Origin: Candidatus Campbellbacteria bacterium
GTDB lineage: Bacteria; Patescibacteriota; Minisyncoccia; Phycocordibacterales; EsbW-18
Reading direction: 5' to 3'
Assembly (NCBI GenBank): GCA_016699465.1
Contig: CP064977.1
Span: 409,743-473,742, forward strand
DNA: 64,000 nt
In this document: one piece after another, positions 1 through 64,000 of the stretch
Layout of the letters: the number at the start of each line of letters is the position of its first letter
Numbering within the stretch: position 1 is the stretch's first letter
Notes under the pieces: generated by a model
The model's database searches: none
The model's input: the letters and a program-made list of their open reading frames with translations, nothing else
Told to the model about the DNA's origin: nothing
Translations under genes and position numbers: made by a program

Positions 1-2366
1 CAGCCTGCTCGGTAAAGTTCGGACCTAATTTAACTTTGGTCTATGGTAGCAACGGCAGTGGTAAGAGCGGCGTCGGACGACTTTTGTGCAATGCTTGTTT
101 TTCTCGCGGAGAGCGAGAGATATTGCCGAACGTGCGTACTGCCTCCATACCGGGCCCGGAAGCAAAAGCAACATTCGTGATGGATGACGGGGCTGGTAAC
201 CAGAGCGAGATTGGATATACTCTCGGCGACAACAACGATGATCTCAAGTGCTTTTCTGTCTTTGATTCGGAAAGTGTTTTGATACACCTTGACCAGTCCA
301 ACCACGTTAATTTTACACCTGCTCAAATCAAGATTTTCGATAAGGTCGCTGTCACTATTTCAAAGCTTGAAGAAAAACTCACCAACGAGAGAAACGCAAG
401 GAAAAAAGACAATCCTTTTCAGGTGATGTTCCTCGACGACGCAACAACGTCGACGGCCACCTTCTGCAAAGGCATCACTGGTGCAACCAAAGAAGCCGAT
501 TTTCTTAAGCATGCCAATTTCGATGATCAAGTCGACGGATCAAAGATGGATGCGATCCAAAAACAGATCGATGAAAAGAAGAAGCTCGATATCACTAAAA
601 AGAAATCCCAGCTTGCCACCGATCGCCAAAATCTCGGAGCATTCAAAGCCCCACTGCAAAGAGTGACGGACCGGTTTACTGAGACGAAAATGAACGAAGC
701 GAACCAGCTCGTCAAAGATATCCTTGCAAAAAAGAAGATCATCGAGGGTCTCAGCGTCGAGAGTTTTAATGACGGTATTCTGAACACCGTCGGCAGTTCT
801 GAATGGAGAGAGTTGATCGGTGCGGCACGAACTCTGTATGAAGCCGAAAAAGCGGCCAGCGACGATAAAGAGCCAGCACACTGTATGTTGTGCCACCAAA
901 AGCTTACAAAAGATGCCGAGACGCTCTTCCAGAAGTATTGGAAATTTCTTGAGAGCAAAGCCGAGAGCGAGCTTTCCGAATTGACCCGTAAGCAGTCTGC
1001 TCTACTGCAGGATTTCCGATCTGCAAAAACGATGTACCCGAAGTTTCTTGCTACCGATGCCGGTGTAAAAGTTCTTAGTGAGGACGACCCGACTTATTTG
1101 GCAAAGCTAAAGGTTCAATTTACGACGTTGGAAGGTGTGTTGGATGATTGGACTTCGAAAATCGGAAAGCTAAAGGAAGTTAATCGAGACGACGTTCCGG
1201 CCGTTGACCTCGTCAAGATTGATACTCTCGTCACCGCTAAAACGACTGAGGAGTCCAAGCTCGTTGATCCAACCGGCGACATTGCCACGCTTACTGCTCA
1301 ATGGAATGCGCTTAAGCATAAAAAAGATGTCACGGCCGTTAAGGATGCAGGACTGGAATACATCGCATTTCTCGCATGGTCATCACAAGCAAATGGAGTC
1401 AGTTTCTCTGGCATGAAAATGGCGACCACAAAGAAACGAACTGAGTCTTTCCTTGTTGGAGTAGCACAAGATTATAAAGGGGTTTTCAATCAGGAGCTTG
1501 CGAAGCTTGGGTGCGATTTTAATTTGATTATGAATACCAGCGGTGAGCAAGGTACAACGGTAAAGGAGTACCGGCTCGATTTTGCTGAAGACTACAACCC
1601 CAGCCAGATACTCAGCGAGGGAGAGCAGAACGCATGCTCGATCGCAGACTTCTTAACCGAAGTACAGCTCGATAAAAACAATTGCGGTATCGTGTTCGAC
1701 GACCCGGTGACTTCATTGGATCATGAGCGTAAGGACAAGATCGCTCAACGATTGGCAGTTGTTGCCGGAGAGCGTCAGGTAGTAGTTCTTACGCATGACA
1801 TTGTTTTCATGAGCCAGCTTGCCAAGCATGCAGAAAGAAATCAGATCCCAGTAGTTGCACACTGGATGAAGCAGGTTAATGGCATACCGGGGTGCGTTGA
1901 AGACAACACCAGCCCGAAGCTCTCATCGTTAGCAAGTCTGAAGACTGACTCCCAGAATGCTGTAAAGGATTTTGCATCACTCGGTGCAAAAGAACAGGAG
2001 CAAGCTTTGGGTGCAGGGTTCGACTACTTGCGAAGTGCTTGTGAGGCATTGATTGAGGAAGTTCTCTTTGCCGGTACGATCCAACGCTATGACGACCAGA
2101 TCAGGGTTCAGAATCTGGAAGAGGTTATTTTTGACCAAGCTCCTGCTCTCAAGATCGTCGAGCTACACGGTCGACTCTCTGAGGTCTTATTGGCTCACAA
2201 CAGGAGTGATCTACAGAGGGAGAACCAGCCGTCACTCACTGATCTCACTGCAATGCGAAAAGAATTCGACGACCTCGAGAAAGAACTCCGAGAATCACGC
2301 AAAGCGGCCAAAGAAGCGAGAAGTGCTCGCAAAGAGGCAAAAGTAACAGCGAGAGCAGGATGGTAA
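1..2366 (+). CDS. SMC/Rad50-like ABC ATPase with coiled-coil CxxC zinc hook (AAA_13/RloC-like); 5' end runs off the window
   Basis: The frame is open to base 1 and the ORF-track start at 36 is TTG. Walker A GSNGSGKSG near the N-terminus. A long Lys/Glu-rich coiled coil with CMLCH (CxxC) sits mid-protein. ABC signature LSEGEQ, Walker B/D-loop IVFDDPVTSLD and H-loop VLTHD near the C-terminus, followed by a roughly 250-aa C-terminal extension. Confidence 0.6.
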   Translation, partial: ACSVKFGPNLTLVYGSNGSGKSGVGRLLCNACFSRGEREILPNVRTASIPGPEAKATFVMDDGAGNQSEIGYTLGDNNDDLKCFSVFDSESVLIHLDQSNHVNFTPAQIKIFDKVAVTISKLEEKLTNERNARKKDNPFQVMFLDDATTSTATFCKGITGATKEADFLKHANFDDQVDGSKMDAIQKQIDEKKKLDITKKKSQLATDRQNLGAFKAPLQRVTDRFTETKMNEANQLVKDILAKKKIIEGLSVESFNDGILNTVGSSEWRELIGAARTLYEAEKAASDDKEPAHCMLCHQKLTKDAETLFQKYWKFLESKAESELSELTRKQSALLQDFRSAKTMYPKFLATDAGVKVLSEDDPTYLAKLKVQFTTLEGVLDDWTSKIGKLKEVNRDDVPAVDLVKIDTLVTAKTTEESKLVDPTGDIATLTAQWNALKHKKDVTAVKDAGLEYIAFLAWSSQANGVSFSGMKMATTKKRTESFLVGVAQDYKGVFNQELAKLGCDFNLIMNTSGEQGTTVKEYRLDFAEDYNPSQILSEGEQNACSIADFLTEVQLDKNNCGIVFDDPVTSLDHERKDKIAQRLAVVAGERQVVVLTHDIVFMSQLAKHAERNQIPVVAHWMKQVNGIPGCVEDNTSPKLSSLASLKTDSQNAVKDFASLGAKEQEQALGAGFDYLRSACEALIEEVLFAGTIQRYDDQIRVQNLEEVIFDQAPALKIVELHGRLSEVLLAHNRSDLQRENQPSLTDLTAMRKEFDDLEKELRESRKAAKEARSARKEAKVTARAGW

Positions 2367-2375
2367 TAAAAATAT

Positions 2376-3134
2376 ATGTCTGAATACTACACAGCACAAC
2401 GAGTAAAAGGTTTATACGATCCGGCATCGCCGGACCCGTTCAAACTGTCACGATCAAAAATTGATCTCTCTTTGGAGTGCCCTCGGTGTTTCTACTACGA
2501 TCGCAGACTCGGTGTTGGCCGACCACCCGGCTTTCCATTTGCACTTAACTCTGCCGTCGACCACCTACTAAAAGCAGAATTTGATATCCATCGTGTAAAC
2601 GGTTCGAAGCACCCTCTTATAGAAAAGTACGGAATCGATGCACGCCCGATTCCTCATGAGCAATTGGAAAAGTGGCGACATAATTTCACCGGCATTCAGT
2701 ATCTACATCCGGAGACAAACTTTTTAGTATTTGGTGCAATCGATGATCTCTGGCAGAGTCCGGATGGTGATTATATTGTCGTTGACTACAAAGCAACATC
2801 TAAAGCTGAAGACATCACCGAGCTTAATAAAGAATGGCAGAATGGATATAAACGCCAGATGGAGGTGTACCAGTGGTTGCTTCGCAAGAATGGTTTGAAA
2901 GTTTCTAGTACTGGATATTTCGTCTACTGCAACGGCAAGTCTGATCGTGAGGCATTCGATGCAAAGCTCGACTTCGATATCACATTGATTCCTTACACCG
3001 GAGATGATTCATGGGTAGAACAGGCACTTCTGGATGCTCATAAATACTTGAATAATGACTCGCCACCGGCAAGCAAGCCGGAGTGCGATTACTGTTCTTA
3101 CTACGAGACGAGGAAATTAAAAGATAAAAGATAA
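2376..3134 (+). CDS. Cas4-like PD-(D/E)xK nuclease with putative 4-Cys Fe-S cluster
   Basis: PD-(D/E)xK core ...GAIDDLW...DGDYIVVDYKAT. N-terminal CPRC plus C-terminal CDYC cysteines, as in Cas4/AddB/RecB-family nucleases. Starts 10 nt after the ATPase stop. Confidence 0.6.
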   Translation: MSEYYTAQRVKGLYDPASPDPFKLSRSKIDLSLECPRCFYYDRRLGVGRPPGFPFALNSAVDHLLKAEFDIHRVNGSKHPLIEKYGIDARPIPHEQLEKWRHNFTGIQYLHPETNFLVFGAIDDLWQSPDGDYIVVDYKATSKAEDITELNKEWQNGYKRQMEVYQWLLRKNGLKVSSTGYFVYCNGKSDREAFDAKLDFDITLIPYTGDDSWVEQALLDAHKYLNNDSPPASKPECDYCSYYETRKLKDKR

Positions 3135-3147
3135 AATATAAAATTAT

Positions 3148-3300
3148 ATGGATGATAAAGACCCAGAGGAAATAATAGAGATTGCAGAGATTGCTCAAAA
3201 TCAAGGAGTCGACATGGACAGTGCTGAAAAAATTAAAGAGGTTATGGACGAGGAGGGTTTAGACGAAGATGAGGCGGCAGAAATTGCTGAAGAGTTATAA
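3148..3300 (+). CDS. small acidic hypothetical protein (about 50 aa)
   Basis: ATG...TAA ORF below the 60-aa track cutoff, translated by eye (MDDKDPEEIIEIAEIAQ...). Highly acidic with an EIAE-type repeat. Confidence 0.2.
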   Translation: MDDKDPEEIIEIAEIAQNQGVDMDSAEKIKEVMDEEGLDEDEAAEIAEEL

Positions 3301-3306
3301 AACACC

Positions 3307-4176
3307 ATGAAAACAAAAATACTTAATTTTTATAGAAATCACCAACGTGCTTTTTATGCTATCGGCATTTTAGTTCTTTTCTTTGTACTCAGTATTGCGA
3401 GCCAAGCAATATATGATGGACTCAAGGGCGAGACGGAAACCTTTTCGGATTCTGGTGATTCATATTGCAATGTTGTTGGTATAAATTTGCACGGTATGTT
3501 AGCGACCTACGTACCAGCACAAGGCAGTGCAGATGATCCGGAAGAATATCAGGCACAGTATGGCGATGCTGTAGGAAGCGAAGATATTGTTTCCACGATT
3601 CGAGGTGCCGATCAGGACGATACGATCAAGGCCATTATGATGGAAGTTGATTCGAGTGGTGGGTATCCGGTAGCCGGCGAGGAAGTGGCAAATGCGCTAA
3701 AAGAAAGCACGAAACCTACTGTAGTCGTGATCAGGCAAAGTGGTCTATCGGCCGCCTACTGGGCATCAACAGGAGCTACGCAAATCTTTGCTTCAAGGAA
3801 TTCTGATGTTGGAAGTATCGGTGTCACTTCATCCTATCTCGACAACGTTGGAAAGAATCAGAAAGACGGAAACGCTTATGTGCAGTTGAGCTCAGGAAAA
3901 TATAAAGACGCAGGAGATCCAGACAGGCCACTTACAGAAGAAGAAAAGCAGTTATTTCTAAGAGATATTAAAATTACTCATCAGAATTTTATAGAAGCCG
4001 TTGCGACTAACCGAAACATTCCGGTCGATCAGGTTAGGGCTATTGCTGATGGTTCCTCTGTTCTTGGAGAGCAAGCAAAATCTCTAAAATTAGTAGACCA
4101 GATTGGTGGATGGTTTGAAGCAGAAAAATACATAGAACAGCAGATCGGAGAGAAGCCAGAGGTCTGTTGGTACTAA
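3307..4176 (+). CDS. sppA: signal peptide peptidase SppA / S49 family protease
   Basis: N-terminal TM segment. S49/ClpP-like motifs (IKAIMMEVDSSGG, SGLSAAYWAS). Confidence 0.65.
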   Translation: MKTKILNFYRNHQRAFYAIGILVLFFVLSIASQAIYDGLKGETETFSDSGDSYCNVVGINLHGMLATYVPAQGSADDPEEYQAQYGDAVGSEDIVSTIRGADQDDTIKAIMMEVDSSGGYPVAGEEVANALKESTKPTVVVIRQSGLSAAYWASTGATQIFASRNSDVGSIGVTSSYLDNVGKNQKDGNAYVQLSSGKYKDAGDPDRPLTEEEKQLFLRDIKITHQNFIEAVATNRNIPVDQVRAIADGSSVLGEQAKSLKLVDQIGGWFEAEKYIEQQIGEKPEVCWY

Positions 4177-4185
4177 CAAATATTT

Positions 4186-5196
4186 ATGGCAACACTATTT
4201 TTTATTCTACTTTTAATATCACTTGTTTCTCTCGCTGTCGGTCTTGCGAAGCCGTCAGTATTTCTTAGGTTCATAAAAAAAGAGCTGAGCAGAAAACAAA
4301 TCGCTGGTATTTTTGGAAGTTTGGCAATTGTTTCTTTTATAGGAATTGGGTCTTTTGCACCTAGTCCTGCACTGCAAGATTCAGTCGCTACACAAAATAT
4401 TCCTGTAACAGTTTCTCAAAATGATACACAGGAAGTGCAAGATGCATCGGAAACGTCTGATGCTGTCGATAATAAAAAAGAAGTCGTTAGTGTCGACACA
4501 GGCACCGCCAAAGCAAGTGAGGTGCCTGTCCCTACGCAACAGAAGAGCGATCAGAGTCCATTGTATTCTGTAGTTTCTGTTGTTGATGGAGATACTGTTA
4601 AATTGAGCATAGACGGCACGACACAAACCATTAGACTTATCGGATTGGATACACCGGAGACCGTCGATCCAAGAAAACCAGTGCAATGTTTTGGTAAGGA
4701 AGCATCAAATAAGGCCAAAGAACTTCTCACTGGTAAGAGTGTCAGGTTAGAGGTAGATGCTTCGCAGGGTACCCTCGATAAGTATGGCCGCACACTTGGA
4801 TATATATTTCGAGATGATGGACTCTTTTATAACAAGTACATGATCGAGCAAGGTTTTGCACACGAGTATACCTATAACATCCCCTATAAATATCAATCGG
4901 AATTTAAGGCGGCTGAGAAGTCAGCACGAGAAAATCAGAGAGGTCTATGGTCACCTGAAACTTGTAATGGTGACACCGCGTCTGTTTCTGGATCATCGGA
5001 AACCCAGACTGATCCAGCTACAACATCCTCTGGAGGAAAATTTTATACATCATCTTATTACTCATCAAAATATTACTATCCAGAGCCATGTGATGGATGG
5101 AAAAGTTTGAGCAAAACTTACCTTAAATCTTTTGATTCATTGGAGGCTCTACTTGAAGCATATCCGTCACGGACAATGAGTCCTCAATGTGAATAA
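4186..5196 (+). CDS. membrane-anchored thermonuclease (SNase-like) family protein
   Basis: N-terminal TM segment. SNase-fold motifs GDTVKL, IRLIGLDTPET, DKYGRTLGYIF. Ser/Tyr-rich C-terminal tail. Confidence 0.65.
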   Translation: MATLFFILLLISLVSLAVGLAKPSVFLRFIKKELSRKQIAGIFGSLAIVSFIGIGSFAPSPALQDSVATQNIPVTVSQNDTQEVQDASETSDAVDNKKEVVSVDTGTAKASEVPVPTQQKSDQSPLYSVVSVVDGDTVKLSIDGTTQTIRLIGLDTPETVDPRKPVQCFGKEASNKAKELLTGKSVRLEVDASQGTLDKYGRTLGYIFRDDGLFYNKYMIEQGFAHEYTYNIPYKYQSEFKAAEKSARENQRGLWSPETCNGDTASVSGSSETQTDPATTSSGGKFYTSSYYSSKYYYPEPCDGWKSLSKTYLKSFDSLEALLEAYPSRTMSPQCE

Positions 5197-5334
5197 GCAT
5201 TTTGAAACGTGAATTTATGGTCAAATGAGCCAATCTGTGAATATCGAATAAAAGCTCGCCACAGGGGCAAACAAATGGCAAAAAAGGGGCTACAAACGGC
5301 TCCTTTTTGCTTTTCAAGGTACTTATTGGATTGG

Positions 5335-5601
5335 TCAGCCAAAAATATCGATAAACCCTTGAAGTATTGGCAGGTTTAGTAACAGGATCACTGCGACAAC
5401 ACCGGGACCTTTTTTCTTTATCTCTTGGGTTGCAGGGAGTATTATGATCTCAATTTTTCTTTTGATGATCACTTTCAGTGTCTTACTGCAATGTGGACAC
5501 CGCATGGAGAATCGACCCTCGGAGTTGAAAACGGCATCTTTGAAGATGATGTTGGTGCAGTGAGGACAGTTTCCTAGATTGGTTGGTTCCTCTGCGGCCA
5601 T
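5335..5601 (-). CDS. hypothetical zinc-ribbon protein
   Basis: CPHC...CPHC pair. Hydrophobic C-terminus. Confidence 0.3.
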   Translation of the reverse strand: MAAEEPTNLGNCPHCTNIIFKDAVFNSEGRFSMRCPHCSKTLKVIIKRKIEIIILPATQEIKKKGPGVVAVILLLNLPILQGFIDIFG

Positions 5602-5805
5602 AGTTTTGTTCCGGAGGTTCTGATGCTATCCCGATAAGCTATTGGTTCTTTACAGGCAACGGAGAGAACCTCGGCTTAGAAAGAGTGAATTTACATTCAC
5701 GGTTTCCTTATCGGGTTCGGCCGCAGAAATCCTCGATCATGATTATTTTGGTTAGTAAATGATCAATCGTCCGGGTTCGACTACATCCGAACGATCAATC
5801 TAATT

Positions 5806-6348
5806 TCAAGGTTCCTCCGTTGCCGTTCTTGCACGCCTCTTGTCGCCATTCATCGACATCTTGGCGACTAGCACGTCTCTCATCTCCGCTAAGTTATCCC
5901 CAGTTTTTTGATCACGTGCGTAATTCTTTTTAATAAATTCTTTTTCTTTATTCTTGTTAGTAGTTCCTGCTGACTGATCTGACCGGTCTGTATGACCGAT
6001 GTGCAAGTCTGACTGACCGATCTTGTTTGAGTTCGGTCTGTATGACCGGTCTAGTTTCAACAGGTAGTACACATTGTGGTAGCGTCGCCGGCTCTTTCGG
6101 ATGATCTCAAGCTTGATGAGTTGCCGGATACCTCTTTGCACGCTCGAAATGCTTGCACCGATCTTGTCGGCAATGGTCTGGTGGGACGGAAAACAAAAAC
6201 CCTCCTGGTTAGCGTGCTCTGCCAGGCAGTTATAAATAGCGATGCCGATTGGACCTATTGTGCTTCCGTATTCATCGAGAAGCACCTTGCTGATCCAATA
6301 CCAGTCACCTTTGCGAAGATCCCTGATTGTTATTTTTTCATCCGGCAT
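5806..6348 (-). CDS. helix-turn-helix protein, replication-initiator/DnaD-like (element-borne)
   Basis: Winged-HTH-like segment FCFPSHQTIADKIGASISSVQRGIRQL. Start taken at the internal Met (MPDEK). Palindromic repeats lie inside its 3' half. Confidence 0.4.
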   Translation of the reverse strand: MPDEKITIRDLRKGDWYWISKVLLDEYGSTIGPIGIAIYNCLAEHANQEGFCFPSHQTIADKIGASISSVQRGIRQLIKLEIIRKSRRRYHNVYYLLKLDRSYRPNSNKIGQSDLHIGHTDRSDQSAGTTNKNKEKEFIKKNYARDQKTGDNLAEMRDVLVAKMSMNGDKRRARTATEEP

Positions 6349-6552
6349 ACACGAGAAATAAAGGCGTGGCGAGGGTCGACCAAAACCCAGACCGCACCTT
6401 ATCGATCCTCTCAATGAGGTGGCAGACCATTGAGGGGAGAGTAAGAGGCGGTCTACCATTCTCTAGATTTGGGTAGAGCCCGATCGATGTTATCCATCGC
6501 TCGGCAGAAATCTCTTCGTATAATTGGATTTTCAAGTTCCCGGATGGTGAAG

Positions 6553-6831
6553 TTACTCAAGAGGCTCTCCCGTCGCCAAAGAAGTTCCTTCCTCGTTGGC
6601 GGCTTCCGAGTCATCCGTGTCCATATCCTCCGGATAAGTCTCTTGATCAGGATTTTCGTTGTCATGTTTTTTGATGTGATCCATGTGATCCAAAAGCATG
6701 AACGCCATACGCTTAAAGCCAGCGTGGACTTTCCAAACTTCTTGTCGGGACGGCTCTCGGCCGAGTACATCGGCGAGTGCGTTGCGAGTGAGCTCAACAA
6801 GAGCTTCCTCATCTTTATCTGGTTTGGACAT
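6553..6831 (-). CDS. hypothetical acidic protein
   Basis: ORF with an acidic C-terminus. No recognisable motif. Confidence 0.25.
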   Translation of the reverse strand: MSKPDKDEEALVELTRNALADVLGREPSRQEVWKVHAGFKRMAFMLLDHMDHIKKHDNENPDQETYPEDMDTDDSEAANEEGTSLATGEPLE

Positions 6832-6884
6832 GCGGTGGTTTGGTTCATAGAAGTGACCTCACACTTTTACTGACCCCACCTTGC

Positions 6885-7091
6885 CTAAGGCAAGAAAACT
6901 TCCTCTACTCTGACCCCGAGAGCCAAAGCGATCCGCTGGGCTGTTTCGAGATTCGGCCGCTTCCGGCCGGTCTCGTACCTGCTGATCGCAGTGTTGTGCT
7001 TAAAACCAAGAATTCGGGCTAGTTGATATTGCGTTAGCCCTTTCTTGATTCGAAGGTCACGGAGTTTTATATTCACTGGTGATTTGTTCAT
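6885..7091 (-). CDS. XRE-family HTH transcriptional regulator (Cro-like)
   Basis: LTQYQLARILGFKHNTAISRYETGRKRP HTH. Divergent from a CI-like repressor gene. Confidence 0.7.
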   Translation of the reverse strand: MNKSPVNIKLRDLRIKKGLTQYQLARILGFKHNTAISRYETGRKRPNLETAQRIALALGVRVEEVFLP

Positions 7092-7247
7092 AGGTTTAAC
7101 TTTTAGACCTCTATAGTCATATTAAGCAATTTTGCTTACGAGGTCAATATATTGGGGTGTGGATAAGCAAAGTTGCTTAATCTTTACTAATTTGCTATCA
7201 TGTAAGCAATAAGGTCGGCATTAATCGATTAAGCAAAATCAACAAAT
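7092..7247. promoter_or_regulatory. divergent promoter/operator region of a Cro/CI-like switch
   Basis: Two copies of the palindrome TAAGCAA-N2-TTGCTTA plus extra TAAGCAA half-sites, between divergently transcribed HTH genes. Confidence 0.45.
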
Positions 7248-7964
7248 ATGTCATTTGGTTCATATCTAAAACAACAAAGAGAATCGAATAACTGGAGTAT
7301 CAAAGAGATCGCAGAACGGCTCGGCTTTTCCTCAAGTTACGTGAGCCAGTTGGAGAATGGGACTCGTATGCCGTCTAATAAACAGTTGGCGGTTTTTGCT
7401 AAGGCTTACCAGCTTCCCGAAGAGGAAGTGAAGAAGCATTGGGCAGAGGGCAAGATGCAAAAGGTCAGCATGCAGACTGACTACAAATTCAATCTCAAGG
7501 ATGTCGGCGAGAAGCGCGTACATGAAGCCGCCAACAAACTCGAAGAAGGATTGGAGGAATTGAAAAAGAGTTTTTCCGGTGATGGTCATTTTAAATTGCC
7601 GGTGCTTGTAGCGATTCCTATTGATGATCTCGACGGTCATCTAAGTCGAACGAGCGACTTTGTTTTATTGCCAAAAGATAATGTGGTTTCAGGTCACCGA
7701 GTGTTTGGACTCCGTGTATCCGATCTCACACTCCCCGATGCGGCCATTCTTTCTGGAGACTTCATCATTCTCGATGCCGACATTGCCCCAAAGAATGGCG
7801 ACATCGTGATCATGAGCACACCGGATGGTCTGGTGATGACTTATTACCAAGAGCGGGGCGATCACCTTGAGCTTCGGCCAGAGAAGGAAGGCTTCAAAAA
7901 AACCTACCATCTCAAGGAGAGTAAGATGATAGGCCGATTGGTTTACCACATCAAAAAATATTAA
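7248..7964 (+). CDS. CI/LexA-like repressor (N-terminal XRE HTH plus C-terminal S24-peptidase-like domain)
   Basis: N-terminal HTH (IKEIAERLGFSSSYVSQLENG). C-terminal LexA/S24-like segment (GLRVSDLTLPDAAILSGDFIIL...NGDIVIM). Confidence 0.6.
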   Translation: MSFGSYLKQQRESNNWSIKEIAERLGFSSSYVSQLENGTRMPSNKQLAVFAKAYQLPEEEVKKHWAEGKMQKVSMQTDYKFNLKDVGEKRVHEAANKLEEGLEELKKSFSGDGHFKLPVLVAIPIDDLDGHLSRTSDFVLLPKDNVVSGHRVFGLRVSDLTLPDAAILSGDFIILDADIAPKNGDIVIMSTPDGLVMTYYQERGDHLELRPEKEGFKKTYHLKESKMIGRLVYHIKKY

Positions 7965-8060
7965 CGAACAGGGCTCTCCGCAAGGTGAGCCCTCAAGCTA
8001 TTTTAGGAGGGTGGTAATAAAGAAATTATAAAAAATTAGTAAAGAATTTATAAACTAACC

Positions 8061-9644
8061 ATGAACTACTTAATTTACGGCCGTGTCTCTACCTCTCGTC
8101 AGGCCGAACGAGAATTGAGTATTCCGGCTCAAGTGAAAGCGTGTCAGAAGTACGGCATGGATCACGGTTGGAATCTTGCACCTGATGGCATCTACGAGGA
8201 AAAGGGTGAATCAGCTCGAACGGTTGAGCGTCCTCAGCTTCAGAAAATGCTTCATCGGGCAAAGACTGATAACAAGGTCGATGCAATCTTAATGCACAAA
8301 CTTGATCGTATGTGTCGCAACGTTGCGGACTACGCCGCAATAAAGATGATGCTCAAAAAGCACGACGTCCGACTGATCTCGGTGGTCGAGCAATTTGATG
8401 AGTCTTTCTCCGGAGAGCTGGTCGAGAACATCATGTCATCGATCGCTCAATGGACGTCCCAGAACATCAGCTGGGAGGTCAGGAAGGGTCTTAAAGAGGC
8501 CGTAGAGCGTGGCAGGTTCCCCGGATACGCACCAATCGGCTATATGAACGATCGGAAGACCAAATCCCTGATCGTGGATACTGTTCGAGCACCATATGTG
8601 AAGCTGGGGTTTGAGCTTTATGCGACAGGCAAATTTTCTTACTACACACTCGGTGACGAATTGGCAAAACGAGGTCTCAAGAGCAAGGCTGGCAAACGTG
8701 TCTCAAAAAAAGGCGTTGAGCGGATGCTTCAAAATTCGATCTACTACGGTCTTATAAAAACACGATCAGCTACCAATCAGGCAAACTTCCCGTCACTCAT
8801 CACTAAGAAACTGTTTGATGACGTACAGGAGATCATCGCCCAGCACAATCACTATGCCGATCGGTCTCGCAAACACACCTTTCCGCTTACTGGCTTTATG
8901 CGATGTGGTTACTGCGGTTCTATGTTGAGTGGTCAGGTAAAAAAGGGTCATCTGTACTATAACTGCTCTCACCGGCGTGATGCCAAATGTCCGGAAAGAA
9001 AGTACACACGATCAGAGCTTATCGAAGAGCAGGTCGTGGCGTATCTCTCACGAGTCGAGTTGCCACCTAAGTTCAAGACGGTCTTGGATGCGTACTTCCA
9101 GCACTTCGCAAAAGAGCGTATGGATCAGGAGGAAAACGAACGCAAAAGCATTAAGCATGACCTGATCAGAGTGCAACAGCAGATCCGTAATATTGTCGTG
9201 GATCGCTCAAAACGCATCATTGACGCAGAGGTTTTTATAAAGATTCAGGACGAGCTTCTTAAGGAGAAAGAGATGTATCAAGATCGCTTGGCCGAGCTCG
9301 AGGGTAAGTCAGACAAATTCGTGCAGAAATTCAATGAGCTTCTCGACTTCACGGATCACGCCGATGAAGTGTACCAAAAGAGTGGCACTAGTCAGAAGCG
9401 AACGGTACTAAAGCTTTGCATTGAGGGGTTCACAGTCAGAAATCAAAAACTGACGCCGATATGGACGCCAGTCTTTGATGTTCTTATGGACTTACAATTG
9501 TCCAAGTTCGATCCCCCAAAAGTCGGCGGCAAGGGTTCTAAAACCGCCTCAAAAACCCTTGCCGTACCTAAGGTTCTAACTTGGACATCTGGCGGAGAGG
9601 GAGGGATTCGAACCCTCGGACCAGTTTCCCGGTCAGCATCTTAG
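8061..9644 (+). CDS. large serine recombinase (integrase)
   Basis: N-terminal resolvase domain (YGRVSTSRQ, catalytic Ser), recombinase domain and a Cys-rich zinc ribbon (CGYCGS...CSHRRDAKCP). The 3' end overlaps the tRNA-Ser 3' end. Confidence 0.8.
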   Translation: MNYLIYGRVSTSRQAERELSIPAQVKACQKYGMDHGWNLAPDGIYEEKGESARTVERPQLQKMLHRAKTDNKVDAILMHKLDRMCRNVADYAAIKMMLKKHDVRLISVVEQFDESFSGELVENIMSSIAQWTSQNISWEVRKGLKEAVERGRFPGYAPIGYMNDRKTKSLIVDTVRAPYVKLGFELYATGKFSYYTLGDELAKRGLKSKAGKRVSKKGVERMLQNSIYYGLIKTRSATNQANFPSLITKKLFDDVQEIIAQHNHYADRSRKHTFPLTGFMRCGYCGSMLSGQVKKGHLYYNCSHRRDAKCPERKYTRSELIEEQVVAYLSRVELPPKFKTVLDAYFQHFAKERMDQEENERKSIKHDLIRVQQQIRNIVVDRSKRIIDAEVFIKIQDELLKEKEMYQDRLAELEGKSDKFVQKFNELLDFTDHADEVYQKSGTSQKRTVLKLCIEGFTVRNQKLTPIWTPVFDVLMDLQLSKFDPPKVGGKGSKTASKTLAVPKVLTWTSGGEGGIRTLGPVSRSAS

Positions 9645-9679
9645 CAGGATGCTGCATTCGACCGCTCTGCCACCTCTCC
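9591..9679 (-). tRNA. tRNA-Ser(GCU), class II with long variable arm, CCA encoded
   Basis: Folded by hand: acceptor GGAGAGG/CCTCTCC, 3-bp D-stem, anticodon arm GCATC-CTGCTAA-GATGC (anticodon GCT), long variable arm, T-arm GAGGG-TTCGAAT-CCCTC, G73, CCA. Confidence 0.8.
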
Positions 9680-9787
9680 AGGTGTCTCGGAAAAGGCTCT
9701 GCCACCCTTCCAGTTCGCACAATGTACCACGTTTTTGACGCTATTTCTACAGACATTCACCTATTCATTCTATAGAATAGAGATGCT

Positions 9788-10588
9788 GTGAGTATAAAAA
9801 AGTTTCGAAAAACAGTATGGAGTTATTACCGCCAACACGGCCGTATATTGCCATGGAGAAAAACACGCGACCCCTACAAAATCCTTATGTCGGAAATCAT
9901 GCTCCAACAAACACAAGTAGACCGTGTTGTTTCAAAGTACACAGCGTTTACGAAACAATTCCCAAATTTCAAAACACTCGCAAATGCAAGAACGTCGGAT
10001 GTTATACAAGCATGGCAAGGTCTCGGATATAATCGCCGAGCACTCAATCTCCAGCGCTGCACGCAAGAAGTCGTACAAAAATACAAGGGCAAACTTCCAT
10101 CATCGTATACTGAGCTAGTTTCCCTTCCTGGAATTGGACCATACACCGCAGGTGCGATCATGGCATTTGCATACAACAAACCTATTGCATGTATTGAGAC
10201 AAATATTCGAGCAGTGTACATCCATCATTTTTTCTCTCCTACAAAAAAAGTATCTGACAAAGAATTACTACTGTTGATTGAACAAACACTTGATACACAA
10301 AATCCACGCGAATGGTACTGGGCGCTCATGGATTATGGTTCCTATCTCAAAAAAACACTTCCCAACCCTGCTCGACGCAGTACACACCACACAAAACAAA
10401 AAATGTTTAAAGGTTCTAATCGACAGTTGCGCGGAAATATACTGAAACTAGTATCTCAAAAAAGTATCTCTGAAAAAAAACTTTTCGCTGAAATACAAAG
10501 AAAGCCAATTGAAATACGGGGCGCTCTTACAGCACTTACAAAAGAAGGATTTATACAAAAGAAAGGGGCAAACATTTCTCTTATATAA
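9788..10588 (+). CDS. HhH-GPD base-excision glycosylase, MutY/Nth-like
   Basis: LPWRKTRDPYKILMSEIMLQQTQV and HhH GIGPYTAGAI motifs. Confidence 0.7.
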   Translation: MSIKKFRKTVWSYYRQHGRILPWRKTRDPYKILMSEIMLQQTQVDRVVSKYTAFTKQFPNFKTLANARTSDVIQAWQGLGYNRRALNLQRCTQEVVQKYKGKLPSSYTELVSLPGIGPYTAGAIMAFAYNKPIACIETNIRAVYIHHFFSPTKKVSDKELLLLIEQTLDTQNPREWYWALMDYGSYLKKTLPNPARRSTHHTKQKMFKGSNRQLRGNILKLVSQKSISEKKLFAEIQRKPIEIRGALTALTKEGFIQKKGANISLI

Positions 10589-10632
10589 GAAAAGGCCGTG
10601 TTCGGGGTCGAAACCCCGAACACGGCCTGCTG

Positions 10633-11478
10633 TCAGAACGTCCAGATTGTCGAGACGGTCGGCGTCGCCGGGATGGCGAATCGCCCACTTCGGCTGTCGC
10701 TCTCCGACCGGAGGAGCGATAGCTTCAGCTTCATCAGCCGCCCCTGATACGAAACACTCGGCTTGGCGTAGATTGAATATCGTTCCTTGTCGGAAGCGAT
10801 CACGCCACCCGACATCCCGAGGACCCACGGCCCCTTCTCGTACACGTACGACATCTCGCCGTACGCGTACAGACGATCGCCGTCGCCGTAGGCCGTATGG
10901 TAAACGCCGACATACTGCCACCCGAGCTCGGTTGACCATCCACCACGAAGTGTTCGACTGAACGAACCCAGCGGGCCGATGAAGGTCGAGGACTTTCCGC
11001 CTCGGTACGGCGGAGCGTAAAAAATCTCTACGCCCGCCTTCCCCGACCACTTACCCAGAGAAAACTTCCTCTGAATGATGGGATCGATGAAGTGGGCCAT
11101 GACGCCGGCATCGTGCGTCCCGAGGGCTTTGACACCCAAGAGGAACACGTCCCAGTTGTCGTCAGCGTACGTGAGCGACAACCCCGCGATGGGATCGTCG
11201 CTCGCCACGGAGCCGAAGGACTTGAACGCGGATCGCGAAGACCAACTGGTCTCCAGCGTCCACAGATCGTCCTTCTCGAGCACCGTGACTGGAGCGATGT
11301 TCACCCCGGTCACCAGGTTCGTGGTCATGGCGAGCTGGTCGCCGTTGACCTCCTGACCATGCGCCGCGATGGCACAGGCCAGAGGCCAGCCCACCAACAG
11401 CGCGAGGACGATCCACAGTAGAGGCTGTGCGGTCTTCTTGTTGACTCGAGCAACGAGGGCCGTGTTCAGACTCTTCAC
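10633..11478 (-). CDS. outer-membrane beta-barrel-like protein (high-GC island)
   Basis: Signal peptide, alternating beta-strand pattern, C-terminal ...WTF aromatic terminus. About 62% GC versus about 43% in the flanking genes. Confidence 0.4.
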   Translation of the reverse strand: MKSLNTALVARVNKKTAQPLLWIVLALLVGWPLACAIAAHGQEVNGDQLAMTTNLVTGVNIAPVTVLEKDDLWTLETSWSSRSAFKSFGSVASDDPIAGLSLTYADDNWDVFLLGVKALGTHDAGVMAHFIDPIIQRKFSLGKWSGKAGVEIFYAPPYRGGKSSTFIGPLGSFSRTLRGGWSTELGWQYVGVYHTAYGDGDRLYAYGEMSYVYEKGPWVLGMSGGVIASDKERYSIYAKPSVSYQGRLMKLKLSLLRSESDSRSGRFAIPATPTVSTIWTF

Positions 11479-11610
11479 TTTGCCACCTCCTAGGTTCCCG
11501 TTCGACGATGTGTCGAAACGTGTTTTCTGTATATTAGTATAGCAAAAATAACGTATTTGTCAACACCTAGAGATCTGTTTGTCAAAATACGCTTGTAATT
11601 CTTATACAAA

Positions 11611-12200
11611 TTACAAGTGGCTTGCTTCAAGAGCCCGATTAATCTCAATGAGCGCCCTACGATGTGTGGGAGCAAATAAAGAAATGTGCTCAGAGGAGAA
11701 GTGGTACGGTGGGGACAAATGTTGTGTATATGCAGAATCACCTTGGACGTAACCGAGTTCATGGAGAATGCGCAATACCAGAAGAACTTCAAATGAAGCT
11801 ATATTGTCTTGTGTGACCTCAGGACCAGCGAGTGCAGAGAGTCCATCCCACACCAAATCAAACAAAACACTTCCTTGTTCTTCATCGACGATAAGTCGAC
11901 GAACAAGGTGGAGTACCCGAATGGCAAGCATTCTTTTTGTCTATCTTCATGTTCAAAAAAAATTGATGAAACAGGCGTAACGTTAGTGATACGCCACCCA
12001 TCACGAGATCGGACAAGCGATACATCTGACACAGAAGAAAATTGCAAACCATATCGATGACGAGAACGTCCTTCGCGTGATGACTGACAACGCGCAAACA
12101 CCACGCCCATATCGGCGGTAAACAAACGATAGGTACGACTCGCCTCACCGACGTTATACGCGCCGAGAACAATTGCCTTTGTATGATGCTTGGAATACAT
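11611..12200 (-). pseudogene. recO: recO, disrupted by a frameshift near 11900-11935 (or sequencing error)
   Basis: N-terminal OB-fold region (KAIVLGAYNVGEASRTYRLFT...) in one frame. RecO C-terminal region (LVRRLIVDEEQ...FEVLLVLRILHELGY) in the overlapping frame. Confidence 0.45.
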
Positions 12201-12328
12201 AAAACTAAATTCGAAATACGAATATCGAAATTCGAACCAAATTCAAAATCCTAAGTCTTAAAGTTTTAAACATTTTGAACATTCGCATATTCTTGCTTGT
12301 TTCGAGTTTCGTGCTTCGATATTCGTGC

Positions 12329-15300
12329 TTAGTGTATATTGAAAATATAGGATTCCTCCCCAGTGTCTCCAATGGAAACAGAGAGATCTGTAAGATTTGT
12401 TGTCTTCATGAGTGCTTCTTTGTATTCCTCAATAAGTTTTTTTCCGTCTTCGTTTGTAACAACAGAAAGTGCCGGAGCATCTGACGCAGTCAATCCTACT
12501 GTTTTTCTAAAATCTTGAATAGCACGCATCAAATCACGGACACTTCCTTCTTTCTGCAATTCAGGCGTCACCACGGTATCAAGCTCAACATCCCAACCTG
12601 CGTCCTCTTTGAAAAAGACTTCTTTTACATTTACTTCATCGGAAATCAACGCAACAAGTTCTGGAAACTTTTGTAGCGTAAGATTTCCACCTCGAAGTGT
12701 CAGCGATGCGAGTGGCTGACGCACTTTTACTCCTGCTGTCATACGTGCCTCAAGAGCCCGCGACGCAACATCTCGTGTTTTCTGCATGTTTTTTACAATC
12801 TCTTTTTCCTTCTTTGATTCATGACCAAATATTCCAGTATCTGCTTTTGGCCACGTCTCCAAGTGCACGCTTTCTAACTCACCGCCAATGGAAGTATATA
12901 TTTCTTCAGCAAAGAACGGTGCAAATGGTGCCAGTATCTGAGCAAGTGTTTTCAGTACATGGTGTGTCGTTGCAAGTGCCTGTTCCCTATCCTCAACATT
13001 TTCTGACTTAAATCTCTCTCGTGAACGGCGAATGTACCACGTAGAAAGATCCTGAACAAAATCTCGAATTGCACGCGTAGGTTCAAAAACATGGTACGTC
13101 TCAAGACCTTGCGTTACATCAGCAACAAGCTCATTGAGTCGCGTCAAAATCCACACATCAAGAACACGTTTGGAGACTGGAGACTGGAGACTGGAGACTG
13201 GAGCTTCATCCTTGTACATCTCATAGAACTTCACCACATTGCGAGTAATCGTAAATACTTTTTTTGATACCTCATCAACTGTTTTTTCATCAAAGTTTTT
13301 TGAATCACCTGGTTGATTCACGGAATACATCCAAAAACGAATGACATCAACTCCGTATTTTGCTATTGCCTCCCATGGATTCACCACGTTACCAATCGAC
13401 TTACTCATCTTTTTACCTTTTGCATCCAAAATGTGTCCAAGGCAAATAACATTTTCAAATGCGCGCCCTTTCCCCATGAGAGCACCCACAGCATGCAGTG
13501 TGTAAAACCACCCGCGCGTCTGATCAATTGCTTCAGAAATGTACTGCGCAGGATATCCTTGCCCATCAATCCATTCTTTATTTTCAAAAGGATAGTGATC
13601 TTGTGCAAATGGCATAGCGCCTGAATCAAACCATACGTCCATCACTTCAGGAGTACGCTTCATGCGTGCAGTACATTTTGGACACGTCACCTCTACCTCA
13701 TCGATGTATGGCTTGTGTAAATCAATATCAAAGGTGTCATTGTGTGGAAGTGGTACAAAGCCAAATTCAAGCACGTGTGCAAGTTCAAGTGGTGTTGTTG
13801 CCATAATACGCTCAGCACGCGCATCATCTGCACCTTCCAAAATTGCTAGAACAGTAGAAAAACCGATTCCGTGAGTGACAACAATAATGTGTTCATCCTC
13901 ATGCCGACTATCAATGTCATACAAAAACTCTGCAAAACGTCGTCGAGCATCTGCATAACTTTCCCCATTAGGAAGCGCATCAGTATATCTATATCCATTC
14001 GCTTTTCTAAACGCAAACACTTCTTTGTGTTGTTTGCCATTAAAATCACCATACCCGAGCTCTCGCAATCGCTCATCAACAACAATGGCATCCGGAGATA
14101 TACCGAGCTCTTGTGCAAGAATATTTGCCGTCTCACGAGTTCGCACAAATGGCGACGTGTATAGTGTCGTCACTTTTTCTTTCTGAATTTTTTTACTTGC
14201 GTGCACAACCTGCTCTTTTCCTTTCTCCGTTATGTGATCTGGTCCATTTGGATCTGCACTCGCAGTGTCTAACACATTATTCTGCGCTTCTCCGTGCCGA
14301 ACAAACGTAAATGTATTTCCACGGGACTTTGTAATCTTTTTGAGATGTTCAATAGATGATACGACTTCCGTGTGATGACAGTGCTCACAATTCCAGACAG
14401 GTAATGGAGTTCCCCAGTACCTATCACGAGAAAACGCCCAATCTTTTACCTCACGAAGCCATTCACCAAAACGTCCTTCTTTAATATGTTCTGGTACCCA
14501 ATGAATTTTTTATTTTCCTTAACTAATTCATCACGCAACTCCGACATGCGAATGTACCACGAATCCCGCGCATAGTAGATAAGTGCCGTATGACAGCGCC
14601 AACAGTGTGGGTATGTGTGTTCAAATTTTTCTTTCTTAAATAAAAGATTTCGTCCTGCCAAATCTTTAATAACTTCAACGGCAGTTGATTCATCACGCAC
14701 AAAGAGTCCTTCATAGAGCCCTGTGCCTTGTACAAAATGCCCCGTCTCATCTACAAGATGCCACTTCGGCAATCCAACCTTGTTTCCCAATTCAAAATCT
14801 TCCTGTCCGTACATCACCGCAGTGTGCACAATACCTGTACCGTCTGTTGTCGTCACAAAATCCGCAGAGTACACCTTGTACGCATTCTGCATTTTTTCTT
14901 TTTCAGGGCCAGAAATAAGCGTGTTCAAAAATGGAAAAAGTGGTTCGTACGTAAGACCAATAAGTGCTTCACCTAAACATTCTTCAACAACTTCATACCC
15001 TTCACCCAACACAGAAAGTCGATCCCTTCCAAGCCACAAAAATTCACCACCATGAGAAACTTTTACATACGAAATTTTTTCTCCAATAGCAAGACCAACG
15101 TTTCCAAGAAGTGTCCACGGCGTTGTCGTCCATGCAAGTAAGTATGTATTTTCTTCTCCTACAAGTGCAAACTTCACATACACCGAAATATCTTTTACAT
15201 CTTCATATCCCTGCGCGAGCTCATGGCTTGAAAGTGCTGTCCCACAACGCGGACACCACGGGAGCACTTTGTAATCCTTATAGAGAAGTTCTCGCTTGTG

Positions 15301-15807
15301 CACATGCGCAACAATATTCCACAACGACTCCATGTAACTTGAGGTGTATGGAATGTAGGCATCATTCAAATCAACCCAGTACCCAATGCGCTGTGTAAAT
15401 TCTTGCCACTCATCAATGTACTTCCACACGCTCTCTTTACACTTTTGATTGAATCGATCAATACCATATTCTTCAATTTGTTTTTTTGAGGTCAGACCAA
15501 GCTGTTTTTCAACTTCAATCTCAACAGGAAGCCCGTGTGTATCCCAGCCCGCTTTTCGGCGCACATGAAAACCACACATCGTCTTGTAACGAGGAATAAC
15601 ATCTTTAAAGGCACGCGAGATAAGGTGGTGAATTCCTGGACGACCGTTTGCTGTTGGCGGACCTTCGTAAAATACAAATTCACCTTCAGGAGAATCCTTT
15701 GCGAGTGTTTTTTGAAAAATATCTTTCTCTTTCCACTCTCGTAAGATTGCCTCTTCGCCTTTTGCTACATCACTTTTCTCGTATTCTGTCTGTTCCATAC
15801 TACCCAT
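12329..15807 (-). CDS. ileS: isoleucyl-tRNA synthetase with an embedded histidine-phosphatase domain; -1 frameshift at a poly-A run near 14505-14512
   Basis: HIGH-region (PPTANGRPGIHH), CP1 editing motifs (TTTPWTL, TGIVHTA), DWAFSRDRYWGTPLPVW, DLHKPYIDEV, DVWFDSG, DQTRGWF, KMSKS. A PGAM/SixA-like domain (FVRHGEAQNN...LYTSPFVRTRETA...VVTHG) is inserted in frame. The two ORF-track pieces join by hand translation across a 6-A run. Confidence 0.8.
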
Positions 15808-15855
15808 ACTAGCAAAAAAAACGACCTTTTAAAACGTCCGCGCAGGTGACACCTG

Positions 15856-17535
15856 TTACATCTTTTCAGGAGTTGAAATGCCGAGTATGTGGAGGCCATT
15901 TTCAAGCACTGTGGAAAGCGTCTTTGTCAGAGCAACTTTGTAAGGTGCATGCGGATTGTTTGTGTCAACAATTTTCTCTTGCGCGTACCATGCGTTAAAT
16001 GCACCCGAAAGTTCAGTTACATATTGCGAAATATACTGCGGAGCATACCCACGGAGCGCGAGGAGTGTTTTTTCAGGGAATCGAGACACCATGCGTTCGA
16101 AATCAGAAAGTTCCGGGCGCTCTCCATCACACGATCCGACAATGTGCGCCTCAGCCGCCTTCTGTAAAATAGATTTTGCACGCACAAGCGTGTACTGAAT
16201 ATACGGACCTGAATCACCTTCAAACGACAATGATCGCTCTGGATCAAACGTGCTATTTTTTTCTGTTCCCTGTTTCAGTACCATGTACTTAATAGCACCG
16301 ACCGCAACCGCATTCGCGATTGCGTCTGTCGTACCAACTCCTCGCTCACTCACCTTTTCCTGCGCGCGATGTATCATATCTTGCAAGAGCGACTCACCAG
16401 TAATTACATTTCCTTTTCGTGATGACATCTTTCCTGTCGTCAACACCATCATGCCGTGATGTATGTGTTTGAATCGTCCTGTAAATTCTGGACGAAGCAG
16501 TTCAAGAGCTTTGAATACGACGTTAAAGTATTGTTCTTGCTCGACAGCGGTAATAGTAATACTTTCATCAAATGTACATCGGTCCATTTTAAGCACCGCA
16601 AGCCCGAGCTCCTTCCCTTCATACGTAAGCACTCCTTCTTTTGTAATAAAGACACGAGTATGGAGTCCGTGCACCTCTCCCGGAAACACAATTGCACCTT
16701 CACTTTTTTGAAAAATTCCTTTTTCTAAACCTTCTTCGACTAATGCTCTTCCCGCTTCAAGTGTTTGACTCTCAAAAAAGTATTCATCGAAGCGTGTCCC
16801 CAACAGTGCGTATATTTCCTCAAACGCCTTGAGCGATGCTTCTCGCCCTTTCTGGTACATATCCTCAACACTCGTGTCGTGTGTGTACACTTTTTTATTT
16901 ATTTCCACAATTTCTTTTTGTGCAGTCTCATCTGTCTCATACATCTCATGTCCATACGCGTATGCTTTTCCAATTTCAGGAATATCTGTCGGATCAACAT
17001 TTCGTTTCATCATGCCCCACAACGCTTTTGCAACATGTAACCCAACATCACCTTGGTAATTTGCGCGAATAACGCGCGCTCCCGCATTTTCAAAAATACG
17101 CGTAAGCGTTTCACCAATGGTGTTACTCATCAAGTGTCCAATATGAAATGGTTTGAATGGATTTGGTTGTGTGTACTCAACCATGATTGTTTTTCCAGAA
17201 AATGTTTCATTCGTTCCGTACGCAGTCCCTTGTTTTAAAATAGTTTCTAATTCGTGTACAAAAAAATCACGTGAAAGTGTGAAATTAATGAACCCCGGGC
17301 CCGCCACTTCAATTTTTTCAACTCCCTCTACCTGTGCGCTCAACAGATGTTGCACAATTTTTTCTGCTACCGCACGAGGATTTTCACCAACCTGTTTCGC
17401 AAGTGCAAGTGCCACAGTACACGCAAAATCACCATGCGCCATTTCAGCTGGACGTTCTAAAACAACCACGGCTGGAGGATATCCGAGCGCTTCACATGCA
17501 TCTGTAATTTTTTGTATCAACGCTTTTTCAAGCAC
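15856..17535 (-). CDS. argS: arginyl-tRNA synthetase
   Basis: HIGH motif FHIGHL, ANYQGDVGLH, class I ArgS architecture. Confidence 0.85.
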   Translation of the reverse strand: MLEKALIQKITDACEALGYPPAVVVLERPAEMAHGDFACTVALALAKQVGENPRAVAEKIVQHLLSAQVEGVEKIEVAGPGFINFTLSRDFFVHELETILKQGTAYGTNETFSGKTIMVEYTQPNPFKPFHIGHLMSNTIGETLTRIFENAGARVIRANYQGDVGLHVAKALWGMMKRNVDPTDIPEIGKAYAYGHEMYETDETAQKEIVEINKKVYTHDTSVEDMYQKGREASLKAFEEIYALLGTRFDEYFFESQTLEAGRALVEEGLEKGIFQKSEGAIVFPGEVHGLHTRVFITKEGVLTYEGKELGLAVLKMDRCTFDESITITAVEQEQYFNVVFKALELLRPEFTGRFKHIHHGMMVLTTGKMSSRKGNVITGESLLQDMIHRAQEKVSERGVGTTDAIANAVAVGAIKYMVLKQGTEKNSTFDPERSLSFEGDSGPYIQYTLVRAKSILQKAAEAHIVGSCDGERPELSDFERMVSRFPEKTLLALRGYAPQYISQYVTELSGAFNAWYAQEKIVDTNNPHAPYKVALTKTLSTVLENGLHILGISTPEKM

Positions 17536-17632
17536 ATGTGTATTGTATCATCTCGCCCGCAATTGACAGAAATACATTCTGGCGTATGCTCTCGGTTAGA
17601 CCATGTTCTCAAAAACAAATGGAGGAAACGCA

Positions 17633-17827
17633 ATGCTAACTCCTGGGATTATCGTTCCCGGAAGAGTGTGTCGTAAATGCGGTGCACAAATCAAGTGCTA
17701 CGCACCGTCCAGAGCAAAATGGTCATATGAGTGCACAAAATGTGCCCACGCACACACAGATCTCAACGTCGTTGGGTATCTGATATTACCGGCACACCAA
17801 CAACACCCTCAAAAAAAGCGCCTATGA
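17633..17827 (+). CDS. small zinc-ribbon protein (hypothetical)
   Basis: RBS GGAGG 7 nt upstream of an internal ATG. CRKC...CTKC. Followed by a hairpin plus T-tract terminator. Confidence 0.3.
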   Translation: MLTPGIIVPGRVCRKCGAQIKCYAPSRAKWSYECTKCAHAHTDLNVVGYLILPAHQQHPQKKRL

Positions 17828-17843
17828 ACGAGTAATCCGTACA

Positions 17844-17880
17844 CCGCCCGAGCAGAATATGCTCTGGGCGGTTTTGTCTT
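17844..17880. terminator. bidirectional rho-independent terminator
   Basis: ccgcccgagcagaatatgctctgggcgg followed by ttttg, between convergent genes. Confidence 0.5.
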
Positions 17881-17896
17881 CTAACAAACTTTTTGA

Positions 17897-19156
17897 TTAT
17901 ACAAACGACTCAGGTACGGGAAAGCGTTCTGCAAGATCTTGTATTTCCTTGTGTACTTTTTCTTTTACGTTTGTATCTGTGTGATGTTTCAAAACAGTAA
18001 TCATACGCTCTGCAACAAATCGACACTCTTCTTCTGAAAACGTGCGCGTTGTGATTGCGGGCGTGCCGAATCGAATCCCTGACGGATCAAGAGGTTTGCG
18101 CGTGTCATCAGCAATGACATTTTTATTTACAGTAATACCCACTTCATCGAGTGCGCGCTGCGCTTCGTCACCTGTTACACCAAGCGAACCAAACACATCC
18201 GCAAGAATAAGATGATTGGATGTCCCCCCACCTATCAACCGAATATTTTCTTTCAAAAACACATCTGCCATTGCCTGCGCATTTTGCACAACCTGTTGTG
18301 CATAGATAGAAAACTTTGGCGACAGTGCTTCGCCAAATGCAACCGCCTTTGCTGCGATCACGTTCATATGTGGGCCACCCTGTAACCCAGGAAAGACCAT
18401 TTTATCTATCTTTTTTGCAATCTCTTCATTATCTCGTATCAAAATCATCCCACCACGCGGACCACGTAATGTTTTATGTGTTGTTGTCGTCATCACATCA
18501 AAACCAAAATCAAATGGATTCTTCACCGCCTTCCCCGCAATGAGCCCCGCAATGTGTGCAACATCCATCACAGCAAGCGCACCAACTTCTCGAGCAATCG
18601 AAACAAATTTTTCATAATCCAACTCACGCGAATATGCCGAGTATCCAGCGAGCAACATTTTTGGTTTTTCTTTGAGTGCAGTTTCACGCAGTGCATCGTA
18701 ATCAATTTCACCCGTTTCAACATTCTTCATTCCGTATCGTACAAATTTAAAAATTTTTGTGATTGCTGTCACAGGATGTCCATGTGTTAAATGACCTCCG
18801 TGCGACAAATCCATTCCGAGAACAGTGTCACCTGGTTCAAGAAGCGCAAAGTACGTTGCAATGTTTGCTGGGGCGCCAGAAAGTGGTTGTACATTTACAA
18901 AACCTGCACCAAATAATTTTTTTGCACGCTCAATCGCCAACACTTCTATCTGATCAGTAAATTCTTGACCACCGTAGTACCGCTTACCCGGATATCCTTC
19001 CGAATACTTATTTGTCATTACTGATGAGAGTGCCTCACGAACCGCGCGAGAGACATAATTTTCAGACGGAATAAGCTCAAGCCCTTCCACTTGCCGTTGT
19101 TCTTCTCCTTGAAGAATTTGATATATTTCTTCGTCTTGTTTTTTAATATATGACAT
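17897..19156 (-). CDS. glyA: serine hydroxymethyltransferase
   Basis: GYPGKRYYGG, HLTHG, TTTTHKTLRGPRGG motifs. Confidence 0.9.
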   Translation of the reverse strand: MSYIKKQDEEIYQILQGEEQRQVEGLELIPSENYVSRAVREALSSVMTNKYSEGYPGKRYYGGQEFTDQIEVLAIERAKKLFGAGFVNVQPLSGAPANIATYFALLEPGDTVLGMDLSHGGHLTHGHPVTAITKIFKFVRYGMKNVETGEIDYDALRETALKEKPKMLLAGYSAYSRELDYEKFVSIAREVGALAVMDVAHIAGLIAGKAVKNPFDFGFDVMTTTTHKTLRGPRGGMILIRDNEEIAKKIDKMVFPGLQGGPHMNVIAAKAVAFGEALSPKFSIYAQQVVQNAQAMADVFLKENIRLIGGGTSNHLILADVFGSLGVTGDEAQRALDEVGITVNKNVIADDTRKPLDPSGIRFGTPAITTRTFSEEECRFVAERMITVLKHHTDTNVKEKVHKEIQDLAERFPVPESFV

Positions 19157-19161
19157 AGGAT

Positions 19162-19746
19162 TTAGAGTAAACGTTTAACATGTTTCCAAATTGCTTCTTC
19201 CACTTTTTCTCGCGAGTCATTTGCGTCCACCATAAACCAGCCACGTTTCTCAGCCAGAGCATGATGCACCGAACGAACTTTCTGCATCAATACATCATCG
19301 CTTTCGTGTTTGTGTCCTTCTTCCTTTCCATCAAGGAATCGTTCACCATCCATGAACACACAGAGATCTTCCGAGAGCAAGTGGCTGTTGAGTTCCTGAA
19401 GAAATGCTTCATCAACACCTGCTCCAACCCCCCAAGCTATTCCCGTTCCAATATAATCTTCAACTACAATCCATTCGCCACTTTCAATACGGTCACGTAA
19501 TACGCTGTCGTATTGTGTTCTATTAAGAATTTGCAAAATTTGAAACTCACGTGCAGATAAGTTGTGTGGATTTCCATTTCGAAGATACGCGTTAATCATT
19601 GGACCTGACGGTGGAAGTTCATACAATGGGTATTTAAGATAGTGTGCCTGCTTCCCTTCGCGCGTTAAATGCTCAACGAGCACACGCGCCTGTGTTGTTT
19701 TTCCAAGATTGTTGATGCCGTATAAGGCGATGAGTTTTCCACGCAT
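19162..19746 (-). CDS. tmk: thymidylate kinase
   Basis: P-loop GINNLGKTT. dTMP-kinase length and lid region. Confidence 0.6.
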   Translation of the reverse strand: MRGKLIALYGINNLGKTTQARVLVEHLTREGKQAHYLKYPLYELPPSGPMINAYLRNGNPHNLSAREFQILQILNRTQYDSVLRDRIESGEWIVVEDYIGTGIAWGVGAGVDEAFLQELNSHLLSEDLCVFMDGERFLDGKEEGHKHESDDVLMQKVRSVHHALAEKRGWFMVDANDSREKVEEAIWKHVKRLL

Positions 19747-19754
19747 AAATGTTT

Positions 19755-20261
19755 TTATTTTTTCGAGAAAAAATCGTCAAACTGATGTCCAACACTATTC
19801 TCTGGGTTATTTTTATTAAAAAACTTCTCACTCCTTTCTAAAATGCAGACTTTCTCAATACCCCCATCAATCATTACATTCCAACATGGCTCACAACACC
19901 ACCAATGCCCCCACAAATACAGAGTTGCTCCTGCGATATCATTACCTTTTGCCCGAGCATCTGCAAGAGCGCGTTGTTCACTGTGATTTTTTGGGTGACA
20001 CCCTTCACAGAGTTCATACCCTTGTCCTGTTGGAATGTTTTGTTTTACTCGCTCACATTCGTGACTTTTATGATACTCGCTTCCATTTGCTCCAAAACCT
20101 ATAATCGTATTATTTTTCACAAGAATACTCGCATTCGGCATAACCGCGTCAAGTGACTGCGAAAAAGCAAAAAGTTTGGCAATCTGCATATATGAATTTG
20201 ACAAAGAAACGTATTCGAATTCCCTGTTTTTTGGCATATATGGGTACGCTATTTTTTCCAT
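19755..20261 (-). CDS. dCMP/cytidine deaminase family protein
   Basis: HSEQRA...CEPC zinc-binding deaminase motifs. Confidence 0.7.
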   Translation of the reverse strand: MEKIAYPYMPKNREFEYVSLSNSYMQIAKLFAFSQSLDAVMPNASILVKNNTIIGFGANGSEYHKSHECERVKQNIPTGQGYELCEGCHPKNHSEQRALADARAKGNDIAGATLYLWGHWWCCEPCWNVMIDGGIEKVCILERSEKFFNKNNPENSVGHQFDDFFSKK

Positions 20262-20306
20262 ACTGTCATCGTAGCAAAAGAAGTGATTTCGAGATAGTAT
20301 GTCTGC

Positions 20307-21143
20307 ATGTCTCGTTTTGATGAAATCTATAAAGACACACTCTCCCAGATTATGACAAGGGGGGTTCCCGAATTAAATGCTAGAACTGGACACGAAACAC
20401 GAGCATTACCAGGGGTTAGCTTTGTGTTAGATGTAGAAAAAGATGGATTTCCACTCCTTACGCTCAGAAAGATACCTATAAAACTTTTTATTGCTGAACA
20501 AGTTTGGTTTATATCAGGTAGCAGAAAACCTGAAGATTTTCTTGGAACATTTACGCATATTTGGGATGATTTTACGAACCCAGGAAATGTTGTTACTGTT
20601 GCCTATGGATATCGTTGGAGAAAACACTTTGGCAGAGATCAGCTTAGTCTTCTTGTTGAACTCTTAGAAAAAGACCCCAGTTCTCGTCATGGAGTTATTG
20701 TTACGTGGGATCCTGCACAAGATGGTCTCGGCGGAACGCAAAAAGCAAATCTGCCCTGCCCGTATACGTTCACGGTAAATATCATCGGCGGTAGGTTAAA
20801 CCTACATAATATGGTTCGTTCAAATGATATGTTGCTTGGCTTTCCCCATGACGTGGCAGGGTTTGCACTACTTCAATGCATTCTTGCGCAACGACTCAAT
20901 GTGCGTGTCGGTGTGTACTCACACAGCATCTCTAACGCACACGTATATGATACTCACTATGACGGTGCGTACGAGATGCTTAAGCGACCAACAAATCATA
21001 AACAGATCTCATGTACTCTTCCTCAAAAAACATTTGAACGAGCCGAAAAAAAAGATGTAACACTTGTAGAGGAAATCGCCAACATGTTCTCCGAACAGTA
21101 CACACCACAACCTCCCATTACTGGATTACATATAGTATTATAA
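20307..21143 (+). CDS. thyA: thymidylate synthase (ThyA family)
   Basis: YGYRWRKHFG, PCP(Y) catalytic-Cys region, RSNDMLLGFPHDVAGFALL. Confidence 0.7.
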   Translation: MSRFDEIYKDTLSQIMTRGVPELNARTGHETRALPGVSFVLDVEKDGFPLLTLRKIPIKLFIAEQVWFISGSRKPEDFLGTFTHIWDDFTNPGNVVTVAYGYRWRKHFGRDQLSLLVELLEKDPSSRHGVIVTWDPAQDGLGGTQKANLPCPYTFTVNIIGGRLNLHNMVRSNDMLLGFPHDVAGFALLQCILAQRLNVRVGVYSHSISNAHVYDTHYDGAYEMLKRPTNHKQISCTLPQKTFERAEKKDVTLVEEIANMFSEQYTPQPPITGLHIVL

Positions 21144-21295
21144 CCATCTATGTCAGTACTTATCCAAAAGAAATTATTGAGAAAATAAAAAAAGGTGAGA
21201 TTGTTTTTAGTCCACACCTAGATACTTTCCAGTTACAAGCGCATTCGGTTGATCTACGACTCGGTTTTACGTTTCTTGTACCAAAATCCTCACGT

Positions 21296-21811
21296 ATGAC
21301 ACCAAAAGGACGCGAGGCACTACTCATTGATCCCTTGGCGGAAAAATACGACGCGCGATACTTTGATGTCATCGAACTTGAAAAGGGCCAGTACTTTGAA
21401 CTACTTCCTCAAGAACATGTGTTAGTATCGAGTTTCGAAAGTATTAAAGTTCCTGATGATTTAATGGCCGTTCTTTATCCACGCTCTTCAACAAATAGAA
21501 AAGGTATGTCGGTTGATTTGACGGGCATCATCGATGCGGGATACGAAGGACAACTTACTATTCCAGTACGAAACAATACCCGCTCGCAAGTAATTCGCCT
21601 GTATCCAGGAGAGCGTTTTTGTCAGGTTGTATTTGAATCACTCACTGAAAGAGTTACCCCGCGTAAAAGCCGATACCATCAACGTGACATTATTGAAGGT
21701 ACCGCGTCTGAAGAAATGCAAGAAGTTGATCTTATTAAAACGGGTGAGATTAAAAAACTTAAAGAAACGTTCCCTGTTATAAAGGGTTATGCCCATGATG
21801 AATCAGAGTAA
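21296..21811 (+). CDS. dcd: dCTP deaminase/dUTPase-family protein
   Basis: GIIDAGYEGQLT motif. Confidence 0.6.
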   Translation: MTPKGREALLIDPLAEKYDARYFDVIELEKGQYFELLPQEHVLVSSFESIKVPDDLMAVLYPRSSTNRKGMSVDLTGIIDAGYEGQLTIPVRNNTRSQVIRLYPGERFCQVVFESLTERVTPRKSRYHQRDIIEGTASEEMQEVDLIKTGEIKKLKETFPVIKGYAHDESE

Positions 21812-22280
21812 GATAAGCATCATTGCAGCCATAGGAAAAACAACCCATGCACTTGGCAAAGACGGTGCACTTTTGTGGCGTATTCCAGAAGACATGAGAC
21901 GTTTTAAGACACTCACCATTGGCCACACTGTCATCATGGGCCGAAAGACGTGGGAATCTATACCAGAAAAGTTCAGACCGCTTCCAGAGCGTACCAATAT
22001 CGTTATCACAAAAAACACTGCCTACAGTGCTTCCGGTGCACTCGTTGTACATACGTTCAATGAAGCGCTCGATGTCGCACAAAAAAACGAAAGGACGGAA
22101 ATATTTATTATCGGTGGAGCACGTGTATATGAAGAGGCGTTGTCTAAAAGTTCTCGGCTGTACCTGACACTTGTTGATTCTGATACACAAGGTGATGTAT
22201 TTTTTCCAGATTATTCTACGTTCACAAAAAAATCTTTGAGGAAAGACATCTTGAAAATACCCCGCCGTATTCATTTGTAA
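21789..22280 (+). CDS. folA: dihydrofolate reductase
   Basis: ISIIAAIGKT...GRKTWESIP...IFIIGGARVYEEAL. Confidence 0.8.
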   Translation: MPMMNQSKISIIAAIGKTTHALGKDGALLWRIPEDMRRFKTLTIGHTVIMGRKTWESIPEKFRPLPERTNIVITKNTAYSASGALVVHTFNEALDVAQKNERTEIFIIGGARVYEEALSKSSRLYLTLVDSDTQGDVFFPDYSTFTKKSLRKDILKIPRRIHL

Positions 22281-22290
22281 TATTGGAAAA

Positions 22291-22330
22291 ATAAAACACC
22301 ATCCATGTTGGAGGGTGTTTTATTAAAAGA
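22291..22330. terminator. hairpin plus T-tract between convergent folA and rplK
   Basis: caccatccatgttggagggtg followed by ttttatt. Confidence 0.45.
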
Positions 22331-22345
22331 ATGGGGTTTGAAAAA

Positions 22346-22768
22346 TTATTTTACGGTAATTCCCATACTTCGGGCACTTCCTTCGATGATTTTCATTGCT
22401 GCGTCGATGTCGTGTGCGTTGAGGTCTGCCATTTTGCGTTCTGCAATTTCGCGGACCTGTGCTTTCGTTACTGAACCAACTGGTTTGAGAGGGTTTCCTG
22501 AACCCTTCTCTACTCCCGCTGCCTTAATAAGCAAACTTGAAGCGGGTGGACTCTTGAGAACGAAGTCATAACTTCTGTCTTCAAAAACCGTAAGCACAAC
22601 TGATACCGTCTCACCTCGCATTGCCTGTGTCGCTGCGTTGAACTTAGTAACAAAGTCACCGATGTTCACTCCAGCTTGACCAAGTGCAGGTCCAAGTGGT
22701 GGCGCAGGTGTTGCCGCACCTCCGGCAATCTGTAATTTAAGTGTTTTAAGTATTTTTTTGGCCATATA
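22346..22768 (-). CDS. rplK: ribosomal protein L11
   Basis: [30 protein letters not shown]..., start at the internal Met. Confidence 0.85.
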
Positions 22769-22872
22769 ATTATGTGATTTCCAGACTCGGGAAGCTATGA
22801 ATCTAGAGATAAAACCGAAAGCGTAACGAGAGAATACTACAGTATTTTTGGGCTTTTTCAAGCCCTCCCTCA

Positions 22873-23430
22873 TTATATTTTTTTGACCTGTAAGAAGTCC
22901 AATTCAACCGGCGTTTCGCGTCCAAACATGGACACAAGGATTTTTACCTTTCCACGCTGACGATCAACTTCAGACACACGTCCTTCAAAATCTTTAAATG
23001 GACCATCAACAATAATGAGTCGATCATCCTGTTCAAAATCAATAAGGTGCATTGGCATATCTGCCTTCATGCGACCAAAGAGCTCATCAATTTCATCTTG
23101 TTTGAGTGGAACCGGTTGCACACCCGAACCAACGAAACCAGTCACGCGAGGTGTGTTACGAACCACGTACCATGAATCATCTGTCACAATCATATCCACA
23201 AGAATGTATCCTGGGTACACCTTCTCTTCTTCTTCAACACGCTTGCCACGTTTTACTTTTATTTTTTTCTCAGTAGGAACAAGCACGTTAAAAATTTTAT
23301 CCTCCATACCAAGAGATTCCACTCGCTGTTTGAGGTTGCGCACCACGGCATCCTCGTATCCAGCGTACGTGTGAATGGCATACCAGTTACGTCCTTGGTC
23401 GTGTTGCTTTTGAACTTTTTGTTGATTCAT
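22873..23430 (-). CDS. nusG: transcription termination/antitermination factor NusG
   Basis: NGN and KOW domains (WYAIHTYAG..., GRVSEVD). Confidence 0.85.
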
Positions 23431-23475
23431 AGTGTTATGTGAAAAGTTGGCAATGTGTTTCCCTTCAATCCCTAA

Positions 23476-23658
23476 TTAGATAAGAAACTTCTGGACCAAG
23501 AATGTAAAGAGTGCATCAAATGCACCGAGGTACGCTGCAGTGAAGACAGAAATCGCCACAACGACAATTGTAAACGCAATTGCTTGTGCGCGTGTTGGCC
23601 AACTCACATGTTTGAGTTCTGTTTGGGTGTCTTTAAGATATTGAATGAAACGTGACAT
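23476..23658 (-). CDS. secE: preprotein translocase subunit SecE
   Basis: Short, single C-terminal TM segment (LKHVSWPTRAQAIAFTIVVV...). In its conserved position next to nusG. Confidence 0.6.
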   Translation of the reverse strand: MSRFIQYLKDTQTELKHVSWPTRAQAIAFTIVVVAISVFTAAYLGAFDALFTFLVQKFLI

Positions 23659-24498
23659 AGGTGTGATGTGACATGTAACGCACAACATGTAACAATACTT
23701 TTTGCTACACAATACGTGCTACATGTTTCGTGTTTCTGGTAATTAAAAACCCCTCGCGGGGCCTTTGTGATTAGTATAGTACACCTCCAACTAGAGATAG
23801 TCAACTGGTATAGAAAAGCGCCCCGATCGAAGTCGGGGCGACAAGAAAAACGCCTAAGAGAAACCCACGGATCTTGGAGGAAGTGGAGTCCGTCCCCGCA
23901 ATGGAAACGCGCAAGGAAGCTTTCGCCTCTTGACCACCGGCCAAGACGATGCGGTCTCGCTGCCAATGAGCAGCTGATTCACGACTTGTTGCTTCTTTTT
24001 CTTCCTCTTCGCCATGATTCCTCCGATTCATCCAAGGTACATAGTGCTTCGTCTAACACACGAGCTATCTACACACAACCTACCCCCGAAGATACGTCGC
24101 GTCAAGATATAAAAAAGCACCCTAACCGAAGTTAGGGCGCATCACCGGACGAATCCAGATGGCTAACGCGAGCGGTCGAATGACCAATCCGGGACAGTGA
24201 CAAAGTTGCCACGTCCCATCCTCGGAGCCTCCTGTCCCGTCGTAGACGTCCCCTTCCTCGAGGACATCCCCCGCCGTAAGGCGGATTCCAAACACCGTTG
24301 CGTGGGGATTCGAAGGATGTCGGTACTCCTGCGCAACTCCTTCCACTCTAGACCTCCTCATTCTGTGGCCATATCGAGAACCACATGTTAACAACAATAC
24401 CCGAAAAGATACTACTCTTTTTTCAGGGAGATGACAAGTTATGAATCTATAAGGATCTCGATTCACCAAATATTCAAACTTTGAGTGCTGAAAAATTA

Positions 24499-25410
24499 TT
24501 ATTTCAAGTTTTGCAACTTTCGATTGGCAATCACCACAAGAAGCGGAGACGCAATGAAAATTGATGAGTACGTTCCCACAACCATACCAATGAGAAGTGT
24601 GAGCACAAAACTATGAATGACCGATCCTCCAAGGAAAAAGAGTACGAGCAACACAAGAATAACCGTGAGTGACGTGTTCAATGAACGTACATATGTTTCT
24701 TCCAAACTCTTCCCTACCGTTTCAGTAAATCCTTCCTTTGTGTGATGTTCCTTGTTGCGTCGTAGGTGTTCTCGAATACGATCAAACACCACAATCGTAT
24801 CATTCACGGAGAGACCGAGGATAGTCAACAGCGCTACAATAAACAATGTATCCGCTTCAAGCCCTGCCGTTTTTCCCAAGAGTGCAAACACACCTGTTGG
24901 AATGGTAATGTCGTGTAGGAGTGCCAAAATAGCGATTAATCCATAAACCCAAGATGAAATTGGTTCAGATACTTTTCGGAACGTGAAAGCAACATATAAA
25001 ATAATCATGAGCATCACGAGCGCGATTGCGATCCACGTTTTTCGACGAAGCTCTTGCCCAACAGTCGGACCAACAGAACTCAATCGTTCAATTTCTGGTT
25101 TGTAGCGTCCCTCTCCTGAAAGTGCTGTGAGTAGTGTTGTTCTATCGCCTTCTGAAAGTGTTTTTGTACGAATAAGCACACCTCCTTCTGCGGAATCACG
25201 AACAACAGCGCCTGCAAATCCTGCCTTTTCGAGCGTGGTGGTTAATTCAGGTCCTGTTGGGCGTGCATCTGCAAATCGTACAGAAACAATAGAACCACCA
25301 GTAAAATCAACGCTCGGATTGAGTCCCCACATGCCAATTGCGACGAGCGATGCAAGCACGAGAAGACCCGAGAGAGCGAAGAAGAAATTTTTATATTTGA
25401 GAATAAACAT
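24499..25410 (-). CDS. secF: protein translocase subunit SecF
   Basis: SecF topology and motifs. Adjacent to secD. Confidence 0.85.
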   Translation of the reverse strand: MFILKYKNFFFALSGLLVLASLVAIGMWGLNPSVDFTGGSIVSVRFADARPTGPELTTTLEKAGFAGAVVRDSAEGGVLIRTKTLSEGDRTTLLTALSGEGRYKPEIERLSSVGPTVGQELRRKTWIAIALVMLMIILYVAFTFRKVSEPISSWVYGLIAILALLHDITIPTGVFALLGKTAGLEADTLFIVALLTILGLSVNDTIVVFDRIREHLRRNKEHHTKEGFTETVGKSLEETYVRSLNTSLTVILVLLVLFFLGGSVIHSFVLTLLIGMVVGTYSSIFIASPLLVVIANRKLQNLK

Positions 25411-25434
25411 AGCGTACGTAGTAAGTAGTAATGA

Positions 25435-26754
25435 TTATGCGTTAGTTACCCCACTTCCAAACAAGAATTTTGTCGTTCGTGTTACCTCCTTTGGAGCAAG
25501 GGCAAGAAGTAGTGTTCGCGTAATACTAATCGCCGTGAACATACTTACAATAACTCCAAGAAGAAGTGTAAGGGCGAATCCCTTAATCAAACTTGTTGTT
25601 GTGTAAAACAAAATAATTGCACTGATAACGGTTGTCATGTTTCCGTCACGAATAGAAAGCCATGCGCGTGAGAATCCTTCAGCAATTGCGTCGTGAATAT
25701 TTTTTCCACTTCGAAGCTCCTCTTTCATACGTTCAAAAATAAGCACGTTTGCATCAACAGCAATACCAATAGTGAGAATGAAACCTGCGATACCAGCAGC
25801 GGTGAGTGTCACTGGAACAAGCTTGAAGAGCGCGAGCATGATGAGCGTGTACAATGCAAGTGCAACAACCGCAACAAGACCTGGAAGGCGGTACCAGAAA
25901 ATCATAAAAAGTGCGACGATAAGAAAACCCCAGAGACCAGCTTGCACGCCCGCACTCATAAGCTCTTTTCCAAGAGACGCACCAACAGAATCGGCACCAA
26001 CAAGCGTAATGGGAACAGGGAGAGCACCGAAATTAAGATTACGTGCCATTTCTTTTGCCTCATCAGCAGAAAGACCGGTAATAATTGCCTTTCCATCAGT
26101 AATTGTTGCTTGAATTGTTGGATCTCCTTTCATTTCTCCATCAAGGAAAATGGCGAGACGTTCACCAAGGTGCTTTGAGGTAATGTCGGCGAAAAGTTTT
26201 GTTCCCTCGTCGTTAAACGTAAGTGCAACAATTGGCTCTTGCACAATAGTTTGACGACTTTGATTAAATTGCAACTGAGCATTTTTAAGAAAACGTCCCG
26301 TGAGGCCCGTTGCAACATAGCCGGTCATAGTTGTTGTTGCGCTCGTTGTACCAACTTGCCCTTGAAATTCTTTTGCGAGACGAAACTCAAGCATTGGTGT
26401 CTTTCCGAGCTGCTTAATTGCGGCGTCAATATCAGTCACACCTGGAAGCTCCACAATAAGACGCTGTTCTTTTCCTGTTGCGATACGCGCTTCTTCAACT
26501 TGTACTACTGGCTCTGAAACACCGAAAACATTCACGCGGCGCTCAATCACATCACGCAGGGAATTCATCGCATTTCCAACATCGGCACTTGGTACACCAG
26601 AGACGTCGGCACTGTATGTGAGAAGTGTTCCTCCGGCGAGATCAAGACCTGCCTTAAATGCATACTTAGAACCAGGAGCTTGTGTGGAGTATACAAAAAA
26701 TCCCAAACCAACGCCTGCGAGTAAAATAAGGACTGCAATAATTCGTGTTTTCAT
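25435..26754 (-). CDS. secD: protein translocase subunit SecD
   Basis: SecD periplasmic domain plus C-terminal 6-TM bundle. Confidence 0.85.
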   Translation of the reverse strand: MKTRIIAVLILLAGVGLGFFVYSTQAPGSKYAFKAGLDLAGGTLLTYSADVSGVPSADVGNAMNSLRDVIERRVNVFGVSEPVVQVEEARIATGKEQRLIVELPGVTDIDAAIKQLGKTPMLEFRLAKEFQGQVGTTSATTTMTGYVATGLTGRFLKNAQLQFNQSRQTIVQEPIVALTFNDEGTKLFADITSKHLGERLAIFLDGEMKGDPTIQATITDGKAIITGLSADEAKEMARNLNFGALPVPITLVGADSVGASLGKELMSAGVQAGLWGFLIVALFMIFWYRLPGLVAVVALALYTLIMLALFKLVPVTLTAAGIAGFILTIGIAVDANVLIFERMKEELRSGKNIHDAIAEGFSRAWLSIRDGNMTTVISAIILFYTTTSLIKGFALTLLLGVIVSMFTAISITRTLLLALAPKEVTRTTKFLFGSGVTNA

Positions 26755-27117
26755 TCTATTGAGAGAGCAAAGATGCGAGGCATGTTTGCTTGTAGTATTT
26801 AATAAATAGTTTGTTACCCCTGTCTCGACATAACCCTAAAAATAACCATTCACGGTCATCTCATACAGGGTACCCAGACACATTGGTATATCACAAAAAC
26901 ACCCAAAACAAAAGGGCGTTCGCGCATCGCGCGAACACCCCAACTACACAGCGAAGAGATCTACTCACCACCGGGTCGAATGAGCCAATGGCACATGAGG
27001 AAACCTTCTCCTGCCACTCAAATTTTCTGAATGAGCTCCCTCACCATCCCAGAGAGTTCATTCACCCCTGTCGAAGAAAGCGGGGGGTGTGAGCGAGGTC
27101 TTCTGTGGTTTCCCTCG

Positions 27118-27225
27118 TCAAACAACGTCCACCGCCACACGGAGGATTGTCTCACGATCCTCCGCGTCAACCTCCAACGGCAACCTGATCACCCAAGCCG
27201 CCAGCTTCGTGTCGCCTAGACTCAT
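27118..27225 (-). CDS. candidate 35-aa small ORF with consensus SD in the secD leader
   Basis: AAGGAGG, 5 nt, ATG. MSLGDTKLAAWVIRLPLEVDAEDRETILRVAVDVV. GC-rich. Confidence 0.2.
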   Translation of the reverse strand: MSLGDTKLAAWVIRLPLEVDAEDRETILRVAVDVV

Positions 27226-27292
27226 TTTGCCTCCTTTCGTTGTCCTAAGGTTTTAACCAGATTCTGTGAATATATTATAAAAACACAATACC

Positions 27293-28129
27293 TCATTCCG
27301 ATATCTCTGGTGACTGATACTTAACACATAGCAATAAATTATGAAAAAGCATTGCAATAGCAATTGGGCCAACTCCTCCTGGAACAGGGGTCATCACTGA
27401 AGCTTTTTGTGCACATTCTGGATCTGCATCCCCCACCACCTTGCCCCCCGCCTCGCTCGTGCCCGCGTCGAGAATAACCACGCCATCTTTAATCATGTTG
27501 GGCTTGAGCACGTGTGGCGCGCCGGCACCCAAAACAAGGATATCTGCGTTGTGTGTGTACGCTTCGAGCGTGTCACCGCGTTCGACCACGGCGACACGCG
27601 CACCCCAATGAGACAGCCATGTTGCCATGGGACCACCCACAAGCAACCCGCGTCCAACAACAACCGCGTTTTTCTCCGCAACGTCAACTCCTGCATGCTC
27701 CAAGATTTCTTTGCACGCGCCAACCACAGGTGGAAGGAGTGACATATCGCCGTTTTCAAAACGGGTTCGTGCCTCCGCGCCAAGTCCATCGACATCGTGC
27801 GACGCCGGAATCGTGTCTTGTATCTTTTTGAAATCAATGTGCGCCGGCAAGGGCAACTGTACGATGATGCCGTTGCTCACAGCAACAGCCTCGCGCACGT
27901 GTGCAACCAACGCATCGGTTGTCGTTGATTCAGGAAGCTCGAGCACCCGCACATCAACACCAACCGATTCACCGGTTCGTTTTTTGATCTTGATGAACTG
28001 TTGCGTTGCGGCATCAGACGAGAGCACAAACACGCTCAAAAGCGGCCTCTCAACAAGCGTTGAGACCTTGTGTGCAAGCGATTCGGTTATCTCACGCGCA
28101 ATAGCGCGTCCATCAATGAGCATATGCAT
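27293..28129 (-). CDS. folD: bifunctional methylenetetrahydrofolate dehydrogenase/cyclohydrolase
   Basis: FolD catalytic and NADP-binding motifs (GGVGPIAIAML). Confidence 0.85.
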   Translation of the reverse strand: MHMLIDGRAIAREITESLAHKVSTLVERPLLSVFVLSSDAATQQFIKIKKRTGESVGVDVRVLELPESTTTDALVAHVREAVAVSNGIIVQLPLPAHIDFKKIQDTIPASHDVDGLGAEARTRFENGDMSLLPPVVGACKEILEHAGVDVAEKNAVVVGRGLLVGGPMATWLSHWGARVAVVERGDTLEAYTHNADILVLGAGAPHVLKPNMIKDGVVILDAGTSEAGGKVVGDADPECAQKASVMTPVPGGVGPIAIAMLFHNLLLCVKYQSPEISE

Positions 28130-28150
28130 ATTCTACCATTCATCACACAT

Positions 28151-28212
28151 ATAAAAATGAAACCCCCGTGCAGTGAGCACGGGGGGGCAAAGCTAGACAT
28201 CAGGCAGCGCGA
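28151..28212 (-). terminator. terminator module copy 1 (downstream of gene A)
   Basis: cccccgtgctcactgcacggggg hairpin plus tttcattttt on the minus strand. Near-identical to the module at 29044-29103. Confidence 0.55.
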
Positions 28213-28886
28213 GTGTGAGAGAACACGAGACGCCCGGCGTCCCAAGCGAGGCCGTGGTCGACCTTGCCGGCGCCGACGACCCAGCCGCCGCTGCCGGCGT
28301 GCCAGAGGACGTTCACGAGCCGCAAGACGCCCTTGGCGTCCCGAACCCGGAACAGGTTCGCCCTGCCGTCGACGTGGAGCTTGCCACGCCGACCCTGACC
28401 CTGACGCTTCATCAGCGCCCAGATCTGGCCGCACGTGGCCTCCTCGACACCTTCGCCGAGCGCGGTGTTGATGTCCGCGCAGTAGGCGGTGCGGGTGAGC
28501 TCGTTGCGCCGGAGCGCGAGCGGAGGCTGCGCCTCCTCGACGAGACCGCCGAAGCAGCTCGTGAAGAAGCCGTCGATGTACCCCACCTTCACGCCGTCCG
28601 TCTTGCCCACCTTGAAGTGAGCGGAGACGTCGAAGCTCGGGATGGCGGCGATCTTCACCGTGTCGAGGTAGCGGAAGAGCGGCGGAACGGCCGGCTTCTC
28701 AATCTCGACGATGCGATGCGTGCCGTCGAGCACGCACTCGACATTCTGCAGCTTGCCGTCGACGTAACCCTGCACGATCCGACCGACAACAACAGGATCG
28801 AGAGACCCCTCCCTGACCCGTCGGAACCAGTCGTGTTGCTGTCGGGCAAACTTGCCCAATGCCGTGTCGTCTGCGACGTGAGTCAT
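28200..28886 (-). CDS. hypothetical protein A (GC-rich island)
   Basis: RBS AAAGGAGAG then 5 nt then ATG (MTHVADD...). About 64% GC. No recognisable domain. Confidence 0.45.
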   Translation of the reverse strand: MTHVADDTALGKFARQQHDWFRRVREGSLDPVVVGRIVQGYVDGKLQNVECVLDGTHRIVEIEKPAVPPLFRYLDTVKIAAIPSFDVSAHFKVGKTDGVKVGYIDGFFTSCFGGLVEEAQPPLALRRNELTRTAYCADINTALGEGVEEATCGQIWALMKRQGQGRRGKLHVDGRANLFRVRDAKGVLRLVNVLWHAGSGGWVVGAGKVDHGLAWDAGRLVFSHTRAA

Positions 28887-28912
28887 GACGACTCTCCTTT
28901 CATGCCCGCAGG

Positions 28913-29036
28913 TCTCCATTGACCGCGGTTGTGAAAGCTCGTATTTAAGCCCTCAAAACCACGGCCAATTGATTGGTTTAGAAAGAACACACGCACCAGT
29001 AGTACGCGTAAAAGTGGGGGTTGTCAATGTTGGTGA
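28913..29036 (-). repeat. about 120-bp promoter/5'UTR module, copy 1 (upstream of gene A)
   Basis: Near-identical to 29785-29907. Contains minus-strand TTGACA (29022-29027) and internal CCATTGAC-type inverted half-sites. Confidence 0.7.
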
Positions 29037-29043
29037 GATTTTT

Positions 29044-29103
29044 ATAAAAATGAAACCCCCGTGCAGTGAGCATGGGGGCAAAGCGAGACATCAGACAGCG
29101 CGA
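29044..29103 (-). terminator. terminator module copy 2 (downstream of gene B)
   Basis: Same hairpin plus T-tract as 28151-28212. The homology starts about 11 nt inside the coding 3' end. Confidence 0.55.
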
Positions 29104-29741
29104 AAATCAGCGGCAACGGAGCTGTCCCAGCTAGGGTTGATCCATTGCCCCATCGAGCAAACAAGATTCGCTTCTTGGTGCCAATATCCGTAGCGAACAT
29201 ACAGAAAGTTGGCAATATGCGAACGGTGGAAGGTATCACCGAGGAAGAACACCCGGATTGCATTTCCATTGGTATCCTTCTTCCACGACTCCGGCCAGAG
29301 CTCGGAACGCTTGATCAAGTAGTCAAGCACCTTGGCACCGACATTACCACCCGACTCATCAACCACCTTTCGGTGGTGACCCCCGTCGGCATCGATGGTA
29401 AGAAGGCTAAGCGGCTTACCATCAAGATACAACATGTCGCCCTGACGCTTGAGTTTGACAACGCCCGACTTCGGCGGGCTCATCCGCTCGAGTCCGAGGT
29501 CGTCAGACGGAAGCATACAGGGAACCGAGAAATCGATGGTGTGCTCCAGAGGATTGATCTCGTGCGTGCCGCGAAGAACCCCGATGTGAAGATCAAAGTC
29601 CGCCGGCCTGGACTTCACCATCTGAAAAAAGTCCAGAAGGTCTTGAACCGACCGCTTCCCATCCAAGACAAGCGGCCAGATTCCGAAAACCCAAAGCTTC
29701 CACAACCTCTCAGCCAGAATTTGGACGGTATTGGCGCCCAT
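29091..29741 (-). CDS. hypothetical protein B (GC-rich island)
   Basis: RBS AAGGAGAAAAT then ATG (MGANTVQILAERL...). No confident family assignment. Confidence 0.45.
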   Translation of the reverse strand: MGANTVQILAERLWKLWVFGIWPLVLDGKRSVQDLLDFFQMVKSRPADFDLHIGVLRGTHEINPLEHTIDFSVPCMLPSDDLGLERMSPPKSGVVKLKRQGDMLYLDGKPLSLLTIDADGGHHRKVVDESGGNVGAKVLDYLIKRSELWPESWKKDTNGNAIRVFFLGDTFHRSHIANFLYVRYGYWHQEANLVCSMGQWINPSWDSSVAADFRAV

Positions 29742-29784
29742 ATTTTCTCCTTGCCCAGTATCAGTGGGCACAAGGGCCGCGAAT

Positions 29785-29907
29785 CTCCATTGACCGCGGT
29801 TGTGAAAGCTCGTATTTAAGCCCTCAAAACCACGGCCAATTGATTGGTTTAGAAAGAACACACGCACCAGTAGTACGCGTAAAAGTGGGGATTGTCAATG
29901 TTGTGTG
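29785..29907 (-). repeat. about 120-bp promoter/5'UTR module, copy 2 (upstream of gene B)
   Basis: Near-identical to copy 1. Minus-strand TTGACA at 29893-29898. Confidence 0.7.
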
Positions 29908-30525
29908 AATATAAGAAAACCCCGCCACGTCTTGCAAGACGGGCGGGGCCCAGTTCTTTGGAGTTGCCCCTTAGTTCGAGCGCGCGACATGAGGACGAAG
30001 ATGCCCCTCATTCGTTTGTAGTCTATCAACAGTCGTCACTGTTGACCGCTCAAATCAGAGTTTCGGTGGGGGATTATCGCAAACGATCTCACCCCCAGGC
30101 TCCTAACGAGGCCAGAACCCGCGGCAGTAAGGGAGATGTGTGCTCAACACACATCAATTGTCTTACACCAAAACGCGGAATACCCCGAGCCCATTAACGC
30201 ATGAACTAGGCGGAGTTAGTTTACCGCTCTCATAGCGGGAGTGTGAATTTGTGTCATAGCGCCCCCCACTCTGGCGCTTAAGGCTTCTTCATAGCCTTCC
30301 TTTCTGTTTTTTGTTGACATTGCGCCATACCCCCGAATGGAGCTGGCACTCATTTTCTGAAGAGTATTATACACACCTCAAATTATTTGTCAAGTATTTT
30401 ATGATTATGTAGAGAACCATACCAAAAAACAGCCCTGTTAGGCCATTTTATGTTTTTACCTTTTTATTTCCCACATACCGGCGTTTACATACTAGCTAAC
30501 TAGCTAATGAAGCTAAAAAGCTTCA

Positions 30526-31896
30526 TTAAATTCCCGCCCGTGACAAAATCGTCTTCACCGTCTTGAGTGCAATTTTGAGGTCCAGTGTAATGTTTCTGTT
30601 TTTGATGTAATACAAATCGTAGGACAACTTCACCCGCGTCTCCCCCACGTCTGTTCCATGATGTGGATGGTTCTCGTGGTAGATCTGTGCCCACCCTGAG
30701 AGCCCTGGCTTGATAAGATGGCGCACATTATAGAATGGTACTTCTTGTTCATAAAGCTTTACCATCGCAGGAAATTCTGGACGCGGACCAATAAGAGAAA
30801 TATCCCCACGCAACACATTCCACAATTGAGGTAACTCATCGATGCGAAGTGTGCGAAGTATTTTTCCTGTTTTTGTTACCACATACTTACTTGCAAGCAC
30901 CGCATTCCCTGAATCACTTCCTGTCATGGTGCGTACTTTAAAAATACGAATGGTATGATTATTTTTTCCCACACGATCTTGCGAAATAAACATCGAACCG
31001 CCGTCTTCAAAACGAATAGCAAAATACACAAATGGAAAAAGTATGAGCGACACAACGAGAAGCGGAAGAGCAATGAGTATATCCATGCCTCGCTTTAAAA
31101 ATTCATAGGTAAATTTTCGTGTCGCAGAAATATTTTCCAAAAACCAACTGTACTGCACCAATGAAAGCGGAACGCGATCAAAAATATCTTCGTACACTTT
31201 GTGCATGTCAACAAAACGCACGCCCGAAAACATGAGGTTATACAACTTAGGAAGAACCTGTACGACATTTTCGTGTTTGGTATCAACAACAATAGTAGTG
31301 ATATTCTCCGAATACATTCGTTCAATGATTTCTTTTTGAAAGTCCAGATCAGAAACATTCGACAAATCAATTGATGATGCAAAAAAGATTCCGTAGCGAG
31401 GATTGCTATTTACTTCACGTTTAAGCTCATCCATCTCATTACCACTACCGATAAGGATTGCCGCTTGTCGTTCAGGCGATTCAAAAAACAACACGCTATT
31501 GCGCCTCCAAATGACCACACACACAAACGAGACCACAAGAAAAATGAAGAGCGTTGTTTTTGGAGTAATACCAAAATACGGAATGAAGTAGAAGAAGAAA
31601 ATACCGAGGATACTATTCACCACCTGCGCATTCAAAATAATTGATGGAATACGTTTTTTAAGAAACGTCGTGTGCTTGTCATAGAGACCTGCAATAAAAA
31701 ATACCAGAAGCCACAACACAAAAAGTATGGTAAATGGCTGGAAGTGGGACACGAGGGCACCCATATCAGGAATTTCAAAACGTCTTAAAAAAAGCGTCAC
31801 CCACAAGGAAAAATAGAGAACGAGAACGTCCCCAAGAAAAAGAATGAGCGCTTCTGAGCGATTGACTATTTTCCCTACGGGCATGAGTACACACAC
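30526..31896 (-). CDS. polyprenyl-phosphate sugar phosphotransferase (WbaP/bacterial sugar transferase family)
   Basis: N-terminal multi-TM region. C-terminal sugar-transferase domain (RIDELPQLWNVLRGDISLIGPRPE). Confidence 0.8.
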   Translation of the reverse strand: MCVLMPVGKIVNRSEALILFLGDVLVLYFSLWVTLFLRRFEIPDMGALVSHFQPFTILFVLWLLVFFIAGLYDKHTTFLKKRIPSIILNAQVVNSILGIFFFYFIPYFGITPKTTLFIFLVVSFVCVVIWRRNSVLFFESPERQAAILIGSGNEMDELKREVNSNPRYGIFFASSIDLSNVSDLDFQKEIIERMYSENITTIVVDTKHENVVQVLPKLYNLMFSGVRFVDMHKVYEDIFDRVPLSLVQYSWFLENISATRKFTYEFLKRGMDILIALPLLVVSLILFPFVYFAIRFEDGGSMFISQDRVGKNNHTIRIFKVRTMTGSDSGNAVLASKYVVTKTGKILRTLRIDELPQLWNVLRGDISLIGPRPEFPAMVKLYEQEVPFYNVRHLIKPGLSGWAQIYHENHPHHGTDVGETRVKLSYDLYYIKNRNITLDLKIALKTVKTILSRAGI

Positions 31897-32017
31897 AGTA
31901 CATCAGAGAAGGCCACTTGTGAAGAGTGCTCCAAAGGGGCTACACCCTGCGCTTACTCTTGTTTCTTTATGTTTTTTGTCATTGCTATCGCAGTAACAGC
32001 TCAGGTATAGTGATGTC

Positions 32018-33157
32018 ATGAACACGCGCAAAAAAATACTCTTTGTCATAACCAAGTCCAACTGGGGTGGCGCACAGCGGTATGTGTATGATCTGACCAC
32101 GTCTCTCCCCTCACAAGAGTATGAGATCGCTGTTGCATGCGGAGGAACTGGTTTGCTAATAGATACACTCCACCAAAAAAATATTACTGTTTTTGAAATA
32201 AAAAGTTTTCAGCGCGATATTAGTTTTACAAAAGAGTTTTCCTCTTTTTTTGAATTACAAAAACTGTACAAAACATGGCAACCAGATATTGTGCATCTTA
32301 ATTCTTCAAAAGCCGGCGGGCTTGGGGCACTTGCGGCCCGCTGTGCTCATGTTCCAAAAATTATTTTTACCGCACATGGGTGGCCATTTTGGGAACCACG
32401 AAACATATTCCAAAAATCACTCATTGCATTCTTTTCATGGCTTACCGTTGTTTTTTCACACGTTACAATTTGTATTTCTAAAAATGATACCTGCACAGCA
32501 CAGCGAATGCCCTTATGTGCACACAAGATTCATTACATACCAAACGGTATCGAACCATACGAGACGCTCACTCGCCCTCTTGCACGAGAAAAACTATTTG
32601 ATCAACACACAATCAATGAGCATGAGCACGATATTTGGATGCTCACCAATGCGGAACTAACGGCAAACAAAAATCACATTCGAGCCATTAATGCCGTTCT
32701 GTCATACAACCAATCTGCATCACAGAAAATTTTCTACGTACTCATGGGTGATGGAGAATCGCGCAACACTCTGTCTACATACATCACTACAAATACTGCC
32801 GAGAACCAAATAGCACTACTCGGTTTTGTAGAACATGGCGCAACATACTACAACGCATTTGATATTTTTTTCCTCCCTTCCCTCAAAGAAGGTGTGCCCT
32901 ACGTACTTCTTGAAGCCGGAAATATTGGAATGTCGTGTATCGCGAGCAACGTTGGAGGTATTCCAGAAATAATCACGCATGAAAAAAGTGGAATTCTCGT
33001 ATCACCTGAAAACTGCGATGAGATGAAAAAAGCCTTTGAAAATCTATCGAAAAACGGAGACCTGAGAGTAGCTTTTGGTACCGCACTCAAAAAAACTATC
33101 ACCGAGCTCTACACAAAGAAACGAATGCTTGAAGAAACAGAACGTCTCTACAAATAG
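32018..33157 (+). CDS. glycosyltransferase family 4
   Basis: GT-B fold. EX7E-type motif (EGVPYVLLEAGNIGMSCIASNVGGIPEII). Confidence 0.8.
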   Translation: MNTRKKILFVITKSNWGGAQRYVYDLTTSLPSQEYEIAVACGGTGLLIDTLHQKNITVFEIKSFQRDISFTKEFSSFFELQKLYKTWQPDIVHLNSSKAGGLGALAARCAHVPKIIFTAHGWPFWEPRNIFQKSLIAFFSWLTVVFSHVTICISKNDTCTAQRMPLCAHKIHYIPNGIEPYETLTRPLAREKLFDQHTINEHEHDIWMLTNAELTANKNHIRAINAVLSYNQSASQKIFYVLMGDGESRNTLSTYITTNTAENQIALLGFVEHGATYYNAFDIFFLPSLKEGVPYVLLEAGNIGMSCIASNVGGIPEIITHEKSGILVSPENCDEMKKAFENLSKNGDLRVAFGTALKKTITELYTKKRMLEETERLYK

Positions 33158-33205
33158 ATAGTGTTCCCTATCGACAAACGTCTGCAAAATGTCTAGTATA
33201 GAGTC

Positions 33206-33460
33206 ATGAGTACTGACGTTATTTTTGATGAAGGACCAATGACTTCGGTTGTTCTCCAGAACCACCAAAGTCCTCTTGTATCTCTTCTCATACAAAGTGG
33301 TCTTGTAAAATCTGAAGCCGGTGCACGTCTCACACTTTTTACTCTCGGCGGTGTGTGTATGACACTCGCACTTGTTATTTTTTTTAAAACAGCAACCGAA
33401 CCCGGCATTACTCCGGCCCGCGACATTCCTCCGCTTACTCGAACCATCAATGCACACTAA
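33206..33460 (+). CDS. small membrane protein (hypothetical)
   Basis: One hydrophobic TM segment. Confidence 0.3.
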   Translation: MSTDVIFDEGPMTSVVLQNHQSPLVSLLIQSGLVKSEAGARLTLFTLGGVCMTLALVIFFKTATEPGITPARDIPPLTRTINAH

Positions 33461-33487
33461 ATTCATACACCACTAAAAACAATCATT

Positions 33488-34090
33488 ATGTATTTTCAAA
33501 CACACCACACACACCAAGGTCGCGGGCAACGAGCTGGATTCACACTTATTGAAGTGTTGGTCTCCATAAGCATCATCGCTCTCCTTTCGAGTGTGGTTAT
33601 GGCAGCGACAAACACCGCACGAAAAAATGCCCGTGACTCAAAACGCATTTCATCTATTCGAGAAATACAAACTGCACTCGAACTTTATTTTACAGATCAT
33701 CAATCATACCCTGATGCGGACACATCAGAAACTTCTGGATTATCATCAGGTACCGGAGGTGTCTGGGACACGCCTCAAGATGGCGACTTTCTCCAAGTAC
33801 TTGTTGACGGTAAATACTTGCAAGGAACCGTGCTCGATCCGCTAAACGAGACAGACAGCCAATATAATTTGCGATATTACAAGTTTCCTGCTGGCGCACT
33901 TGGTTGTCCTGAAAATCGTGGATCATTTTATGTGTTGGGAATTGCAGACATGGAAACCAGCAACGGACGACACCAACTTTCTCCTGGGTGGAGTTGCCCA
34001 GCAAAAGACGGAGGCGAACTACTTGATTTCGGAGACCCCACAGCTCCAGATACAGGATTTGAGTTTGTTGTTGGAAAATACGAAAGCTAG
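33488..34090 (+). CDS. type IV pilin / pseudopilin-like protein with prepilin N-terminal domain
   Basis: GFTLIEVLVSISIIALL class III signal and methylation motif. Confidence 0.6.
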   Translation: MYFQTHHTHQGRGQRAGFTLIEVLVSISIIALLSSVVMAATNTARKNARDSKRISSIREIQTALELYFTDHQSYPDADTSETSGLSSGTGGVWDTPQDGDFLQVLVDGKYLQGTVLDPLNETDSQYNLRYYKFPAGALGCPENRGSFYVLGIADMETSNGRHQLSPGWSCPAKDGGELLDFGDPTAPDTGFEFVVGKYES

Positions 34091-34248
34091 GTTTACAGTA
34101 ATAGAAATTGGGAGTTAGAAGTTGGAAGTTAGTGATTGGTAAATACACAAGGATTTATTTCATACTTTAAATACGAGAATGGTTTTGTTGACTAACTAGC
34201 GCCAAAAAGGTATTGTTGCGATAGATTCGAACCTACAAGGAGAGCGCC

Positions 34249-34515
34249 ATGCCTGAAAAAGCTGAAGTATGTTACTGCAGTTGCCATCGCAACCCCCCAG
34301 GTGAGGTCCATGTTGGGCCTTGTTGTAAAGGGTGTCCGGTGTGCGGAGAGCACATCAGGTTCTCGTGGTTTGAGGAACACCTGAAGAAACACGAGCAGGA
34401 ACGGTGGAGGCTGGAGGAGTTCATACGAACCCATGAGAAAAATCCGCTCAGGTCAGACAGCGGCGGTCTCAAAGACAGTATCTGGGAAAGCATTCAACGA
34501 GACATGCTTCCATAG
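34249..34515 (+). CDS. Cys-rich small protein (hypothetical zinc-binding)
   Basis: CYCSCH...CCKGCPVCGEH. Followed by a strong terminator. Confidence 0.4.
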   Translation: MPEKAEVCYCSCHRNPPGEVHVGPCCKGCPVCGEHIRFSWFEEHLKKHEQERWRLEEFIRTHEKNPLRSDSGGLKDSIWESIQRDMLP

Positions 34516-34527
34516 CAAACGATCCTC

Positions 34528-34568
34528 GCCCCGCCATCACACGATGGCGGGGCTTCTGTTTTTTCCAC
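34528..34568 (+). terminator. rho-independent terminator
   Basis: gccccgccatcacacgatggcggggc followed by ttctgtttttt. Confidence 0.6.
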
Positions 34569-34594
34569 ACACCTGGTCCGCCCACATCCGCGTC

Positions 34595-35716
34595 TTACTG
34601 CATCACTATTTCATCACCAAACACATCTCGATGAGCAGCACGACGATAGCAGCGCATACCAGAAAGAATTCCAAGAGATAAAAATTCTATGACGAGGTGA
34701 CTTCCACCATACGACACAAACGGGAGCACTGTTCCCGTCACAGGGAGTAACCCCACATTCATACCAATATGAATAATTGCGGGCGCAACAAACGTAAGTG
34801 CCACGCCGACAGCAAACAATGTTTCAAAATTTGTTGCACCCAAAAATCCTTCTCGAATAATTCTCCACACCACAATACCAAAACAAAGAAGCAAAAGTAT
34901 CACGCCAACAAATCCCCACTCTTCTGCAAAGGCGCCAAAAATAAAGTCTGTTTCGTACTCAGGTAAAAACTGAAGACGCGATTGAGTTCCAAACCCAACA
35001 CCTTTTCCTAAGAATTCTCCCGACCCAACGGTAATCGTTGACTGATAGGCGTTATACCCAGCACCTTGGATATCAGTGAGCGGATTAAGAAATGTGAGAA
35101 TACGCGCTTTTTGATAGCCCTGAAATACAAAACTCCACAATCCCCCAAACGCAAGTGCGCCTATCATAAATACAAGGGCCAAATGTTTTTTTGAAATACC
35201 AGACACAAGCACCATGCCAAACCACAAAAAGAAAGCAACAATTGCACCTCCGAAGTCTGGTTGAATAAAGAGTAGTAAGAAAAAAATGAGTGCGTAGAAT
35301 CCCGAGACAAGAATGTGTCGTATGTGTGCAATCTCAACGTGTCGACGGGAAAAATATTTTGCCAATACAATCACCAGTATGAGTTTTGCCGGATCAGATG
35401 GTTGTAGAAAAAAAGCTCCGAAGTTAAAACGAGAAACTGCGCCCATAGTTACCGTTCCAAGAAAAAACAAAAGTGCCAGCGACGCAACAGACACCAGGAG
35501 TAACGTCACCACCACCGACGTGTTACGTAAGAATCTCCAATCAACAAGTCCTGCCGCAAAAAAAACAGCAAGAGATACACAGAGCCACACAAGCTGTTGC
35601 TCAAAAAACGTATTGGGTTCAATGAATGAATTCATGGTTACCAACCCAAATGCACACAACACAAGTGTTGCAGAAAGTAATACCCAATCAATTTGACGTA
35701 ATGCGGTAAAAGACAT
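34595..35716 (-). CDS. SEDS-family peptidoglycan polymerase FtsW/RodA
   Basis: 10-TM SEDS topology and motifs. Confidence 0.8.
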   Translation of the reverse strand: MSFTALRQIDWVLLSATLVLCAFGLVTMNSFIEPNTFFEQQLVWLCVSLAVFFAAGLVDWRFLRNTSVVVTLLLVSVASLALLFFLGTVTMGAVSRFNFGAFFLQPSDPAKLILVIVLAKYFSRRHVEIAHIRHILVSGFYALIFFLLLFIQPDFGGAIVAFFLWFGMVLVSGISKKHLALVFMIGALAFGGLWSFVFQGYQKARILTFLNPLTDIQGAGYNAYQSTITVGSGEFLGKGVGFGTQSRLQFLPEYETDFIFGAFAEEWGFVGVILLLLCFGIVVWRIIREGFLGATNFETLFAVGVALTFVAPAIIHIGMNVGLLPVTGTVLPFVSYGGSHLVIEFLSLGILSGMRCYRRAAHRDVFGDEIVMQ

Positions 35717-35764
35717 ACTTTCTAATCGCCACTTGTTTCAACACAACAATACATACCACGCTAA

Positions 35765-36526
35765 CTAGTACTTCGACGAAAAAAGAGGGATCACATCAAT
35801 GCGCGCGACCGCACTCGGAAATGGCTGTGGCCACGTAAAGACAATTTCTGCATCCGATGTACCTGAAAGTTTTTCAATTACCGTTCGTGATGCATGCATT
35901 GCGTTATCTTTGTCGTCGTACACAATTGCAACCACGGGAAGTTTCAAAAAAGTATCCAATGTTTTGTTTCGAATATGAGCAACCAGTCGAGGTGCCGTGT
36001 CTTCATTACTCATTTGTCTATCAATCACCTCAACATCTGGACGAATAAATGATGAGTGCACCCAATCAGGACTTGTGAGAAACTCAAAATCAGTGATTGT
36101 CGGAATACGTTCTTGTGTTTGTATACCTGTTTCAAAAATAGGAACAATGGTGTGTGGTGGTAAATACGCAGTCCCCTTTCGCTCATTCACGAGTACGTTG
36201 CGATTATCACGAAGACGAAACACATACGGCACAGCAACAGCTTCTAGTGCATCATTTGGATTTTCAACAAGTGCAACAGCCGTGTACGTTCCCGGTGCAA
36301 CTTGAAATTCTTGCTGCCAATACGGAATTGGTTTTCCCGCTTGAAAACTGCACACACGTGTACATGAACCACCACAATCAACTCCATTTTCATTTCCATT
36401 TTGGATACCATCATCGCAACGAGCTGGTTTGTACATAATAAAAAAAGTCGGAATACCAATGAGAAGTACCAAAAAAAGTATTGTTCCAAATAAATATTTC
36501 GCTTGTTTTTTTGAAGCCCAGGACAT
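35765..36526 (-). CDS. membrane-anchored hypothetical protein
   Basis: N-terminal TM segment. Cys-rich extracellular segment (CDDGIQNGNENGVDCGGSC). Confidence 0.45.
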   Translation of the reverse strand: MSWASKKQAKYLFGTILFLVLLIGIPTFFIMYKPARCDDGIQNGNENGVDCGGSCTRVCSFQAGKPIPYWQQEFQVAPGTYTAVALVENPNDALEAVAVPYVFRLRDNRNVLVNERKGTAYLPPHTIVPIFETGIQTQERIPTITDFEFLTSPDWVHSSFIRPDVEVIDRQMSNEDTAPRLVAHIRNKTLDTFLKLPVVAIVYDDKDNAMHASRTVIEKLSGTSDAEIVFTWPQPFPSAVARIDVIPLFSSKY

Positions 36527-36838
36527 GTGGATAATATTTAGAATATAGAATATGAAAGACAGCGTAAGAACATATACAGAATATCAGAAAAAACCTTTTT
36601 CAGAAACAAAAACACCGCCTTGTGAGCGATGTTTTTGATTGAATGCTTTGTTCTGGCGGCTACCTACTCTTGCCCTTACGGACTACCATCGGCACTAATG
36701 AGCTTAACTTCCGAGTTCGGAATGAGATCGGGTGTATCCCCATCGTTAAGCCACCAGAACAAAATTTTCAATCAGAATGAACTCTGACAACTGCATAAGT
36801 ATACACAAACACTGAAGAGTGGCCCTTTTTTGAAAAAT

Positions 36839-36915
36839 TGGAGTTCCTAGCAGGACTTGAACCTGCAACCTCCACCTATGCAAGGTGGTGCTCTACCTAT
36901 TTGAGCTATAGGAAC
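36839..36915 (-). tRNA. tRNA-Cys(GCA)
   Basis: Hand fold: acceptor GTTCCTA/TAGGAAC, anticodon arm CCACC-TTGCATA-GGTGG, T-arm GCAGG-TTCAAGT-CCTGC, CCA encoded. Confidence 0.75.
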
Positions 36916-36940
36916 CCATTTTTATTTAAAAAAGGGTGAT

Positions 36941-37012
36941 TGGGAGGGTGGGGTTCGAACCCACAACACTCGAGTTTTGAGCTCGATGCTCTACCGTTGA
37001 GCTACCTCCCCA
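36941..37012 (-). tRNA. class I tRNA with anticodon CAA (Leu codon UUG) but Phe/Met-like body; G1.A72 mismatch
   Basis: Hand fold: GGGGAGG-TA-GCTC-AACGGTA-GAGC-A-TCGAG-CTCAAAA-CTCGA-GTGTT-GTGGG-TTCGAAC-CCCAC-CCTCCCA-A. No CCA encoded. Confidence 0.5.
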
Positions 37013-37107
37013 ATCGAAGATTGGTCGACCTGTCTCAGATTTCTCTGAGAAGAGATTATGATGTGGATCTCCCACATCATATCTCGTCAGGCCGTTAAAG
37101 AACACGA

Positions 37108-37261
37108 AGTGGTGGACCTGGAGGGATTCTAACCCCCAACCTCTTGGTTTAACAAGCGCTCTGACAAGGCTCATCCGTTAGGGATTTGAACCCCTGAAAC
37201 CAACGGCTGTGTTGATTTCCCCATCCGTGGGTTATAGGACAACCCATTTTGAGCTACAGGT
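37108..37261 (-). ncRNA. 154-nt tRNA-like element of unknown identity, downstream of the 23S 3' end
   Basis: Perfect 7-bp terminal helix GGACCUG...CAGGUCC followed by A-CCA. Internal anticodon-arm-like GGGTT-GTCCTAT-AACCC and two T-loop-like motifs. Does not fold as a canonical single tRNA or as a 5S rRNA. Confidence 0.25.
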
Positions 37262-37714
37262 CCAAAATATTTCCACTCTTCAATGTTTGTGTAGTATTCC
37301 CCGACGTATACATCGGAGCAAAAAGAAATCAGCGCGCTATGAATCGATTTTCAGATTACCTAACAGGAGATGTCGACGAATTAGTACATCTCGGCTCCAC
37401 ACATTACTGTGCGTCCACCTAATGCCTATCAACGTGATCATCTCTCACGGGTCTTAATGATTTCTAATCTTGAAGTTGGCTTCCCTCTTAGATGCTTTCA
37501 GAGGTTATCCATTCCCGACATAGCTACGCAGCGGTGCACCTGGCGGTACAGCTGCCACACCAGAGGTCAGTTCATTCCGGTCCTCTCGTACTAGGAACGA
37601 ATCTTCTCAAAAATCAGCGCCTGCAGCAGATAGGAGACCAACCTGTCTCACGCATGTTTCCAACGATTGCTCGTTGCATTGGACTATACCTTATACCTCG
37701 CTTTGCGAGTAAAC

Positions 37715-38375
37715 CCAAAGTTCAAATTTCAAAGCTCAAAATTTTGGATTTTGTGCTTTGTGCTTTGGATTTTCTTCTGCATCGCAGAAGGCATGTTGAC
37801 ATGTAGTCTCTACGGGTAATTGTGAATTCTATTGAGGGGCCGACGCAGGGTCAGCCCGGAACTTTCTGATCGAGTCAGATGATCCAGCTCGTCAGCATGT
37901 AGCTGGCGAAAAAGACCAAGACGCTGAGCGCGATCTTGATGTCGCGATCGACGTTCCTCATTTCTTCCTTGGTAGGGTGAACGAAGAAGTCTCGACGACT
38001 GCACGCAGGAAGAAATCCCGGCATGAAAGAACCTCCTTTCTGGACAGAAATGTCCTCAATAGAACTCACAATCATTCCCTCGGAATTACCCATAAAGGGT
38101 TTTCCCGATATAAGTCAACTTACTTCATACACATTACTATGTATGACCGCCGTGATATGATTGGTTCCTTTTAGTTTTCATCTTAAAAGACGAAAAGATT
38201 TTTTGGGCAACCGATTTCATTTTAAAATCGGAAGTTTTATTAGACAACATTACTTCGAAGGGATTCAGACTGTTTTGAAACCAATCACAAAATCCAAAGT
38301 TCAAAATCCAAAAAAATTCTAAGGTTTAAATCTTAAAAAACTTTTTTGAGCTTTGTGCTTTGAGCTTTTGATTTC
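37715..38375. repeat. IVS-like insertion in 23S, bounded by palindromic AT-rich repeat copies
   Basis: Copies of AAAGTTCAAAATCCAAAAAA...TTTTGAGCTTTGTGCTTTGAG at both ends (37715-37775, 38290-38375). A GC-rich interior has short ORFs with weak similarity (SRRDFFVH) to the four-helix-bundle protein. Confidence 0.55.
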
Positions 38376-38411
38376 AGTTCCAGAACGGTCTGAACCCAGC
38401 TCGCGTACCTT

Positions 38412-38444
<33 letters not shown>

Positions 38445-39044
38445 TCTCCAGCCCCGGGATAAGGTGAGCCGACATCGAGGTGCCGAACACCACCGTCGCT
38501 ATGGACGCTCGGGTGGTACCAGCCTGTTATCCCCAGAGTAGCTTTTATCCGTTGAGCTCCCCCCGCATCTAAAGCGAAAGGTCGGATCACTATGCTCTAC
38601 TTTCGTACCTGCTCGACATGTCCGTCTTGCAGTTAAGCCCTCTTTTGCCATTACACTATCGGCACGGTTTCCATTCGCGCCTAGAGGACCTTTATAGACC
38701 CCTCCGTTACTTTTTAGGAGGGATTCGCCCCAAACAAACTACCTGCCAGATACTGTTCCCTACCGTTTTTGCCGTCAGGGTTAGAACGTACAATTCAAAA
38801 GAGTGGTATTTCATATTTCGAGTCCAGCAGAGCCAAAACCCTGCCTTCAACCTCTCCCACCTATGCTACGCATTTAACTCGTACGCCCAATATCAAGCTG
38901 TAGTAAAGCTTCTGGGGTCTTTTCGTCTAGCTGCAGGTAGAGGGCATCTTCACCCCCATTGTATTTTCACCGAGCGAGTCCTCGAGACAGTTCCCCAGTC
39001 GTTACACCATTCGTGCGCGTCAGAACTTACCTGACAAGGAATTG

Positions 39045-39083
<39 letters not shown>

Positions 39084-40849
39084 CAGGGCTTATACAGTTC
39101 AGCATATACCTTGCGGCACACACCCCCCGTACTTGACCTTCTGGCATTGGTCAGGTGTCACCCCCTATACATCCTCTTGCGAGTTCGCAGGGAGCTGTGT
39201 TTTTGATAAACAGTCGCCAGGGAGACTTTCGCTGCGGCCCACGTACTGCTACGTGGGCAGACCTTATTGCTAACTTACGGTCGCTTTTTTGCCGAGTTCC
39301 TTGAGGACCTCTCACTCGTTCGCCTTACTCTACTCGAGCTGAACACCGGAGTCGGTTTGCGGTACGGTCTGTGTGTATTTATTCTTAGAAGATTTTCTTG
39401 GAAGCGCGCTCTATACCATTCCCCAACCCGAAAGTTGAGTTCTCGAAAACACTCGGGATAGTGCCTGCCGGATTTACCTAACAAGCGCCCTCGTGTCCCC
39501 GACACAAATCCAATAATGTGCGATATATACAGCACTCCGTCTCTCCATCGAAATACACCCAGGTCATGGAATATTAACCATGTGTCCATCATGTTCGGAT
39601 TTCTCCATCCACTTAGGCCCGACTAACCCTTCGCTGATTACCATCGCGAAGGAAACCTTGTTCTTTCGGCGTGCGGGTATTTCACCCGCATTGCGGTTAC
39701 TTGTACCAACATTCGCTCTTCGGAACGCTCCACCGTGGCTCACGCCTTCGGCTTCATCGCAGATCCAAATGCTCTCCTACCACTGCACATGCACGAATGC
39801 ACATACAATCCTCAGTTTCGGTACAATGCTTAGCCCCGATTGTCTGTGGCGCGAAGTCTCTAAATGAGTGAGCTGTTACGCTTTCTTTAAAAGATGGCTG
39901 CTTCTAAGCCAACTTCCTCAGTGTTTAAGAAACTTCACCTCCTCGACTGTGCACTTAGCATTGATTTTGGGACCTTAACTTGAGATCAAGGGCTGTTTCC
40001 CTTTTGACCAGTGGAGCTTAGCCCCCACGGTCTAACTGCCTAACACTTTACTCTTGGTATTCGGAGTTTGATTGGTCCAGCGAGATTTCTCCCTATCCAG
40101 ACCATCCAGTGCTCTACCCCCAAGAGGTACGTTAGACGCCAGCCCAAAAGCTGTTTCGGAGAGAACCAGCTATTACTAGGTTCGATAAGCTTTTCACTCC
40201 AACCCACAAGTCATCCGAAGATTTTGCACCATCAACCGGTTCGGGCCTCCCTCCATCTTTCGACAGAGTTCACCCTGCTCATGGGTAGCTCACCTAGCTT
40301 CGGGTCTTATGCAGACGACTAAAAGTAGAAGTTGGAGGCCAGACTCGAAGATACCGAAGTACCTTTTCGCCTGACTTCTAACTTCTACTATGTTCGCGCT
40401 ATTCACACTCGGTTTCCCTACAGATTCATCCGACAAAGGACTTATCTTACGCCGTGTGCATAAACTCGTTGGCTCATTCTTCAATAGGCACGCCATGACG
40501 GTCTTGCGACCGCGCTGACTCCTTGTAGGCATATGGTTTCAGATCTATTTCACTCCCCTCTCCGGGGTTCTTTTCACCTTTCCCTCGCGGTACTAGTTCA
40601 CTATCGGTCTCAATGTGTATGTAGCCTTGCCGGTTAGTTCCGGCGGATTCCCTCAGGCTATTCGTGTCCTGAGGTACTCAGGAACGGTAACTAGAAAGAT
40701 GTGTTCTTTTCGCATACAGGACTATTACCCTCTAGGGTCGCGCTTTCCAGCGCATTCTGCTAAGAACACATTTTGTAACTTTCTCCTTATCCGAAGACAG
40801 GCGTTACCGCCCTACAACCCCGCACGCATCACGCTGTACGCGATGCGTA

Positions 40850-40940
40850 AATCCAAAATCCAAAGTTCAAAATCCAAAAAAATTCTAAGATTTTAATTCT
40901 TAAAAACTTTTTTGAGCTTTGTACTTTAAGCTTTGTGCTT
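40850..40940. repeat. short hairpin-only copy of the same palindromic repeat in the 23S 5' domain
   Basis: aatccaaagttcaaaatccaaaaaaattctaag...ctttttttgagctttgtactttaagctttgtgctt. Confidence 0.5.
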
Positions 40941-41912
40941 ACCCATCACATCCAATGTGATGCGCACGGTTTGGGCTTCTCCCGTTTCGCTCGCCGCTAC
41001 TAAGGGAATGACAATTGTTTTCTTTTCCACTGGGTACTGAGATGTTTCACTTCCCCAGGTATGCTCCTCATATTGCTATGAGATTATCGAGGGTTACTCG
41101 ATAGGGTTTCCCCATTCGGAAATCTCCGGATCAAAGGTTGCTTAACACCTCCCCGAAGCTTATCGCAGTTACACCACGTCCTTCATCGCCACATTGAACC
41201 AAGGCATCCACCATACGCCCTTTAAATCTCCCGTTAGGAAATCTAAAAACCGTCTCGCATACAACCGCCTACAAAGTGGTTGCATGCTACTTTCATATTT
41301 CTACTTGATTGTTTCATTGGAGCTAGATTAACCAATGAAACTACCTGCTCTTGTCTTACTCAAAAGACAAGAATTTTTGATTCTTTTTGCCCCGACTTTT
41401 TATAGTCGGGATACTACCTATGCAGTTGTCAAAGTTCATCTACCTTGTATGAGAACAAAAAAACCGCTTTTTCAAGCGGAGATTTCTGAGGCACACCGAT
41501 TGTGCGCATTTAGATGCTCCGCGTCGATATGCAGTTAGCTGGTGTATTCATACTAGGTGTTGCCTATTATAGCCATGCAGAGCACCGTGTCAAGGATTTA
41601 GGTCCCAAAAATGCCTCTTTAGTGCAATCAAAAAATGAGACAAAAAACCCTTACAGAATAAAGGTTTTTAAGACCGTCTATAAAAGTCCTGAAAAGTCCC
41701 TGGGGAGAACCTGTGGGTAAGATTTCATTCGCCTCACTTTCTTGGAAACACGCATCGTTTTCTGCTGAAAACGCGCTCCCTCTCGAGCTCAGCTCTCCGA
41801 GAGTTTTCCAAAAAAGAAGGCTTCACCCCTAAGGTTTGGATACAAAAAAATAATGGAAAAGAGCCCGACGGACAAAGCTTTTAGACTCTTTTCCACGGGC
41901 TCTTGCACCCAC

Positions 41913-42173
41913 CTACAGTTTGAGTAGCTTGCGCTCCGCCGGAGACAGTTTGGCGATTGCCACCTGTCTCAGACGAGCAGCCTCTTCTTCATCCTTGAAG
42001 AGCTTTACCGGCTCCTGCTGATTCTCACCGACGAGAAAGCCAATGTCCCCCTTGTCGTTGAAGAGAATGAGCACGAGAGCTGTCTTGCGGCCGTCTTCAT
42101 CGACACTGTAAATCTCCATCATTGGGACGATATGCCATCCCGACAAGTCCTTCCCAACCAGGTCCTTGAGCAT
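41913..42173 (-). CDS. hypothetical protein
   Basis: ORF only. Confidence 0.3.
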   Translation of the reverse strand: MLKDLVGKDLSGWHIVPMMEIYSVDEDGRKTALVLILFNDKGDIGFLVGENQQEPVKLFKDEEEAARLRQVAIAKLSPAERKLLKL

Positions 42174-42307
42174 GTCTTTCTCCTCATTCGGATAGGTACT
42201 GTGTAAAAAACGTGTTCTGCAAAAATACTATTCTTTGTAGATATATAAGCCAACAAAAAGAAAACAGGCCCTTTTGAGGTCTGTTTTCTTTTTGTTCGAA
42301 GTGGTTA

Positions 42308-42604
42308 TTACCAGCTTCGGTCGTTGTTGTTGAATTTTCGTGGTGCTCGCTCCGTCATAGGACGTGCAATGTTCACCGTGAGAGGACGTCCTTCGTATTC
42401 TTTTTCGTGGAACATTTCAATCGCTTTTTGAGCCTCGTCGGCATTACTCATTTCGACGAATCCAAAGCCCTTTGAACGGCCAGTCATCTTGTCCTTAATA
42501 ATAGTTACCGAAACAACCGTGCCGGCTTGTCCAAAGTACTGACCAAGTGCTTGATCACTTGTATCGTAACTCAAGTTGCCAACGTACAATTTTGCTCCTT
42601 CCAT
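42308..42604 (-). CDS. RRM-domain RNA-binding protein
   Basis: RNP-2 LYVGNL and RNP-1 KGFGFVEM. Confidence 0.8.
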   Translation of the reverse strand: MEGAKLYVGNLSYDTSDQALGQYFGQAGTVVSVTIIKDKMTGRSKGFGFVEMSNADEAQKAIEMFHEKEYEGRPLTVNIARPMTERAPRKFNNNDRSW

Positions 42605-42755
42605 ATATACTTTTTCTTTGCTAACTTCCTACACCAAAAGGTATAGGACTTAATAAACTACGCGTCCAGTGTATCAGAATATAGATGAAAAGAAAATAAA
42701 ATGAAAAAATGTGCATCGTTGTACAAACGAAAAACTGCCCAGAGTGCGGGCAGTT

Positions 42756-42874
42756 TTACATACGCGAGTGTCGAATACGCGCGGGCGTTCCGACAACGAT
42801 TGCGTACACGAAAAACAATGTCACGAGCGCGAAGAGCTTGAGAAGCACACCAAACTCTTGCAGGTATTCTTTCA
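42756..42874 (-). CDS. candidate 39-aa hydrophobic peptide
   Basis: AAGGAG RBS. MKEYLQEFGVLLKLFALVTLFFVYAIVVGTPARIRHSRM. Flanked by two hairpin terminators. Confidence 0.25.
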
Positions 42875-43181
42875 TCGATGGACTCCTTTTTTAAAAAAAG
42901 AGAATACATTGGTGGGTGTTGCTGAAGCAACACCCACCAACGCCGTCACCTCCGTGTATGGTGTATACTACTCGATAGGATCACCTCCTTTGAAAGGATT
43001 TTATGATGTTCGAGAACAAGTCCTAAAGGGGACAATACAAAAATATATTATGCTAGTCAAGCATGAGGAAAGCCCCGAATCCAGAACGGATTCGGGGCCT
43101 TGAAACATAACGTACCTCTTTTTTTTGGTACTCACCTGTTTGGGAGTGCCCATTGCGTACCTACAACAGACACTCCCCACT

Positions 43182-43379
43182 TCAACTGCCGGTATCGATA
43201 GCCCAACGGAGGTTGACGTTGGTCAAATGTTTCTCGACGCTCGGACCGAGCGTCGAGACCGCCCTGTCACCGATGAACACGCTGGTGACGTCCTTCACCT
43301 GAGTCGCCGGATCCGCACGCGCGGCACCGGCGAAGGCGACGCAGCAAAGCATCACGATCAGAGCCAGCTTCCTCACGTT
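43182..43379 (-). CDS. small secreted GC-rich protein (hypothetical)
   Basis: AGGAGG RBS then GTG. Signal peptide KLALIVMLCCVAFAGAARA. Confidence 0.25.
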   Translation of the reverse strand, partial: NVRKLALIVMLCCVAFAGAARADPATQVKDVTSVFIGDRAVSTLGPSVEKHLTNVNLRWAIDTGS

Positions 43380-43854
43380 TTCCCGACCTCCTTTCTGTGT
43401 CGTTGTATACACATCGTGGACCAACGCTGGTCCACGAAGAGAAGTGTGTTATGGGTATTAGAAAGACCAACTAACACTACTATAATGATGGATGAAAAAA
43501 GTCAAATGCACCAAGTAGAGATACAATACTATTTCACCAACAACCCTTGTAACACTCTCTGGCAAGGAAAGGGCGGTTCCACTCCGTGGAACCGCCCTTG
43601 GTAGTGCGTCTCGTCCGCCGTGAAGTGCGGTGGCGTGTGTGTGGAACGAGCCAAGAGTTTCTTGTTCCTCATCTCTCTCCTTGGCGGACCCCTTGTCCGC
43701 TGAGTTGACCTTCGCACGATTACGAAAGGTCAAGAGACACATTAGAAAACTGGGGGCATGTACACCTACATTCGATACCACCAAAACAATCTTTTGTGTC
43801 AATAATAAAAAGAAAACCGTCACTAAGCGGTTTTCTTTTTAAACTCTAGGCAAT

Positions 43855-45999
43855 CTATTTACTTCGCTGTTCAATGATTGTTTTTGCAACGTTCTCTGGA
43901 ACCACTTCGTAGTGATCAAATTCCATCGTTGAGTTTCCTCGTCCTTCTGTCATCGAACGGAGCTGTGTGGTGTATCCAAACATTTCTGAAAGTGGCACAA
44001 ATGCACGCACCACCTTGAGTTGACCGCGGTCTTCCATTCCTTCAATTTGTCCGCGCTTTGATGAAAGATTTCCGGTGATGTCACCCATGAACTGTTCAGG
44101 AATAACCACTTCAATTTTCATAATCGGCTCAAGGAGCACTGGGCGAGCTTTTCGTGTTGCCTCTTGCAATGCTTGTGACGCTGCAATCTTGAACGCAATT
44201 TCAGATGAGTCCACGTCGTGGTACGAACCATCGTAGAGTTCAACAGACACATTCACCATGCGGTACCCCGCGAGAATACCACGATCCATCGCTTCACGAA
44301 GTCCTTTCTGCACAGCAGGAATAAATTCTTGTGGAATAACACCTCCCTTGATACTGTTGATAAATTCGAGTCCTTCGTCTCTCTTTGTGTTCTTTGGCAA
44401 ATCTTCATCTTTGATAGATGTATCCATCTGCTTCACCTTGATCTTCACGTGACCATACTGTCCCTTACCACCAGTTTGTTTGATGTACTTGTTTTCAACA
44501 TCTGCTTCACCGAGAATTGTTTCGCGGTATGCCACTTGTGGCTTACCAACGTTTGCATCAACTGAAAATTCACGACGCATACGTTCAACGAGCACTTCAA
44601 GGTGCAATTCACCCATGCCGGCGATAATGGTTTCGAGTGTTTCAGGATCTGACGTCACGCGGAATGTTGGGTCTTCGTCTGAAAGTCGCTTGAGTGCCAT
44701 ACCAAGTTTTTCTTGGTCTGCCTTTGTCTTTGGTTCAATACGAAGAGAAATAACTGGTTCAGGAATTTTAATTCGTTCAAGAATAATTGGGTGTGCCTCA
44801 TCACACAGTGTGTCAGATGTTTTTGTATCCTTGAGACCTACCGCTGCTGCAATTTCTCCCGCAAACACCTTCTTTACTTCTTCTCGATCGTTGGCGTGCA
44901 AACGCACAATACGTCCCACACGCTCTTTCGTTTCCTTTGTTGCATTGTACACATACGAGCCGGCTTCAAGAGAACCTGAGTACACACGGAAGAATGTAAG
45001 CTGACCAATAAATGGATCCGCCTGCACTTTGAATGCGAGCGCTGCAAATGGTTCCTCATCGGATGCGTGACGAATAATTTCTTCGTTGGTATTTGGGTCA
45101 ATTCCCTTTGCTGGAGGAATATCAAGTGGTGATGGAAGGTAATCAATAACTGCATCGAGCACGAGTTGCACACCTTTGTTCTTGAGCGCAGAACCTGTGA
45201 ACACAGGAATAATAAGGTTTGCGATAACCGCCTTGCGCAAAATTGCTTTAAGCTCCGCGTATGACGGCTCCTTCCCTTCCAAGTACATATTCATTGCCGC
45301 TTCGTCTTGCTCAACAATTTTTTCAATAAGTGTGTGGCGGTGCTTTTCAGCTTCTGCTTTCAAATGCTCAGGAACATCGTCTTGTCGAATGACACTACCC
45401 TTGTCTCCTTCAAAGTAAAATGCACGCATGGTGAGCAAATCAACAACACCTTCATGTTTGTCTTCTTCACCAATTGGAATTTGCATGCGAACTGCGTTCG
45501 GTGTGAGTCGATCGAGGATAGATGCGTATGAACGCTCAAATGATGCACCAGTACGATCGAGTTTGTTGATGAAACACATACGAGGCACTTTTCCTTCTTC
45601 TGCGTAGCGCCAGTTTGTTTCTGATTGTGGTTCAACTCCTGACACACCATCGAATACCACAACAGCACCGTCGAGCACACGGAGTGATCGTTTCACTTCA
45701 ATTGTAAAGTCGATGTGTCCTGGGGTATCAATGAGATTGAATCGGTGTTTGAGTTCTGTATTTTTTGCGTCGTATGAAGGTGTCCAAAAACACGTCGTTG
45801 CAGCAGCAGTAATCGTAATACCACGCTCACGTTCCTGCTCCATCCAGTCCATGACGGTGTCTCCTTCGTGCACTTCACCAATTTTGTGAGACACTCCTGT
45901 ATAAAAAAGCACGCGTTCGGAAACAGTTGTCTTTCCCGCGTCAATGTGTGCCACGATACCGAAGTTGCGTACTTTCTCTAGTGGATAGTCTCGTTCCAT
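43855..45999 (-). CDS. fusA: elongation factor G
   Basis: G-domain [21 protein letters not shown]. Full EF-G length. Confidence 0.9.
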
Positions 46000-46152
46000 A
46001 TAATTAGATACTTGATATTAGATACTGGAAATAAGGATAAAAAACGATATAAAAACGCCCCCACGGGCAAAACCACTATAGCATAAAAGTGTGCTTTAAC
46101 AACACACACAAAAAGGTCGCGCAGAGGTATCTGCGCGACCGAAAAAAGAACG

Positions 46153-46953
46153 TCACTCGTTCATCTGCGCTGCCTGTCGGCAGCGCAGAAGCGCCCGACC
46201 GGCGATTCTCTTGCAGAGAGCTCGCTTATCCTCGTCTGAAAGATCTCGTGGCGTCCGGTTCCCCTTCTTCGCCTCACTGAGAGACGCCAGGAGAACACGC
46301 TCCTTCGTGTTCCCGAAGAGCGTATCAAGAATGTCCTCCATGGCGGGGAGAAGAAGTTGTGCCTCCCGCTTCCGAGAAAGCGTGTCCTTGCGTACACCCG
46401 GAAGCAAGGGAGCCATGATGAGATCCGCCGCTCCCCACACCGACATTGCAAACAGGAGCGGAAGCGGATCCACATACGACTTCGGCCACATCTTCTCCGC
46501 CATGCCCTCGCGGACAGGCAATGAGATCTGGGAAGCCACTTCCCTCCAGATATGCCAGAGTCTGGACAAAGAACGCTGAATCCGCTCCGGATAGGGCGGA
46601 CGCTTCAGACACCCAGCACCAGTGGAAAGGAATGCGAGCACCTTGTAGTAGGTGGAGAACGCATCCTCTGGCGACACGTGGACAGCCACGGATACGTCTC
46701 CCAGAAAGCGCTCCGTCGCGAAAACCTGCATCGCATTGTCCGCAACGTCGCCTTCACCTTCCTCATGAGGAACATCTAGAAGAAATGTCACTTGCTCACA
46801 GAACAGGCGAACCTCATCTGGCGTCCTCATGCTCCCCGGGAGCACCTTACGAAGAGCGTACAGCAGCCCGATTGCCTCGGCTTCCGAAGCAGTGTTCTTC
46901 CACCGCTCCTGAAACTGCCCCCACGACGTGATTACCGCTAACTGTCTCGGCAT
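46153..46953 (-). CDS. hypothetical protein (GC-rich, inserted in the str operon)
   Basis: Strong RBS GAGAAAGGAG. About 60% GC. No recognisable domain. Confidence 0.45.
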   Translation of the reverse strand: MPRQLAVITSWGQFQERWKNTASEAEAIGLLYALRKVLPGSMRTPDEVRLFCEQVTFLLDVPHEEGEGDVADNAMQVFATERFLGDVSVAVHVSPEDAFSTYYKVLAFLSTGAGCLKRPPYPERIQRSLSRLWHIWREVASQISLPVREGMAEKMWPKSYVDPLPLLFAMSVWGAADLIMAPLLPGVRKDTLSRKREAQLLLPAMEDILDTLFGNTKERVLLASLSEAKKGNRTPRDLSDEDKRALCKRIAGRALLRCRQAAQMNE

Positions 46954-47098
46954 GGATCACTCCTTTCTCGTTGGTCGCCCGCTCAATTAGGGCAACAGAT
47001 GATCCGTTGCCAATTCTCCGCAAAAGTAAACGGAAGTCAAGAAAACAGAAAGGCCGTGCGGGTACGCCCGCACGGCCAGAACTAAAAGAACCTATTCC

Positions 47099-47616
47099 TT
47101 ACGGAACGTACCCACCAATGACACCCTTCCAACGAAATTCGTTGATTTCGCCCCCATTTCCCTCCCTGCTCTGAAAGATGTCCACGGTCACACGATCACC
47201 CGCACGGGTAAGCGCACACACATCAACCGCTCCCTCGTTCATAGGCAATGAGTTTCTGATGGCCGTAAACTCCAGAGGGCTTCCCGACAGCATCAAAGGT
47301 CTACTGAATTGAATCTTCCCTTTTTCCGGACGTACGATAAGCTTGCATCCAGTAATCTTCATAACAACGACCGACGTTCCATCTGCACCTGCTGCGCCTG
47401 CAATTGCCCCAAGTGTCGGCATGCCAACAAACGAACCAATGATGGCACCACCAATCGCATCACCACCGGCGCCAGATGGTGTTACTTTTTCTTCGGCAAG
47501 CACCCGCACCTCCTGAACAATTGCGGTAACCGAAGCGTATTGTGTGACCTCCCCGCAATCGGAGTACTGGCCAACAACGGTCATGAGAACAAGCAGTGAA
47601 CCGCGCACATTCATGT
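47099..47616 (-). CDS. SlyB-like glycine-zipper outer-membrane lipoprotein family protein
   Basis: Signal peptide. Glycine zipper GAGGDAIGGAIIGSFVGMPTLGAIAGAAGADG. RBS AGGGGGAAA. GC-rich. Confidence 0.5.
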
Positions 47617-47773
47617 GTGTTTCCCCCTGTGAGTTGTTTGTGTTGGGTTGGGTGAACGATTTTTTCTTAATGCACACTACTCTTTTGAAAACAATCAGTC
47701 AACGTACCCAAGGAAAAAACACGCCTTGGGACGTGTCTTTTGCTTGTTTTTGACGGCTTAATTAAAATTCCAC

Positions 47774-48268
47774 TTATTTCTTCTTTGGTCTCGCAAGTGC
47801 GAAGTGAGCAAATGCTTTGTTGGCCTCCGCCATCTTGTGCACGTTGTCACGCTTTGCCATAGCACCTCCCTCTCCTTTACTTGCGGCAAGCAATTCTCCT
47901 GCGAGTCGTGTTGCAAAATCTGCACCCTTCTTTGCGCGAGCACCTTCAAGGAGCCATCGGAGTGCGAGTGCGAGCTGTCGTTCTGGACGAACTGGATGTG
48001 GCACCTGATAGTTGGCACCTCCCACACGTCGTGAGCGAACTTCCATTGTTGGTGCAACACTCTGAATGGTCTGTTCCAAAAATGCAGCAGGATCTTCGAC
48101 GTTGTTCTTTGTCTTTAAAATATCGAGGGCATCGTACACCAATTTTTGTGCAACGCTCTTTTTACCGTGCTTAATCACATGCGCAATAAGCTTACTTACC
48201 GTAACTGAGTGGTAGACTCGGTCTGGAAGCATTGGGTGTTTTTCTCGTTCTTTAAGTTTACGACGCAT
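47774..48268 (-). CDS. rpsG: ribosomal protein S7
   Basis: S7 family motifs (KHGKKSVAQKLVYDAL...). Confidence 0.85.
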   Translation of the reverse strand: MRRKLKEREKHPMLPDRVYHSVTVSKLIAHVIKHGKKSVAQKLVYDALDILKTKNNVEDPAAFLEQTIQSVAPTMEVRSRRVGGANYQVPHPVRPERQLALALRWLLEGARAKKGADFATRLAGELLAASKGEGGAMAKRDNVHKMAEANKAFAHFALARPKKK

Positions 48269-48277
48269 AATGATGAG

Positions 48278-48368
48278 TTAAAATTCAAAGTTCAAAATTT
48301 AAAATCTAAAAAATGTTTGATGTTTATAATTTAAAGTTCTTTGAGCTTTGTGCTTTAGATTTTGTGCT
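48278..48368. repeat. palindromic AT-rich repeat (IVS-stem family) in the rpsL-rpsG intergenic region
   Basis: aaattcaaagttcaaaatttaaaatctaaaaaa...ctttgagctttgtgctttagattttgtgctt. Confidence 0.5.
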
Positions 48369-48784
48369 TACTTCGCTGCCTTTGGACGCTTCGCCCCGTA
48401 ATGACTTCGTCCCTTTCTTCGTTTGTCTACTCCTTCAGCATCAAATGTTCCACGAACGATTGTGTAACGAACTCCAATGTCTTTTACACGACCGCCGCGC
48501 AAAAGTACCACTGAGTGTTCCTGCAACTTGTGTCCCATTCCTGGAATGTACGCCGTAACTTCTTGACCGTTCGTCAATCGTACACGAGCAATTTTTCGGA
48601 TAGCTGAGTTTGGCTTCTTTGGAGTTGTTGTCTTCACCTGCGTACACACACCACGCTTAAATGGAGATGGGTATCGTGAAGGTCGGTTTTCGAGTGTGTT
48701 AAAACCACGACCAAGGGCGGTCGTCTTTGTTTTGCGAGCTGACTTCTTTCGATTTTTTCGAATAAGCTGGTTGATTGTCGACAT
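48368..48784 (-). CDS. rpsL: ribosomal protein S12
   Basis: Highly conserved S12 sequence (PKKPNSA(I)RK, GGRVKDLPGVRY-like). Confidence 0.9.
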
Positions 48785-49079
48785 GATTGATTTTTTTAGC
48801 GAACGAAGTGAGTTTTAAAAATCGTCACCCAGCACTTAGTGCTGAGAACCGTTTTTCTTCATCCGCTATGGGCTTCTACCCGACTTACCAACACGCGTAG
48901 GTATCTGATAACTAAGTGCTGGGTCTAAGAGTTGTACGTCGCCCTGCGACAACAACTCTAAGAAAAATCCGCAAACGCGGCTTTCAAGAGAATACTATAG
49001 AAAAGCCTCTCGTGCAAGTTCCCAATTTGTCCCTGCGTAGCAGGGTCGAATCGCAATCCCCATCGAGCCCTTACCTGAC

Positions 49080-49727
49080 TTAAAAGGAAATACCAGTAAT
49101 GAGGGTAAAAAGGACGCTTACAAGAGGGGCAATAAACTTCCACCCAACAAGAACAACAATAAAGACAAAGATAAAACCATATCTATCCATACTTTGCAGA
49201 CGTGCGGCATACCGTAAAGGAAGCGCCGCCATCAAGACCTTCGAGCCATCGAGTGGTGGAACAGGAATAAGGTTAAATACCATAAGGGCAATATTTGTCA
49301 CTACAATAAGAACGGCAATAGAAAGAACCCCTTCAGGAAGCACGCCTCCTGCGAAGCGAATAAGGAAACCGAAAATAAGTGCCAAAAGAAGATTGGTACC
49401 GGGACCAGCAAGCGCAACGTACGCCTCGCTCCACTTCCCCGGGCGTAAATTGTATGGATTGTACGGCACTGGTTTTGCCCATCCAAAAATAAATCCCCCT
49501 GACAACCATGTAATGGCCGGAACAATAATGGAACCTATCATGTCCAAGTGAGAAATTGGGTTGAGTGTCAGACGTCCAGCAAGTCGAGCCGTTGGATCAC
49601 CCAGCGCGTTTGCAGCATAGCCGTGCGCAACCTCGTGTAAGACGACGGAAAGCATAACAATGGCAATGACAATGGCGGTTGTTGCGATATCGGGCATGAT
49701 GAGGAAAGCACAAAGCTCAAAGTACAA
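49080..49727 (-). CDS. site-2 protease family (M50) zinc metalloprotease
   Basis: HEVAHG and NLIPVPPLDG motifs. Multi-TM. Confidence 0.7.
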   Translation of the reverse strand: MYFELCAFLIMPDIATTAIVIAIVMLSVVLHEVAHGYAANALGDPTARLAGRLTLNPISHLDMIGSIIVPAITWLSGGFIFGWAKPVPYNPYNLRPGKWSEAYVALAGPGTNLLLALIFGFLIRFAGGVLPEGVLSIAVLIVVTNIALMVFNLIPVPPLDGSKVLMAALPLRYAARLQSMDRYGFIFVFIVVLVGWKFIAPLVSVLFTLITGISF

Positions 49728-49738
49728 AATCCAAAAAA

Positions 49739-50128
49739 TTATTTAGAAGATTTTATTTTGGCTTCAGTGTTCCACATGATAGTACTAAATATTCGGGCAA
49801 GTTCCAATGACTCACCGTACAAACGTTTACGAACACGTTCGATTTCTTCGGTGTGTACCGAAATAAGACTAAGCCAATAAGCACTTTCTCGCGCTTCTTT
49901 ACGGCAAATTCGTATGCGATGCACAAAATCCCTGCGACTTAAACACTCATTTGCCTCAATATAATTAGCCCCCACTGATCCCGACGACCTAATGAGTTGT
50001 TTACAATCCTCAATAGTGGCCTGGGTTTTCTGAAGAATGGACGTAAAATGTCGGACATTCATTGCAAATGTCCTGCTCCGTTCTTCTAAATCAAATATTT
50101 TCCTTTCTTGTTGATCTTCATTTGTCAT
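49739..50128 (-). CDS. four-helix-bundle protein (23S rRNA intervening-sequence protein / Avd-like family)
   Basis: QLIRSSGSVGANYIEA motif typical of the family. Flanked by inverted copies of the IVS-stem repeat (49704-49745 and 50128-50165). Confidence 0.65.
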   Translation of the reverse strand: MTNEDQQERKIFDLEERSRTFAMNVRHFTSILQKTQATIEDCKQLIRSSGSVGANYIEANECLSRRDFVHRIRICRKEARESAYWLSLISVHTEEIERVRKRLYGESLELARIFSTIMWNTEAKIKSSK

Positions 50129-50211
50129 TTTTTGAGCTTTGTGCTTTTGATTTTGAGCTTTGACTAGCATATTTTACTGTGCTAGTATCAAGTTTCGATA
50201 AAGTTATATAT

Positions 50212-50466
50212 ATGACCAAAGAATGCGTTATAACAGGAGCAACAACACTCACCGCTGGTCGCTACAGTAATAGAACGCGCGCGACGCAGTTTAACCCTGG
50301 CGTAAAACGAGGTAAGAAGCGCCGAAAGGCCAACTTACAGAAGCGCAAGCTTTTTATTCCTGAACTCGGAAAAAGCGTTCATGTTGTTGTCTCAAACCGC
50401 GGCATGAAAACAATTCGTAAGAATGGCGCATATTCAGCCCTCAAGAAAGTCGGCGCTCTCAAATAG
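50212..50466 (+). CDS. rpmB: ribosomal protein L28
   Basis: C(V)ITG...R..RATQFNP...VVVSNRGMKTIRKNG pattern. Terminator hairpin 50477-50510. Confidence 0.65.
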   Translation: MTKECVITGATTLTAGRYSNRTRATQFNPGVKRGKKRRKANLQKRKLFIPELGKSVHVVVSNRGMKTIRKNGAYSALKKVGALK

Positions 50467-50476
50467 ATTCAATACT

Positions 50477-50510
50477 AAAAACCCTCGGCACAATGCCGAG
50501 GGTTTTTAGT
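50477..50510 (+). terminator. rho-independent terminator after rpmB
   Basis: aaaaaccctcggcacaatgccgagggttttt. Confidence 0.6.
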
Positions 50511-50608
50511 TACTACATATCCCCACCCTCCAGCAGAGCACGCTATTTTCTACTTCTTTAGTGTTTGATTTTTCTCCTCCCACATTCCAGATACCACATA
50601 CTATGCAG

Positions 50609-53308
50609 CTATCTTCCTTTCATCAATTCAGCCAAAAGTTGTTTCAGGAGTTCAATAAGTTGTGTTTGGAGTTGAATGAGAAACACATTAGTATTAGTGG
50701 CTATTCGTGCTCGCCCAGATGCACCACCTCCAGTAATCGCTTCCTCAACAGCCACTTCGTTCGGAGTTATATCAACCACAAAAATATCTTCGACTTCATT
50801 CGTATCGCCAGCAACAAGATCTGTTGCAAACGACGTAAATGAAATGACATTTCCATCATCAGAAATAAAAGGATTCGCCGAATACTCTGAAACTTCATTC
50901 CCTGCATCATTTACATTAATAAGCGTTGTTGTGTTTTGTGTACGATCACGAAGGAACACATCCGTCCGCTCACTATCAGTGTCATCTGGAGTGAGCACCC
51001 CCCTTGAATCAAACACCACGTACCGTCCATCTGTTGATATTGAAAAACATGAAGCCACCTCTTCCTCACAAGGTTGAGCCAACGATTCTTCTCCTGCAGT
51101 AGAAACGCTCACTCGTTCAATCGTATCAAGTGTTCTATCATACACAAAAAGATCTCCTTGAGCATTTGTATCACCCGCAACAAGATTTGTTGCGTTGGAT
51201 ACAAAGACGGCATACCGACCCGTTGATGAAATAATCCCTTCGTATGAATCCTCATCTGCTTCTAACCCCGCCTCATCTACACTCACTCGTTCAATAGTAT
51301 TGAGTGTGCGATCGTAGACAAATACATCCATGGAACTGTTTGTATCCCCTTCAATGAGATTTGTTGCACTCGAAGAAAACAGCACGTATCGACCATCGTC
51401 AGATATATCAGATGCTCCAGCATTCGAATCCCCTTCGACACCACCACTTGTTTTATCAATAAGCTCAAGAGTCTCAGCATCTCTATCGTACAAAAAAACA
51501 TGATTGTATCCCCGGGTTGTTTCCGCCGTCAAAAGCCCACTTGTTTGAAATAAAACATACTGTCCGTTCCCAGAAATGGTGCCCCCTACTACATGTTCAC
51601 TATTTTCTGCACCTTCGCTACTCAAACTCACTCGTTCGATAACATCTGCGTTACGATCGTACACAAACATATCATCCTTACTATTTGTATCACCGACAAC
51701 AAAGTTACTTGCCCCAGAATAAAAAGCAACATATCGACCATCTGAAGAAATGGATGGATTTTTTGAAGCTCCATTGCCTTCGGCACCCTCATCATCCACA
51801 CTCACACGCTCAATAGTGTCGAGCGTGCGGTCATACACAAACACGTCTGTTACGCCATTTGTATCGTCGGCAACAAGATTTGTTGCATCTGACTCAAACG
51901 CAACATATCGGCCATCTGAAGAAACGACAGACATTATCGAACGAGCGTCCCCTTCACTCCCCGAAGGCGTGTCCGACGCACGACTGATAAGCTCAATTGT
52001 TTCAAGCGTACGATCGTACACAAATCTATCAGCAAATCCATTAGTATCCCCAGTGACAAGATTTGTTGCTGAAGAATTAAACGCAACATATCGCCCATCA
52101 TCTGAAATAGTTGGATACTCAGACGCACCAGTACCCTCAACTGACGCGGCACTCACACTAACACGTTCCGTGACTCCAGATAATTGATCGTGCACAAAGA
52201 TATCCGCAACAGCATTTGTATCACCCGCCACCAAATTACTTGCTTCAGAATCAAACACCACATACCGTCCATCATCTGAAATAGAGGCATTACTTGAATG
52301 ACTATCCCCCTCCACACTCTCACTATCAACACTCATCCGCTCAACCGTATCAAGCGTGCGGTCATACACGAACACATCAGTCGCTCCATTTGTATCACCA
52401 GCGACAAGATTTGTTGCCTCCGAGTCAAACGCAACATATCGCCCATCACCAGAAATAGCAGGGTCTCGTGATGAGCCATCACTTTCCAGACCATCACTAT
52501 CCACACTCACACGCTCGATGATATCGAAGGTTCTGTCATAGACAAAAATATCATCCGCAACACCTGTATCCCCACCAACAAGATTTGTTGCCCCTGAATC
52601 AAATGCGACATAGCGACCGTCTGAAGAAATGGATGGTTCGTTTGATGCAAAATTTCCTTCAACACCCTCACTATCCACACTCACGCGCTCAATAGTATCG
52701 AGCGTGCGGTCATACACAAACACGTCTGTTACGCCATTTGTATCGTCGGCAACAAGATTTGCCCCACCAGAATTGAATGCAACGTATTGCCCGTCATCTG
52801 AAATAGAAGCATCCCGAGAAGAACCATCACTTTCATTTCCAAGAGCATCAATACTTACCCGCTCAATCGTATCAAGTGCTCTGTCATACACAAAAATATC
52901 TTGTACCAAATTTGTATCACCAGCAACGAGATTTGTTGCATCCGATTGAAATGCCACATATCTACCATCTGAAGAAATAAACGGCTTGTCAGATGCGTCA
53001 TCACCTTGAGTACCGTCAGTAGCAACACTCACTCGTTCAATAGCATTGAGCATGCGGTCATACACGAACACATCAGTCGCTCCATTTGTATCGCCAGCGA
53101 CAAGATTTGTTGCATCTGACTCAAATGCAACATATCGGCCATCAGATGAAATCGAGAAATGCGCTCTGTTTACAGAAGATGCATTACCTTCCGCCCCCAA
53201 AACGGTGAATGTTGATGTCGGCACACTCACATGCTCAACGGTTCGTGCGTATACACACAGCGGTACTACAAACGATATAAGTACTGTTGTAATTATTTTT
53301 TGTATCAT
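50609..53308 (-). CDS. large secreted protein with about 16 tandem PD40/TolB-like beta-propeller repeats
   Basis: Signal peptide. Repeating unit about 55 aa: ISSDGRYVAFDS.ATNLV.GDTNG..DVFVYDRTLDTIERVSV. The repeats are also near-identical at the nucleotide level. Confidence 0.55.
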   Translation of the reverse strand: MIQKIITTVLISFVVPLCVYARTVEHVSVPTSTFTVLGAEGNASSVNRAHFSISSDGRYVAFESDATNLVAGDTNGATDVFVYDRMLNAIERVSVATDGTQGDDASDKPFISSDGRYVAFQSDATNLVAGDTNLVQDIFVYDRALDTIERVSIDALGNESDGSSRDASISDDGQYVAFNSGGANLVADDTNGVTDVFVYDRTLDTIERVSVDSEGVEGNFASNEPSISSDGRYVAFDSGATNLVGGDTGVADDIFVYDRTFDIIERVSVDSDGLESDGSSRDPAISGDGRYVAFDSEATNLVAGDTNGATDVFVYDRTLDTVERMSVDSESVEGDSHSSNASISDDGRYVVFDSEASNLVAGDTNAVADIFVHDQLSGVTERVSVSAASVEGTGASEYPTISDDGRYVAFNSSATNLVTGDTNGFADRFVYDRTLETIELISRASDTPSGSEGDARSIMSVVSSDGRYVAFESDATNLVADDTNGVTDVFVYDRTLDTIERVSVDDEGAEGNGASKNPSISSDGRYVAFYSGASNFVVGDTNSKDDMFVYDRNADVIERVSLSSEGAENSEHVVGGTISGNGQYVLFQTSGLLTAETTRGYNHVFLYDRDAETLELIDKTSGGVEGDSNAGASDISDDGRYVLFSSSATNLIEGDTNSSMDVFVYDRTLNTIERVSVDEAGLEADEDSYEGIISSTGRYAVFVSNATNLVAGDTNAQGDLFVYDRTLDTIERVSVSTAGEESLAQPCEEEVASCFSISTDGRYVVFDSRGVLTPDDTDSERTDVFLRDRTQNTTTLINVNDAGNEVSEYSANPFISDDGNVISFTSFATDLVAGDTNEVEDIFVVDITPNEVAVEEAITGGGASGRARIATNTNVFLIQLQTQLIELLKQLLAELMKGR

Positions 53309-53503
53309 ATGAATGTTTTTGCCATGCCACCTATTTTGAAGCGACAGTAAATAAATAAAAAACATAACACCTACATGTATCATACCTATCGCTTCAGTAT
53401 ATCAGGTTTTTATTTTTTCATGGTTTTACTCACCCACATACAAAAACACTCGGCACAGAGCTGGGTGTTTTTATTTACTACACACCTCACCCCTAACAGG
53501 CCG

Positions 53504-54370
53504 CTACTTTCTATTTTTAATAGTTGTGCCATCACTCTCAAACATAATCGTACCAAGATCGTACGTGGCGAACGTTTGGATACTTGAGGAAGCGAACAAA
53601 TCCATCACCTCTTTGTGTGGATGATTGTACTGATTGTTCTTTCCTGCTGAAATAATGGCATACATTGGTGAGACCACCCGGACAAATTCTGGCGCACTCG
53701 AAGTACGCGAACCATGGTGTCCTGCTTTCAAAATGTTGCTTTTGAGCGTTGCTCCATCAAGTGACACAACATATTTTTCAACACCCTGAGGCGCATCCCC
53801 TGTCAACATCACCGTAGTACTTCCGTACACAACCTGCAACACAACAGATGCATTATTATCATTTTTTACACCGTTCATGTCGCGATCCGGATACAAAATG
53901 CGCACATATGCACCATCTTGAAAATTAACAGTTTGCCCACGACGCGCTTCAATATACGTTCCACCCTTTTGTACTTCTTGCTCAACAAGTTGTGTGTAGT
54001 ATCCGTACGTTCCACTGTCCGACTTCACACCAGGATCCATAACGTACGATACATCATACCGTCGCAACACTTCAGGCAGTCCCCCGATGTGATCTTTATC
54101 TGGGTGTGTATTGAGGACCACATCTATACTTCTATCAAAAAACGGCATCACGTCTGAAAGTTTTTGTATGACACGTTTGTCAGGACCTCCATCAACGAGC
54201 ATTTGTTTTCCTGATGGACTAACAATCAATATAGAGTCTCCCTGTCCCACATCTAAAAATGCAACAGTTAAAACACTCTCGCGTTCAAATTGACGCGCAA
54301 CATACCAAATACTTCCCGCTATAAACACGAGAAGTCCAAGTGCAAACATATACAGTTTCCATGAACGCAT
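53504..54370 (-). CDS. MBL-fold metallo-hydrolase (ComEC C-terminal-domain-like)
   Basis: N-terminal TM segment. VAFLDVGQGDSILIV...HPDKDHIGG. Confidence 0.65.
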   Translation of the reverse strand: MRSWKLYMFALGLLVFIAGSIWYVARQFERESVLTVAFLDVGQGDSILIVSPSGKQMLVDGGPDKRVIQKLSDVMPFFDRSIDVVLNTHPDKDHIGGLPEVLRRYDVSYVMDPGVKSDSGTYGYYTQLVEQEVQKGGTYIEARRGQTVNFQDGAYVRILYPDRDMNGVKNDNNASVVLQVVYGSTTVMLTGDAPQGVEKYVVSLDGATLKSNILKAGHHGSRTSSAPEFVRVVSPMYAIISAGKNNQYNHPHKEVMDLFASSSIQTFATYDLGTIMFESDGTTIKNRK

Positions 54371-54428
54371 GTAGGTAGTATATACGCGTCTTGATGAATT
54401 TTAGTTAAAACAGCGTTACACTGTTTTT

Positions 54429-54710
54429 ATGAACAATTTTTTTGGAATAAAAACTGAACTTCTCAATCTCATAACTGGACTTCTTCTTGTCGTAAGTGGA
54501 GTTTTAAATCTCTTTCAAACAAATTTCGAAATGGGAATAAACTGGATTGTCTTCGGTGCAATGTATCTCATCATGGACGACTACATGCAAAATAAAAACA
54601 CAGAAACATTTTTAGAAAAAATGACGGATGCTGGTCGTATTATTTTCAGTTGGGTTGGATTATTGTGCTCCCTCTTTTTAATTGCATACTACATTACACT
54701 TTTTTGGTAA
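54429..54710 (+). CDS. small membrane protein (hypothetical)
   Basis: Two predicted TM helices. Confidence 0.3.
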   Translation: MNNFFGIKTELLNLITGLLLVVSGVLNLFQTNFEMGINWIVFGAMYLIMDDYMQNKNTETFLEKMTDAGRIIFSWVGLLCSLFLIAYYITLFW

Positions 54711-54781
54711 AAGAAAAACGCGGCTTCCATCTTCCCCGAAGGGTTGATGTCAGCCGCGCTGGGCGTCTCGTTGCATTCGTC

Positions 54782-55617
54782 TCAGAGCTGGGCAAACTTC
54801 TCCGTCAGATCGTTGACGAACTGGTGGAACTCGGGCTTCTTCTGGATGTCGGCTTCCCACGCAATCCCCATGTCCACCAAGTTGAACGTCTCCTTGATGT
54901 AGGCACCGGGAACGATGTCGCCGGTCGTTGGATTGCGATCACGACCCATCAGCCAAATCGTGTCCGCGATCTTCGCTGCTGCCGTGATGTCGTGCGACAC
55001 GACGATGGTGGTGTTGAGCTCATTCATGGAGGAAACCTCCATGATGAGATCACAGACACGGTTCTTCACGAGAGGGTCGAGTCCCGAGAACGGCTCGTCC
55101 ATCAGAAGAAAGTGTTCTGAACACATCAACTGTTGAGCGATGGCAACACGCTGGCGCTGGCCGCCAGAAAGCTGCTTGGGGTACTTCCCCGAGTGCTCGG
55201 TGAGACCGAACTTCTCGAGCAGACCTTTGGCTTTCACCAGGGACTGCTGGTCGTTAAGGCCAGCTTGTTTCCCCGCCACAACAAGGTTGCCGAGCACTGT
55301 CCGGTGCATCAGAACACGGTAGTCCTGAGACACCACACCAACTTGTCCCGCCGAAACGGGAATGCCGGTTCCGTTGAGAACGACCTGTCCTACAGTTGGA
55401 TGGAGAAGGCCCGCCATGATGCGGAAGAGTGTCGTCTTGCCGACGCCCGAGGGGCCGAGAAGTGCGACAACCTGCCCGCGAACGAAACCTTCCTGCTTGA
55501 TGTTGTAGACAGCCGTCGTCACGTCGCGGAGAATCGGAACATCCATCCCTTCTGGGGTGAAGCCGACACCGTCGATGTGAAGAAGGATCTCGCCGAACGT
55601 GTAGGTGGGAATCATGG
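54782..55617 (-). CDS. ABC transporter ATP-binding protein (GC-rich block)
   Basis: Walker A GPSGVGKTT, signature LSGGQRQRVAIA, Walker B LLMDEPFSGLD. RBS GGAGAAGAGG. Start immediately follows the permease stop. Confidence 0.8.
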
Positions 55618-56408
55618 CTACCTCTTCTCCAGTCCCAATTGGGACCACGGGCAGACCGCGCGTTTGAACATCACCTGCACCTGATCGAACAACAATCCGA
55701 TACAGAGGATGGAAAACTGGATTGCGTAGATCTCAGGCAACTTGAGGAACTTGCTCTGTGTAAGCAGCAATGCCCCGACGCCACCCTCCGATCGCACCAG
55801 TCCTTCCACTACCGTCAACATCATCCACGCGATTGCCGCGTTCTGCCGTATGGCCTCGAGCACCAAGTCGGCCTTGCCGAGCACGATGACTTCGAAGACT
55901 GTTCGCCACGGTCCCATGCGGAGTGTCCGCGCATGGTCGAGCTCGTCTTTCGTCACTGAATCGACGATTGACAGAATGCTCGGAACCATGAAAACAGACA
56001 AACCAAACACGAGAACCGTGAGCTTGAGCAGGTGTCCACCCCCCGTGAGAAGGGTGAAGATGAAGTTGAGTCCGACGAGCCCGAGGAAGCGCATCTTGGA
56101 GACGAGCTGTCCAGCAGGCTTGAAGAATTGCAGGACACGAAGGTAGCCGAGCCCGAGTGAGAATGTGGTTGCGATGAGAATCGCTTCCACACAGGTCACG
56201 AAGCTGGCCTTCATCGCCTGACCCAAACCGTAGCTGATCCATAGGTGCCCAAAGGCACCGATGACCTCCATCGGCTTGGGAATGACCTTCATGGGCCAGG
56301 CGATCCAGATTCCGAGAGCCACCAGTACCTGGAACGCTACCATGATGGCAGCGTCCTTCCTGGGCACTGTGGCGTGCGGCGTGAACAGCCGCGCGAGTGC
56401 GGTTTTCA
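55618..56408 (-). CDS. ABC transporter permease (NitT/TauT-like)
   Basis: 6-TM permease with an EAA-like loop. RBS AAAGGAGAG. Confidence 0.7.
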
Positions 56409-56659
56409 TCTGTCGTACTCTCCTTTCTGATTGCTGTGTGCTGAGCGCGGAATGCGCTAATTCTGTTTCTGTAATGCAACGAGTTATCAAGGAACACGCG
56501 AGAACGCGTGCAGAATCTGTCTGAGATTAGGCACCTTCTCAAAGCTCTCGCACAATACAAGAGCTCTGAAAGATGCCCGTGCACCGGAGGGTTTGAACCC
56601 ATACGATGCACGAGCGACGGTATTACAATGGAACGGTGTTACTTACCCGATGACGGGGC

Positions 56660-58483
56660 TCAGTTCGTCGAACCGAGCACAATCTCCACACGACGGTTCT
56701 GTGCCTTGCCTTCGGACGTCGTGTTGGACGCCTTGGGCTCGGTCTCGCCGAACGCACGGATGCGAATTCGGCCGTTCGGGAAGTTGGCAGGAGCTTCGTG
56801 CTCCAACCACTCCTTGACGGCGAATGCACGCTGCTCGGAGAGCAGCATGTTACTCTCGTCGTCTCCATCGGAGTCGGTGTGTCCGTGAACCTCCACGGCT
56901 AGCGCTTCGGCGATGACGAGATCCTTCAGCAACTGCTGAAGCTTCGCGAGTGCATCTGGCGTGAACTGGGCCGAGCCACTCACGAAGTTGATCTGCCATG
57001 CTTTGCGCGACACCTCGTCACGAATGCGGGTGGATGACGTGAATGTCGGCGCATCGGCCGTCGTTGTGACACCCACCCGATCCCGAAGCTCTTCGATGAA
57101 CCGGGTGTTGATCACCTGATCCACAGGAGTGTACATCGGGAAATCCTTCGGGTACTGCTGCGAAAGCAGCGAACCGAAGTTCTCATACACCAGCTTGGCG
57201 GTCTTCGCCGAACCAGGGGTCAGGCCGAACAAGCGCAGGTTGTCGGCGAGGTTGTTGGCGTAACTTCCGCCAAGTTCGACCTCGATTCCCTTCTTGTCGC
57301 GCTCGCGCACGACGGTGTAGTACTTCTTCCAGTAGGCCGCCGTCTCCTCGCGGTAGACGTCGGCGCTCACCTTTGCAGCGAAGTCCAGAGCGGCGGGACT
57401 GAACTTGATGTTGTCTCCACCTTCCAGCGCCGCACGCAGGAAGTTCACGACGAGCTCAGGGTGAGCCGTGTCGAACTTCTTGATGCCGATGATTGCGTTG
57501 GGCATCTGGCTGCTGTACTCCTTGGTAGAAGCCAGCGAAACCAAGCCACCCTTCTTCTGTGCAACCATCACATCGCCCGGCGTCCACGTTGCAACACCGT
57601 TGACGCAGACGTGCTTAGCGTCACCCGTACGCCGACCGTTCTTCACGACCGGACGGTCTTCGCAGTAGCCGGTGATGTACTTCTCCGCGGCATCCATGTA
57701 ACTGGCGGCCCGGACCCAGTTGACTGCGTCCGGATCGTACGTCGTTTCGTCGCGATTGTTGATGACGCCGTTGTCCCCCTGGAACTTCAAGCAGACGTTC
57801 CAGTCACCGTCAGTGATGACACCAGCGAAAAGCGCGCCACGCATGGCTTGCGGATTGTGCTTCCATTCCGGCAGACCCATGCACTTGTCCTCGCCGCGGC
57901 TGTAGCCGAGCGAGCCCACATATTCCACCGTGTACTCCGAGCCGAGCCGGCCGAGCGTATTGTTGACCGTCGTAACGAACGCGGGAGCACCGTCCCACAT
58001 GATGGACACATGAGTTGCGCCACCGCTACATTCCGAGCCGCCCGACGAAGACATCTCCGTCGCACAGGTGACGAGGTCGGCTTGCATCTGGCTCACGTCG
58101 TCCTGGCGGTACCAGTAGACGTTGCTTCCGTACTTCGCCATGAGCGAACCGTCCATGGGGACGTTCCCGCCCATCGCGTACCAAAGACCCATCTGCGAAC
58201 TCCACGCCCATCCGGCGATCCGCATCTGCGGGCCGGACATACGGGCGGGGGTGTTGCTCGGCGCCGACGAGGGGACGAATCCCTGCGTCGCCGACGAACT
58301 GGCGGTGCTCAGCGTCGGAAGATCGACCTGCTTGGGCAGGATCGACTTCATGATATTGCTGCCGGGGATGAGCCCGAAGTAATCGAGCCCCAGGTAGCCG
58401 ACGAAGAACGCGGCGATGATGATGCCGAGCTTGGGAAGCGGGCCCAGACGGGCCCAGAAACTGCGCTGATCGTTTCCGTTCAT
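56660..58483 (-). CDS. membrane-anchored periplasmic substrate-binding-like domain fused to a C-terminal OmpA-like peptidoglycan-binding domain
   Basis: N-terminal TM segment. Central SBP-like region. C-terminal OmpA_C motif (...AFGETEP...NRRVEIVL). Confidence 0.5.
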   Translation of the reverse strand: MNGNDQRSFWARLGPLPKLGIIIAAFFVGYLGLDYFGLIPGSNIMKSILPKQVDLPTLSTASSSATQGFVPSSAPSNTPARMSGPQMRIAGWAWSSQMGLWYAMGGNVPMDGSLMAKYGSNVYWYRQDDVSQMQADLVTCATEMSSSGGSECSGGATHVSIMWDGAPAFVTTVNNTLGRLGSEYTVEYVGSLGYSRGEDKCMGLPEWKHNPQAMRGALFAGVITDGDWNVCLKFQGDNGVINNRDETTYDPDAVNWVRAASYMDAAEKYITGYCEDRPVVKNGRRTGDAKHVCVNGVATWTPGDVMVAQKKGGLVSLASTKEYSSQMPNAIIGIKKFDTAHPELVVNFLRAALEGGDNIKFSPAALDFAAKVSADVYREETAAYWKKYYTVVRERDKKGIEVELGGSYANNLADNLRLFGLTPGSAKTAKLVYENFGSLLSQQYPKDFPMYTPVDQVINTRFIEELRDRVGVTTTADAPTFTSSTRIRDEVSRKAWQINFVSGSAQFTPDALAKLQQLLKDLVIAEALAVEVHGHTDSDGDDESNMLLSEQRAFAVKEWLEHEAPANFPNGRIRIRAFGETEPKASNTTSEGKAQNRRVEIVLGSTN

Positions 58484-58552
58484 TGTATCCTCTTTTCTGG
58501 TCTCTGTTTCTGTTGGTTCACTGCCACCCGATCAACGCGATCAAGGTGCTGT

Positions 58553-59650
58553 TCAGCGCGCCACGAGAAGTGGCTCGCGTTGCTGCGGGGTCGTGATGAC
58601 CTGCGCGAGACCGGAGACACCACCTTCGGTGAGAAGGCGCTGTTCGGACGCCGCGCGATCCAGCAAGTTCGTTGCCCTCGCGTCGAACTCGTCCATCTTG
58701 GAGAGTTCGGCGAACATCTTGTCCTCGGCCATGTCGCCCTCCAGCTCGTACGACCCCGTGAATTCCGGAGTCATCCGCATGAAGACCTCGACTTCGGCCT
58801 CGGACTGGGCGATCTGCTCACCCATGTACTCCATGGAGAGAGCGAAGAACTCCGCCTGGCTGTTCCCACCACCGAGCGTGCTCGACACGATGTTCACGGC
58901 CTCTCGGGTTTCCTCCGAGGCCTTGAACTCGGCCGTCATGATCTCGACGGTGAGTTGGATCATCCTGATGTAGAACTTGTACGCCTGGACGAACTTCTCC
59001 AGGACGACCTGCCGCTTCTTGAGAAGCTCGAGTTGGAACTCGAACTTCTTGAGCGACTTGGACCGCATCTCGTACTCGAAGGAAGCCTCGCGAAACTGCG
59101 CTGACTTCTCTTCACTGCTCCAACGGCCCGTCTTATCGTCGTAGTGACGAGACTTGAGGGCCTCCGCTGTTCTGCGAGCGGTCTCGATCTGCTCCTTGGT
59201 CACTGCGATCGCTCGCTCACGCTCTTTGACGATTGCGACGAGACGGCTGAGTGCACTGACCAAATTGTTGAGCTGGGTACCGAGGTACTCGTGCGCGTAC
59301 AACTTGGCGTGTTCCGCCGGGTTCATACGAAGAATCCAGAGGCTCATCTTCTTGGCAAGACGCCGGTAGATGTGCCATCCGAGAGTCCTTGTCCCCGGTT
59401 GGATTGCGACCCACACCGCACCACCGAGAAGCGCCGCCTTGATAGCGATCGCCGTCATGTAGCTGAACGATGTGCTGATGAGGCCGAGCGTCGAGACGAT
59501 GCTCGGCAGGACCAGAGGGCCGATGCCGAAGGTGACCGCCGCGACGATTGCCGCGAGGGTGAGTGCACCGACGACCTTCTCCTTCTTGGCCACGAAGTCC
59601 TTCATGGACGACGAGCCCGAGGAGAGTTGTGGAACTGAGGGCAGGTTCAT
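58553..59650 (-). CDS. membrane-associated coiled-coil protein, possibly TelA-like
   Basis: Two N-terminal hydrophobic segments then a long alpha-helical/coiled-coil region. RBS AAAGGA. Confidence 0.35.
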   Translation of the reverse strand: MNLPSVPQLSSGSSSMKDFVAKKEKVVGALTLAAIVAAVTFGIGPLVLPSIVSTLGLISTSFSYMTAIAIKAALLGGAVWVAIQPGTRTLGWHIYRRLAKKMSLWILRMNPAEHAKLYAHEYLGTQLNNLVSALSRLVAIVKERERAIAVTKEQIETARRTAEALKSRHYDDKTGRWSSEEKSAQFREASFEYEMRSKSLKKFEFQLELLKKRQVVLEKFVQAYKFYIRMIQLTVEIMTAEFKASEETREAVNIVSSTLGGGNSQAEFFALSMEYMGEQIAQSEAEVEVFMRMTPEFTGSYELEGDMAEDKMFAELSKMDEFDARATNLLDRAASEQRLLTEGGVSGLAQVITTPQQREPLLVAR

Positions 59651-59685
59651 GAATATCCTTTCTTGCAGTGCTTTCGTTGACCTAG

Positions 59686-60431
59686 TTACTGGTTGACTTC
59701 CGACAGAAGCCGCGAGAACTCCGACATCAGCGGTTCGTGAGCGCTCTCGAATCTGGCCCGGACTTCCGAGACCATGTTCGAGAGCTCGTTGACGCTCTGC
59801 TCGGCAAGGGCTCGCGCCCGCTTCGCCTCTTCGAGCTGACGCTCGAGATCGGCGACGTGCGACGTAGCGTCTTGCAACGCCTGCCGTCGACTGACCGTCG
59901 CCTGTTGCGACTCTTCGGCGATCTGCTCTTCGAATACGACACGCGCATTCTCGAGCACCGCCAGCCGTTCACGCACGGATGCGATGACCTGCTGACGACT
60001 GATCTTCTGGACACGCTCCAGAGACTTGAGCGTCATCGACACAGCCTGTCGTCTGTCGGCGACATCGTCGTCGATAACGTCGAGCTGTGTGAGAAACTCC
60101 TCGAGTCCTGCGGTCGTCACCTTCTCCGCGATGTCCTTTCGGAGTTTCGCGGAGAACGTCGGATCTGGCTCCTTGGGAGCGACCGACGATGATGTCTTCT
60201 GCTGAAAGCGCGCCGGTGCGATTCCGAGCGGCAAGAGCGGCTCGGAACGTACTGGCGGAGGAGGACTGGACGACGCATGACTTGCGAAAGTCGGCACGCG
60301 TCCAGACGGAGACGCCGCTCGAGGGGTCGGTGTAGGCACCGTCGAAGACGGCGTCTCCGATTCCCTCTTACGGCGCTCCAACTCCTCCGGGGTTGGAGCC
60401 AGGATGAGATCTCTGAGTTTCACGCTCATTA
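59686..60431 (-). CDS. coiled-coil protein with Pro/Ser-rich N-terminal region (hypothetical)
   Basis: RBS AAAGGAGTA then ATG (MSVKLRDL...). C-terminal heptad-like coiled coil. Confidence 0.4.
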
Positions 60432-61059
60432 CTCCTTTCTGATTCTGTTGCTGTTTCTGTATGCTGGTGAACGGTGACTTCTGACGTGCTTCTTCAGAGT
60501 CGATCGGTTGGTCGCTTCGGCCGCGCATTGAATGCACGCCAACCACGACGTTTTCCTCGAACATCCGAGAGAATCACGGCACTTCCGCTTTCTGGAAACG
60601 ACTTCTCCTTCCACACCGGTGGCGTGAGAGAAAAAGTAACGCTTCCTTGAAGTTCGGGAGTGTCTTCCTCTGCCTGTGCAACTGCGTACGGGCCATGTGG
60701 TCCTTCGAGGTACACCCGTTGGACGATACACACCCATCGCTTCTTCTGCGGTGGCGGAATAGTAATCACCTCCTTTCCATTGTAATGACAAAGAACAGTG
60801 AATAAGAAAAAGCTCGCAACACGATGTTACGGGCCTTTTCACTGGTCGCAAGTATAGCAAATTTAAAACATTCGTCAAGTAGACACACATGCTATTTTGT
60901 GTTGATTTAAAATACGAAAAAGCCCCGAACAAATCGGCCTGTGGGGCTCGTTCGTTTGGGGCCTGTGTATCTCGCGTAGGGTGATGCTTCAGCCGACTCG
61001 CTTCGCGTTGCGAAAGCGAATCTCGTCGATGCGTGCCGCCAACTTGACGGGTGTAGTAA

Positions 61060-61419
61060 CTAAGTTGTCTGGAGTTGGTGCGGAAGATGAGGTGAGCTCC
61101 TCGGCGTCATGGTAATGACGAGAGCGCAGAGAAACACCAGAATCGGACAAACCACTCGTCCCCCGAAGTCGGCCGCGTTCTCCATCCAACACTTCGGTCG
61201 ATTGGAGACTGCGTGGATGAAGACATTGAAGTCTCCATCCGCTCGAGTGCTGTACTTCCCTGAAGCACGCGCGATCACCTCTTGACGAAGCGTCTCCACA
61301 TATTGCGCATGCTCGAGTTGATGCGTGTGAAAAGCACCATGCCACCACGTGAGCCCCAGGTTTAGGAGCCCTACGAAACACAGTACCGCGGGTGCAACCA
61401 ATCTTGTGAGTCGGTTCAT
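61060..61419 (-). CDS. secreted hypothetical protein
   Basis: RBS AAGGAGAAG. Signal peptide LVAPAVLCFVGLLNLGL. Confidence 0.4.
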   Translation of the reverse strand: MNRLTRLVAPAVLCFVGLLNLGLTWWHGAFHTHQLEHAQYVETLRQEVIARASGKYSTRADGDFNVFIHAVSNRPKCWMENAADFGGRVVCPILVFLCALVITMTPRSSPHLPHQLQTT

Positions 61420-61432
61420 TGACTTCTCCTTA

Positions 61433-61600
61433 TGACTTCGTGAGAGGGACAGCACCGAGGAACTTCTGGAGCTCGATCTCTGCTTCGGCGATCTTCTCCT
61501 CCACGATGACAAGAGTCTTGTCGAACCCCTCCAACTCCGCCTGAACAACTTCTTGGTTCGGCCCTTCTTCGAGAACCGGCCCATCCACTTTCTTGTTCAT
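61433..61600 (-). CDS. small acidic coiled-coil protein (56 aa)
   Basis: RBS AAGGAGGAG, 3 nt, ATG. MNKKVDGPVLEEGPNQEVVQAELEGFDKTLVIVEEKIAEAEIELQKF... Confidence 0.4.
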
Positions 61601-61644
61601 TAACTCCTCCTTGGTCACTAGTTGATAAGGAACAATCCAAAAGA

Positions 61645-61672
61645 AATATAGCATATATAAAGTATTTGTCAA
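61645..61672 (-). promoter_or_regulatory. sigma70-like promoter TTGACA-N16-TATATT
   Basis: Minus-strand consensus -35 and a 5/6 -10, upstream of the 61600 gene. Shares ATTATAATGTTGACAAA with the 62337-62365 promoter. Confidence 0.45.
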
Positions 61673-61739
61673 CATTATAATATTTTGAAATCTTATATAA
61701 AAAGCCGAGATTCCCTATTGGAAACCTCGGCAACACACC

Positions 61740-62273
61740 TCACTTGTCTCGTATCTCTTCAAGCATTTTGCGCATTTCATCTGGAATGACGTTTCGTAGT
61801 CCAGGAACCGCAAATGGATTGTCGAGGGTCAGTGCTGTCATCCAGTAGAGAGAGAGCGCAAAGGTGGTACCACCAACATGTTCGATACCACTCCACACAC
61901 TATCAAACGGAAGGAAGATTGTTGCCCCAATAATCAGGCCCGTGAACGCGCCCAGCAGAACACGAACAAACGGCGGAATCTTTTTCTTTAACTCACGATT
62001 GAGTCGCTCAACATCATTGTCGGCAACACATTCATGAATTCGCCCGTCTTCTTCGATAACTCGAATAAGAATGAATCCTGCAACAATTGCGTAGAATGTT
62101 CCAAGCAATGGAATGAGCGAGTTCGTTGTCTCATCACTATCGTTCTTCGACTGATAGTATCCGTGGTTATGTAGCCACAACCACACACTCAAGACAATGA
62201 GAGTAACCAGAAGAGGTTGCGCGAGAATCTTGAAGTGTCTCCACTTCAACCTACCTGTTCCGTTATGTAACAT
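61740..62273 (-). CDS. integral membrane protein (hypothetical)
   Basis: 4-5 TM helices. Confidence 0.4.
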   Translation of the reverse strand: MLHNGTGRLKWRHFKILAQPLLVTLIVLSVWLWLHNHGYYQSKNDSDETTNSLIPLLGTFYAIVAGFILIRVIEEDGRIHECVADNDVERLNRELKKKIPPFVRVLLGAFTGLIIGATIFLPFDSVWSGIEHVGGTTFALSLYWMTALTLDNPFAVPGLRNVIPDEMRKMLEEIRDK

Positions 62274-62336
62274 GCTCCCTCACTTTCTTTGATTGATTGT
62301 TAGAGTTCGGGTGTTTCCATTTCTTTTCTGGTCTAA

Positions 62337-62365
62337 GTTATATATAAAAATATAGCGTTTGTCAA
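62337..62365 (-). promoter_or_regulatory. sigma70-like promoter TTGACA-N17-TATAAC
   Basis: Minus-strand. Conserved ATTATAATGTTGACAAA context. Confidence 0.45.
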
Positions 62366-62456
62366 CATTATAATCTATCCGTTTTTCTTTTGTATATAAA
62401 AACTGCCGGCAAGGGAAACCCTCGCCGGCAGAACTGCTACACCCGATTCTTCATCC

Positions 62457-63029
62457 CTACCTACCCTTGGAAATCTCCACGATGGTTGACGCCGGCCTTT
62501 GGTCGGCTCGTACCCACCCGTTCGCCGTTTTCTTGACGGCGAACGGGAAGGTGGTCACCTTCTGTTCAGTGTAAACAGGGGCAAGGCTACCATCGAAATC
62601 CACACACAAGACGAACGTTCCGTCTGTGTTTTTCGAGCTGAAGAGTCCGTTGGGTTCCGGCTGCTCGATGATGCCGCTCTGCCGATTGTCCTCGTAGGCC
62701 GGCTTGAGCGGGTTCGTCAGTTGGGTATCCACCGGAATGGCGAGCCCAACCGACGGACATTCGAAGAGTAGCTCACCCGTGATCGCAGTGACCACGGTGT
62801 AGGTGCTCCGGTTGCCCGAGACGGTCGCCTTGTAGATCTGGATGAGCACGTCTCGCGGCATCGAGTAATCGAAGAAGGGGATGGGTTGAACCTTAGCGTA
62901 GTGCGCCTGCTGGTCATCCACCACCTTGCGATCCATCCGCTCCTGACCGCCTCCACAGCTTTCGTTGCCGGCGAGAAGGACGAAGAAAAACGGACAGGCG
63001 AGTACAGCGAACAGTCTCTTGATGTTCAT
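62457..63029 (-). CDS. secreted/lipoprotein-like hypothetical protein
   Basis: Signal peptide with a Cys following (LLAGNESC). Confidence 0.4.
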   Translation of the reverse strand: MNIKRLFAVLACPFFFVLLAGNESCGGGQERMDRKVVDDQQAHYAKVQPIPFFDYSMPRDVLIQIYKATVSGNRSTYTVVTAITGELLFECPSVGLAIPVDTQLTNPLKPAYEDNRQSGIIEQPEPNGLFSSKNTDGTFVLCVDFDGSLAPVYTEQKVTTFPFAVKKTANGWVRADQRPASTIVEISKGR

Positions 63030-63050
63030 GTTCTCTCCTTGTGTACGGTT

Positions 63051-63434
63051 CTATGAGACGTTCTGTGCGAGGAACACCGTGATGGAACGCGGAACTTCAC
63101 TTTCCGGAATAAGGTCGGCCTCCGAACGCATCTTGTCGACGAGTGCCTTCTGCTGAGCGCGCTTCGCCGCCATGATCTTGACGCTCATGGAGTCGTCAAT
63201 GCTGGCGGAGAGCGCAATGCACTCCGACTCGAGCTTGAGCCACTCGTTGTGTAGCTCCTGCAGAAGCGAGACCTTAGCCTCGATGTACTGCTGGCTGTGC
63301 TGGACGACCTCCCGCTGAATGTTCATGAGTGGAAGATTCCAGATGCTCAGGTAGGCGCCGAGAACGGCGACGACTGTCGCTGCGAGGAACATCCATACGA
63401 TGAACTTGAGCACGTCCTTCATGGTGTCGAACAT
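63051..63434 (-). CDS. membrane-anchored hypothetical protein
   Basis: RBS GGAGAAGGAAAG. N-terminal TM segment. Helical C-terminal region. Confidence 0.4.
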   Translation of the reverse strand: MFDTMKDVLKFIVWMFLAATVVAVLGAYLSIWNLPLMNIQREVVQHSQQYIEAKVSLLQELHNEWLKLESECIALSASIDDSMSVKIMAAKRAQQKALVDKMRSEADLIPESEVPRSITVFLAQNVS

Positions 63435-63517
63435 GGCTTTCCTTCTCCTTTCTCCCGGAACGGGAGAACTTATGGGTTGGAATGAAATCGGGTTTACAAA
63501 CAACAAAACTGACGACT

Positions 63518-63545
63518 ATTATAGCAAGTATAAAACATTTGTCAA
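63518..63545 (-). promoter_or_regulatory. consensus sigma70 promoter TTGACA-N16-TATAAT
   Basis: Perfect -35 and -10 hexamers on the minus strand, upstream of the 63434 gene. Confidence 0.5.
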
Positions 63546-63617
63546 CCCACCTACGTGTTGTAACTATAACAAAACCACCCCACACATTTCTGTGCGGGGT
63601 GGTTTCAAATAGAGTGT

Positions 63618-64000
63618 TTAGTTAATGTCGGCGTAGAAAGCGAAGCGCGCGTTACCTTTTGAGTCGCGAACCACATGATCTGCATCACGTCCTTGCGCCC
63701 ATGAAGGTGTGTACACAACACTAATCGGTGAATAGAAGTGCAATACATCCTTGGAAAGTGGGCGAAGAACCGGATCGGCAACATACACCGCCTCAGCAAT
63801 TGCCACTGCACTATCCCACGAAGGATTGCTATCCTCAAAATCAAGTGTCGAGTTAATGCTGTACTGAGCATCGTTCTGAGAGAAACCTGAGAACTGACCG
63901 GGTTGCAACACCACTTCCTTATATGTATTAGGGAAGTATTTTGATTCAACGCGGTTACGAATCACCCACGCAACAAGTGTTTGTTCAGAGGGAACCTTTG
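63618..64000 (-). CDS. hypothetical protein, 5' end beyond the window
   Basis: The ORF runs to the window edge. Confidence 0.3.
   Translation of the reverse strand, partial: KVPSEQTLVAWVIRNRVESKYFPNTYKEVVLQPGQFSGFSQNDAQYSINSTLDFEDSNPSWDSAVAIAEAVYVADPVLRPLSKDVLHFYSPISVVYTPSWAQGRDADHVVRDSKGNARFAFYADIN

Follow-up and report, generated by a model that had tools for sequence, protein, structure and literature searches.

A 64,000-nucleotide stretch of a Candidatus Campbellbacteria genome (CP064977.1:409743-473742; hereafter the window) opens with a Rad50-like ABC ATPase gene that is followed closely by a Cas4-like nuclease gene, which raises the question of whether the two products work as one machine. 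An earlier analysis made from the sequence alone (the sequence-only reading) had proposed that they may, as an unnamed candidate antiphage or abortive-infection module. Here, we examine the two genes, their relatives in other genomes, and the element that carries them.

Structure of the ATPase gene

The presence of two adjacent open reading frames with the motifs that the sequence-only reading had described was confirmed by ORFs, motifs, and HMM matches with E-values down to 1e-129 (Table 1). The ATPase frame (frame 3) is open at the left edge of the window and closes with a double stop at 2364-2369. Its start codon lies 286 nt to the left of the edge, and an overlapping contig (L001, 3486 nt identical) gives a full-length protein of 883 aa, the last 787 residues of which are encoded in the window. 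Because the edge cuts the gene, Walker A had been placed near the N-terminus; in the full protein it occupies residues 111-118, behind a conserved 95-aa N-terminal domain of three helices with an invariant W20. Similarly, the extra C-terminal region, previously given as about 250 aa, measures ~150-190 aa after H694.

The Rad50/RloC-type architecture was upheld by Rad50 and SMC matches, as well as by landmarks collinear with those of RloC (see below). The protein matches Pfam AAA_13 and SMC_N, and a Rad50 profile aligns across 1611-1799 (4.5e-8). Foldseek returned Rad50 and SMC proteins at the top, the best solved-structure match to the head being 7zr1 (E=3e-9). In the AF2 model, residues 203-597 (~400 residues) form a helical insert with the CxxC loop at its center, between helices 362-381 and 399-413, and Rad50 hook structures gave weak profile matches (6zff, E=0.015; 1l8d, E=0.056). 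Across 79 relatives spanning 25-100% identity, K117, C390, C393, S634, D662/D663, H694, R773, E777, and H828 are all invariant.

Table 1 Features at the left end of the window, with positions counted from its first nucleotide
Feature	Position (nt)	Strand	Basis or remark
PDC-S06-type ABC ATPase, 3' part (residues 97-883 of 883)	1-2366	+	ORF, translation
Walker A GSNGSGKS (G111-S118)	45-68	+	Motif; K117 invariant in 79/79
Putative zinc hook CMLC (C390xxC393), turn of helical insert	882-893	+	Invariant in 79/79
ABC signature LSEGEQ	1611-1628	+	S634, G636 invariant in 79/79
Walker B/D-loop IVFDDPVTSLD	1689-1721	+	D662, D663 invariant in 79/79
H-loop THD	1791-1799	+	H694 invariant in 79/79
C-terminal helical domain (residues 735-883), putative HEPN-like RNase effector	1917-2363	+	
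C-domain R773	2031-2033	+	
C-domain E777	2043-2045	+	
C-domain S822	2178-2180	+	
C-domain H828	2196-2198	+	
Cas4-like RecB-family PD-(D/E)xK nuclease, 252 aa	2376-3134	+	Pfam, PHROG, invariant residues
Acidic 50-aa protein	3148-3300	+	Downstream of nuclease
S49 peptidase	3307-4176	+	Pfam; PHROG 53 head maturation protease, 7e-39
Staphylococcal-nuclease homologue	4186-5196	+	Pfam
Replication-initiator-like gene	5806-6459	-	PHROGs
Cro-like HTH	6885-7091	-	PHROGs
CI-like repressor with S24 domain	7248-7964	+	PHROGs
Serine integrase	8061-9644	+	PHROGs; abuts tRNA-Ser
tRNA-Ser(GCT)	9590-9679	-	ARAGORN, Rfam

The ATPase belongs to a catalogued candidate family

Judged by its profile match, the ATPase is a member of PDC-S06, a candidate family already catalogued in PADLOC, and not part of an unnamed system as had been thought. 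Profile PDLC04891 matches it end to end at E=4.2e-129 (residues 6-862 against profile positions 3-857, or 855 of 858 positions), and three more PDC-S06 models match at 1e-62 to 1e-97. The PDC families are “guilt-by-embedding” candidates, i.e., genes nested in R-M, BREX, or DISARM systems (Payne et al., bioRxiv 10.1101/2024.01.29.577857), and the S series of PADLOC handles PDC-S06 as a single-gene candidate. The likeness extends to the same habit of lying in or beside R-M genes. There was no difference at the family level, the window copy being set apart by its place in a prophage of the candidate phyla radiation (CPR), behind a type II-like rather than a type I cassette. The supplementary tables of the PDC paper (bioRxiv 10.1101/2024.01.29.577857) hold no description of PDC-S06, and in the literature searched we found no experimental validation of it, with the papers that name the family merely listing it. 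The spread of the ATPase is sporadic and horizontally transferred (e.g., 65% identity between Campbellbacteria and Bradyrhizobium).

A search of the C-terminal domain for an RloC/PrrC-type effector, as the sequence-only reading had suggested, detected no direct sequence homology to the PrrC/RloC nuclease domains, since the Pfam, NCBIfam, and PADLOC models end at the H-loop. Specifically, of the 713 positions in the AAA_13 profile the match reaches no further than 584-585, and for PrrC in PADLOC the alignment is confined to the Walker B region (E about 1e-3). In an exhaustive phmmer search of 1.84 billion representatives, the domain was found solely within the same ~870-aa architecture; shorter matches, considered as possible PrrC-sized proteins, were rejected as they were all fragments of PDC-S06 proteins. 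The canonical HEPN Rx4-6H motif was not evident in this domain, and no solved RloC or PrrC structure surfaced in PDB searches for comparison.

Likeness to RloC and PrrC

Despite this lack of detectable homology in the C-domain to RloC/PrrC models, the ATPase resembles RloC, a wobble-nucleotide-excising anticodon nuclease (Davidov & Kaufmann 2008, PMC2610378), in its layout. The experimentally mapped landmarks of Geobacillus RloC (K44, C291, D572, and R692/E696/H737; PMC2610378) are collinear with those of the ATPase, and both proteins have the ABC ATPase motifs and a helical insert with a CxxC hook. Spacings are also similar, with 247 residues in RloC and 273 in the ATPase from Walker A to the hook, 281 and 270 from the hook to Walker B, and 120 and 110 from Walker B to the arginine. 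In addition, the RloC triad Arg-X3-Glu-X(36-52)-His (PMC2610378) is matched by R773-x3-E777-x50-H828, invariant in 79/79 relatives, although any activity of this C-domain is putative. Linkage to R-M systems (occasional to frequent) is a further shared feature, but physical linkage is rare in RloC and frequent in the ATPase family. The ATPase differs as well in its additional conserved 95-aa three-helix N-terminal domain.

PrrC, the tRNA-Lys anticodon nuclease within the EcoprrI type Ic R-M locus, likewise fuses an ABC ATPase to a C-terminal R/E/H RNase-type domain and serves an R-M-backup logic, and ATPase relatives are placed PrrC-like between hsd genes in loci L009, L028, L041, L049, L072, and L079. 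However, PrrC is ~400 aa long and has no coiled-coil/hook insert, whereas the ATPase has 883 aa with a ~400-aa insert, and its local R-M genes are not type I. The ATPase may act like PrrC but is no PrrC member.

The sequence-only reading had also invoked the logic of Lamassu, Septu, Gabija, and PARIS, and membership in such systems did not hold up: PADLOC matches of the ATPase to LmuB, GajA, PtuA, and AriA are at the P-loop level only (E=1e-3 to 1e-4), a match to MADS mad3 (2.6e-14) is confined to the ABC motifs, and the partner genes of Lamassu, Gabija, Septu, PARIS, and MADS are absent beside the ATPase.

A putative restriction-modification cassette upstream of the ATPase

Just beyond the left edge of the window, contig L001 carries four co-directional genes, which the sequence-only reading had missed. 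These encode, in order, two N6/N4 DNA methyltransferases (N6_N4_Mtase), a 360-aa protein, and a 337-aa protein, and with gaps of 1-9 nt they belong to a single operon that ends with the ATPase gene. The 360-aa protein has invariant E146/E150...P177-D178...E232-x-K234 residues (PD...ExK motif), and neither it nor the 337-aa protein had matches in Pfam, PADLOC, or PDB sequences. We consider the cassette a putative restriction-modification system, type II-like, with the 360-aa and 337-aa proteins assigned by motif and context. Association with R-M genes is also seen elsewhere in the family: hsd genes lie within ~3.5 kb of the ATPase relative in ~21/79 loci, often on both sides, and in Bradyrhizobium the relative is directly upstream of hsdMSR. 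Close relatives follow three R-M types, namely the cassette described here (L001, L089), type I (L088), and MTase-ResIII (L114). GC content is 0.39-0.43 in the cassette, 0.47 in the ATPase gene, and 0.445 in the nuclease gene, differences too modest to serve as a marker of mosaic origin.

Because a putative R-M operon ends with the ATPase gene, the likeliest logic of the locus is restriction-modification with an RloC/PrrC-like backup rather than an ATPase with a nuclease. By analogy, the ATPase operon is probably an R-M-linked module for abortive infection of the RloC/PrrC kind, carried in a prophage hotspot for defence genes. Mechanistically, we infer, by analogy with RloC and PrrC, that the ATPase/hook part would monitor DNA or the condition of the restriction enzyme encoded next to it. 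If a phage were to break or block restriction, an ATP-dependent switch would free the C-terminal RNase, which may then cleave the anticodon loops of tRNAs, or else other RNA, and halt translation. In this way the ATPase would back up restriction by abortive infection. The PDC-S06 candidate family thereby gains a concrete, testable mechanism, built on an RloC-like arrangement of ABC motifs, hook, and R/E/H triad and on linkage to three kinds of R-M system.

The nuclease and the prophage-like element

The nuclease gene follows on the same strand after 9 nt (not ten, as counted before), with no terminator in between. Its Cas4/AddB-like character was partly sustained. The D...D-Y-K core and the CPRC and CDYC cysteines are present (D123, D137-Y-K139, and Q161xxxY165), and C35, C38, D123, D137-Y-K139, Q161, Y165, C237, and C240 are invariant; the protein shares the D...DxK...QxxxY core and four cysteines with Cas4 and phage Cas4-like RecB-family exonucleases; the cysteines, however, are arranged 2+2 (CxxC...CxxC) and not in the canonical 1+3 of Cas4/AddB. 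Profile matches are PDDEXK_1 at 2e-14, a borderline Cas_Cas4 (6.5e-5, score 23.5 against a gathering threshold of 22.7), and PADLOC Cas4 at 4e-11, while NCBIfam cas4 TIGR00372 scored 34.8, below its cut-off of 65. No cas genes were found in 16 nuclease neighbourhoods, and neither single-sequence nor profile searches found PDB sequence relatives. The nuclease also matches phage families, PHROG 31195 (4e-15) and PHROG 1706, the former being the best match and having no assigned function.

Homologues of the nuclease number >8000 and are 72-94% identical across CPR lineages; in prophage-like elements of CPR bacteria, conservation ranges over 53-94% identity. We considered that it might be a CPR chromosomal housekeeping gene, and rejected this. 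Its PHROG matches, its presence on IMG/VR contigs, the integrase, repressor, and terminase neighbours, and the 72-94% identity across CPR classes favor a gene of the prophage backbone. It is probably a recombination or end-processing exonuclease of this backbone, which is close to the “element-encoded recombination nuclease” that the sequence-only reading had held in reserve.

The surrounding element is prophage-like and integrated at tRNA-Ser in the Candidatus Campbellbacteria genome, with the operon as its cargo (Table 1), and with the integrase abutting tRNA-Ser, the earlier view of an antiphage candidate on an integrative element was borne out. The order nuclease, acidic protein, S49 peptidase repeats in L088, L114, and L118, the same lysogeny/replication backbone is found in L114 and L115, and a terminase is present in L121.

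The two genes shuffle independently

The ATPase and nuclease genes are both real, but comparison of loci indicated that they are not a dedicated pair. A nuclease homologue adjoins an ATPase relative in one of 86 other loci, namely L024 (Dehalococcoidaceae, Chloroflexi), where the PDC-S06 relative overlaps the nuclease by 4 nt and the nuclease is 22% identical with all catalytic and cysteine residues kept. Natural swaps further define the functional units (i.e., cassette with or without ATPase, ATPase with or without nuclease): cassette and ATPase are present and the nuclease absent in L089, while in L115 the cassette (97%) and nuclease (91%) flank a Ppl-like ATPase instead of PDC-S06. Across 15 nuclease contexts in CPR, the preceding gene is PDC-S06 in three (the window, L088, and L114), Ppl-like in three, and of other kinds in the rest. 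These variable genes include CBASS, Gabija-like, HerA, reverse transcriptase, DUF3644/PDC-S19, GmrSD-HNH, DUF4268, ResIII, and MmeI-like genes, as well as an uncharacterized 407-aa protein whose gene follows that of an SNF2 helicase. The defence genes that precede the nuclease are of 12 or more unrelated kinds. Similarity between loci starts exactly at the nuclease ATG. In every context the nuclease has the orientation of the final cargo gene and follows it after 3-9 nt (up to ~48 nt). The nuclease forms the 3' boundary of a hotspot in which many unrelated defence systems swap, and is co-transcribed with the cargo.

These observations bear on several explanations. A dedicated two-gene sensor-effector system on the model of Lamassu, Gabija, or PARIS would have the ATPase as its infection sensor and the Fe-S nuclease as the effector that degrades DNA. 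Such a system would fit the short, terminator-free junction on a shared strand, the three contexts with PDC-S06 directly ahead of the nuclease, the overlap with a diverged nuclease in L024, and the Ppl-like ABC ATPase ahead of the nuclease in three more contexts. Yet the nuclease is missing from 85 of the 86 further loci with ATPase relatives, L089 does without it, and the nuclease also stands behind CBASS, Gabija-like, HerA, reverse transcriptase, GmrSD-like, DUF4268, DUF3644, and ResIII genes with no such ATPase. Furthermore, the ATPase has its own conserved effector-like C-domain, Ppl is a single-gene system just as PDC-S06 is a single-gene candidate in PADLOC, and the nuclease matches phage protein families, all of which make a dedicated two-gene system very doubtful. 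With this claim of a new ATPase-plus-Cas4 system failing, cloning effort on the wrong unit is spared. Extremely improbable is a housekeeping or element SbcC/Rad50-type repair or recombination ATPase with the nuclease replacing SbcD/Mre11: Rad50 and SMC are the best sequence and structure matches of the head, a CxxC hook sits where the antiparallel helical insert turns back, and the nuclease is RecB-like, but there is no Mre11/SbcD phosphoesterase partner, the neighbouring PD-(D/E)xK nuclease is not conserved with the ATPase, and the distribution is sporadic. Moreover, the ATPase gene lies within R-M operons and defence islands, its insert of ~400 residues is much shorter than the Rad50 coiled coil, and a C-domain with an R/E/H triad is lacking in Rad50/SbcC (PMC2610378).

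It is also unlikely that the nuclease is a hotspot-wide accessory for DNA-end processing or degradation, co-transcribed with any restriction or defence cargo ahead of it, that serves the operon and not the ATPase specifically. For example, it might finish off phage DNA after restriction in CPR bacteria, whose small genomes may be devoid of RecBCD/AddAB. Its constant co-orientation close behind the last cargo gene, the R-M-type genes in at least 11 of the 15 contexts, and its very high conservation across CPR lineages would all agree with this role, but it is not obvious why cargo such as CBASS with a membrane effector, or HerA, would need such a nuclease, the R-M cassette and ATPase of L089 have none, and the family matches and backbone neighbours are those of phages. 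We favor, with moderate confidence, an R-M-linked RloC/PrrC-like ATPase that is defence cargo in a prophage hotspot, with the nuclease apart from this machine. Some functional coupling between ATPase and nuclease is possible given their 9-nt co-oriented spacing, the ABC ATPase that precedes the nuclease in 6/15 CPR contexts, and L024.

A defence hotspot anchored by the nuclease gene

In P2/P4-type hotspots of temperate phages and their satellites, a conserved backbone gene lies beside a slot of swapped defence systems. The nuclease locus shares with these hotspots the sharp junctions and the exchanged cargo beside a backbone gene, and differs from them in lying on elements of CPR/Patescibacteria and in having a Cas4-like nuclease as its anchor. 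No description of a nuclease-anchored CPR hotspot was found in the literature searched. It is improbable that the nuclease works as a common executor or processing enzyme for any upstream cargo, or that it actively promotes cassette exchange at its own 5' border; if so, it would be the anchor of a CPR-wide “plug-in” prophage defence locus, and the recurrent order of ABC ATPase and nuclease (six CPR contexts and the Chloroflexi locus) would reflect a real partnership. Members of CPR/Patescibacteria are often said to be defence-poor, and here their prophage-like elements carry a hotspot sharply bounded by the nuclease gene, whose cargo samples R-M types I-IV, CBASS, Gabija-like, HerA, RT, Ppl, and PDC genes. 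The nuclease gene could serve as an anchor for mining new defence genes from uncultivated bacteria.

The ATPase belongs to the PDC-S06 candidate family and has an RloC-like design

The ATPase reading frame enters the window from its left edge, and the missing upstream sequence was supplied by an 8.6-kb contig (L001), retrieved through a look-up of the 252-aa nuclease, whose sequence matches the window exactly over 3486 nt. The complete ATPase is therefore 883 aa long, with residues 97–883 covered by the window, and NCBI lists an identical protein for a Candidatus Campbellbacteria bacterium. The PADLOC model PDLC04891 (PDC-S06) aligned with the complete protein over 855 of 858 positions (E=4e-129), and Pfam matches were to AAA_13 and SMC_N. 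The PDC set comprises 145 untested candidates that were proposed from their nesting in restriction-modification (R-M), BREX or DISARM loci (bioRxiv 10.1101/2024.01.29.577857), and we found no experimental work on PDC-S06 in the literature searched. With a profile of 17 homologues, the closest solved protein was Rad50 (4.5e-8), and Rad50 zinc-hook fragments matched marginally, exactly at the CxxC. An AlphaFold model of the full-length protein (pLDDT 78) begins with a bundle of three helices, continues with the ABC head and a helical insert (residues 203–597) carrying the CxxC in its central loop, and ends in a helical C-domain; its Foldseek neighbours include Rad50, SMC, JetC, SbcC, RecN, and AriA.

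We aligned 79 family members (25–100% identity) from 185,579 species-representative genomes. Twelve positions were invariant (W20, K117, C390, C393, S634, G636, D662, D663, H694, R773, E777, and H828), while position 822 was Ser or Cys. The motifs that the sequence-only reading had named were all found where expected, with two corrections to its domain layout: the Walker A, placed near the N-terminus in that reading, occupies residues 111–118 of the complete protein, after a conserved 95-aa N-terminal domain, and the extra C-terminal domain, put at roughly 250 aa, extends about 190 aa past the H-loop. The N-terminal domain, with its invariant W20 and the motif KPYWEQYVWK, precedes the Walker A in 79/79 members and may serve in docking or sensing.

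In the C-terminal domain, R773-x3-E777-x50-H828 satisfies the motif that defines RloC, “Arg-X3-Glu-X36-52-His” (PMC2610378). The landmarks mapped in Geobacillus RloC by mutagenesis (K44, C291, D572, and R692/E696/H737; PMC2610378) are collinear with those of the ATPase, although Geobacillus RloC apparently lacks the 95-aa N-terminal domain (Walker A lysine K44 vs K117). The PrrC and AAA_13 sequence models stop short of the C-terminal domain, and an exhaustive phmmer search found this domain only at the C-terminus of ~870-aa proteins of the same architecture. The ATPase thus carries every RloC motif and architectural feature, with all catalytic-type residues strictly conserved, while its C-terminal domain is a putative homologue of the RloC effector domain. 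Overall, this protein adds a new member to a catalogued, uncharacterised candidate family with an RloC-like design.

The ATPase is linked to several types of restriction-modification system

Four genes in the same direction, separated by gaps of 1–5 nt, lie directly upstream of the ATPase on L001 (see table). Family and PDB searches returned no match for either the 360-aa or the 337-aa protein, and all 352 homologues of the former are annotated as hypothetical. The cassette is most simply read as a type II R-M system that recognises an asymmetric site and comprises two methylases plus two putative endonuclease subunits, and it probably represents an undescribed type II restriction enzyme (heterodimeric or asymmetric-site).

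Among close relatives in metagenomes of candidate phyla radiation (CPR) bacteria, the ATPase closes three different R-M modules: this four-gene cassette (L001, and L089 with 84% identity), a type I system headed by a Fic gene (L088, 92% identity), and an N6/N4-MTase-ResIII pair (L114, PDC-S06 E=4e-176). The Fic gene of L088 encodes a Fic/DOC-HTH protein and precedes the type I R-M and PDC-S06 array, in agreement with the R-M neighbourhoods of Anantharaman et al. 2013, where Fic/Doc genes adjoin RloC-like ABC-HEPN genes. Other relatives were found directly upstream of hsdM-hsdS-hsdR (Bradyrhizobium icense), alone near a serine recombinase (a Thermodesulfobacteriota genome), alone (an acidobacterial genome), or ahead of a row of DUF2130, PLD-SNF2 helicase and MmeI-like methylase genes (another genome). 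By iterative search, HsdM, HsdS, and HsdR-like subunits occurred near the ATPase at 17, 16, and 22 of 80 genome loci, respectively, mostly co-oriented and frequently flanking the ATPase (L009, L028, L041, L049, L072, and L079), the latter being the arrangement of PrrC. The ATPase is physically linked to R-M systems of several types, and it is independent of the nuclease.

By analogy to RloC and PrrC (PMC2610378, PMC3458546, PMC3710099), the Rad50-like head and hook may report DNA breaks or the status of the neighbouring restriction enzyme; a switch driven by ATP would then free the putative C-terminal RNase onto tRNA anticodon loops, and translation would halt, aborting phages that escape restriction. 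In GkaRloC, the hook substitution C291G is de-repressing.

The nuclease is a prophage gene that borders a defence-cargo hotspot

The nuclease, a RecB/Cas4-type PD-(D/E)xK enzyme whose four cysteines form a cluster in a 2+2 arrangement, keeps C35, C38, D123, D137-Y-K139, Q161, Y165, C237, and C240 in homologues down to 22% identity. It falls below the curated cas4 threshold (34.8 vs 65), and its best match was PHROG 31195 (4e-15), a phage family without an assigned function, ahead of the Cas4-like PHROG 1706; it is a phage Cas4-like gene. The best 120 of more than 8000 homologues are 72–94% identical and span Paceibacterota, Taylor-, Wolfe-, Magasanik- and Andersenbacteria, which points to horizontal spread.

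Downstream of the nuclease, the window encodes an acidic protein of 50 aa, an S49 peptidase resembling phage head-maturation proteases (7e-39), and a homologue of staphylococcal nuclease. The peptidase and this homologue each have a hydrophobic segment at the N-terminus, and the homologue also has a Ser/Thr-rich linker. The remaining genes are a replication-initiator-like gene, Cro-like and CI-like regulators, and a serine integrase (PHROG 95, 8e-99) that overlaps tRNA-Ser(GCT) at its 3' end. The peptidase and the staphylococcal-nuclease homologue may serve either a phage function or as further cargo. The nuclease also occurs on ten IMG/VR contigs, one of which (L121) has a large terminase (3.5e-92). 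The region is therefore that end of a prophage, or of a phage-derived element, which lies nearest its integrase.

In 15/15 distinct contexts (the window, L088, and L112–L134), the nuclease is the last gene of a co-directional array, its ATG usually 3–9 nt after the upstream stop (up to ~48 nt in L124, overlapping in L120), and similarity between loci starts exactly at this ATG (window 2376). The cargo ahead of it comprises R-M of types I, II-like, III-like, IIL, and IV, as well as CBASS, Gabija-like, HerA, RT (+TIR), Ppl-like, PDC-S06, and PDC-S19 genes. The nuclease is a backbone gene of the prophage or phage-derived element, and a sharply bounded defence-cargo hotspot lies directly upstream of it in CPR prophage-like elements. 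We found no description of such a nuclease-anchored hotspot of CPR prophages in the literature searched, and it may be a by-product of interest.

Features of the ATPase–nuclease region and of related loci (L-numbers: L001, contig overlapping the left edge of the window; others, loci with ATPase and/or nuclease relatives)
Feature	Locus	Coordinates	Remark
Four-gene cassette	L001	102-4859	just left of the window
DNA methyltransferase N6/N4, 340 aa	L001		first cassette gene
DNA methyltransferase N6/N4, 542 aa	L001		second cassette gene
360-aa protein	L001		third cassette gene; invariant E...PD...ExK motif
337-aa protein	L001		fourth cassette gene, before ATPase
N-terminal three-helix domain	L001	4864-5148	ATPase residues 1-95, outside window
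PDC-S06 ATPase	window	1-2366	frame 3; two stop codons at 2364-2369
Nuclease	window	2376-3134	252 aa; nine-nucleotide spacer to ATPase
S49 peptidase, then staphylococcal-nuclease homologue	window	3307-5196	downstream of nuclease
Fic/DOC-HTH gene	L088	2452-3528	
WYL-SF1 helicase-DUF559 protein, PDC-S06 ATPase, distant Cas4-like nuclease, RNase_T exonuclease	L024	5541-14207	in a row
PDC-S06	window, L088, L114		ahead of nuclease
Ppl-like PHP-ABC ATPase	L112, L115, L122		ahead of nuclease
MmeI-like methylase + DUF4268	L113		ahead of nuclease
MTase-ResIII	L116		ahead of nuclease
SMODS cyclase + SLATT effector (CBASS)	L117		ahead of nuclease
HerA	L118		ahead of nuclease
DUF3644/PDC-S19	L119		ahead of nuclease
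SNF2 helicase + unknown protein	L120		ahead of nuclease
AAA_15/OLD-TOPRIM + UvrD (Gabija-like)	L121		ahead of nuclease
EcoRI-like methylase + GmrSD-HNH	L124		ahead of nuclease
Reverse transcriptase	L125-L134		ahead of nuclease; TIR gene downstream of nuclease
23S rRNA	window	38306-41234	- strand
5S rRNA	window	36651-36758	- strand
Rfam tRNA match	window	37113-37263	- strand; 151 nt, 41.6 bits
High-GC segments	window	28001-30000, 56001-60000	GC 0.57-0.60

The ATPase and nuclease are independently shuffled modules

The sequence-only reading had proposed the ATPase and nuclease as a two-gene defence system. That the two form a dedicated pair draws some support from the CPR contexts, as an ABC ATPase precedes the nuclease in 6 of the 15, and from L024 (Dehalococcoidaceae), where a nuclease homologue with 22% identity lies directly downstream of the ATPase (4-nt overlap). 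Against this, tblastn and jackhmmer searches of 86 further ATPase-bearing loci found a nuclease homologue at L024 alone, which is also the sole non-CPR recurrence of the ATPase-then-nuclease order. Natural swaps also disfavour a dedicated pair: L089 has the cassette and ATPase as in the window, with the nuclease absent from the 2.6 kb downstream, and in L115, the clearest swap, a Ppl-like ATPase takes the place of PDC-S06 between the cassette (methyltransferases plus the 360-aa and 337-aa proteins, 97% identity) and the nuclease (91%). These swaps and the variable neighbours indicate that R-M cassette, ATPase, and nuclease are independently shuffled modules; the nuclease is probably not a dedicated partner of the ATPase, a new two-gene system is not supported, and the nuclease possibly serves the hotspot as a whole. 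The ATPase is sporadically distributed and horizontally transferred, has no Mre11/SbcD partner, and carries an additional effector-like domain, all of which contradict a housekeeping, SbcCD-like role.

Other features of the window

Elsewhere in the window, three tRNA genes lie between the 23S and 5S rRNA genes (stretch 36651-41234). With no 16S rRNA found in the entire 64,000 nt, the rRNA genes are either unlinked or interrupted. The Rfam tRNA match in this stretch drew no ARAGORN call and may represent a tRNA gene that contains an intron or a large insertion. The two high-GC segments stand out from a background GC of 0.42-0.47.

Follow-up and report, generated by a model that had tools for sequence, protein, structure and literature searches.

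Probable right arm of a tailed temperate prophage inserted at a tRNA-Ser gene by a large serine integrase in Patescibacteria

Gene organization of the element

The window, namely the whole 64-kb stretch of Candidatus Campbellbacteria DNA that was analysed, opens within an element that occupies its positions 1 to ~9595 and abuts a tRNA-Ser(GCU) gene. The putative right arm of this element would code for defence and cargo proteins, early and replication proteins, an immunity switch and an integrase. The leftmost cargo gene (1-2366, plus strand) codes the carboxyl-terminal 776 of the 883 residues of an AAA_13/SMC-like ATPase (Pfam AAA_13), whose full gene is found in related locus L001 (4864-7515). 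The ATPase matches the PADLOC candidate defence family PDC-S06 over its full length (E 4e-129), and in L001 its gene is preceded by those of two N6/N4 methyltransferases and of two unknown proteins. It is followed by a Cas4-like PD-(D/E)XK nuclease (2376-3134, plus strand; Pfam PDDEXK_1 and Cas_Cas4, PADLOC Cas4), whose gene is common to nine related elements (72-84% nucleotide identity), by an SppA-like S49 peptidase (3307-4176, plus strand; Pfam Peptidase_S49, 3e-33) occupying a variable slot in which relatives carry other genes, and by a thermonuclease (4186-5196, plus strand; Pfam SNase 3e-25, PADLOC SNc+LTD model) with an apparent amino-terminal hydrophobic segment, as read from its sequence.

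A conserved non-coding segment (5251-5313) marks, by locus comparison, the left edge of the lysogeny/early module. Its identity is 86-92% in many loci against ~72% for the flanking DNA, and the terminator scan places a terminator-like hairpin within it (5254-5272, minus strand). The module beyond it probably includes a leftward early operon for the Cro-like protein, an acidic protein of 92 residues, a replication initiator whose gene contains iterons, and a protein of the zinc-ribbon type. The acidic protein (6553-6831, minus strand) has no family match and its ORF is conserved in L029, L071 and L005. The initiator-like protein (5806-6459, minus strand) is of the HTH_36/DnaD-like type (Pfam HTH_36; 13 PHROG replication-initiation families). 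The 3' part of its gene features three iteron-like repeats GTCTG(T/A)(A/C)TGACCG at 5986, 6007 and 6036, a region that is a candidate origin. The last gene of the operon codes a small zinc-ribbon-like protein (5335-5601, minus strand) with two CxxC pairs, conserved in relatives, for which the Pfam search gave nothing above threshold. The Pfam and PHROG matches thus confirm the helix-turn-helix replication protein, SppA and thermonuclease listed in the preliminary description of this DNA.

The immunity switch consists of a Cro-like XRE repressor (6885-7091, minus strand; Pfam HTH_3, 5e-17) and a divergently oriented CI-like repressor (7248-7964, plus strand) with an amino-terminal HTH (Pfam HTH_31/HTH_3) and a carboxyl-terminal Peptidase_S24 domain. 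Between their genes lie two operators of the form TAAGCAA-N2-TTGCTTA, TAAGCAATTTTGCTTA (7123-7138) and TAAGCAAAGTTGCTTA (7164-7179), both perfect palindromes and 41 bp apart start to start. They are the sole matches in the 64 kb, where 0.29 would be expected at two or fewer mismatches, and the pair recurs with its 41-bp spacing in 34 related loci, bearing out the two-operator switch proposed beforehand. A promoter-like site on the minus strand (7147..7119) overlaps operator 1. The CI-like repressor would keep lysogeny by binding the two operators between the cI-like and cro-like genes. The switch shares with CI/Cro switches of the lambda type the divergence of its HTH repressor genes, the repeated palindromic operators between them and a repressor that combines an HTH with an S24 fold; it differs in having only two full operators plus half-sites. 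It differs also in the S24 domain. Alignment to the E. coli and Thermotoga LexA structures places a threonine at the position of the catalytic S119 and a threonine or tyrosine at that of K156; the CI-like protein of L029 carries the same residues at these positions. The earlier designation LexA/CI-like therefore holds for the HTH and S24 domains and not for the Ser/Lys dyad of self-cleaving LexA/CI proteins. Because the dyad is missing, induction probably proceeds otherwise than by RecA-stimulated self-cleavage.

The rightmost ORF of the element (8061-9644, plus strand; 527 residues in its prophage form) is by its domain set a large serine recombinase. It features Pfam Resolvase (1.6e-30), Recombinase (4.9e-12) and Zn_ribbon_recom (3.2e-11) domains, the same architecture as in Listeria A118/LI, Bxb1, phiC31, TP901-1 and SPbeta. 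Its PHROG match is an 'integrase' family (E 8e-99) and the best solved-structure match of its amino-terminal domain is the catalytic domain of the TP901-1 integrase. Deposited phage integrases are at most 29% identical to it. Recombination activity can be expected from this organization. No recombination directionality factor was identified.

Junction with the tRNA gene and attachment sites

The integrase ORF enters the 3' half of the host tRNA-Ser(GCU) gene (9590-9679, minus strand; ARAGORN and Rfam) by 55 nt, about the ~54 nt given previously. The tRNA gene is intact and forms the B' arm of attR. The ORF is phage-encoded to about 9593-9595 and its final ~16 codons are antisense to the host tRNA. 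This overrun would arise because attP lies within the reading frame, overlapping its 3' end.

Sixty-nine related loci were found. In 61 loci other than the window, from diverse Patescibacteria, an integrase 67-99.8% identical to that of the window abuts a tRNA gene likewise. The tRNAs at the resulting 62 junctions (window counted) are on the opposite strand and are Ser-GCU (21), Ser-GGA (15), Ser-CGA (15), Ser-UGA (7) and Asp-GUC (4). [quoted passage not shown] A neighbourhood found in so many genomes could also be that of a resident, non-mobile recombinase gene conserved beside tRNA-Ser. This is highly improbable: the targets comprise five different tRNA genes in unrelated host flanks, almost identical integrases turn up in lineages of different names, and phage genes and matching attL sites go together with the integrase gene. 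Moreover, remnants and scars exist, such as the solo P arm of L065, and about 25 of the 69 contigs break within the integrase gene, as is typical of mobile or population-variable sequence. The family appears to move between very different Patescibacteria by way of the near-universal acceptor/T-arm end of tRNA-Ser and tRNA-Asp.

Junction comparison and the site rules of serine integrases delimit the attR core at 9572-9595 (plus strand). Its P arm reads, by junction comparison, GGTTCTAACTT (9572-9582), GGACATC (9583-9589) and TGG (9590-9592). The serine integrase would have joined attP to the very 3' end of the host's tRNA-Ser(GCU) gene by a 2-bp crossover within the CGG at 9593-9595, most likely at GG (9594-9595). 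It is the left-end junctions of relatives that put the crossover in this CGG, which corresponds to tRNA positions G73-C72-C71. Conservation of the element reaches as far as ...GGACATC-TGGCGG. Past the junction the tRNA sequence varies by host and fits the 5' acceptor strand of each tRNA itself, even between loci whose integrases are 96-99.8% identical. The tRNA body is therefore host DNA and a long tRNA repeat is not expected. The exception is the CCA encoded at 9590-9592, which comes from the phage arm; a CCA is encoded in 59 of the 62 targeted tRNAs versus 31 of the 84 other tRNAs in the same loci.

The sequence common to attL and attR is limited to ~6-7 nt or fewer (cTGGCGG or less), and the bases that precede CGG at attL differ (TGG, CTG, CTA, TTG); in 98 junction proteins it is exactly at this point that conservation sets in. 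At four attL sites the P' arm repeats the P arm imperfectly and in inverted orientation, covarying with it between lineages (GGTTCTAACTT/GGACATC versus GGTTCAAAGTT/GGAAATC). Counted from GG, the outer motif is found at +17 in P' (TTAGAACC) and at +12 in the tRNA arm (TTCGAACC). This 5-bp shift is the one described for attP versus attB of serine integrases (PMC3783163). Read at sequence level, the att arms obey the rules of this enzyme class: inverted arms, a crossover confined to CGG and the 5-bp shift. In the non-tRNA arm of attB no conserved motif was found, only the tRNA half-site being conserved.

These features bear on the 'classic geometry' invoked in the preliminary description, i.e. 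that of a tRNA-targeting island which restores the gene with its own tRNA 3' half, so that the half it displaces ends up at the far end as a long direct repeat. The position of the integrase next to the tRNA 3' end and the overlap of its ORF with the 3' half agree with such an island. The enzyme is, however, a serine and not a tyrosine recombinase, the tRNA body is host-specific and covaries with its 5' strand even where integrases are almost identical, and attL of relatives carries no tRNA segment. The direct repeat of the tRNA 3' 25-mer ggcggagagggagggattcgaaccc is absent from the window and from L001. A classical island is thus hardly credible. The search for ggcggagagggagggattcgaaccc, proposed both to check and to refute integration, is ill-posed for a serine integrase since the tRNA body is host DNA and just those few nucleotides are common to both ends. 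Neither an excised form nor an empty site of the window's host was recovered.

Relationship to a complete prophage

Domain searches detected no phage structural genes in window positions 1-9600, in line with the preliminary description, nor in the 5.1 kb further left that are covered by L001, which ends at a RadC-like gene. The left end lies outside the window, as already stated there, and the left arm is absent from both sequences. The organization of the missing part is suggested by IMG/VR contig 3300025154_002045, which is syntenic with the window and L001 and codes an integrase 94.7% identical to that of the window. This contig holds a prophage of 37.9 kb from attL to attR coding TerL, a portal-like protein, an SU10-type capsid protein, an SU10 adaptor, a tail spike, BppU_N, a LysM protein and an Amidase_2 endolysin. 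The window and L001 are colinear with its right 14.7 kb (84-90% nucleotide identity), and its structural genes begin further left than the window and L001 reach. Window positions 1 to ~9595 thus very probably represent the right arm of a tailed temperate prophage, which a large serine integrase inserted into the chromosome of a member of the Patescibacteria (CPR). The attL of the window's element would lie outside the window, roughly 25-30 kb past its left edge, next to genes for a holin-like protein and an endolysin. It is predicted to consist of the host arm, then CGG, then the P' arm (T/A)GGCGAT(G/T)TCC(C/G)GAA(G/C)TT(A/T)GAACC.

The main alternative is that the element is satellite-like or defective, with integrase, switch and replication genes and no virion genes. 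The lack of structural genes over the region covered is compatible with it, as is the existence of two relatives devoid of the whole morphogenesis block (L029, 9.6 kb; L068, 6.2 kb with a truncated integrase) and of integrase-less copies of the att site on other contigs. Against it stands the colinearity with the 37.9-kb prophage. In L029, moreover, the ParB/methylase region is joined straight to the holin-like gene, so that this locus looks less like a purpose-built satellite than like what a deletion leaves of a complete prophage. Hitchhiking is conceivable for both small derivatives (L029 and L068) and for the att-bearing contigs without integrase. An ICE-like element, also envisaged in the preliminary description, finds no support in gene content, as the protein scans of the window, L001, L005, L019, L029, L071, L072, L074 and L080 gave no relaxase, coupling protein or type IV secretion genes. 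A satellite-like or defective nature is unlikely for the window's element, and the satellite or ICE reading is unsupported for its family, of which a syntenic member is a prophage. Since deletion derivatives exist, the window's own copy of this phage could still be defective, its completeness being deduced from the relative.

The relative's proteins match Pfam SU10_MCP (2e-40), SU10_adaptor and, weakly, SU10_portal, so its capsid, adaptor and portal-like proteins resemble those of SU10-like (HK97-fold) phages. Unlike these, the phage is temperate and has a Patescibacteria host, and its capsid is at most 30% identical to any deposited phage capsid. To our knowledge, few phages of the tiny-celled Patescibacteria are known and almost none is tractable; the literature found on them comprises isolated prophages only. 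Judged from the comparisons above, the phage family is one not described before and widespread in Patescibacteria. A single integrase/immunity type links at least 60 genomes bearing many candidate-phylum names, which provides a host-virus map and suggests recent exchange across lineages.

Reading frame across the crossover and related systems

In relatives the integrase frame stays open across the crossover and leads into a conserved peptide of 47-50 residues whose coding sequence lies at the opposite end of the prophage, so that integration would split an ORF. The integrase of the free or excised genome would reach ~557 residues, the last 47-50 forming a conserved helical module (GGGDVPKLEP...DKIVRDLRRIYKENPA.FDVPAFA.KVY). 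Upon integration this module would be carried off to the distal end of the prophage, and an arbitrary tail read from the tRNA antisense strand would take its place. We tentatively propose, as one possible reading, that attP lies within a small gene which, in this lineage, has been joined in frame to the integrase gene at its 3' end, integration thereby changing the recombinase or depriving it of a partner peptide. Such a change of the recombinase could bias the direction of recombination or time its expression. No fused integrase-peptide protein was found in databases. We know of no integration-dependent change of a recombinase by a split ORF among serine integrases; if true, this would be a new way for a serine recombinase to have its composition tied to the state of integration.

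Like A118/LI, Bxb1, phiC31, TP901-1 and SPbeta, the element has short att sites whose arms are imperfect inverted repeats, crosses over at 2 bp and lacks long direct repeats; in those phages, too, the outer (zinc-ribbon) motif lies 5 bp closer to the centre of attB than to that of attP (PMC3783163). The element differs from these phages in its target, which is the 3' acceptor end of tRNA-Asp or of any of the four tRNA-Ser isoacceptors, in the conservation of attB in the tRNA half-site only and in the presumed position of attP inside an integrase-fused ORF. The word 'tRNA' has 0 occurrences in a survey of large serine recombinases (PMC10083194). Insertion at a tRNA 3' end, with the integrase beside a tRNA that is left functional, is shared with tyrosine-integrase elements such as P4-type islands and phage mv4, which integrates at the 3' end of tRNA-Ser (bioRxiv 10.1101/2023.11.06.565760). 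Those elements use enzymes of another superfamily and are flanked by a duplicated tRNA stretch as direct repeat.

An att site inside the integrase frame is also found in the SSV-type 'suicidal' integrases of archaeal viruses, whose gene is split by integration and restored by excision (PMC7253208). These are tyrosine recombinases split in their body, whereas the serine integrase retains all recognised domains and only the carboxyl-terminal add-on would be detached, after a variable linker. A further likeness concerns attP inside a regulatory gene, whose product thus differs between the integrated and the free state. This is reportedly the basis of the integration-dependent immunity that Broussard et al. 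described in 2013 for mycobacteriophages BPs and Brujita; there, the integrase is of the tyrosine type and the truncated gene is that of the repressor, while a small helical peptide or integrase tail would be affected here.

For annotation, a tRNA direct repeat is the wrong test for a serine-integrase element at a tRNA. The acceptor/T-arm end of tRNA-Ser that the integrase targets shows conservation in almost all bacteria, and only one conserved half-site is needed. The enzyme is thus a promising candidate tool for genetics, also in CPR bacteria that are uncultured and genetically intractable.

The probable tRNA-linked prophage and its complete relative

The tRNA-Ser(GCU) gene at 9590–9679 (minus strand) was called by both ARAGORN and Rfam and is the sole RNA family matched in an Rfam scan of the element. 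On the opposite strand, the ORF at 8061–9644 (plus) codes for a large serine recombinase of 527 aa with the three expected domains (PHROG integrase family, E 8e-99). Its final 55 nt run antisense to the 3' half of the tRNA gene, an overlap already recognized in the preliminary description. Upstream of the integrase gene lie a CI-like gene (7248–7964) coding an HTH plus an S24 fold, a divergent Cro-like XRE gene (6885–7091), a 92-aa acidic ORF, a zinc-ribbon ORF and an HTH_36/DnaD-like replication-initiator gene (5806–6459) with three iteron-like repeats inside. Thermonuclease, SppA-like peptidase, Cas4-like nuclease and AAA_13 ATPase genes are found further left as cargo. This gene content agrees with the HTH replication protein, SppA and thermonuclease genes first read from the sequence.

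The operators proposed for the divergent repressor and Cro-type genes were also confirmed: two perfect TAAGCAA-N2-TTGCTTA palindromes are positioned at 7123–7138 and 7164–7179, with no other match in 64 kb (0.29 expected). The pair, 41 bp apart, is kept in 34 related loci despite a DNA identity of the elements of 72–90%, so the family appears to form a single immunity group. Operator 1 overlaps with a promoter-like site of the cro-like gene; this is weak evidence since the counts of the promoter and terminator scans were at chance level and were taken as hints only. Alignment of the CI-like protein to LexA structures showed the catalytic Ser replaced by Thr and the Lys by Thr/Tyr; lack of both catalytic residues makes its self-cleavage unlikely.

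The window's integrase shares 94.7% identity with that of the IMG/VR contig 3300025154_002045, which is colinear (84–90% nt identity) with the window plus its 5.1-kb leftward extension L001. The contig was walked leftwards with four scans. The first block codes for the same methylases, unknown proteins and AAA ATPase as the window plus L001, and is followed by genes for RadC, a Fic protein, a D12 methylase and a ParB-like protein. A morphogenesis block then codes for the large terminase, a portal-like protein, a SU10-type major capsid protein (2e-40), a beta-helix tail spike, BppU_N and a SU10 adaptor, while the leftmost block carries genes for a LysM protein, a 938-aa protein, an Amidase_2 endolysin and a holin-like protein. 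The left prophage end, attL, lies directly past the holin-like gene (L080, 18128–18095, minus strand; aaattgtcc-TGGCGG-TGGCGATGTCCCGAAGTTAGAACC) and its arm repeats the integrase-side arm imperfectly and in inverted orientation. This end is separated from attR, the integrase-side end at the tRNA, by 37.9 kb. The sequence-only suggestion of a satellite or ICE-like element rather than a full prophage is not supported for the family, given this syntenic relative with terminase, capsid, tail and lysis genes, but shortened forms do exist. Among three further attL sites (L029, L068 and L081), whose arms vary in step with the integrase-side arms of the respective lineages (GGTTCAAAGTT/GGAAATC), those of L029 and L068 delimit elements of 9.6 kb and 6.2 kb, the latter with a truncated integrase gene. 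Having lost the morphogenesis block, both are deletion derivatives.

Gene content also differs among relatives in a slot between RadC and a conserved 63-nt segment (5251–5313), which is occupied by restriction-modification systems, AAA ATPases, a P-type ATPase, PAP2, DsrE or a tyrosine recombinase gene; the latter is found at 6158–6979 of L071, in an otherwise serine-integrase prophage. In the window's element the slot codes for an 883-aa AAA_13 ATPase that belongs, over its full length, to PDC-S06, a candidate defence family of PADLOC (E 4e-129; this cargo lies at window 1–2366 plus L001 102–7515). It is joined by two N6/N4 methylases, one of them PglX-like, a pair of proteins matching no family and the Cas4-like nuclease. 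The SppA-like peptidase and thermonuclease genes are part of the same slot.

Attachment sites and crossover

At the right end, element DNA is conserved through ...GGTTCTAACTTGGACATC-TGGCGG. Past TGGCGG the tRNA sequence is host-specific, even between elements whose integrases are 96–99.8% identical, and is complementary to the 5' acceptor strand of the same tRNA. Since it varies by host and pairs with its own 5' strand, the tRNA body is host DNA, leaving the element with no spare tRNA 3' half. This explains why the direct repeat of the tRNA 3' segment anticipated in the preliminary description did not materialize: no second copy of its 25-mer is found in the window or in L001. The left arm, excised form and empty site of the window's own element were sought and none was recovered. 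Exact-protein look-ups (nuclease, integrase, glycosylase, CI-like protein and two right-flank ORFs) yielded only two short Logan contigs, and L002 was rejected as the window's contig on account of its different tRNA.

The three bases preceding CGG vary at attL (TGG, CTG, CTA, TTG) and are always TGG at attR. A search with a profile built from the peptide encoded at attL yielded 105 small proteins from such junctions. The 98 that are alignable are random upstream and their conservation begins exactly at the third base of the codon before GG, with entropy dropping from 3.9 to 1.5 and 0.15 bits. Together, these features place the predicted crossover inside CGG, at window positions 9593–9595 (tRNA G73-C72-C71), GG (9594–9595) being favoured because the inner GATGTCC motifs are symmetric about it. 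The TGG given by the phage arm is the encoded CCA of the tRNA. Of the 62 targeted tRNAs, 59 have an encoded CCA, compared with 31 of the 84 other tRNAs of these loci. In P' (TTAGAACC), the phage arm at attL, the outer motif begins at +17, and its counterpart in the tRNA arm (TTCGAACC, the T-arm) begins at +12, matching the 5-bp shift of the zinc-ribbon motif in serine-integrase sites (PMC3783163). In attB, conservation is absent from the non-tRNA arm. The site seems to be recognized through its acceptor/T-arm half, from which the use of four Ser isoacceptors and tRNA-Asp would follow.

The predicted attP junction is GGTTCTAACTTGGACATCTGGCGGTGGCGATGTCC, and the empty attB is predicted to consist of the left host flank followed by CGGAGAGGGAGGGATTCGAACC. 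A search for the attP junction in IMG/VR found no match; it occurs in five JGI contigs, none of which (0/5) has an integrase gene upstream.

A few junctions depart from this organization. The truncated integrase fragments of L041 (~11040–11100) and L069 (~10000–10180) run into another P'-like arm, TGGCGG-TGTTTTTTGRACGAAGTTCGAAC, with the same spacing and no tail ORF; the frame ends in ...SGGVF*, as does protein P0039. No match to this P' arm was found in IMG/VR, and the two junctions, that of L069 flanked by DnaK/DnaJ/tRNA-Glu and TatC genes, turned out to represent an atypical variant. L042 (~850–1010) and L064 (~10500–10647) carry a conserved ~130-nt insert between the integrase end and an intact tRNA, flanked by a 21–23-nt duplication of the tRNA-Ser 3' end, which is possibly a scar left by another class of tRNA-targeting element. 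In L048 (~660–812) two different tRNA-Ser sequences follow the integrase end: first the 55-nt 3' half of one, then an intact tRNA-Ser(GGA) without encoded CCA. The second tRNA-Ser(GGA) of L065 (8793–8905) is followed by a solo P arm (the integrase-side phage arm), GATTTCCAAGTTTGAACC, without integrase gene, which is the scar of a lost prophage.

A reading frame spanning attP

Read across the crossover into P', the integrase frame continues into a conserved peptide of 47–50 aa at all four attL sites, GGGD(V/F).K(L/F)EP...DKI(I/V)R.LR..YKENPA.FDVPAFA.KVY*, with a conserved stop. Differences accumulate at third codon positions (377 versus 228 and 220), an indel spans exactly three codons and the attL copy has no start codon of its own, providing evidence for a coding frame. 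With this in-frame peptide at attL, conservative excision of the IMG/VR prophage, whose integrase-side arm is identical to that of the window, must recreate a predicted integrase ORF of ~557 aa.

A fusion of integrase and tail peptide was found neither among the 120 closest integrase matches listed nor among the 105 tail matches. Close family integrases with intact carboxyl terminus among those 120 end with the tRNA-antisense tail, bar a few odd endings such as that of P0039, and all 105 tail-containing proteins are only 31–90 aa long. In the phage late-gene contigs L088 (1–360) and L089 (1–250) the peptide is encoded by a stand-alone gene of 56–58 aa that starts at its own ATG, immediately ahead of the P arm (MPQVLTWTSGG|GDVPKLEP...), and the P-core-P' site is intact. 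In the window's lineage the position of this ATG is a Val codon, which follows a linker of variable, low-complexity sequence. The simplest interpretation places attP within a small gene that would have become fused there to the integrase gene. The AlphaFold model of the small protein displays a disordered amino terminus and only one confident helix (pLDDT 75).

The region upstream of the stand-alone gene is AT-rich in both contigs, which also carry a holin-like gene and an endolysin gene, accompanied in L088 by LysM, SU10 adaptor and BppU_N genes. Intact P-core-P' sites of attP type with the tail ORF and no integrase upstream were also observed in L083–L087 and L090/L091 (L090 ~10001–10070). 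They may be hitchhiker elements or remnants. The context of the L090 site resembles a host chromosome, its P side consisting of 10 kb with housekeeping-like genes (Adk, RecG, SOD, Fpg).

Distribution of the family and neighbouring host DNA

A scan of one genome per species identified 69 loci, all in metagenome-assembled genomes and nearly all under Patescibacteria/CPR names (Yonath-, Magasanik-, Kaiser-, Vogel-, Zambryski-, Azam-, Nomura-, Veblen- and Sungbacteria, Paceibacterota, Parcubacteria); some bear automatic 'Saccharibacteria' or 'Gammaproteobacteria' labels. Their integrases are 67–100% identical to that of the window over the best aligned segment, and up to 99.8% over the 509-aa core. 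At 62 junctions, the window counted, the integrase ORF enters a tRNA gene on the opposite strand: Ser-GCU (21), Ser-GGA and Ser-CGA (15 each), Ser-UGA (7) or Asp-GUC (4). Contig breaks fall within the integrase gene in ~25 contigs, and the window's right flank is found in none of the related loci. These varied targets, the breaks and the unshared flank led to rejection of a resident, vertically inherited recombinase gene.

Identity to deposited phages does not exceed 29% for the integrase and 30% for the capsid protein. Our literature search found isolated CPR prophage reports, none on this phage family, and no report of a serine integrase targeting tRNA 3' ends; tRNA is never mentioned in a survey of large serine recombinases (PMC10083194). 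Enzyme and site logic are common to ordinary serine-integrase phages, whereas tyrosine-integrase elements at tRNA 3' ends (e.g., mv4) share the location and differ in mechanism. The predicted integrase-plus-tail frame would be split by integration, as is the gene of SSV-type integrases (PMC7253208).

In the host part of the window, an Rfam tRNA match to the whole model at 37113–37263 (minus strand; 151 nt with a ~80-nt insertion, no ARAGORN call) adjoins tRNA-Leu and tRNA-Cys and may be an intron-containing tRNA. The 23S and 5S rRNA genes lie within 36651–41234 and 16S is absent from the entire 64 kb, so the rRNA operon appears unlinked. Islands of 53–61% G+C at 27300–29900 and 55700–60600, versus 41–47% for the genome, contain ORFs without Pfam match except a 607-aa OmpA-family protein (56660–58483) and FolD (27293–28129). 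Finally, a single ORF at 12329–14275 (minus strand) joins a His_Phos_1 histidine-phosphatase domain in frame with the carboxyl-terminal half of isoleucyl-tRNA synthetase, representing either an inserted domain or a split/fused gene.

Follow-up and report, generated by a model that had tools for sequence, protein, structure and literature searches.

GC-rich genes with strongly folded mRNAs in a Campbellbacteria chromosome: borders, silent-site composition and possible origins

Gene content and borders of the GC-rich islands

The window analyzed here is a 64-kb stretch of the chromosome of a Candidatus Campbellbacteria bacterium (CPR/Patescibacteria), which we compared with short loci from relatives. 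Within a background of about 43% GC it carries scattered genes of 55–66% GC, and the GC mosaic described in the original prediction has sharp edges: GC3 is 0.36 ± 0.04 in the backbone genes and 0.62–0.85 in eleven island genes. The island borders coincide with start and stop codons, with the shift in GC occurring within about 10–60 nt of them, and the intergenic spacers are AT-rich. Each island unit stands behind an AT-rich promoter of native type directly abutting the GC-rich reading frame, which agrees with the host-like promoters predicted earlier, and several of these promoters are near-consensus. The 64 kb contain six near-consensus sigma-70 sites, one driving 23S rRNA and two driving GC-rich units other than the focal gene described below. 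For the mRNAs we calculated a folding score, the z-value of the minimum free energy (MFE) relative to shuffles preserving protein and codon usage (14–40 shuffles per gene); MFE prediction is crude at 700–900 nt.

In the islands, codon usage has moved generally toward all codons that end in G or C. We considered optimal codons favored by translational selection as a cause and ruled them out because AAG, GAG and CAG rise alongside the NNC codons and because ribosomal proteins, EF-G and pilin have a GC3 of 0.35–0.40.

The focal gene (10633–11478, minus strand; GC 0.61, GC3 0.78) has a hyper-folded mRNA and is predicted to encode a secreted, porin-like 12-stranded beta-barrel of 281 amino acids. 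Its sigma-70 promoter, TTGACA-16-TG-TATACT (11536–11563, minus strand), is AT-rich and native in type, matches 11 of the 12 consensus positions, has an extended -10 element and lies in a segment 94% identical to that of the relative L001. Read from the sequence, the Shine-Dalgarno element AGGAGGTGG (11483–11491, minus strand) precedes the GTG start by about 6 nt. Downstream, a 16-bp stem and the T tract after it form an intrinsic terminator (10593–10628, minus strand), so that a promoter and a terminator of its own delimit the unit, and no integrase, tRNA or direct repeats were found at its borders. The convergent neighbor (9788–10588, plus strand; GC3 0.33) is a backbone gene for an HhH-GPD glycosylase, assigned by Pfam and syntenic in L001–L007, which served as our control for composition and divergence. 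A tRNA-Ser gene and a serine recombinase belong to a separate element beyond it. The GC content of integrated elements in these genomes lies somewhat above that of the backbone.

A first structure model of the focal protein, built from four sequences, reached a pLDDT of 47 and was discarded as too poor. The model retained here predicts a 12-stranded antiparallel transmembrane beta-barrel resembling KdgM/NanC. By inspection of the alignment rather than by a signal-peptide predictor, the family begins with a hydrophobic helix and, after it, a conserved motif (AHGQE or AxA-Q); 13 of its 15 members end in F or W after alternating hydrophobic residues, similar to a beta-signal. The modeled barrel and the aromatic C-terminus, together with a likely Sec signal peptide, match the earlier label of a beta-barrel with an aromatic C-terminus. 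With KdgM/NanC, Tsx, the COG4313 channels and the autotransporter beta-domains the model would share the architecture of 12-stranded outer-membrane barrels. Unlike for KdgM/NanC-type porins, no relationship at the sequence level appeared, as the focal protein matched no Pfam or NCBIfam family and a 15-sequence profile matched no PDB chain at E<=1. KdgM/NanC-type barrels reside in the outer membrane, whereas the focal family is seen only in CPR-like contexts; CPR bacteria are generally regarded as having neither an outer membrane nor BAM/BamA.

Between rpsG and fusA lies h266 (46153–46953, minus strand; GC3 0.66, z = -3.2), encoding a 266-aa protein without a known family. It is absent in the relative L009, where a 171-aa gene runs straight to the sequence upstream of fusA. 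In the window, this gene (47099–47614, minus strand; also present in L008) encodes a glycine-rich membrane protein and shows no excess folding (z = +1.0). The original prediction had placed a SlyB-like lipoprotein of high GC content here (47099–47677). The protein matches no Pfam or NCBIfam profile even at E<=1, its N-terminus contains no L-x-x-C lipobox, and what remains of the assignment is a glycine-rich hydrophobic stretch in a gene that, at a GC3 of 0.50, is only mildly enriched.

The largest group of island genes occupies 54.7–63.5 kb. An ABC transporter ATPase (54782–55648, minus strand; Pfam ABC_tran, GC3 0.71) has a start that overlaps the stop of a BPD_transp_1-like ABC permease (55618–56406, minus strand; GC3 0.75, z = -5.5), which bears out the tight packing noted earlier. 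Next to them, a gene (56660–58483, minus strand; GC3 0.79, z = -5.25) encodes a 607-aa membrane-anchored protein whose C-terminal peptidoglycan-binding domain belongs to OmpA_C (PF00691; residues 500–597, 62.0 bits vs a cutoff of 27.2). This agrees with the earlier call of an OmpA_C fold, and a clear domain of this kind is what the protein shares with OmpA_C/Pal/MotB-type proteins. No barrel domain was matched. In place of the N-terminal 8-stranded barrel of OmpA proper, the N-terminal 495 residues hold a membrane helix and a different domain of ~450 aa that is common to Acidobacteriota proteins and is encoded beside the ABC permease and ATPase. We infer that the 607-aa protein is probably the extracytoplasmic partner of the ABC transporter. 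Upstream of the operon follow two genes for coiled-coil/membrane proteins of 365 and 292 aa (58553–60564, minus strand; GC3 0.81 and 0.69, z = -4.8 and -4.4), 42–44% identical to h375 and h247 of the CPR relative L014 and conserved together with the operon. Behind a near-consensus promoter at 63545 lies a further pair (62457–63434, minus strand), encoding a putative exported protein of 190 aa and a membrane/coiled-coil protein of 127 aa (GC3 0.75 and 0.80, z = -3.5 and -1.5).

Genes A and B are unrelated reading frames inside a duplicated expression cassette. Gene A (28200–28886, minus strand; GC 0.66, GC3 0.85) encodes 228 aa from the ATG at 28886, the open reading frame reaching to 28919, and belongs to a family whose members at other loci are variable proteins of diversity-generating retroelements (DGRs). 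Gene B (29091–29741, minus strand; GC3 about 0.62) encodes 216 aa and has no similarity to gene A by BLASTP. The promoter and 5′ leader of 127 nt (28906–29032, minus strand) recur at 29777–29903 with 97% identity, and a segment of about 63 nt with the last codons and a hairpin terminator (28150–28212, minus strand) recurs at 29043–29103 with 92–97% identity. An Rfam search of the leader and the adjacent ORF-less region found no family.

The gene-A family has an N-terminal module of ~45 aa, 53–68% identical in many CPR MAGs, and variable C-termini; it occurs in distant CPR lineages, is GC-rich almost everywhere and also weakly matches Bdellovibrionales MAGs and Bradyrhizobium plasmids. The full length of gene A shows homology (28–34%) to proteins with a C-terminal VR paired to a TR. 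Such VR/TR pairs accompany its relatives in L019 and L021 together with a reverse transcriptase, with 21 of 24 and 24 of 24 VR/TR mismatches, respectively, at TR adenines. The tandem targets with repeated flanks at the L019 DGR locus resemble the layout of genes A and B. In contrast to DGR loci, the window lacks a VR pair and a TR-like repeat as well as any YxDD reverse-transcriptase reading frame. DGRs are reportedly abundant in CPR (Paul and colleagues, 2017). Adenine mutagenesis by a DGR affects ~120 nt and cannot explain the GC-richness of gene A over its whole length.

Assembly continuity and origins of the islands

The original prediction had allowed for a chimeric contig, in which reads of a high-GC organism were mixed into a CPR genome, and had proposed checking continuity across the island junctions. 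With ileS and recO split, the contig does seem to contain indel errors of the kind typical for error-prone long-read assemblies. However, Logan contig L008, which another run produced, matches window positions 45821–51848 (6,028 bp) at 100% identity and passes through the junctions at 46100 and 47700. Exact-sequence look-ups with the focal protein, the MBL protein and folD yielded no contigs, so that 46100 and 47700 are the junctions covered by an independent assembly in place of the full list with 28140 and 54720. The focal gene lies between recO and the convergent HhH-GPD gene, GC-rich between AT-rich flanks, in five other assemblies, and a 778-kb scaffold from another CPR genome repeats the mosaic at the OmpA operon. 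Altogether, the orthologues of these two islands show the mosaic in corresponding places in assemblies of at least six other samples. The native-type promoters adjoining the GC-rich reading frames, the coupled start/stop overlaps and the gene-level granularity are likewise atypical for chimeras. The assembly is real at the two junctions and at the two further islands, and we give a chimeric origin of the mosaic almost no credence. The accessory genes of the GC-rich islands are real, sit in the chromosome and come from several sources.

All five related assemblies that were recovered have the focal gene at this position; it is not sporadic among them. Its syntenic orthologues in L001–L005 have a GC3 of 0.73–0.84 vs 0.33–0.55 in the flanks. 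Synteny extends to L006 and L007, in which the HhH-GPD gene still adjoins a focal homolog of only 27% identity, and further syntenic GC-rich orthologues occur in L012 and L017. Among 1.84 billion proteins the family has 15 representatives, all in CPR-like contexts; a profile search of a word-indexed database with these 15 sequences gave at least five proteins among the matches listed. The focal gene is an old resident of a conserved chromosomal slot. The protein diverges fast (69% identity between close strains vs 98% for IleS). Between the window and L001, identity at 4-fold sites drops from 96% in ileS to 65% in the focal gene and 71% in the HhH-GPD gene, which indicates allele replacement at the focal locus.

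For the OmpA operon the comparison leads outside the CPR. The 607-aa protein has about 3000 homologs, every named one from Acidobacteriota. The OmpA_C protein, permease and ATPase have collinear counterparts of 50–54% identity in an operon of Thermoanaerobaculia (L015; GC 0.66, GC3 0.89), the permease being 50% identical to its Acidobacteria orthologue and the ATPase 52% identical to that of Thermoanaerobaculia and 69% to that of L014. Import of this operon from an Acidobacteriota-like diderm donor of 66% GC is therefore well supported. The high-GC diderm donor assumed in the original prediction is supported, by best hits of the kind suggested there, for this operon only; for the focal gene the databases gave homologs in CPR-like contexts and no donor.

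Plain transfer, favored in the original prediction, would have brought the islands in gene by gene from high-GC diderm donors, with amelioration still under way and the GC content a relic. Gene transfer into Patescibacteria, including that of transporter genes, is documented (PMC12455944), and atypical composition is interpreted in this way in the amelioration model for genomic islands (Lawrence & Ochman 1997, as cited in PMC12455944). The CPR copies of the operon have a GC3 of 0.66–0.79, below the 0.89 of the donor-type genome. Island codon usage resembles a diluted Acidobacteria usage, as simple amelioration would also produce, and h266 is sporadic among close relatives. Like acquired genomic islands, the GC-rich genes combine atypical GC and codon usage with accessory or envelope-related functions, and one operon has an Acidobacteriota donor lineage. 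Unlike such islands, the focal gene is not bordered by an integrase, a tRNA or repeats, has single-gene granularity and a native promoter, and stays syntenic and GC-rich in at least six assemblies or lineages down to 27% identity, its composition not relaxing to the host value.

A separate GC equilibrium at silent sites

Whether the GC content behaves like a relic can be read from 4-fold sites of conserved codons, for which we calculated conditional probabilities together with the G<>C turnover. Between the window and L002, 40% of the focal-gene sites that are G/C in both had switched G<>C, while P(W|S) was 0.21 and P(S|W) 0.70, implying an equilibrium GC4 of 0.77. In the ileS and HhH-GPD controls P(W|S) was 0.46–0.67 and the equilibrium about 0.30 (Fisher p about 1e-12). 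The five-gene OmpA block, compared between the window and L014, gave 35% G<>C switches at a GC4 of 0.69 and 0.62 and an implied equilibrium of 0.65. Overall, the implied GC4 equilibrium is about 0.65–0.8 for island genes vs about 0.30 for the flanks, with silent sites saturated. We also tried a parsimony test polarizing singleton substitutions, which gave an apparent S->W excess; it is invalid because a saturated GC3 of 0.75 alone produces an asymmetry of ~9:1, and the AT-rich control was mirror-biased.

Simple transfer and amelioration does not fit these values, because saturated orthologues still have a GC3 of 0.7–0.85 and their substitutions imply a GC-rich equilibrium. At shared G/C sites, 35–41% G<>C switches are paired with a P(W|S) of only 0.21–0.32, whereas the flanks pair a P(W|S) of 0.35–0.46 with about 6% G<>C. 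The backbone process would have erased the G/C sites long before such turnover. Survivorship of donor sites alone yields no W->S flux either, but the observed P(S|W) is 0.6–0.84. We conclude that the high GC of the islands reflects their own GC-favoring equilibrium rather than a decaying relic, provided that the orthologues diverged inside CPR genomes. The recent, un-ameliorated import implicit in the original prediction is contradicted by this analysis, and we regard gene-by-gene transfer with ongoing amelioration as an unlikely account of the islands as a whole.

A GC-rich composition could also be renewed from outside if a mobile pool of plasmids, phages, GC-richer relatives or hosts repeatedly re-seeded the AT-rich CPR chromosomes through homologous or cassette-type replacement, the resident copies being young. 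The allele replacement at the focal locus would suit such a reservoir, as would the cassette layout of genes A and B with matching flanks around unrelated reading frames, which is similar in L019. The spread of the GC-rich gene-A family across distant CPR lineages, the different genomic neighborhoods of the OmpA block in the window and in L014, and the somewhat raised GC of integrated elements point in the same direction. However, no reservoir was found: scans of viral contigs for three island proteins were negative, PHROG and plasmid searches gave weak matches only, and neither PHROGs nor PADLOC provided anything convincing for a phage or defense origin of island proteins. Because the AT-rich HhH-GPD gene was part of the segment replaced between the window and L001, this segment came from an AT-rich CPR genome that itself carried the mosaic; the synteny of the focal gene in deep lineages also calls for a source within a CPR chromosome. 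A reservoir also leaves unaccounted for that the CPR copies fold better than their Acidobacteria orthologues (see below). We therefore consider repeated re-seeding quite improbable.

mRNA folding and its possible meaning

Most island mRNAs fold much more strongly than their synonymous-codon shuffles, with z-values of -2.4 to -7.9, and weaker exceptions exist. In the window, the mean z is -3.78 over the eleven island genes and -0.57 over 35 others (Mann-Whitney p = 1.3e-5), and GC3 correlates with z (Spearman rho = -0.56). At other CPR loci, GC-rich genes average -4.29 vs -0.87 (p = 1.7e-5). Across seven lineages, the focal family scored -6.1, -6.6, -5.7, -4.1, -7.9, -5.8 and -1.4. For native Acidobacteria genes the mean lies at about 0 to -1, and the gene for the OmpA_C protein, at -5.25 in the window, reaches -0.08 in its Acidobacteria orthologue; hyper-folded mRNAs without such folding in the donor-type orthologues are a further difference from acquired islands. 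The separation between the classes is incomplete. Among GC-rich genes, the L012 gene (-1.4), the L014 permease (-0.1) and h151 (-1.5) fold weakly, while three backbone-type genes (5806–6459, 22873–23430 and the MBL gene at 53504–54370) also have z <= -3, and folD and the backbone-type gene at 61740–62273 show low z more weakly.

Controls with dinucleotide shuffles gave z = -5.7, and shuffles within local blocks of 40 codons gave -3.6 to -5.5. With z = -2.4 to -3.9 the antisense strand folds less, an asymmetry that implicates the sense RNA. A specific conserved structure was not detected among orthologues, in which 0.27–0.45 of the varied MFE pairs were kept vs 0.36–0.43 in slid controls. An RNAalifold consensus with 38 compensatory pairs exceeded shuffles and slid controls but was discarded as circular, having been built from the same four sequences.

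Katz and Burge (2003) reportedly described selection for secondary structure within the coding regions of bacterial mRNAs. As in their case, native island coding sequences out-fold their codon-shuffled versions. Here, in contrast, the effect is very large (z down to -8), confined to one compositional class in one genome and coupled to a separate GC equilibrium.

Folding could be a by-product under plain transfer, for example if paired G/C in transcribed single-stranded DNA were protected from deamination and survived longest; as a part of that unlikely account it meets the same objection from the W->S flux. Another process that raises GC is biased gene conversion, in which biased mismatch repair would lift GC at recombination hot spots of fast-evolving surface or accessory genes. 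GC-rich recombining antigen loci occur in AT-rich genomes, for example Borrelia vls. The recombination evidence at the focal locus, the fast divergence of the focal protein and a GC-favoring fixation bias, as suggested by the silent sites, would all be compatible with it. But the GC content shifts within ~10–60 nt of start and stop codons next to AT-rich spacers, the co-recombined HhH-GPD gene remains at a GC3 of 0.33, and gene conversion gives no reason for folding above synonymous and local-block shuffles or for the asymmetry between sense and antisense. This makes it, in our assessment, very improbable.

Class-specific selection for strongly folded mRNA, which is our inference, is the explanation we tentatively favor, and it may be what holds GC high in these islands. 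Heavily base-paired mRNA would be selected for in this gene class for instance because transcripts then last long or because translation is throttled where a cell has very few ribosomes; silent sites would thereby remain G/C in spite of the AT-biased mutation pressure of the genome. The proposal does not account for the restriction of the need for folding to one gene class.

One can extend the proposal of selected mRNA folding to function. The clade might keep a class of host-interface or envelope genes in an adaptive GC-rich state with hyper-structured mRNAs, as a post-transcriptional program. The class would include the secreted barrel, which, if its own cell has no outer membrane, would have to insert into that of the host bacterium; we consider this extension doubtful. 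If true, gene-level GC mosaicism in CPR would mark a regulatory or functional class and not recent ancestry. Genes of atypical GC are usually attributed to recent uptake of foreign DNA or to errors of binning or assembly, and MAG curation often filters them out. The mosaic in the window is reproducible across independent assemblies and lineages, appears to outlast silent-site turnover and coincides with strong mRNA folding. If this held genome-wide, composition-based detection of transfer or contamination would misjudge a real, possibly functionally coherent class of CPR genes, and the class would offer a testable handle on post-transcriptional control in unculturable organisms. The predicted porin-type barrel, in bacteria thought to be single-membraned, is a candidate symbiont–host interface protein. 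In the host-interface reading, the transporter operon derived from Acidobacteriota hints at a possible partner lineage and makes Acidobacteriota a candidate host.

GC-rich genes within an AT-richer chromosome

The housekeeping genes of the window are compact, and its IleRS carries an inserted histidine-phosphatase domain (His_Phos_1), an unusual fusion in this clade that recurs in the IleRS of relatives. Compact genes, rRNA layout and IleRS insertion fit a CPR/Patescibacteria chromosome. The focal porin-like protein is 100% identical to the hypothetical protein IPJ70_02330 (Candidatus Campbellbacteria bacterium). Scanning the GC content in 500-nt windows, we found a baseline of 0.38-0.48 and values of 0.52-0.62 at 10.5-11.5, 27.5-30, 46-47.5, 55-61.5 and 62.5-63.5 kb. 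The GC content at third codon positions (GC3) was 0.361 ± 0.037 per gene in the backbone (n = 28) vs 0.62-0.85 in the islands (n = 11), and both measures bear out the mosaic originally noted. In the original list of GC-rich genes, however, the gene called SlyB-like has a GC content of just 52-53% and matches no family, and OmpA_C, taken there as an outer-membrane marker, is a peptidoglycan-binding module. CPR cells are generally regarded as lacking an outer membrane and BAM. Narrow literature searches returned nothing on porin-like barrels in CPR, an absence that is weak evidence. All conclusions refer to one 64-kb window and loci of ≤21 kb, with predicted structures and minimum free energies (MFEs).

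The composition shift at the focal gene (10633-11478(-); GC 0.61, GC3 0.78) coincides with the borders of its reading frame. If biased gene conversion were the source of the high GC content, such exact borders would remain unexplained. The 110 nt upstream, with 38% GC, contain a near-consensus promoter (TTGACA-16-TG-TATACT) and a ribosome-binding site (AGGAGG), and a terminator with a 16-bp stem lies 3′ of the stop codon. Several units are preceded by near-consensus promoters, of the type also found at the rRNA. In five other assemblies, orthologues with 60-73% identity occupy the same slot in the order IleRS, recO, focal gene and convergent HhH-GPD glycosylase gene, each with a GC3 of 0.73-0.84 vs 0.33-0.57 in the flanks. 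A homologue at 27% identity also adjoins HhH-GPD (GC3 0.76 vs 0.46-0.57 in its immediate neighbors), and two further homologues in CPR-like contexts behave similarly.

A chimeric assembly, originally considered as the other option, is contradicted for the loci compared: by these syntenic orthologues, by the OmpA block of another CPR genome (L014, on a 778-kb scaffold), where the same mosaic is seen, and by a Logan contig assembled from another run (L008, SRR11674038). The latter matches window 45821-51848 at 100% identity and thus spans the junctions at 46100 and 47700.

Two further details concern the focal locus. In a related contig (L002), recO is separated from the porin-like gene by an additional GC-rich gene of 258 aa (8973-9749; GC3 0.73, fold z = -2.9), hence this slot acquires GC-rich genes in some lineages. 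In the window, recO (11611-12200) and ileS (12329-15807), both intact in relatives (RecO 196 aa, IleRS 1155-1165 aa), are each split into two ORFs, likely due to indel errors in long-read assembly or as recent pseudogenes.

Origin of the islands and turnover at silent sites

The OmpA block comprises five genes within 54782-60564(-). Among the ~3000 homologues of its 607-aa OmpA_C protein, permease and ATPase, all named ones belong to Acidobacteriota (Thermoanaerobaculia, Vicinamibacteria), and a Thermoanaerobaculia MAG (GC 0.66, GC3 0.89) has the same three genes collinear, 50-54% identical to the window copies. Four homologues are nearer (66-72% identity), among them that on L014, whose backbone is CPR-like and AT-rich. 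These sequence comparisons support that the three genes were probably transferred from a high-GC diderm lineage, as originally proposed; transfer into Patescibacteria is already known (PMC12455944). The proposal does not hold as a recent, un-ameliorated import of the focal gene or the OmpA block, as shown by 4-fold degenerate sites in codons with a conserved amino acid.

Between the window and two related contigs (L002 and L003), 4-fold identity was 0.39-0.41 for the focal gene (random expectation 0.32-0.35; only about 85-105 sites per pair) and 0.39-0.46 for ileS (random expectation 0.25-0.30). The silent sites of the focal gene are thus saturated to the same degree as the backbone. Despite this saturation, the GC content at 4-fold sites (GC4) of both focal copies is 0.71-0.83, and 40-41% of the sites that are G or C in both have switched between G and C, which contradicts a recent import with a composition not yet ameliorated. 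With S for G/C and W for A/T, P(W|S) was 0.21-0.22 and P(S|W) 0.70-0.84, yielding an equilibrium GC4 of 0.77-0.79, the same as observed. In the flanking ileS and HhH-GPD gene (9788-10588(+)), P(W|S) was 0.46-0.67 and P(S|W) 0.22-0.39 (Fisher p 1e-12 to 2e-7), and the equilibrium between AT-rich lineages was 0.30-0.33. Moreover, a P(W|S) of 0.35-0.46 in the flanks is accompanied by just ~6% G<>C exchange, so the backbone process is unable to yield the island pattern. For the five-gene OmpA block, window vs L014, G<>C exchange was 0.35, GC4 0.69/0.62 and the implied equilibrium 0.65. Most divergence therefore built up under a GC-favoring regime, and the simplest reading of the sequences is that for the syntenic focal gene this regime would act in place. 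Plain amelioration, whether or not paired G/C bases survive preferentially, accounts for island codon usage resembling that of Acidobacteria, but leaves the turnover and the W->S flux unexplained. An earlier parsimony test of silent substitutions was discarded as biased by saturation.

Compared with the related contig L001, 4-fold identity was 96% for ileS but 65% for the focal gene and 71% for the HhH-GPD gene, from which we conclude that related lineages have swapped alleles at this locus; the mosaic itself was part of the segment exchanged. Such allele replacement would fit a GC-rich reservoir from which resident copies are repeatedly replaced, as would cassette-like features and the broad distribution of the gene-A family (see below) across CPR MAGs. 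We searched for such a reservoir and found none, and the deep synteny of the focal gene speaks against it.

The str operon (rpsL-rpsG-fusA) is otherwise highly conserved, but in the window two lineage-specific genes (46153-47677) interrupt it between rpsG (47774-48268) and fusA (43855-45999); one of them, encoding 266 aa (46153-46953(-)), is absent from one relative (L009).

Excess folding of island mRNAs

The predicted MFE of the focal mRNA is -403.8 kcal/mol, compared to -355.6 ± 8.5 for dinucleotide shuffles (z = -5.7) and -357.0 ± 7.6 for synonymous-codon permutations preserving protein and codon usage (z = -6.1). Focal orthologues gave z of -6.6, -5.7, -4.1, -7.9, -5.8 and -1.4, and shuffles confined to 40-codon blocks still gave -3.6 to -5.5. 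The antisense strand was less extreme (z -2.4 to -3.9, 46-71 kcal/mol weaker), hence the signal points to the sense RNA. With 14-40 shuffles per gene, the mean z in the window was -3.78 in islands (n = 11) vs -0.57 in other genes (n = 35; Mann-Whitney p = 1.3e-5), and z correlated with GC3 (Spearman rho = -0.56). Exceptions were MBL, 22873-23430 and 5806-6459, with strongly negative z, and a few GC-rich genes near -1. At other CPR loci, the means were -4.29 in GC-rich genes (n = 19) vs -0.87 in neighbors (n = 22; p = 1.7e-5). Native GC-rich genes at Acidobacteria loci averaged about 0 to -1. The OmpA orthologue had a z of -0.08 in Acidobacteria vs -5.25 (window) and -2.65 (L014) in the CPR copies; the window copy has the lower GC content, yet the more stable fold.

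The predicted degree of folding is conserved but the specific fold is not: when the MFE pairs of one orthologue were scored in others, varying pairs were retained no more often than slid controls. The 38 compensatory pairs reported by RNAalifold were rejected as circular evidence of conserved structure.

We tentatively propose that a single cause, selection on this class of genes for strongly structured mRNA, may underlie both the GC-favoring silent sites and the excess sense-strand pairing. Its purpose might, speculatively, be transcript longevity or slower translation, given very few ribosomes per cell. Biased gene conversion leaves the folding unexplained. Narrow searches found no literature on non-ameliorating, hyper-folded GC-rich gene classes, which again is weak evidence.

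Gene cassettes, retroelements and further features

Genes A (28200-28886(-)) and B (29091-29741(-)) encode unrelated proteins but share a 127-nt promoter and leader (97% identical) as well as ~63 nt of the 3′ end with a hairpin terminator. The N-terminal module of gene A (~45 aa) recurs at 53-68% identity in MAGs of Parcubacteria, Paceibacterota, Saccharibacteria and Adlerbacteria; there, C-termini vary and the genes are GC-rich vs their surroundings at almost every locus, e.g. 0.67 vs 0.42. Two homologous loci show the family as a canonical target of diversity-generating retroelements (DGRs), with a VR/TR pair adjoining a reverse transcriptase and mismatches at TR adenines in 24/24 (L021) and 21/24 (L019) cases. 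Neither TR nor reverse transcriptase was found in the window. The complete DGRs (L019 7600-11600, L021 1900-4700) lie on MAG contigs labelled Bdellovibrionales and Gammaproteobacteria; in the L019 element, one TR and one reverse transcriptase accompany a tandem pair of target genes whose promoter and terminator flanks are repeated. With its CPR-like backbone of 42% GC, the 4.9-kb ‘Gammaproteobacteria’ contig may be mis-binned. The C-terminal half of gene A (28200-28620) matches hypothetical proteins of 316-kb conjugative plasmids of Bradyrhizobium at 31% identity (E = 5e-9).

Beside these cassettes, an ORF-poor unit of ~450 nt (29910-30360(-); GC ~0.52) is enclosed by a near-consensus promoter (30393) and a terminator. 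The RNA of this unit had a fold z of -4.5 (100 dinucleotide shuffles) and no Rfam match at E ≤ 1, making it a candidate structured non-coding RNA. A 143-aa PF05635 protein (49739-50170(-); 23S rRNA intervening-sequence protein, the family of DGR Avd proteins) is encoded without an adjoining reverse transcriptase. Within the gene of a 924-aa PD40 (WD40-like beta-propeller) repeat protein (50609-53383(-)) there are numerous diverged DNA repeats, 66-78% identical.

Positions 1-9680 form a defense-type island with the PADLOC candidate system PDC-S06 (36-2366, E = 7e-114), a Cas4-like nuclease (2376-3134), an HTH protein (7248-7964) and, at its end, a large serine recombinase (8061-9644) abutting tRNA-Ser(GCU) (9590-9679), which is inverted relative to L001 and the related contig L003. 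No 16S rRNA gene was found within the 64-kb window; 23S rRNA, tRNAs and 5S rRNA follow in this order at 36651-41234(-), with a near-consensus promoter at 41593. Between the 23S rRNA and tRNA-Leu/tRNA-Cys/5S, a 151-nt Rfam tRNA match (37113-37263(-), 41.6 bits) without an ARAGORN call may represent a tRNA gene interrupted by a large insertion or an intron.

Follow-up and report, generated by a model that had tools for sequence, protein, structure and literature searches.

Aminoacyl-tRNA synthetases (aaRS) are among the most conserved enzymes, and the prevailing view is that the bacterial ones acquire few additional domains. In the 64,000-nucleotide stretch of DNA analysed here (the window), the gene for isoleucyl-tRNA synthetase (IleRS) was predicted to carry a histidine phosphatase set into the middle of the synthetase. 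Is a complete second enzyme built into this IleRS, and what might it do there? The overall explanation that we consider fairly probable is a PhoE-like phosphatase domain nested in IleRS, giving a bifunctional protein in which phosphatase dose would be coupled to the synthetase, with a small diffusible substrate and with the frameshift of the assembled gene arising as an assembly error. The features on which the analysis rests are collected in Table 1.

Table 1. Features of the ileS locus, in window coordinates, with residue numbers of the frame-restored protein.
Feature	Coordinates	Strand	Residues	Observation
argS, neighbour upstream of ileS	15856..17535	minus		Pfam Arg_tRNA_synt_N, tRNA-synt_1d, DALR_1
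ileS, type-2 IleRS	12329..15807	minus		1159 aa with one A restored
Class I signature, non-canonical GIHH (GXHH, not HXGH)	15625..15636	minus	58-61	
CP1 editing domain	14605..15210	minus	200-401	matches editing-domain structures 1wk8, 1wny, 1ue0 (E 1e-27 to 1e-33)
A6 homopolymer at frame switch, AAT-AAAAAA-TTC	14511-14506	minus		close relative has A7
First Cys pair, putative zinc knuckle	14378..14389	minus	C474-x2-C477	Cys in 93-94/121 orthologues
Inserted segment	13724..14371	minus	480-695	short native helix, linker, complete His_Phos_1 domain, C-terminal linker with PLPHN
Histidine phosphatase branch 1 domain (Pfam PF00300 envelope)	13802..14308	minus	501-669	Pfam E 2.9e-31
RHG motif	14291..14299	minus	R504-H505-G506	R and H 121/121, G 119/121; aligned with PhoE RHG
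Second phosphate-binding arginine	14141..14143	minus	R556	121/121
Predicted proton donor, DERLRE motif	14060..14062	minus	E583	112 E and 9 D of 121; aligned with PhoE DERLRE
GES motif glutamate	13961..13963	minus	E616	121/121
Second catalytic histidine (THG)	13871..13873	minus	H646	121/121
PLPHN linker motif, C-terminal junction	13739..13753	minus		P688, H689 and N690 at least 90% conserved
Second Cys pair, putative zinc knuckle	13673..13684	minus	C709-x2-C712	Cys in 93/121 orthologues at each position
KMSKS class I signature loop	13397..13411	minus	800-804	K, M, S, K 121/121; last S 117/121
Anticodon-binding domain (Anticodon_1)	12713..13159	minus		Pfam
DUF5915, type-2 C-terminal domain, after Anticodon_1	12595-12380	minus		Pfam
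recO, neighbour downstream of ileS, frameshifted	11611..12200	minus		A5 run at 11938-11934

The synthetase gene and its reading frame

The product of the locus is a type-2 IleRS of the GXHH variant, Campbellbacteria-like (Paceibacteria/Parcubacteria). The ileS profile TIGR00392 matches it at 870.5 bits (cut-off 621.4) in two stretches with the insert between them. The closest solved structure is P. megaterium IleRS2 (8c8w, 824 bits), and an AF2 model of the whole protein (pLDDT 90.5) matches 8c9d in Foldseek with E about 1e-87 to 3.5e-87, its top full-length structural matches being IleRS2 and eukaryotic IleRS. With the solved IleRS2 (P. megaterium 8c8u, 8c8v, 8c8w and 8c9d; Thermus thermophilus 1ile) it shares the HUP core, KMSKS loop and the type-2 features, namely the CP1 editing domain and a C-terminus of Anticodon_1, the anticodon-binding domain, plus DUF5915, lacking a zinc-binding domain at that end. 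The GIHH signature is found in 127 of the surveyed orthologues. GXHH is a known variant of the HIGH motif in IleRS2, where it leads to mupirocin hyper-resistance (PMC10485003), and it predicts intrinsic mupirocin hyper-resistance for the window IleRS. The protein is homologous to the acquired mupirocin-resistant enzymes MupA and MupB as an IleRS2, yet it is a member of neither group, scoring 789 and 783 bits against a cut-off of 1900 in their models. We saw no second IleRS copy within the 64-kb window. The gene order argS-ileS-recO recurs in L001, L002, L083, L084, L087 and L088.

The original prediction described a continuous IleS on the minus strand. The peptides that it quoted do lie in one open frame, from 14509 to 12329, but the span 12329-15807 as a whole is broken at the A6 run. 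The assembled gene consists of two listed ORFs (15807..14446 and 14275..12329), and its N-terminal 434 codons are in another frame than the remainder. The switch lies 36 codons ahead of the insert (counted to '[10 protein letters not shown]'); a frame interruption inside the insert or at either of its junctions was looked for, and none was found. One added A gives an IleRS of 1159 aa that is 98% identical to the database protein P0121, which runs through '[11 protein letters not shown]' unbroken at the A-run site. A short-read contig (L087), collinear across argS-ileS-recO at 94.8% nucleotide identity with both insert junctions included, has A7 at the ileS run against A6 here (a single-base gap in blastn) and A6 at the recO run against A5 in the window. 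The single uninterrupted frame seen in P0121 and L087 is absent from the window ileS. Because this ~95%-identical contig has an extra A in both ileS and recO, the frameshift is most likely an assembly error, a one-base deletion.

Programmed frameshifting or transcriptional slippage at the A-run was rejected, as T-AAA-AAA-T in the 0 frame is a poor slippery heptamer, the L087 frame is intact with one more A and recO has the same one-A deficit. Although the assembled gene is interrupted at 14511-14506, it is hardly credible that the architecture is an artefact of a chimeric join or that the window ileS is a true pseudogene. Both insert junctions are common to orthologues from hundreds of independent assemblies, which rejects a chimera there, and L087 is collinear across them; the lesion is a single missing homopolymer A, with one of the same kind in recO; and IleRS is essential, with the window holding no other copy that we saw.

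The inserted phosphatase domain

As the original prediction had expected, a profile search with the ileS product returned tRNA-synt_1 with His_Phos_1 embedded in frame. The His_Phos_1 block, flanked by two tRNA-synt_1 stretches in Pfam, scores 109-113 bits against a gathering threshold of 21.7 and covers profile positions 2-170 of 194. The predicted interval 13830-14310 lies inside the insert, whose full extent is about 14371-13724. The claim that it sits at a canonical short linker or zinc knuckle was borne out by mapping on solved IleRS: residue 491 aligns with residue 476 of 8c8w and residue 693 with residue 484, and a domain of ~200 aa stands in place of a linker of ~7 residues (476-484 in 8c8w) between two Cys pairs. 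These pairs, which bracket the insert, form a putative zinc knuckle that may bind metal. The insert is positioned in a connective-peptide loop, ~30 residues ahead of the second half of the Rossmann (HUP) core (IleRS2 core boundaries 40-168 and 513-632; PMC10485003). No solved or published IleRS with a nested phosphatase was found.

Predicted confidence is high across the insert (AF2 pLDDT 93-97), its linkers included, and the domain modelled in isolation reaches pLDDT 93.2. The isolated model has the phosphoglycerate-mutase-like alpha/beta fold (Foldseek, 1h2e, E 2.7e-14, TM 0.75), and the structures nearest to it are all small-molecule phosphatases. PhoE/YhfR of Geobacillus stearothermophilus (1EBB, 1H2E) matches the insert with E 1.2e-17 and shares its fold (TM ~0.75), its catalytic residues and the RHGE...N, R..ETA, DERLRE and THG motifs. 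Other related metabolite or broad-specificity histidine phosphatases are PspA (4ij5), the riboflavin-pathway HFP (9mmh), GpgP (Rv2419c), CobC and TIGAR. PhoE and its relatives are free-standing small enzymes, whereas the window domain is nested in another enzyme. Identity to the PhoE-like relatives is only 20-28%, so their substrate specificity is not transferable. The insert is acidic, with a mean net charge of -6.3.

The label 'SixA-type' did not survive the comparison with family models; the nearest relatives are PhoE-like. The SixA model TIGR00249 scores 30.4 bits against 74.5 and matches the first ~70 residues only. Also far under their cut-offs are dPGM_arch (89-91 bits against 225), pgm_1 (32-36 against 81.7), GpmB (55-60 against 261), the CobC model TIGR03162 (74-78 against 162.9) and PspA (65-69 against 350). 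We likewise reject the insert as the cell's phosphoglycerate mutase, given the dPGM scores and the lack of conservation of the dPGM-type residues past the proton donor and of the Asn past the second His.

Residues R504, H505, R556, E583 and H646 are all present and align to PhoE, completing the branch-1 catalytic core with H505 as the predicted phospho-accepting histidine. Orthologous IleRS with the same insert, a check suggested by the original prediction, proved abundant: PF00300 is found in all 120 best full-length homologues (54-98% identity), the insert, counted from W472 to D696, has 216-232 aa in all but one of 121 sequences, and at least 285 species-representative Patescibacteria genomes carry the insert. 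The arrangement is conserved across hundreds of species. Few stretches of the protein are less conserved than the insert (~40% mean pairwise identity), against which R504, H505, R556, E616 and H646 stand out as invariant. In the 121 orthologues, the phosphatase catalytic residues are invariant to the same degree as KMSKS.

Split, tandem and ValRS forms

The domain also occurs in other arrangements. In one lineage (three contigs with the same synteny) a standalone phosphatase gene immediately precedes an ileS that lacks the insert. Elsewhere, closely related copies of the domain occur in tandem or at a second site of IleRS and in two ValRS, with 2 and 4 copies. Phosphatase copies occupy at least three different loops, with 1-4 per protein. 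The long proteins in which the domain family is embedded are, within the top 150 representatives, all IleRS or ValRS. One IleRS orthologue has an extra C-terminal HD phosphohydrolase domain. Of 35 additional complete copies, standalone forms included, 33 retain the catalytic residues; kept there and in the 121 orthologues, these residues bear a signature of selection on catalysis. The inserted form has a near-invariant PLPHN linker motif, which is degenerate in the standalone proteins (P.PVN, PTKVD or RHVVN).

The split lineage falls within the insert-bearing radiation in neighbour-joining trees built from the IleRS core and from the phosphatase domain, neither bootstrapped and the latter star-like. 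This nesting in both trees would tentatively favour a secondary fission of an insert-bearing IleRS as the origin of the split form. The copies at multiple sites could all go back to one event, spread by recombination, and so need not represent independent selections.

A precedent for a bacterial IleRS with an additional enzyme domain is the NCBIfam family NF040702 ('ileS_w_GNAT', isoleucine--tRNA ligase, N-acetyltransferase domain-containing), on which our searches found no literature. The accessory domain there is a different one: the window IleRS scores 288 bits against a cut-off of 1999 and has no GNAT match in Pfam. The Rv2228c-type RNase H/acid phosphatase (NCBIfam NF005567) likewise fuses a branch-1 histidine phosphatase to a nucleic-acid enzyme, and the insert matches its phosphatase half with E 1.5e-20 (74 bits, under the cut-off of 326); that protein is an end-to-end fusion with another partner enzyme, whereas the window IleRS holds a nested insertion. 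Extra modules of other aaRS include the leucine-specific domain of LeuRS and the eukaryotic WHEP, GST and UNE domains. As in aaRS insertions in general, the module has been accreted in a surface loop, termini being the other usual site. Most such modules are non-catalytic RNA or protein binders, whereas the module in the window is a complete second enzyme with its active site intact; unlike them, it reaches four copies in some relatives and can stand as a gene of its own. The IleRS2 insertion INS is a lineage-specific insertion in ARD2 (2026 preprint).

Proposed function and alternatives

The window protein would be bifunctional, an IleRS and a phosphomonoesterase. By the usual chemistry of the family, H505 would attack a phosphomonoester held by R504, R556 and H646, and E583 would donate the proton. 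The phosphatase domain is probably an autonomous module, because one lineage makes it as a separate protein from a gene adjoining an insert-less ileS. Selection appears to couple phosphatase dose to the class Ia synthetases, physically or by co-expression; the split, tandem, second-site and ValRS copies favour such a coupling of dose over one geometry at the tRNA 3' end. The weakest step concerns the class of substrate: by the example of the nearest relatives, the likeliest would be a small diffusible phosphomonoester, for instance a nucleotide or a phosphorylated metabolite. A tRNA terminus seems less likely as the substrate.

Against this proposal stands a phosphatase coupled to aminoacylation in cis, in line with the original prediction's suggestion of tRNA or nucleotide phosphate ends as substrate; it would clear a 3'- or 2'-phosphate or a 2',3'-cyclic phosphate from the tRNA acceptor end, or hydrolyse AMP, PPi or a pAp-like (by-)product at the enzyme, as an aid to repair or turnover for class Ia synthetases. 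We consider it unlikely, although several observations speak for it: embedding in no long protein of the top 150 representatives other than IleRS and ValRS, a phosphatase gene that adjoins ileS even when split, confidently predicted linkers with a conserved junction motif, and the HD phosphohydrolase domain of one orthologue. The connective-peptide region that holds the insert is also established to flank the acceptor-binding side of class I enzymes. A spread over at least three loops, in 1-4 copies and as a separate protein too, is however hard to fit to a single geometry at A76, and synteny simply inherited, without selection for linkage, could account for the adjacency after fission. The acidic insert and the metabolite phosphatases as nearest relatives point the same way, and we are aware of no enzyme with the histidine-phosphatase fold that processes RNA 3' ends. 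That the domain associates exclusively with IleRS and ValRS in that set may nevertheless reflect an aminoacylation-linked substrate, which we rank second. The high-confidence linkers in the model, with a PLPHN motif kept only in the inserted form, hint at a fixed docking arrangement of possible functional importance.

By analogy, the domain might instead be a protective module that disarms a phosphorylated or phosphoramidate-type inhibitor directed at IleRS or ValRS, or undoes a phosphorylation by which a kinase toxin inhibits the synthetase. The GXHH signature, associated with mupirocin hyper-resistance in IleRS2, suggests past inhibitor pressure; tandem amplification to 2-4 copies with intact active sites resembles dosage selection; the GNAT domain of 'ileS_w_GNAT' might be protective in some IleRS; and the superfamily includes members with P-N bonds or proteins as substrates (SixA, PGAM5, Sts). 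This reading, wholly analogical, is improbable, as the SixA model scores far under its cut-off, the ileS neighbourhood holds no kinase toxin and, to our knowledge, there is no phosphorylated natural inhibitor of IleRS or ValRS. PADLOC defence models gave no match, which counts against protection and also rejects a component of a defence system. A catalytically dead insert that would do no more than stabilise the CP region or mediate protein-protein contacts is very improbable: the insert's low mean identity (40%) would suit it, but the catalytic residues are (near-)invariant across 121 orthologues, and 33 of 35 complete additional copies have them intact.

The broader idea that the phosphatase is part of the mechanism of class Ia aminoacylation, with a substrate that IleRS and ValRS themselves produce or deal with (a tRNA acceptor end bearing phosphate, a by-product nucleotide or an inhibitor that mimics the adenylate), we regard as a tentative possibility. 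If true, it would constitute a previously unknown repair, turnover or self-protection activity in synthetases of the CPR, for which the split-operon lineage would be a natural control.

The literature searched held no published description of the nested, tandem, split or ValRS forms of the phosphatase, and a 2026 preprint that catalogues 96,219 IleRS sequences by domain mentions neither a phosphatase nor Patescibacteria. The nested-phosphatase IleRS thus apparently remains undescribed, in keeping with the original prediction, while the architecture is abundant in databases under generic names. Public annotation calls these genes only 'class I tRNA ligase family protein', so metabolic reconstructions of CPR genomes miss the phosphatase. 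Across much of the Patescibacteria the catalytic core of IleRS encloses an entire second enzyme whose active site is intact, and in the window this IleRS is the only one seen. If the phosphatase is tied to aminoacylation, it would represent a new auxiliary chemistry of translation in minimal-genome organisms; if it is not, these proteins offer a clear natural case of how a domain can nest in, and split from, an essential enzyme, of use in protein engineering and in studies of genome reduction.

A histidine phosphatase nested in IleRS

Profile searches and alignments show that the single IleRS found in this window embeds a predicted histidine phosphatase with an intact active site, conserved at clade scale. 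The reconstructed 1,159-aa protein matches TIGR00392 (ileS) at 870 bits (cut-off 621), and Pfam tRNA-synt_1 falls in two stretches separated, as the original prediction expected, by His_Phos_1 (PF00300, aa 501-669; E = 2.9e-31, 109 bits, cut-off 21.7). Among solved structures the insert is closest to the broad-specificity phosphatase PhoE/YhfR (1EBB, 1H2E; E = 1.2e-17), whose sequence aligns residue for residue at the RHGE..N, R..ETA, DERLRE and THG motifs. Against curated models of dPGM, SixA, CobC, PspA and RNase H/acid phosphatase the insert scores far under every cut-off, so by its sequence this PhoE-like domain is a branch-1 histidine phosphatase with a specificity not assignable to a named model. 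It is thus neither a mutase, which the dPGM scores reject, nor of the SixA type first proposed. An AlphaFold2 model of the isolated domain (pLDDT 93.2) retrieved PhoE, a riboflavin-pathway phosphatase, PspA, GpgP, CobC and TIGAR in Foldseek (E ~1e-13 to 1e-14, TM 0.7-0.76), small-molecule phosphatases without exception. The insert is acidic (mean net charge -6.3).

The synthetase itself is a regular type-2 IleRS (IleRS2) of the GXHH subtype, and its best solved match is P. megaterium IleRS2 (8c8w, 824 bits). Query residues 491 and 693 align with chain residues 476 and 484, so that ~200 residues replace a ~7-residue linker, bearing out the predicted placement at a short linker of canonical IleRS. 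Two Cys pairs, C474-x2-C477 and C709-x2-C712, flank the insert (all four in 93/121 orthologues); their four equivalents in T. thermophilus IleRS are zinc ligands, a putative role here. The HUP catalytic core of PmIleRS2 comprises residues 40-168 and 513-632 (PMC10485003), placing the insertion site in the connective-peptide region, ~30 residues short of the second core segment. The GIHH form of the HIGH motif is common to most close orthologues, with HYGH, HIGH or HFGH in one subclade; GXHH confers mupirocin hyper-resistance (PMC10485003). In a full-length AlphaFold2 model of P0121, an uninterrupted database IleRS (119-sequence alignment; mean pLDDT 90.5, pTM 0.83), blocks score 93-97 throughout the insert and its two linkers, and the body finds its counterparts in IleRS2 and yeast IleRS-tRNA structures. 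A PLPHN junction motif, which hardly varies where the domain is inserted and is degenerate where it stands alone, suggests a role in docking the phosphatase onto the IleRS body.

The original prediction proposed a search for orthologues with the same insertion, and all 120 best database proteins found with the full-length query (54-98% identity, 1104-1324 aa) carry both PF00133 and PF00300; where a source is named, it is Candidatus Campbellbacteria (78%), Paceibacterota, Pacebacteria or Minisyncoccia. With a junction-centred query, Uhrbacteria, Niyogibacteria, Nealsonbacteria and Magasanikbacteria also prove to have the architecture, at 36-53% identity. At least 285 species-representative genomes (one per species; 285 of the 600 pattern matches listed) have the insert, among them Zambryski-, Taylor-, Vogel-, Nomura- and Yonathbacteria; some insert-carrying TPA MAGs are loosely labelled and named Saccharibacteria. 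Across 121 aligned full-length sequences, R504, H505, R556, E616 and H646 never vary, E583 is always E or D, and G506 and N511 are kept in 119 and 115, conservation equal to that of KMSKS. Mean pairwise identity is 40% in the insert against 73-80% in the catalytic core; a strictly kept active site in so fast-evolving a domain indicates that phosphatase catalysis is probably under selection.

Reading frame and genomic surroundings

The peptides quoted in the original prediction all lie on the minus strand in one open frame (14509-12329); the continuous IleRS it described over 12329-15807 is, as assembled, two ORFs (15807..14446 and 14275..12329). Three-frame translation places the N-terminal 434 codons in a different frame from the remainder, with the switch at AAT-AAAAAA-TTC (A6 run, 14511-14506), 36 codons upstream of the first quoted motif and outside the insert and both junctions. 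Adding one A yields the 1,159-aa IleRS, 98% identical to P0121 without gaps. The short-read contig encoding P0121 (L087; 94.8% nucleotide identity over argS-ileS-recO) has A7 at this position and an intact RecO of 196 aa. As one-A deficits in two neighbouring conserved genes resemble long-read assembly errors, the ileS frameshift looks like an artefact, with a small residual chance of being real, and the shared error type suggests homopolymer undercalling throughout this assembly. In two related contigs (L001, L002) ileS is broken into several ORFs. At the end of L001, an ENA contig, His_Phos_1 and tRNA-synt_1 fragments recur on the opposite strand just past ileS (7807-8752), which looks like an inverted-repeat assembly artefact.

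Synteny is conserved across dTMP-pathway genes, argS, ileS, recO and, further on, glyS. A dTMP-synthesis cluster (17897-21143) lies upstream of argS-ileS, its place taken in related contigs by dUTPase/DCD and ThyX. The 281-aa ORF has no Pfam match; 84% nucleotide identity in L087 marks it as a genuine gene, oddly composed and perhaps acquired horizontally. The segment 7248-9679 has the look of a tRNA-gene-associated integrative element or prophage remnant. The 151-nt tRNA match, perhaps a tRNA with an intron or some other unusual feature, adjoins tRNA-Leu, tRNA-Cys, 5S and 23S rRNA. No 16S rRNA was found within the 64-kb window, and the rRNA operon appears unlinked.

Features of the window and of two related ValRS loci
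Feature	Position	Strand	Details
LexA/S24-like HTH repressor	7248-7964	+	
Large serine recombinase	8061-9644	+	3' end overlaps tRNA-Ser(GCT)
tRNA-Ser(GCT)	9590-9679	-	
281-aa ORF	10633-11478	-	~60% GC (genome ~43%); signal-peptide-like N-terminus; ends ...TIWTF
recO	11611-12200	-	two overlapping ORFs, split at A5 run 11938-11934 (A6 in L087)
Phosphatase insert	13724-14371	-	aa 480-695 of IleRS
HIGH motif of IleRS	15625-15636	-	non-canonical GIHH (GXHH)
SHMT	17897-19156	-	
Thymidylate kinase	19162-19746	-	
dCMP deaminase	19755-20261	-	
ThyA	20307-21143	+	
5S rRNA	36651-36758	-	
Rfam tRNA match, 151 nt	37113-37263	-	missed by ARAGORN; ~86-nt insertion in D-loop region (alignment)
23S rRNA	38306-41234	-	tRNAs between 23S and 5S
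ValRS gene, P0351	L089 5001-8833		two embedded histidine phosphatase domains
ValRS gene, P0250	L090/L091 366-3851		four embedded histidine phosphatase domains

Tandem, relocated and split forms

Searching 1.84 billion cluster representatives exhaustively by HMMER, with the insert as query, returned 821 matches at E <= 1e-10. We inspected the best 150, classifying 144 new representatives with HMMs built from IleRS segments and verifying selected ones with Pfam and NCBIfam. Among these 150, six proteins have tandem domains at the canonical site (P0258, P0274, P0291, P0346, P0371, P0324), and others use a second site, past the catalytic domain and ahead of the anticodon-binding domain, either by itself (P0363, P0385; TIGR00392 947 and 787 bits) or in addition to the first (P0287, P0315, P0390, P0316). 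All long proteins of the 150 were IleRS or ValRS, the two ValRS having valine-tRNA ligase models as best NCBIfam matches. P0351 has one domain after the editing domain and another in the loop homologous to the IleRS site; its anticodon-binding and Val_tRNA-synt_C part is called as a distinct ORF downstream. The contigs encoding P0250 are 3.9 kb long and of low coverage, and the protein breaks off inside its fourth copy. Every catalytic residue is kept in 33 of the 35 complete copies examined (exceptions, P0351 copy 2 and P0258 copy 1). One IleRS orthologue (P0165, 1324 aa; L088 5001-8975) also has a C-terminal HD phosphohydrolase domain (PF01966, aa 1128-1189).

Searching with the insert alone also returned five standalone proteins of 195-212 aa (P0241-P0245), 38-41% identical to the insert and 63-69% among themselves, and co-linear with all of it, including the N-terminal 'SRGNTY' and C-terminal 'F.F.P..VN.DFE'. 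In 3/3 contigs with enough flank (L083, L084, L085) an insert-less ileS follows the standalone gene at a distance of 3-58 bp, in the same synteny as insert-bearing ileS. The insert-less IleRS has an HYGH motif and 948 or 1011 aa (the L085 copy ends at 742 aa at the contig end), and its N-terminal half shares 54-57% identity with some insert-bearing IleRS of the HYGH/HFGH type, such as that of a Taylorbacteria genome, against a median of 44%. Neighbour-joining trees of the IleRS core and of the phosphatase, though weak, place the split lineage within the radiation of insert-bearing forms, which favours secondary fission; the reverse, insertion from an ancestral operon, stays a less favoured possibility. 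Whichever the direction, the two forms are in a Rosetta-stone relationship, and the split form shows that the phosphatase should be able to work as a separate protein and IleRS without a phosphatase in cis.

Proposed function and comparison with known systems

We infer that the window IleRS is bifunctional, synthetase and phosphatase. The histidine phosphatase superfamily works through a phospho-histidine mechanism, by which this domain would also act. The selected trait is probably phosphatase dose coupled to class Ia synthetases rather than exact placement beside the tRNA 3' end, given the several loops, the one to four copies, the separate gene product, the acidic domain and its metabolite-acting closest relatives. 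These observations make a small phosphomonoester (nucleotide or metabolite) the likeliest substrate class, at modest confidence. The main rival, which we keep alive, is a substrate linked to aminoacylation: tRNA end phosphates, AMP or PPi, or adenylate-mimic inhibitors. It draws on the confinement to IleRS and ValRS among the long proteins inspected, the adjacency to ileS retained after fission, the linkers confidently placed in the predicted structure and, anecdotally, the HD domain of P0165.

The nested phosphatase is real, ancient and widespread and, as the original prediction held, apparently undescribed so far: ~8 million open-access papers and preprints yielded no account of an aaRS containing a histidine phosphatase, and the public sequences are generically annotated. 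A 2026 preprint cataloguing 96,219 IleRS sequences by domain has no phosphatase insert in its account. NCBIfam 'ileS_w_GNAT', of which the window protein is not a member, is a curated precedent for IleRS with an extra enzyme domain. Mycobacterial RNase H/acid phosphatase likewise joins a histidine phosphatase to a nucleic-acid enzyme, but end to end, whereas the phosphatase here is nested. Synthetases with accessory domains are known; this one is unusual in that a second enzyme, complete and conserved, serves as the accessory, nested in the synthetase and multiplied, relocated or split in related lineages.
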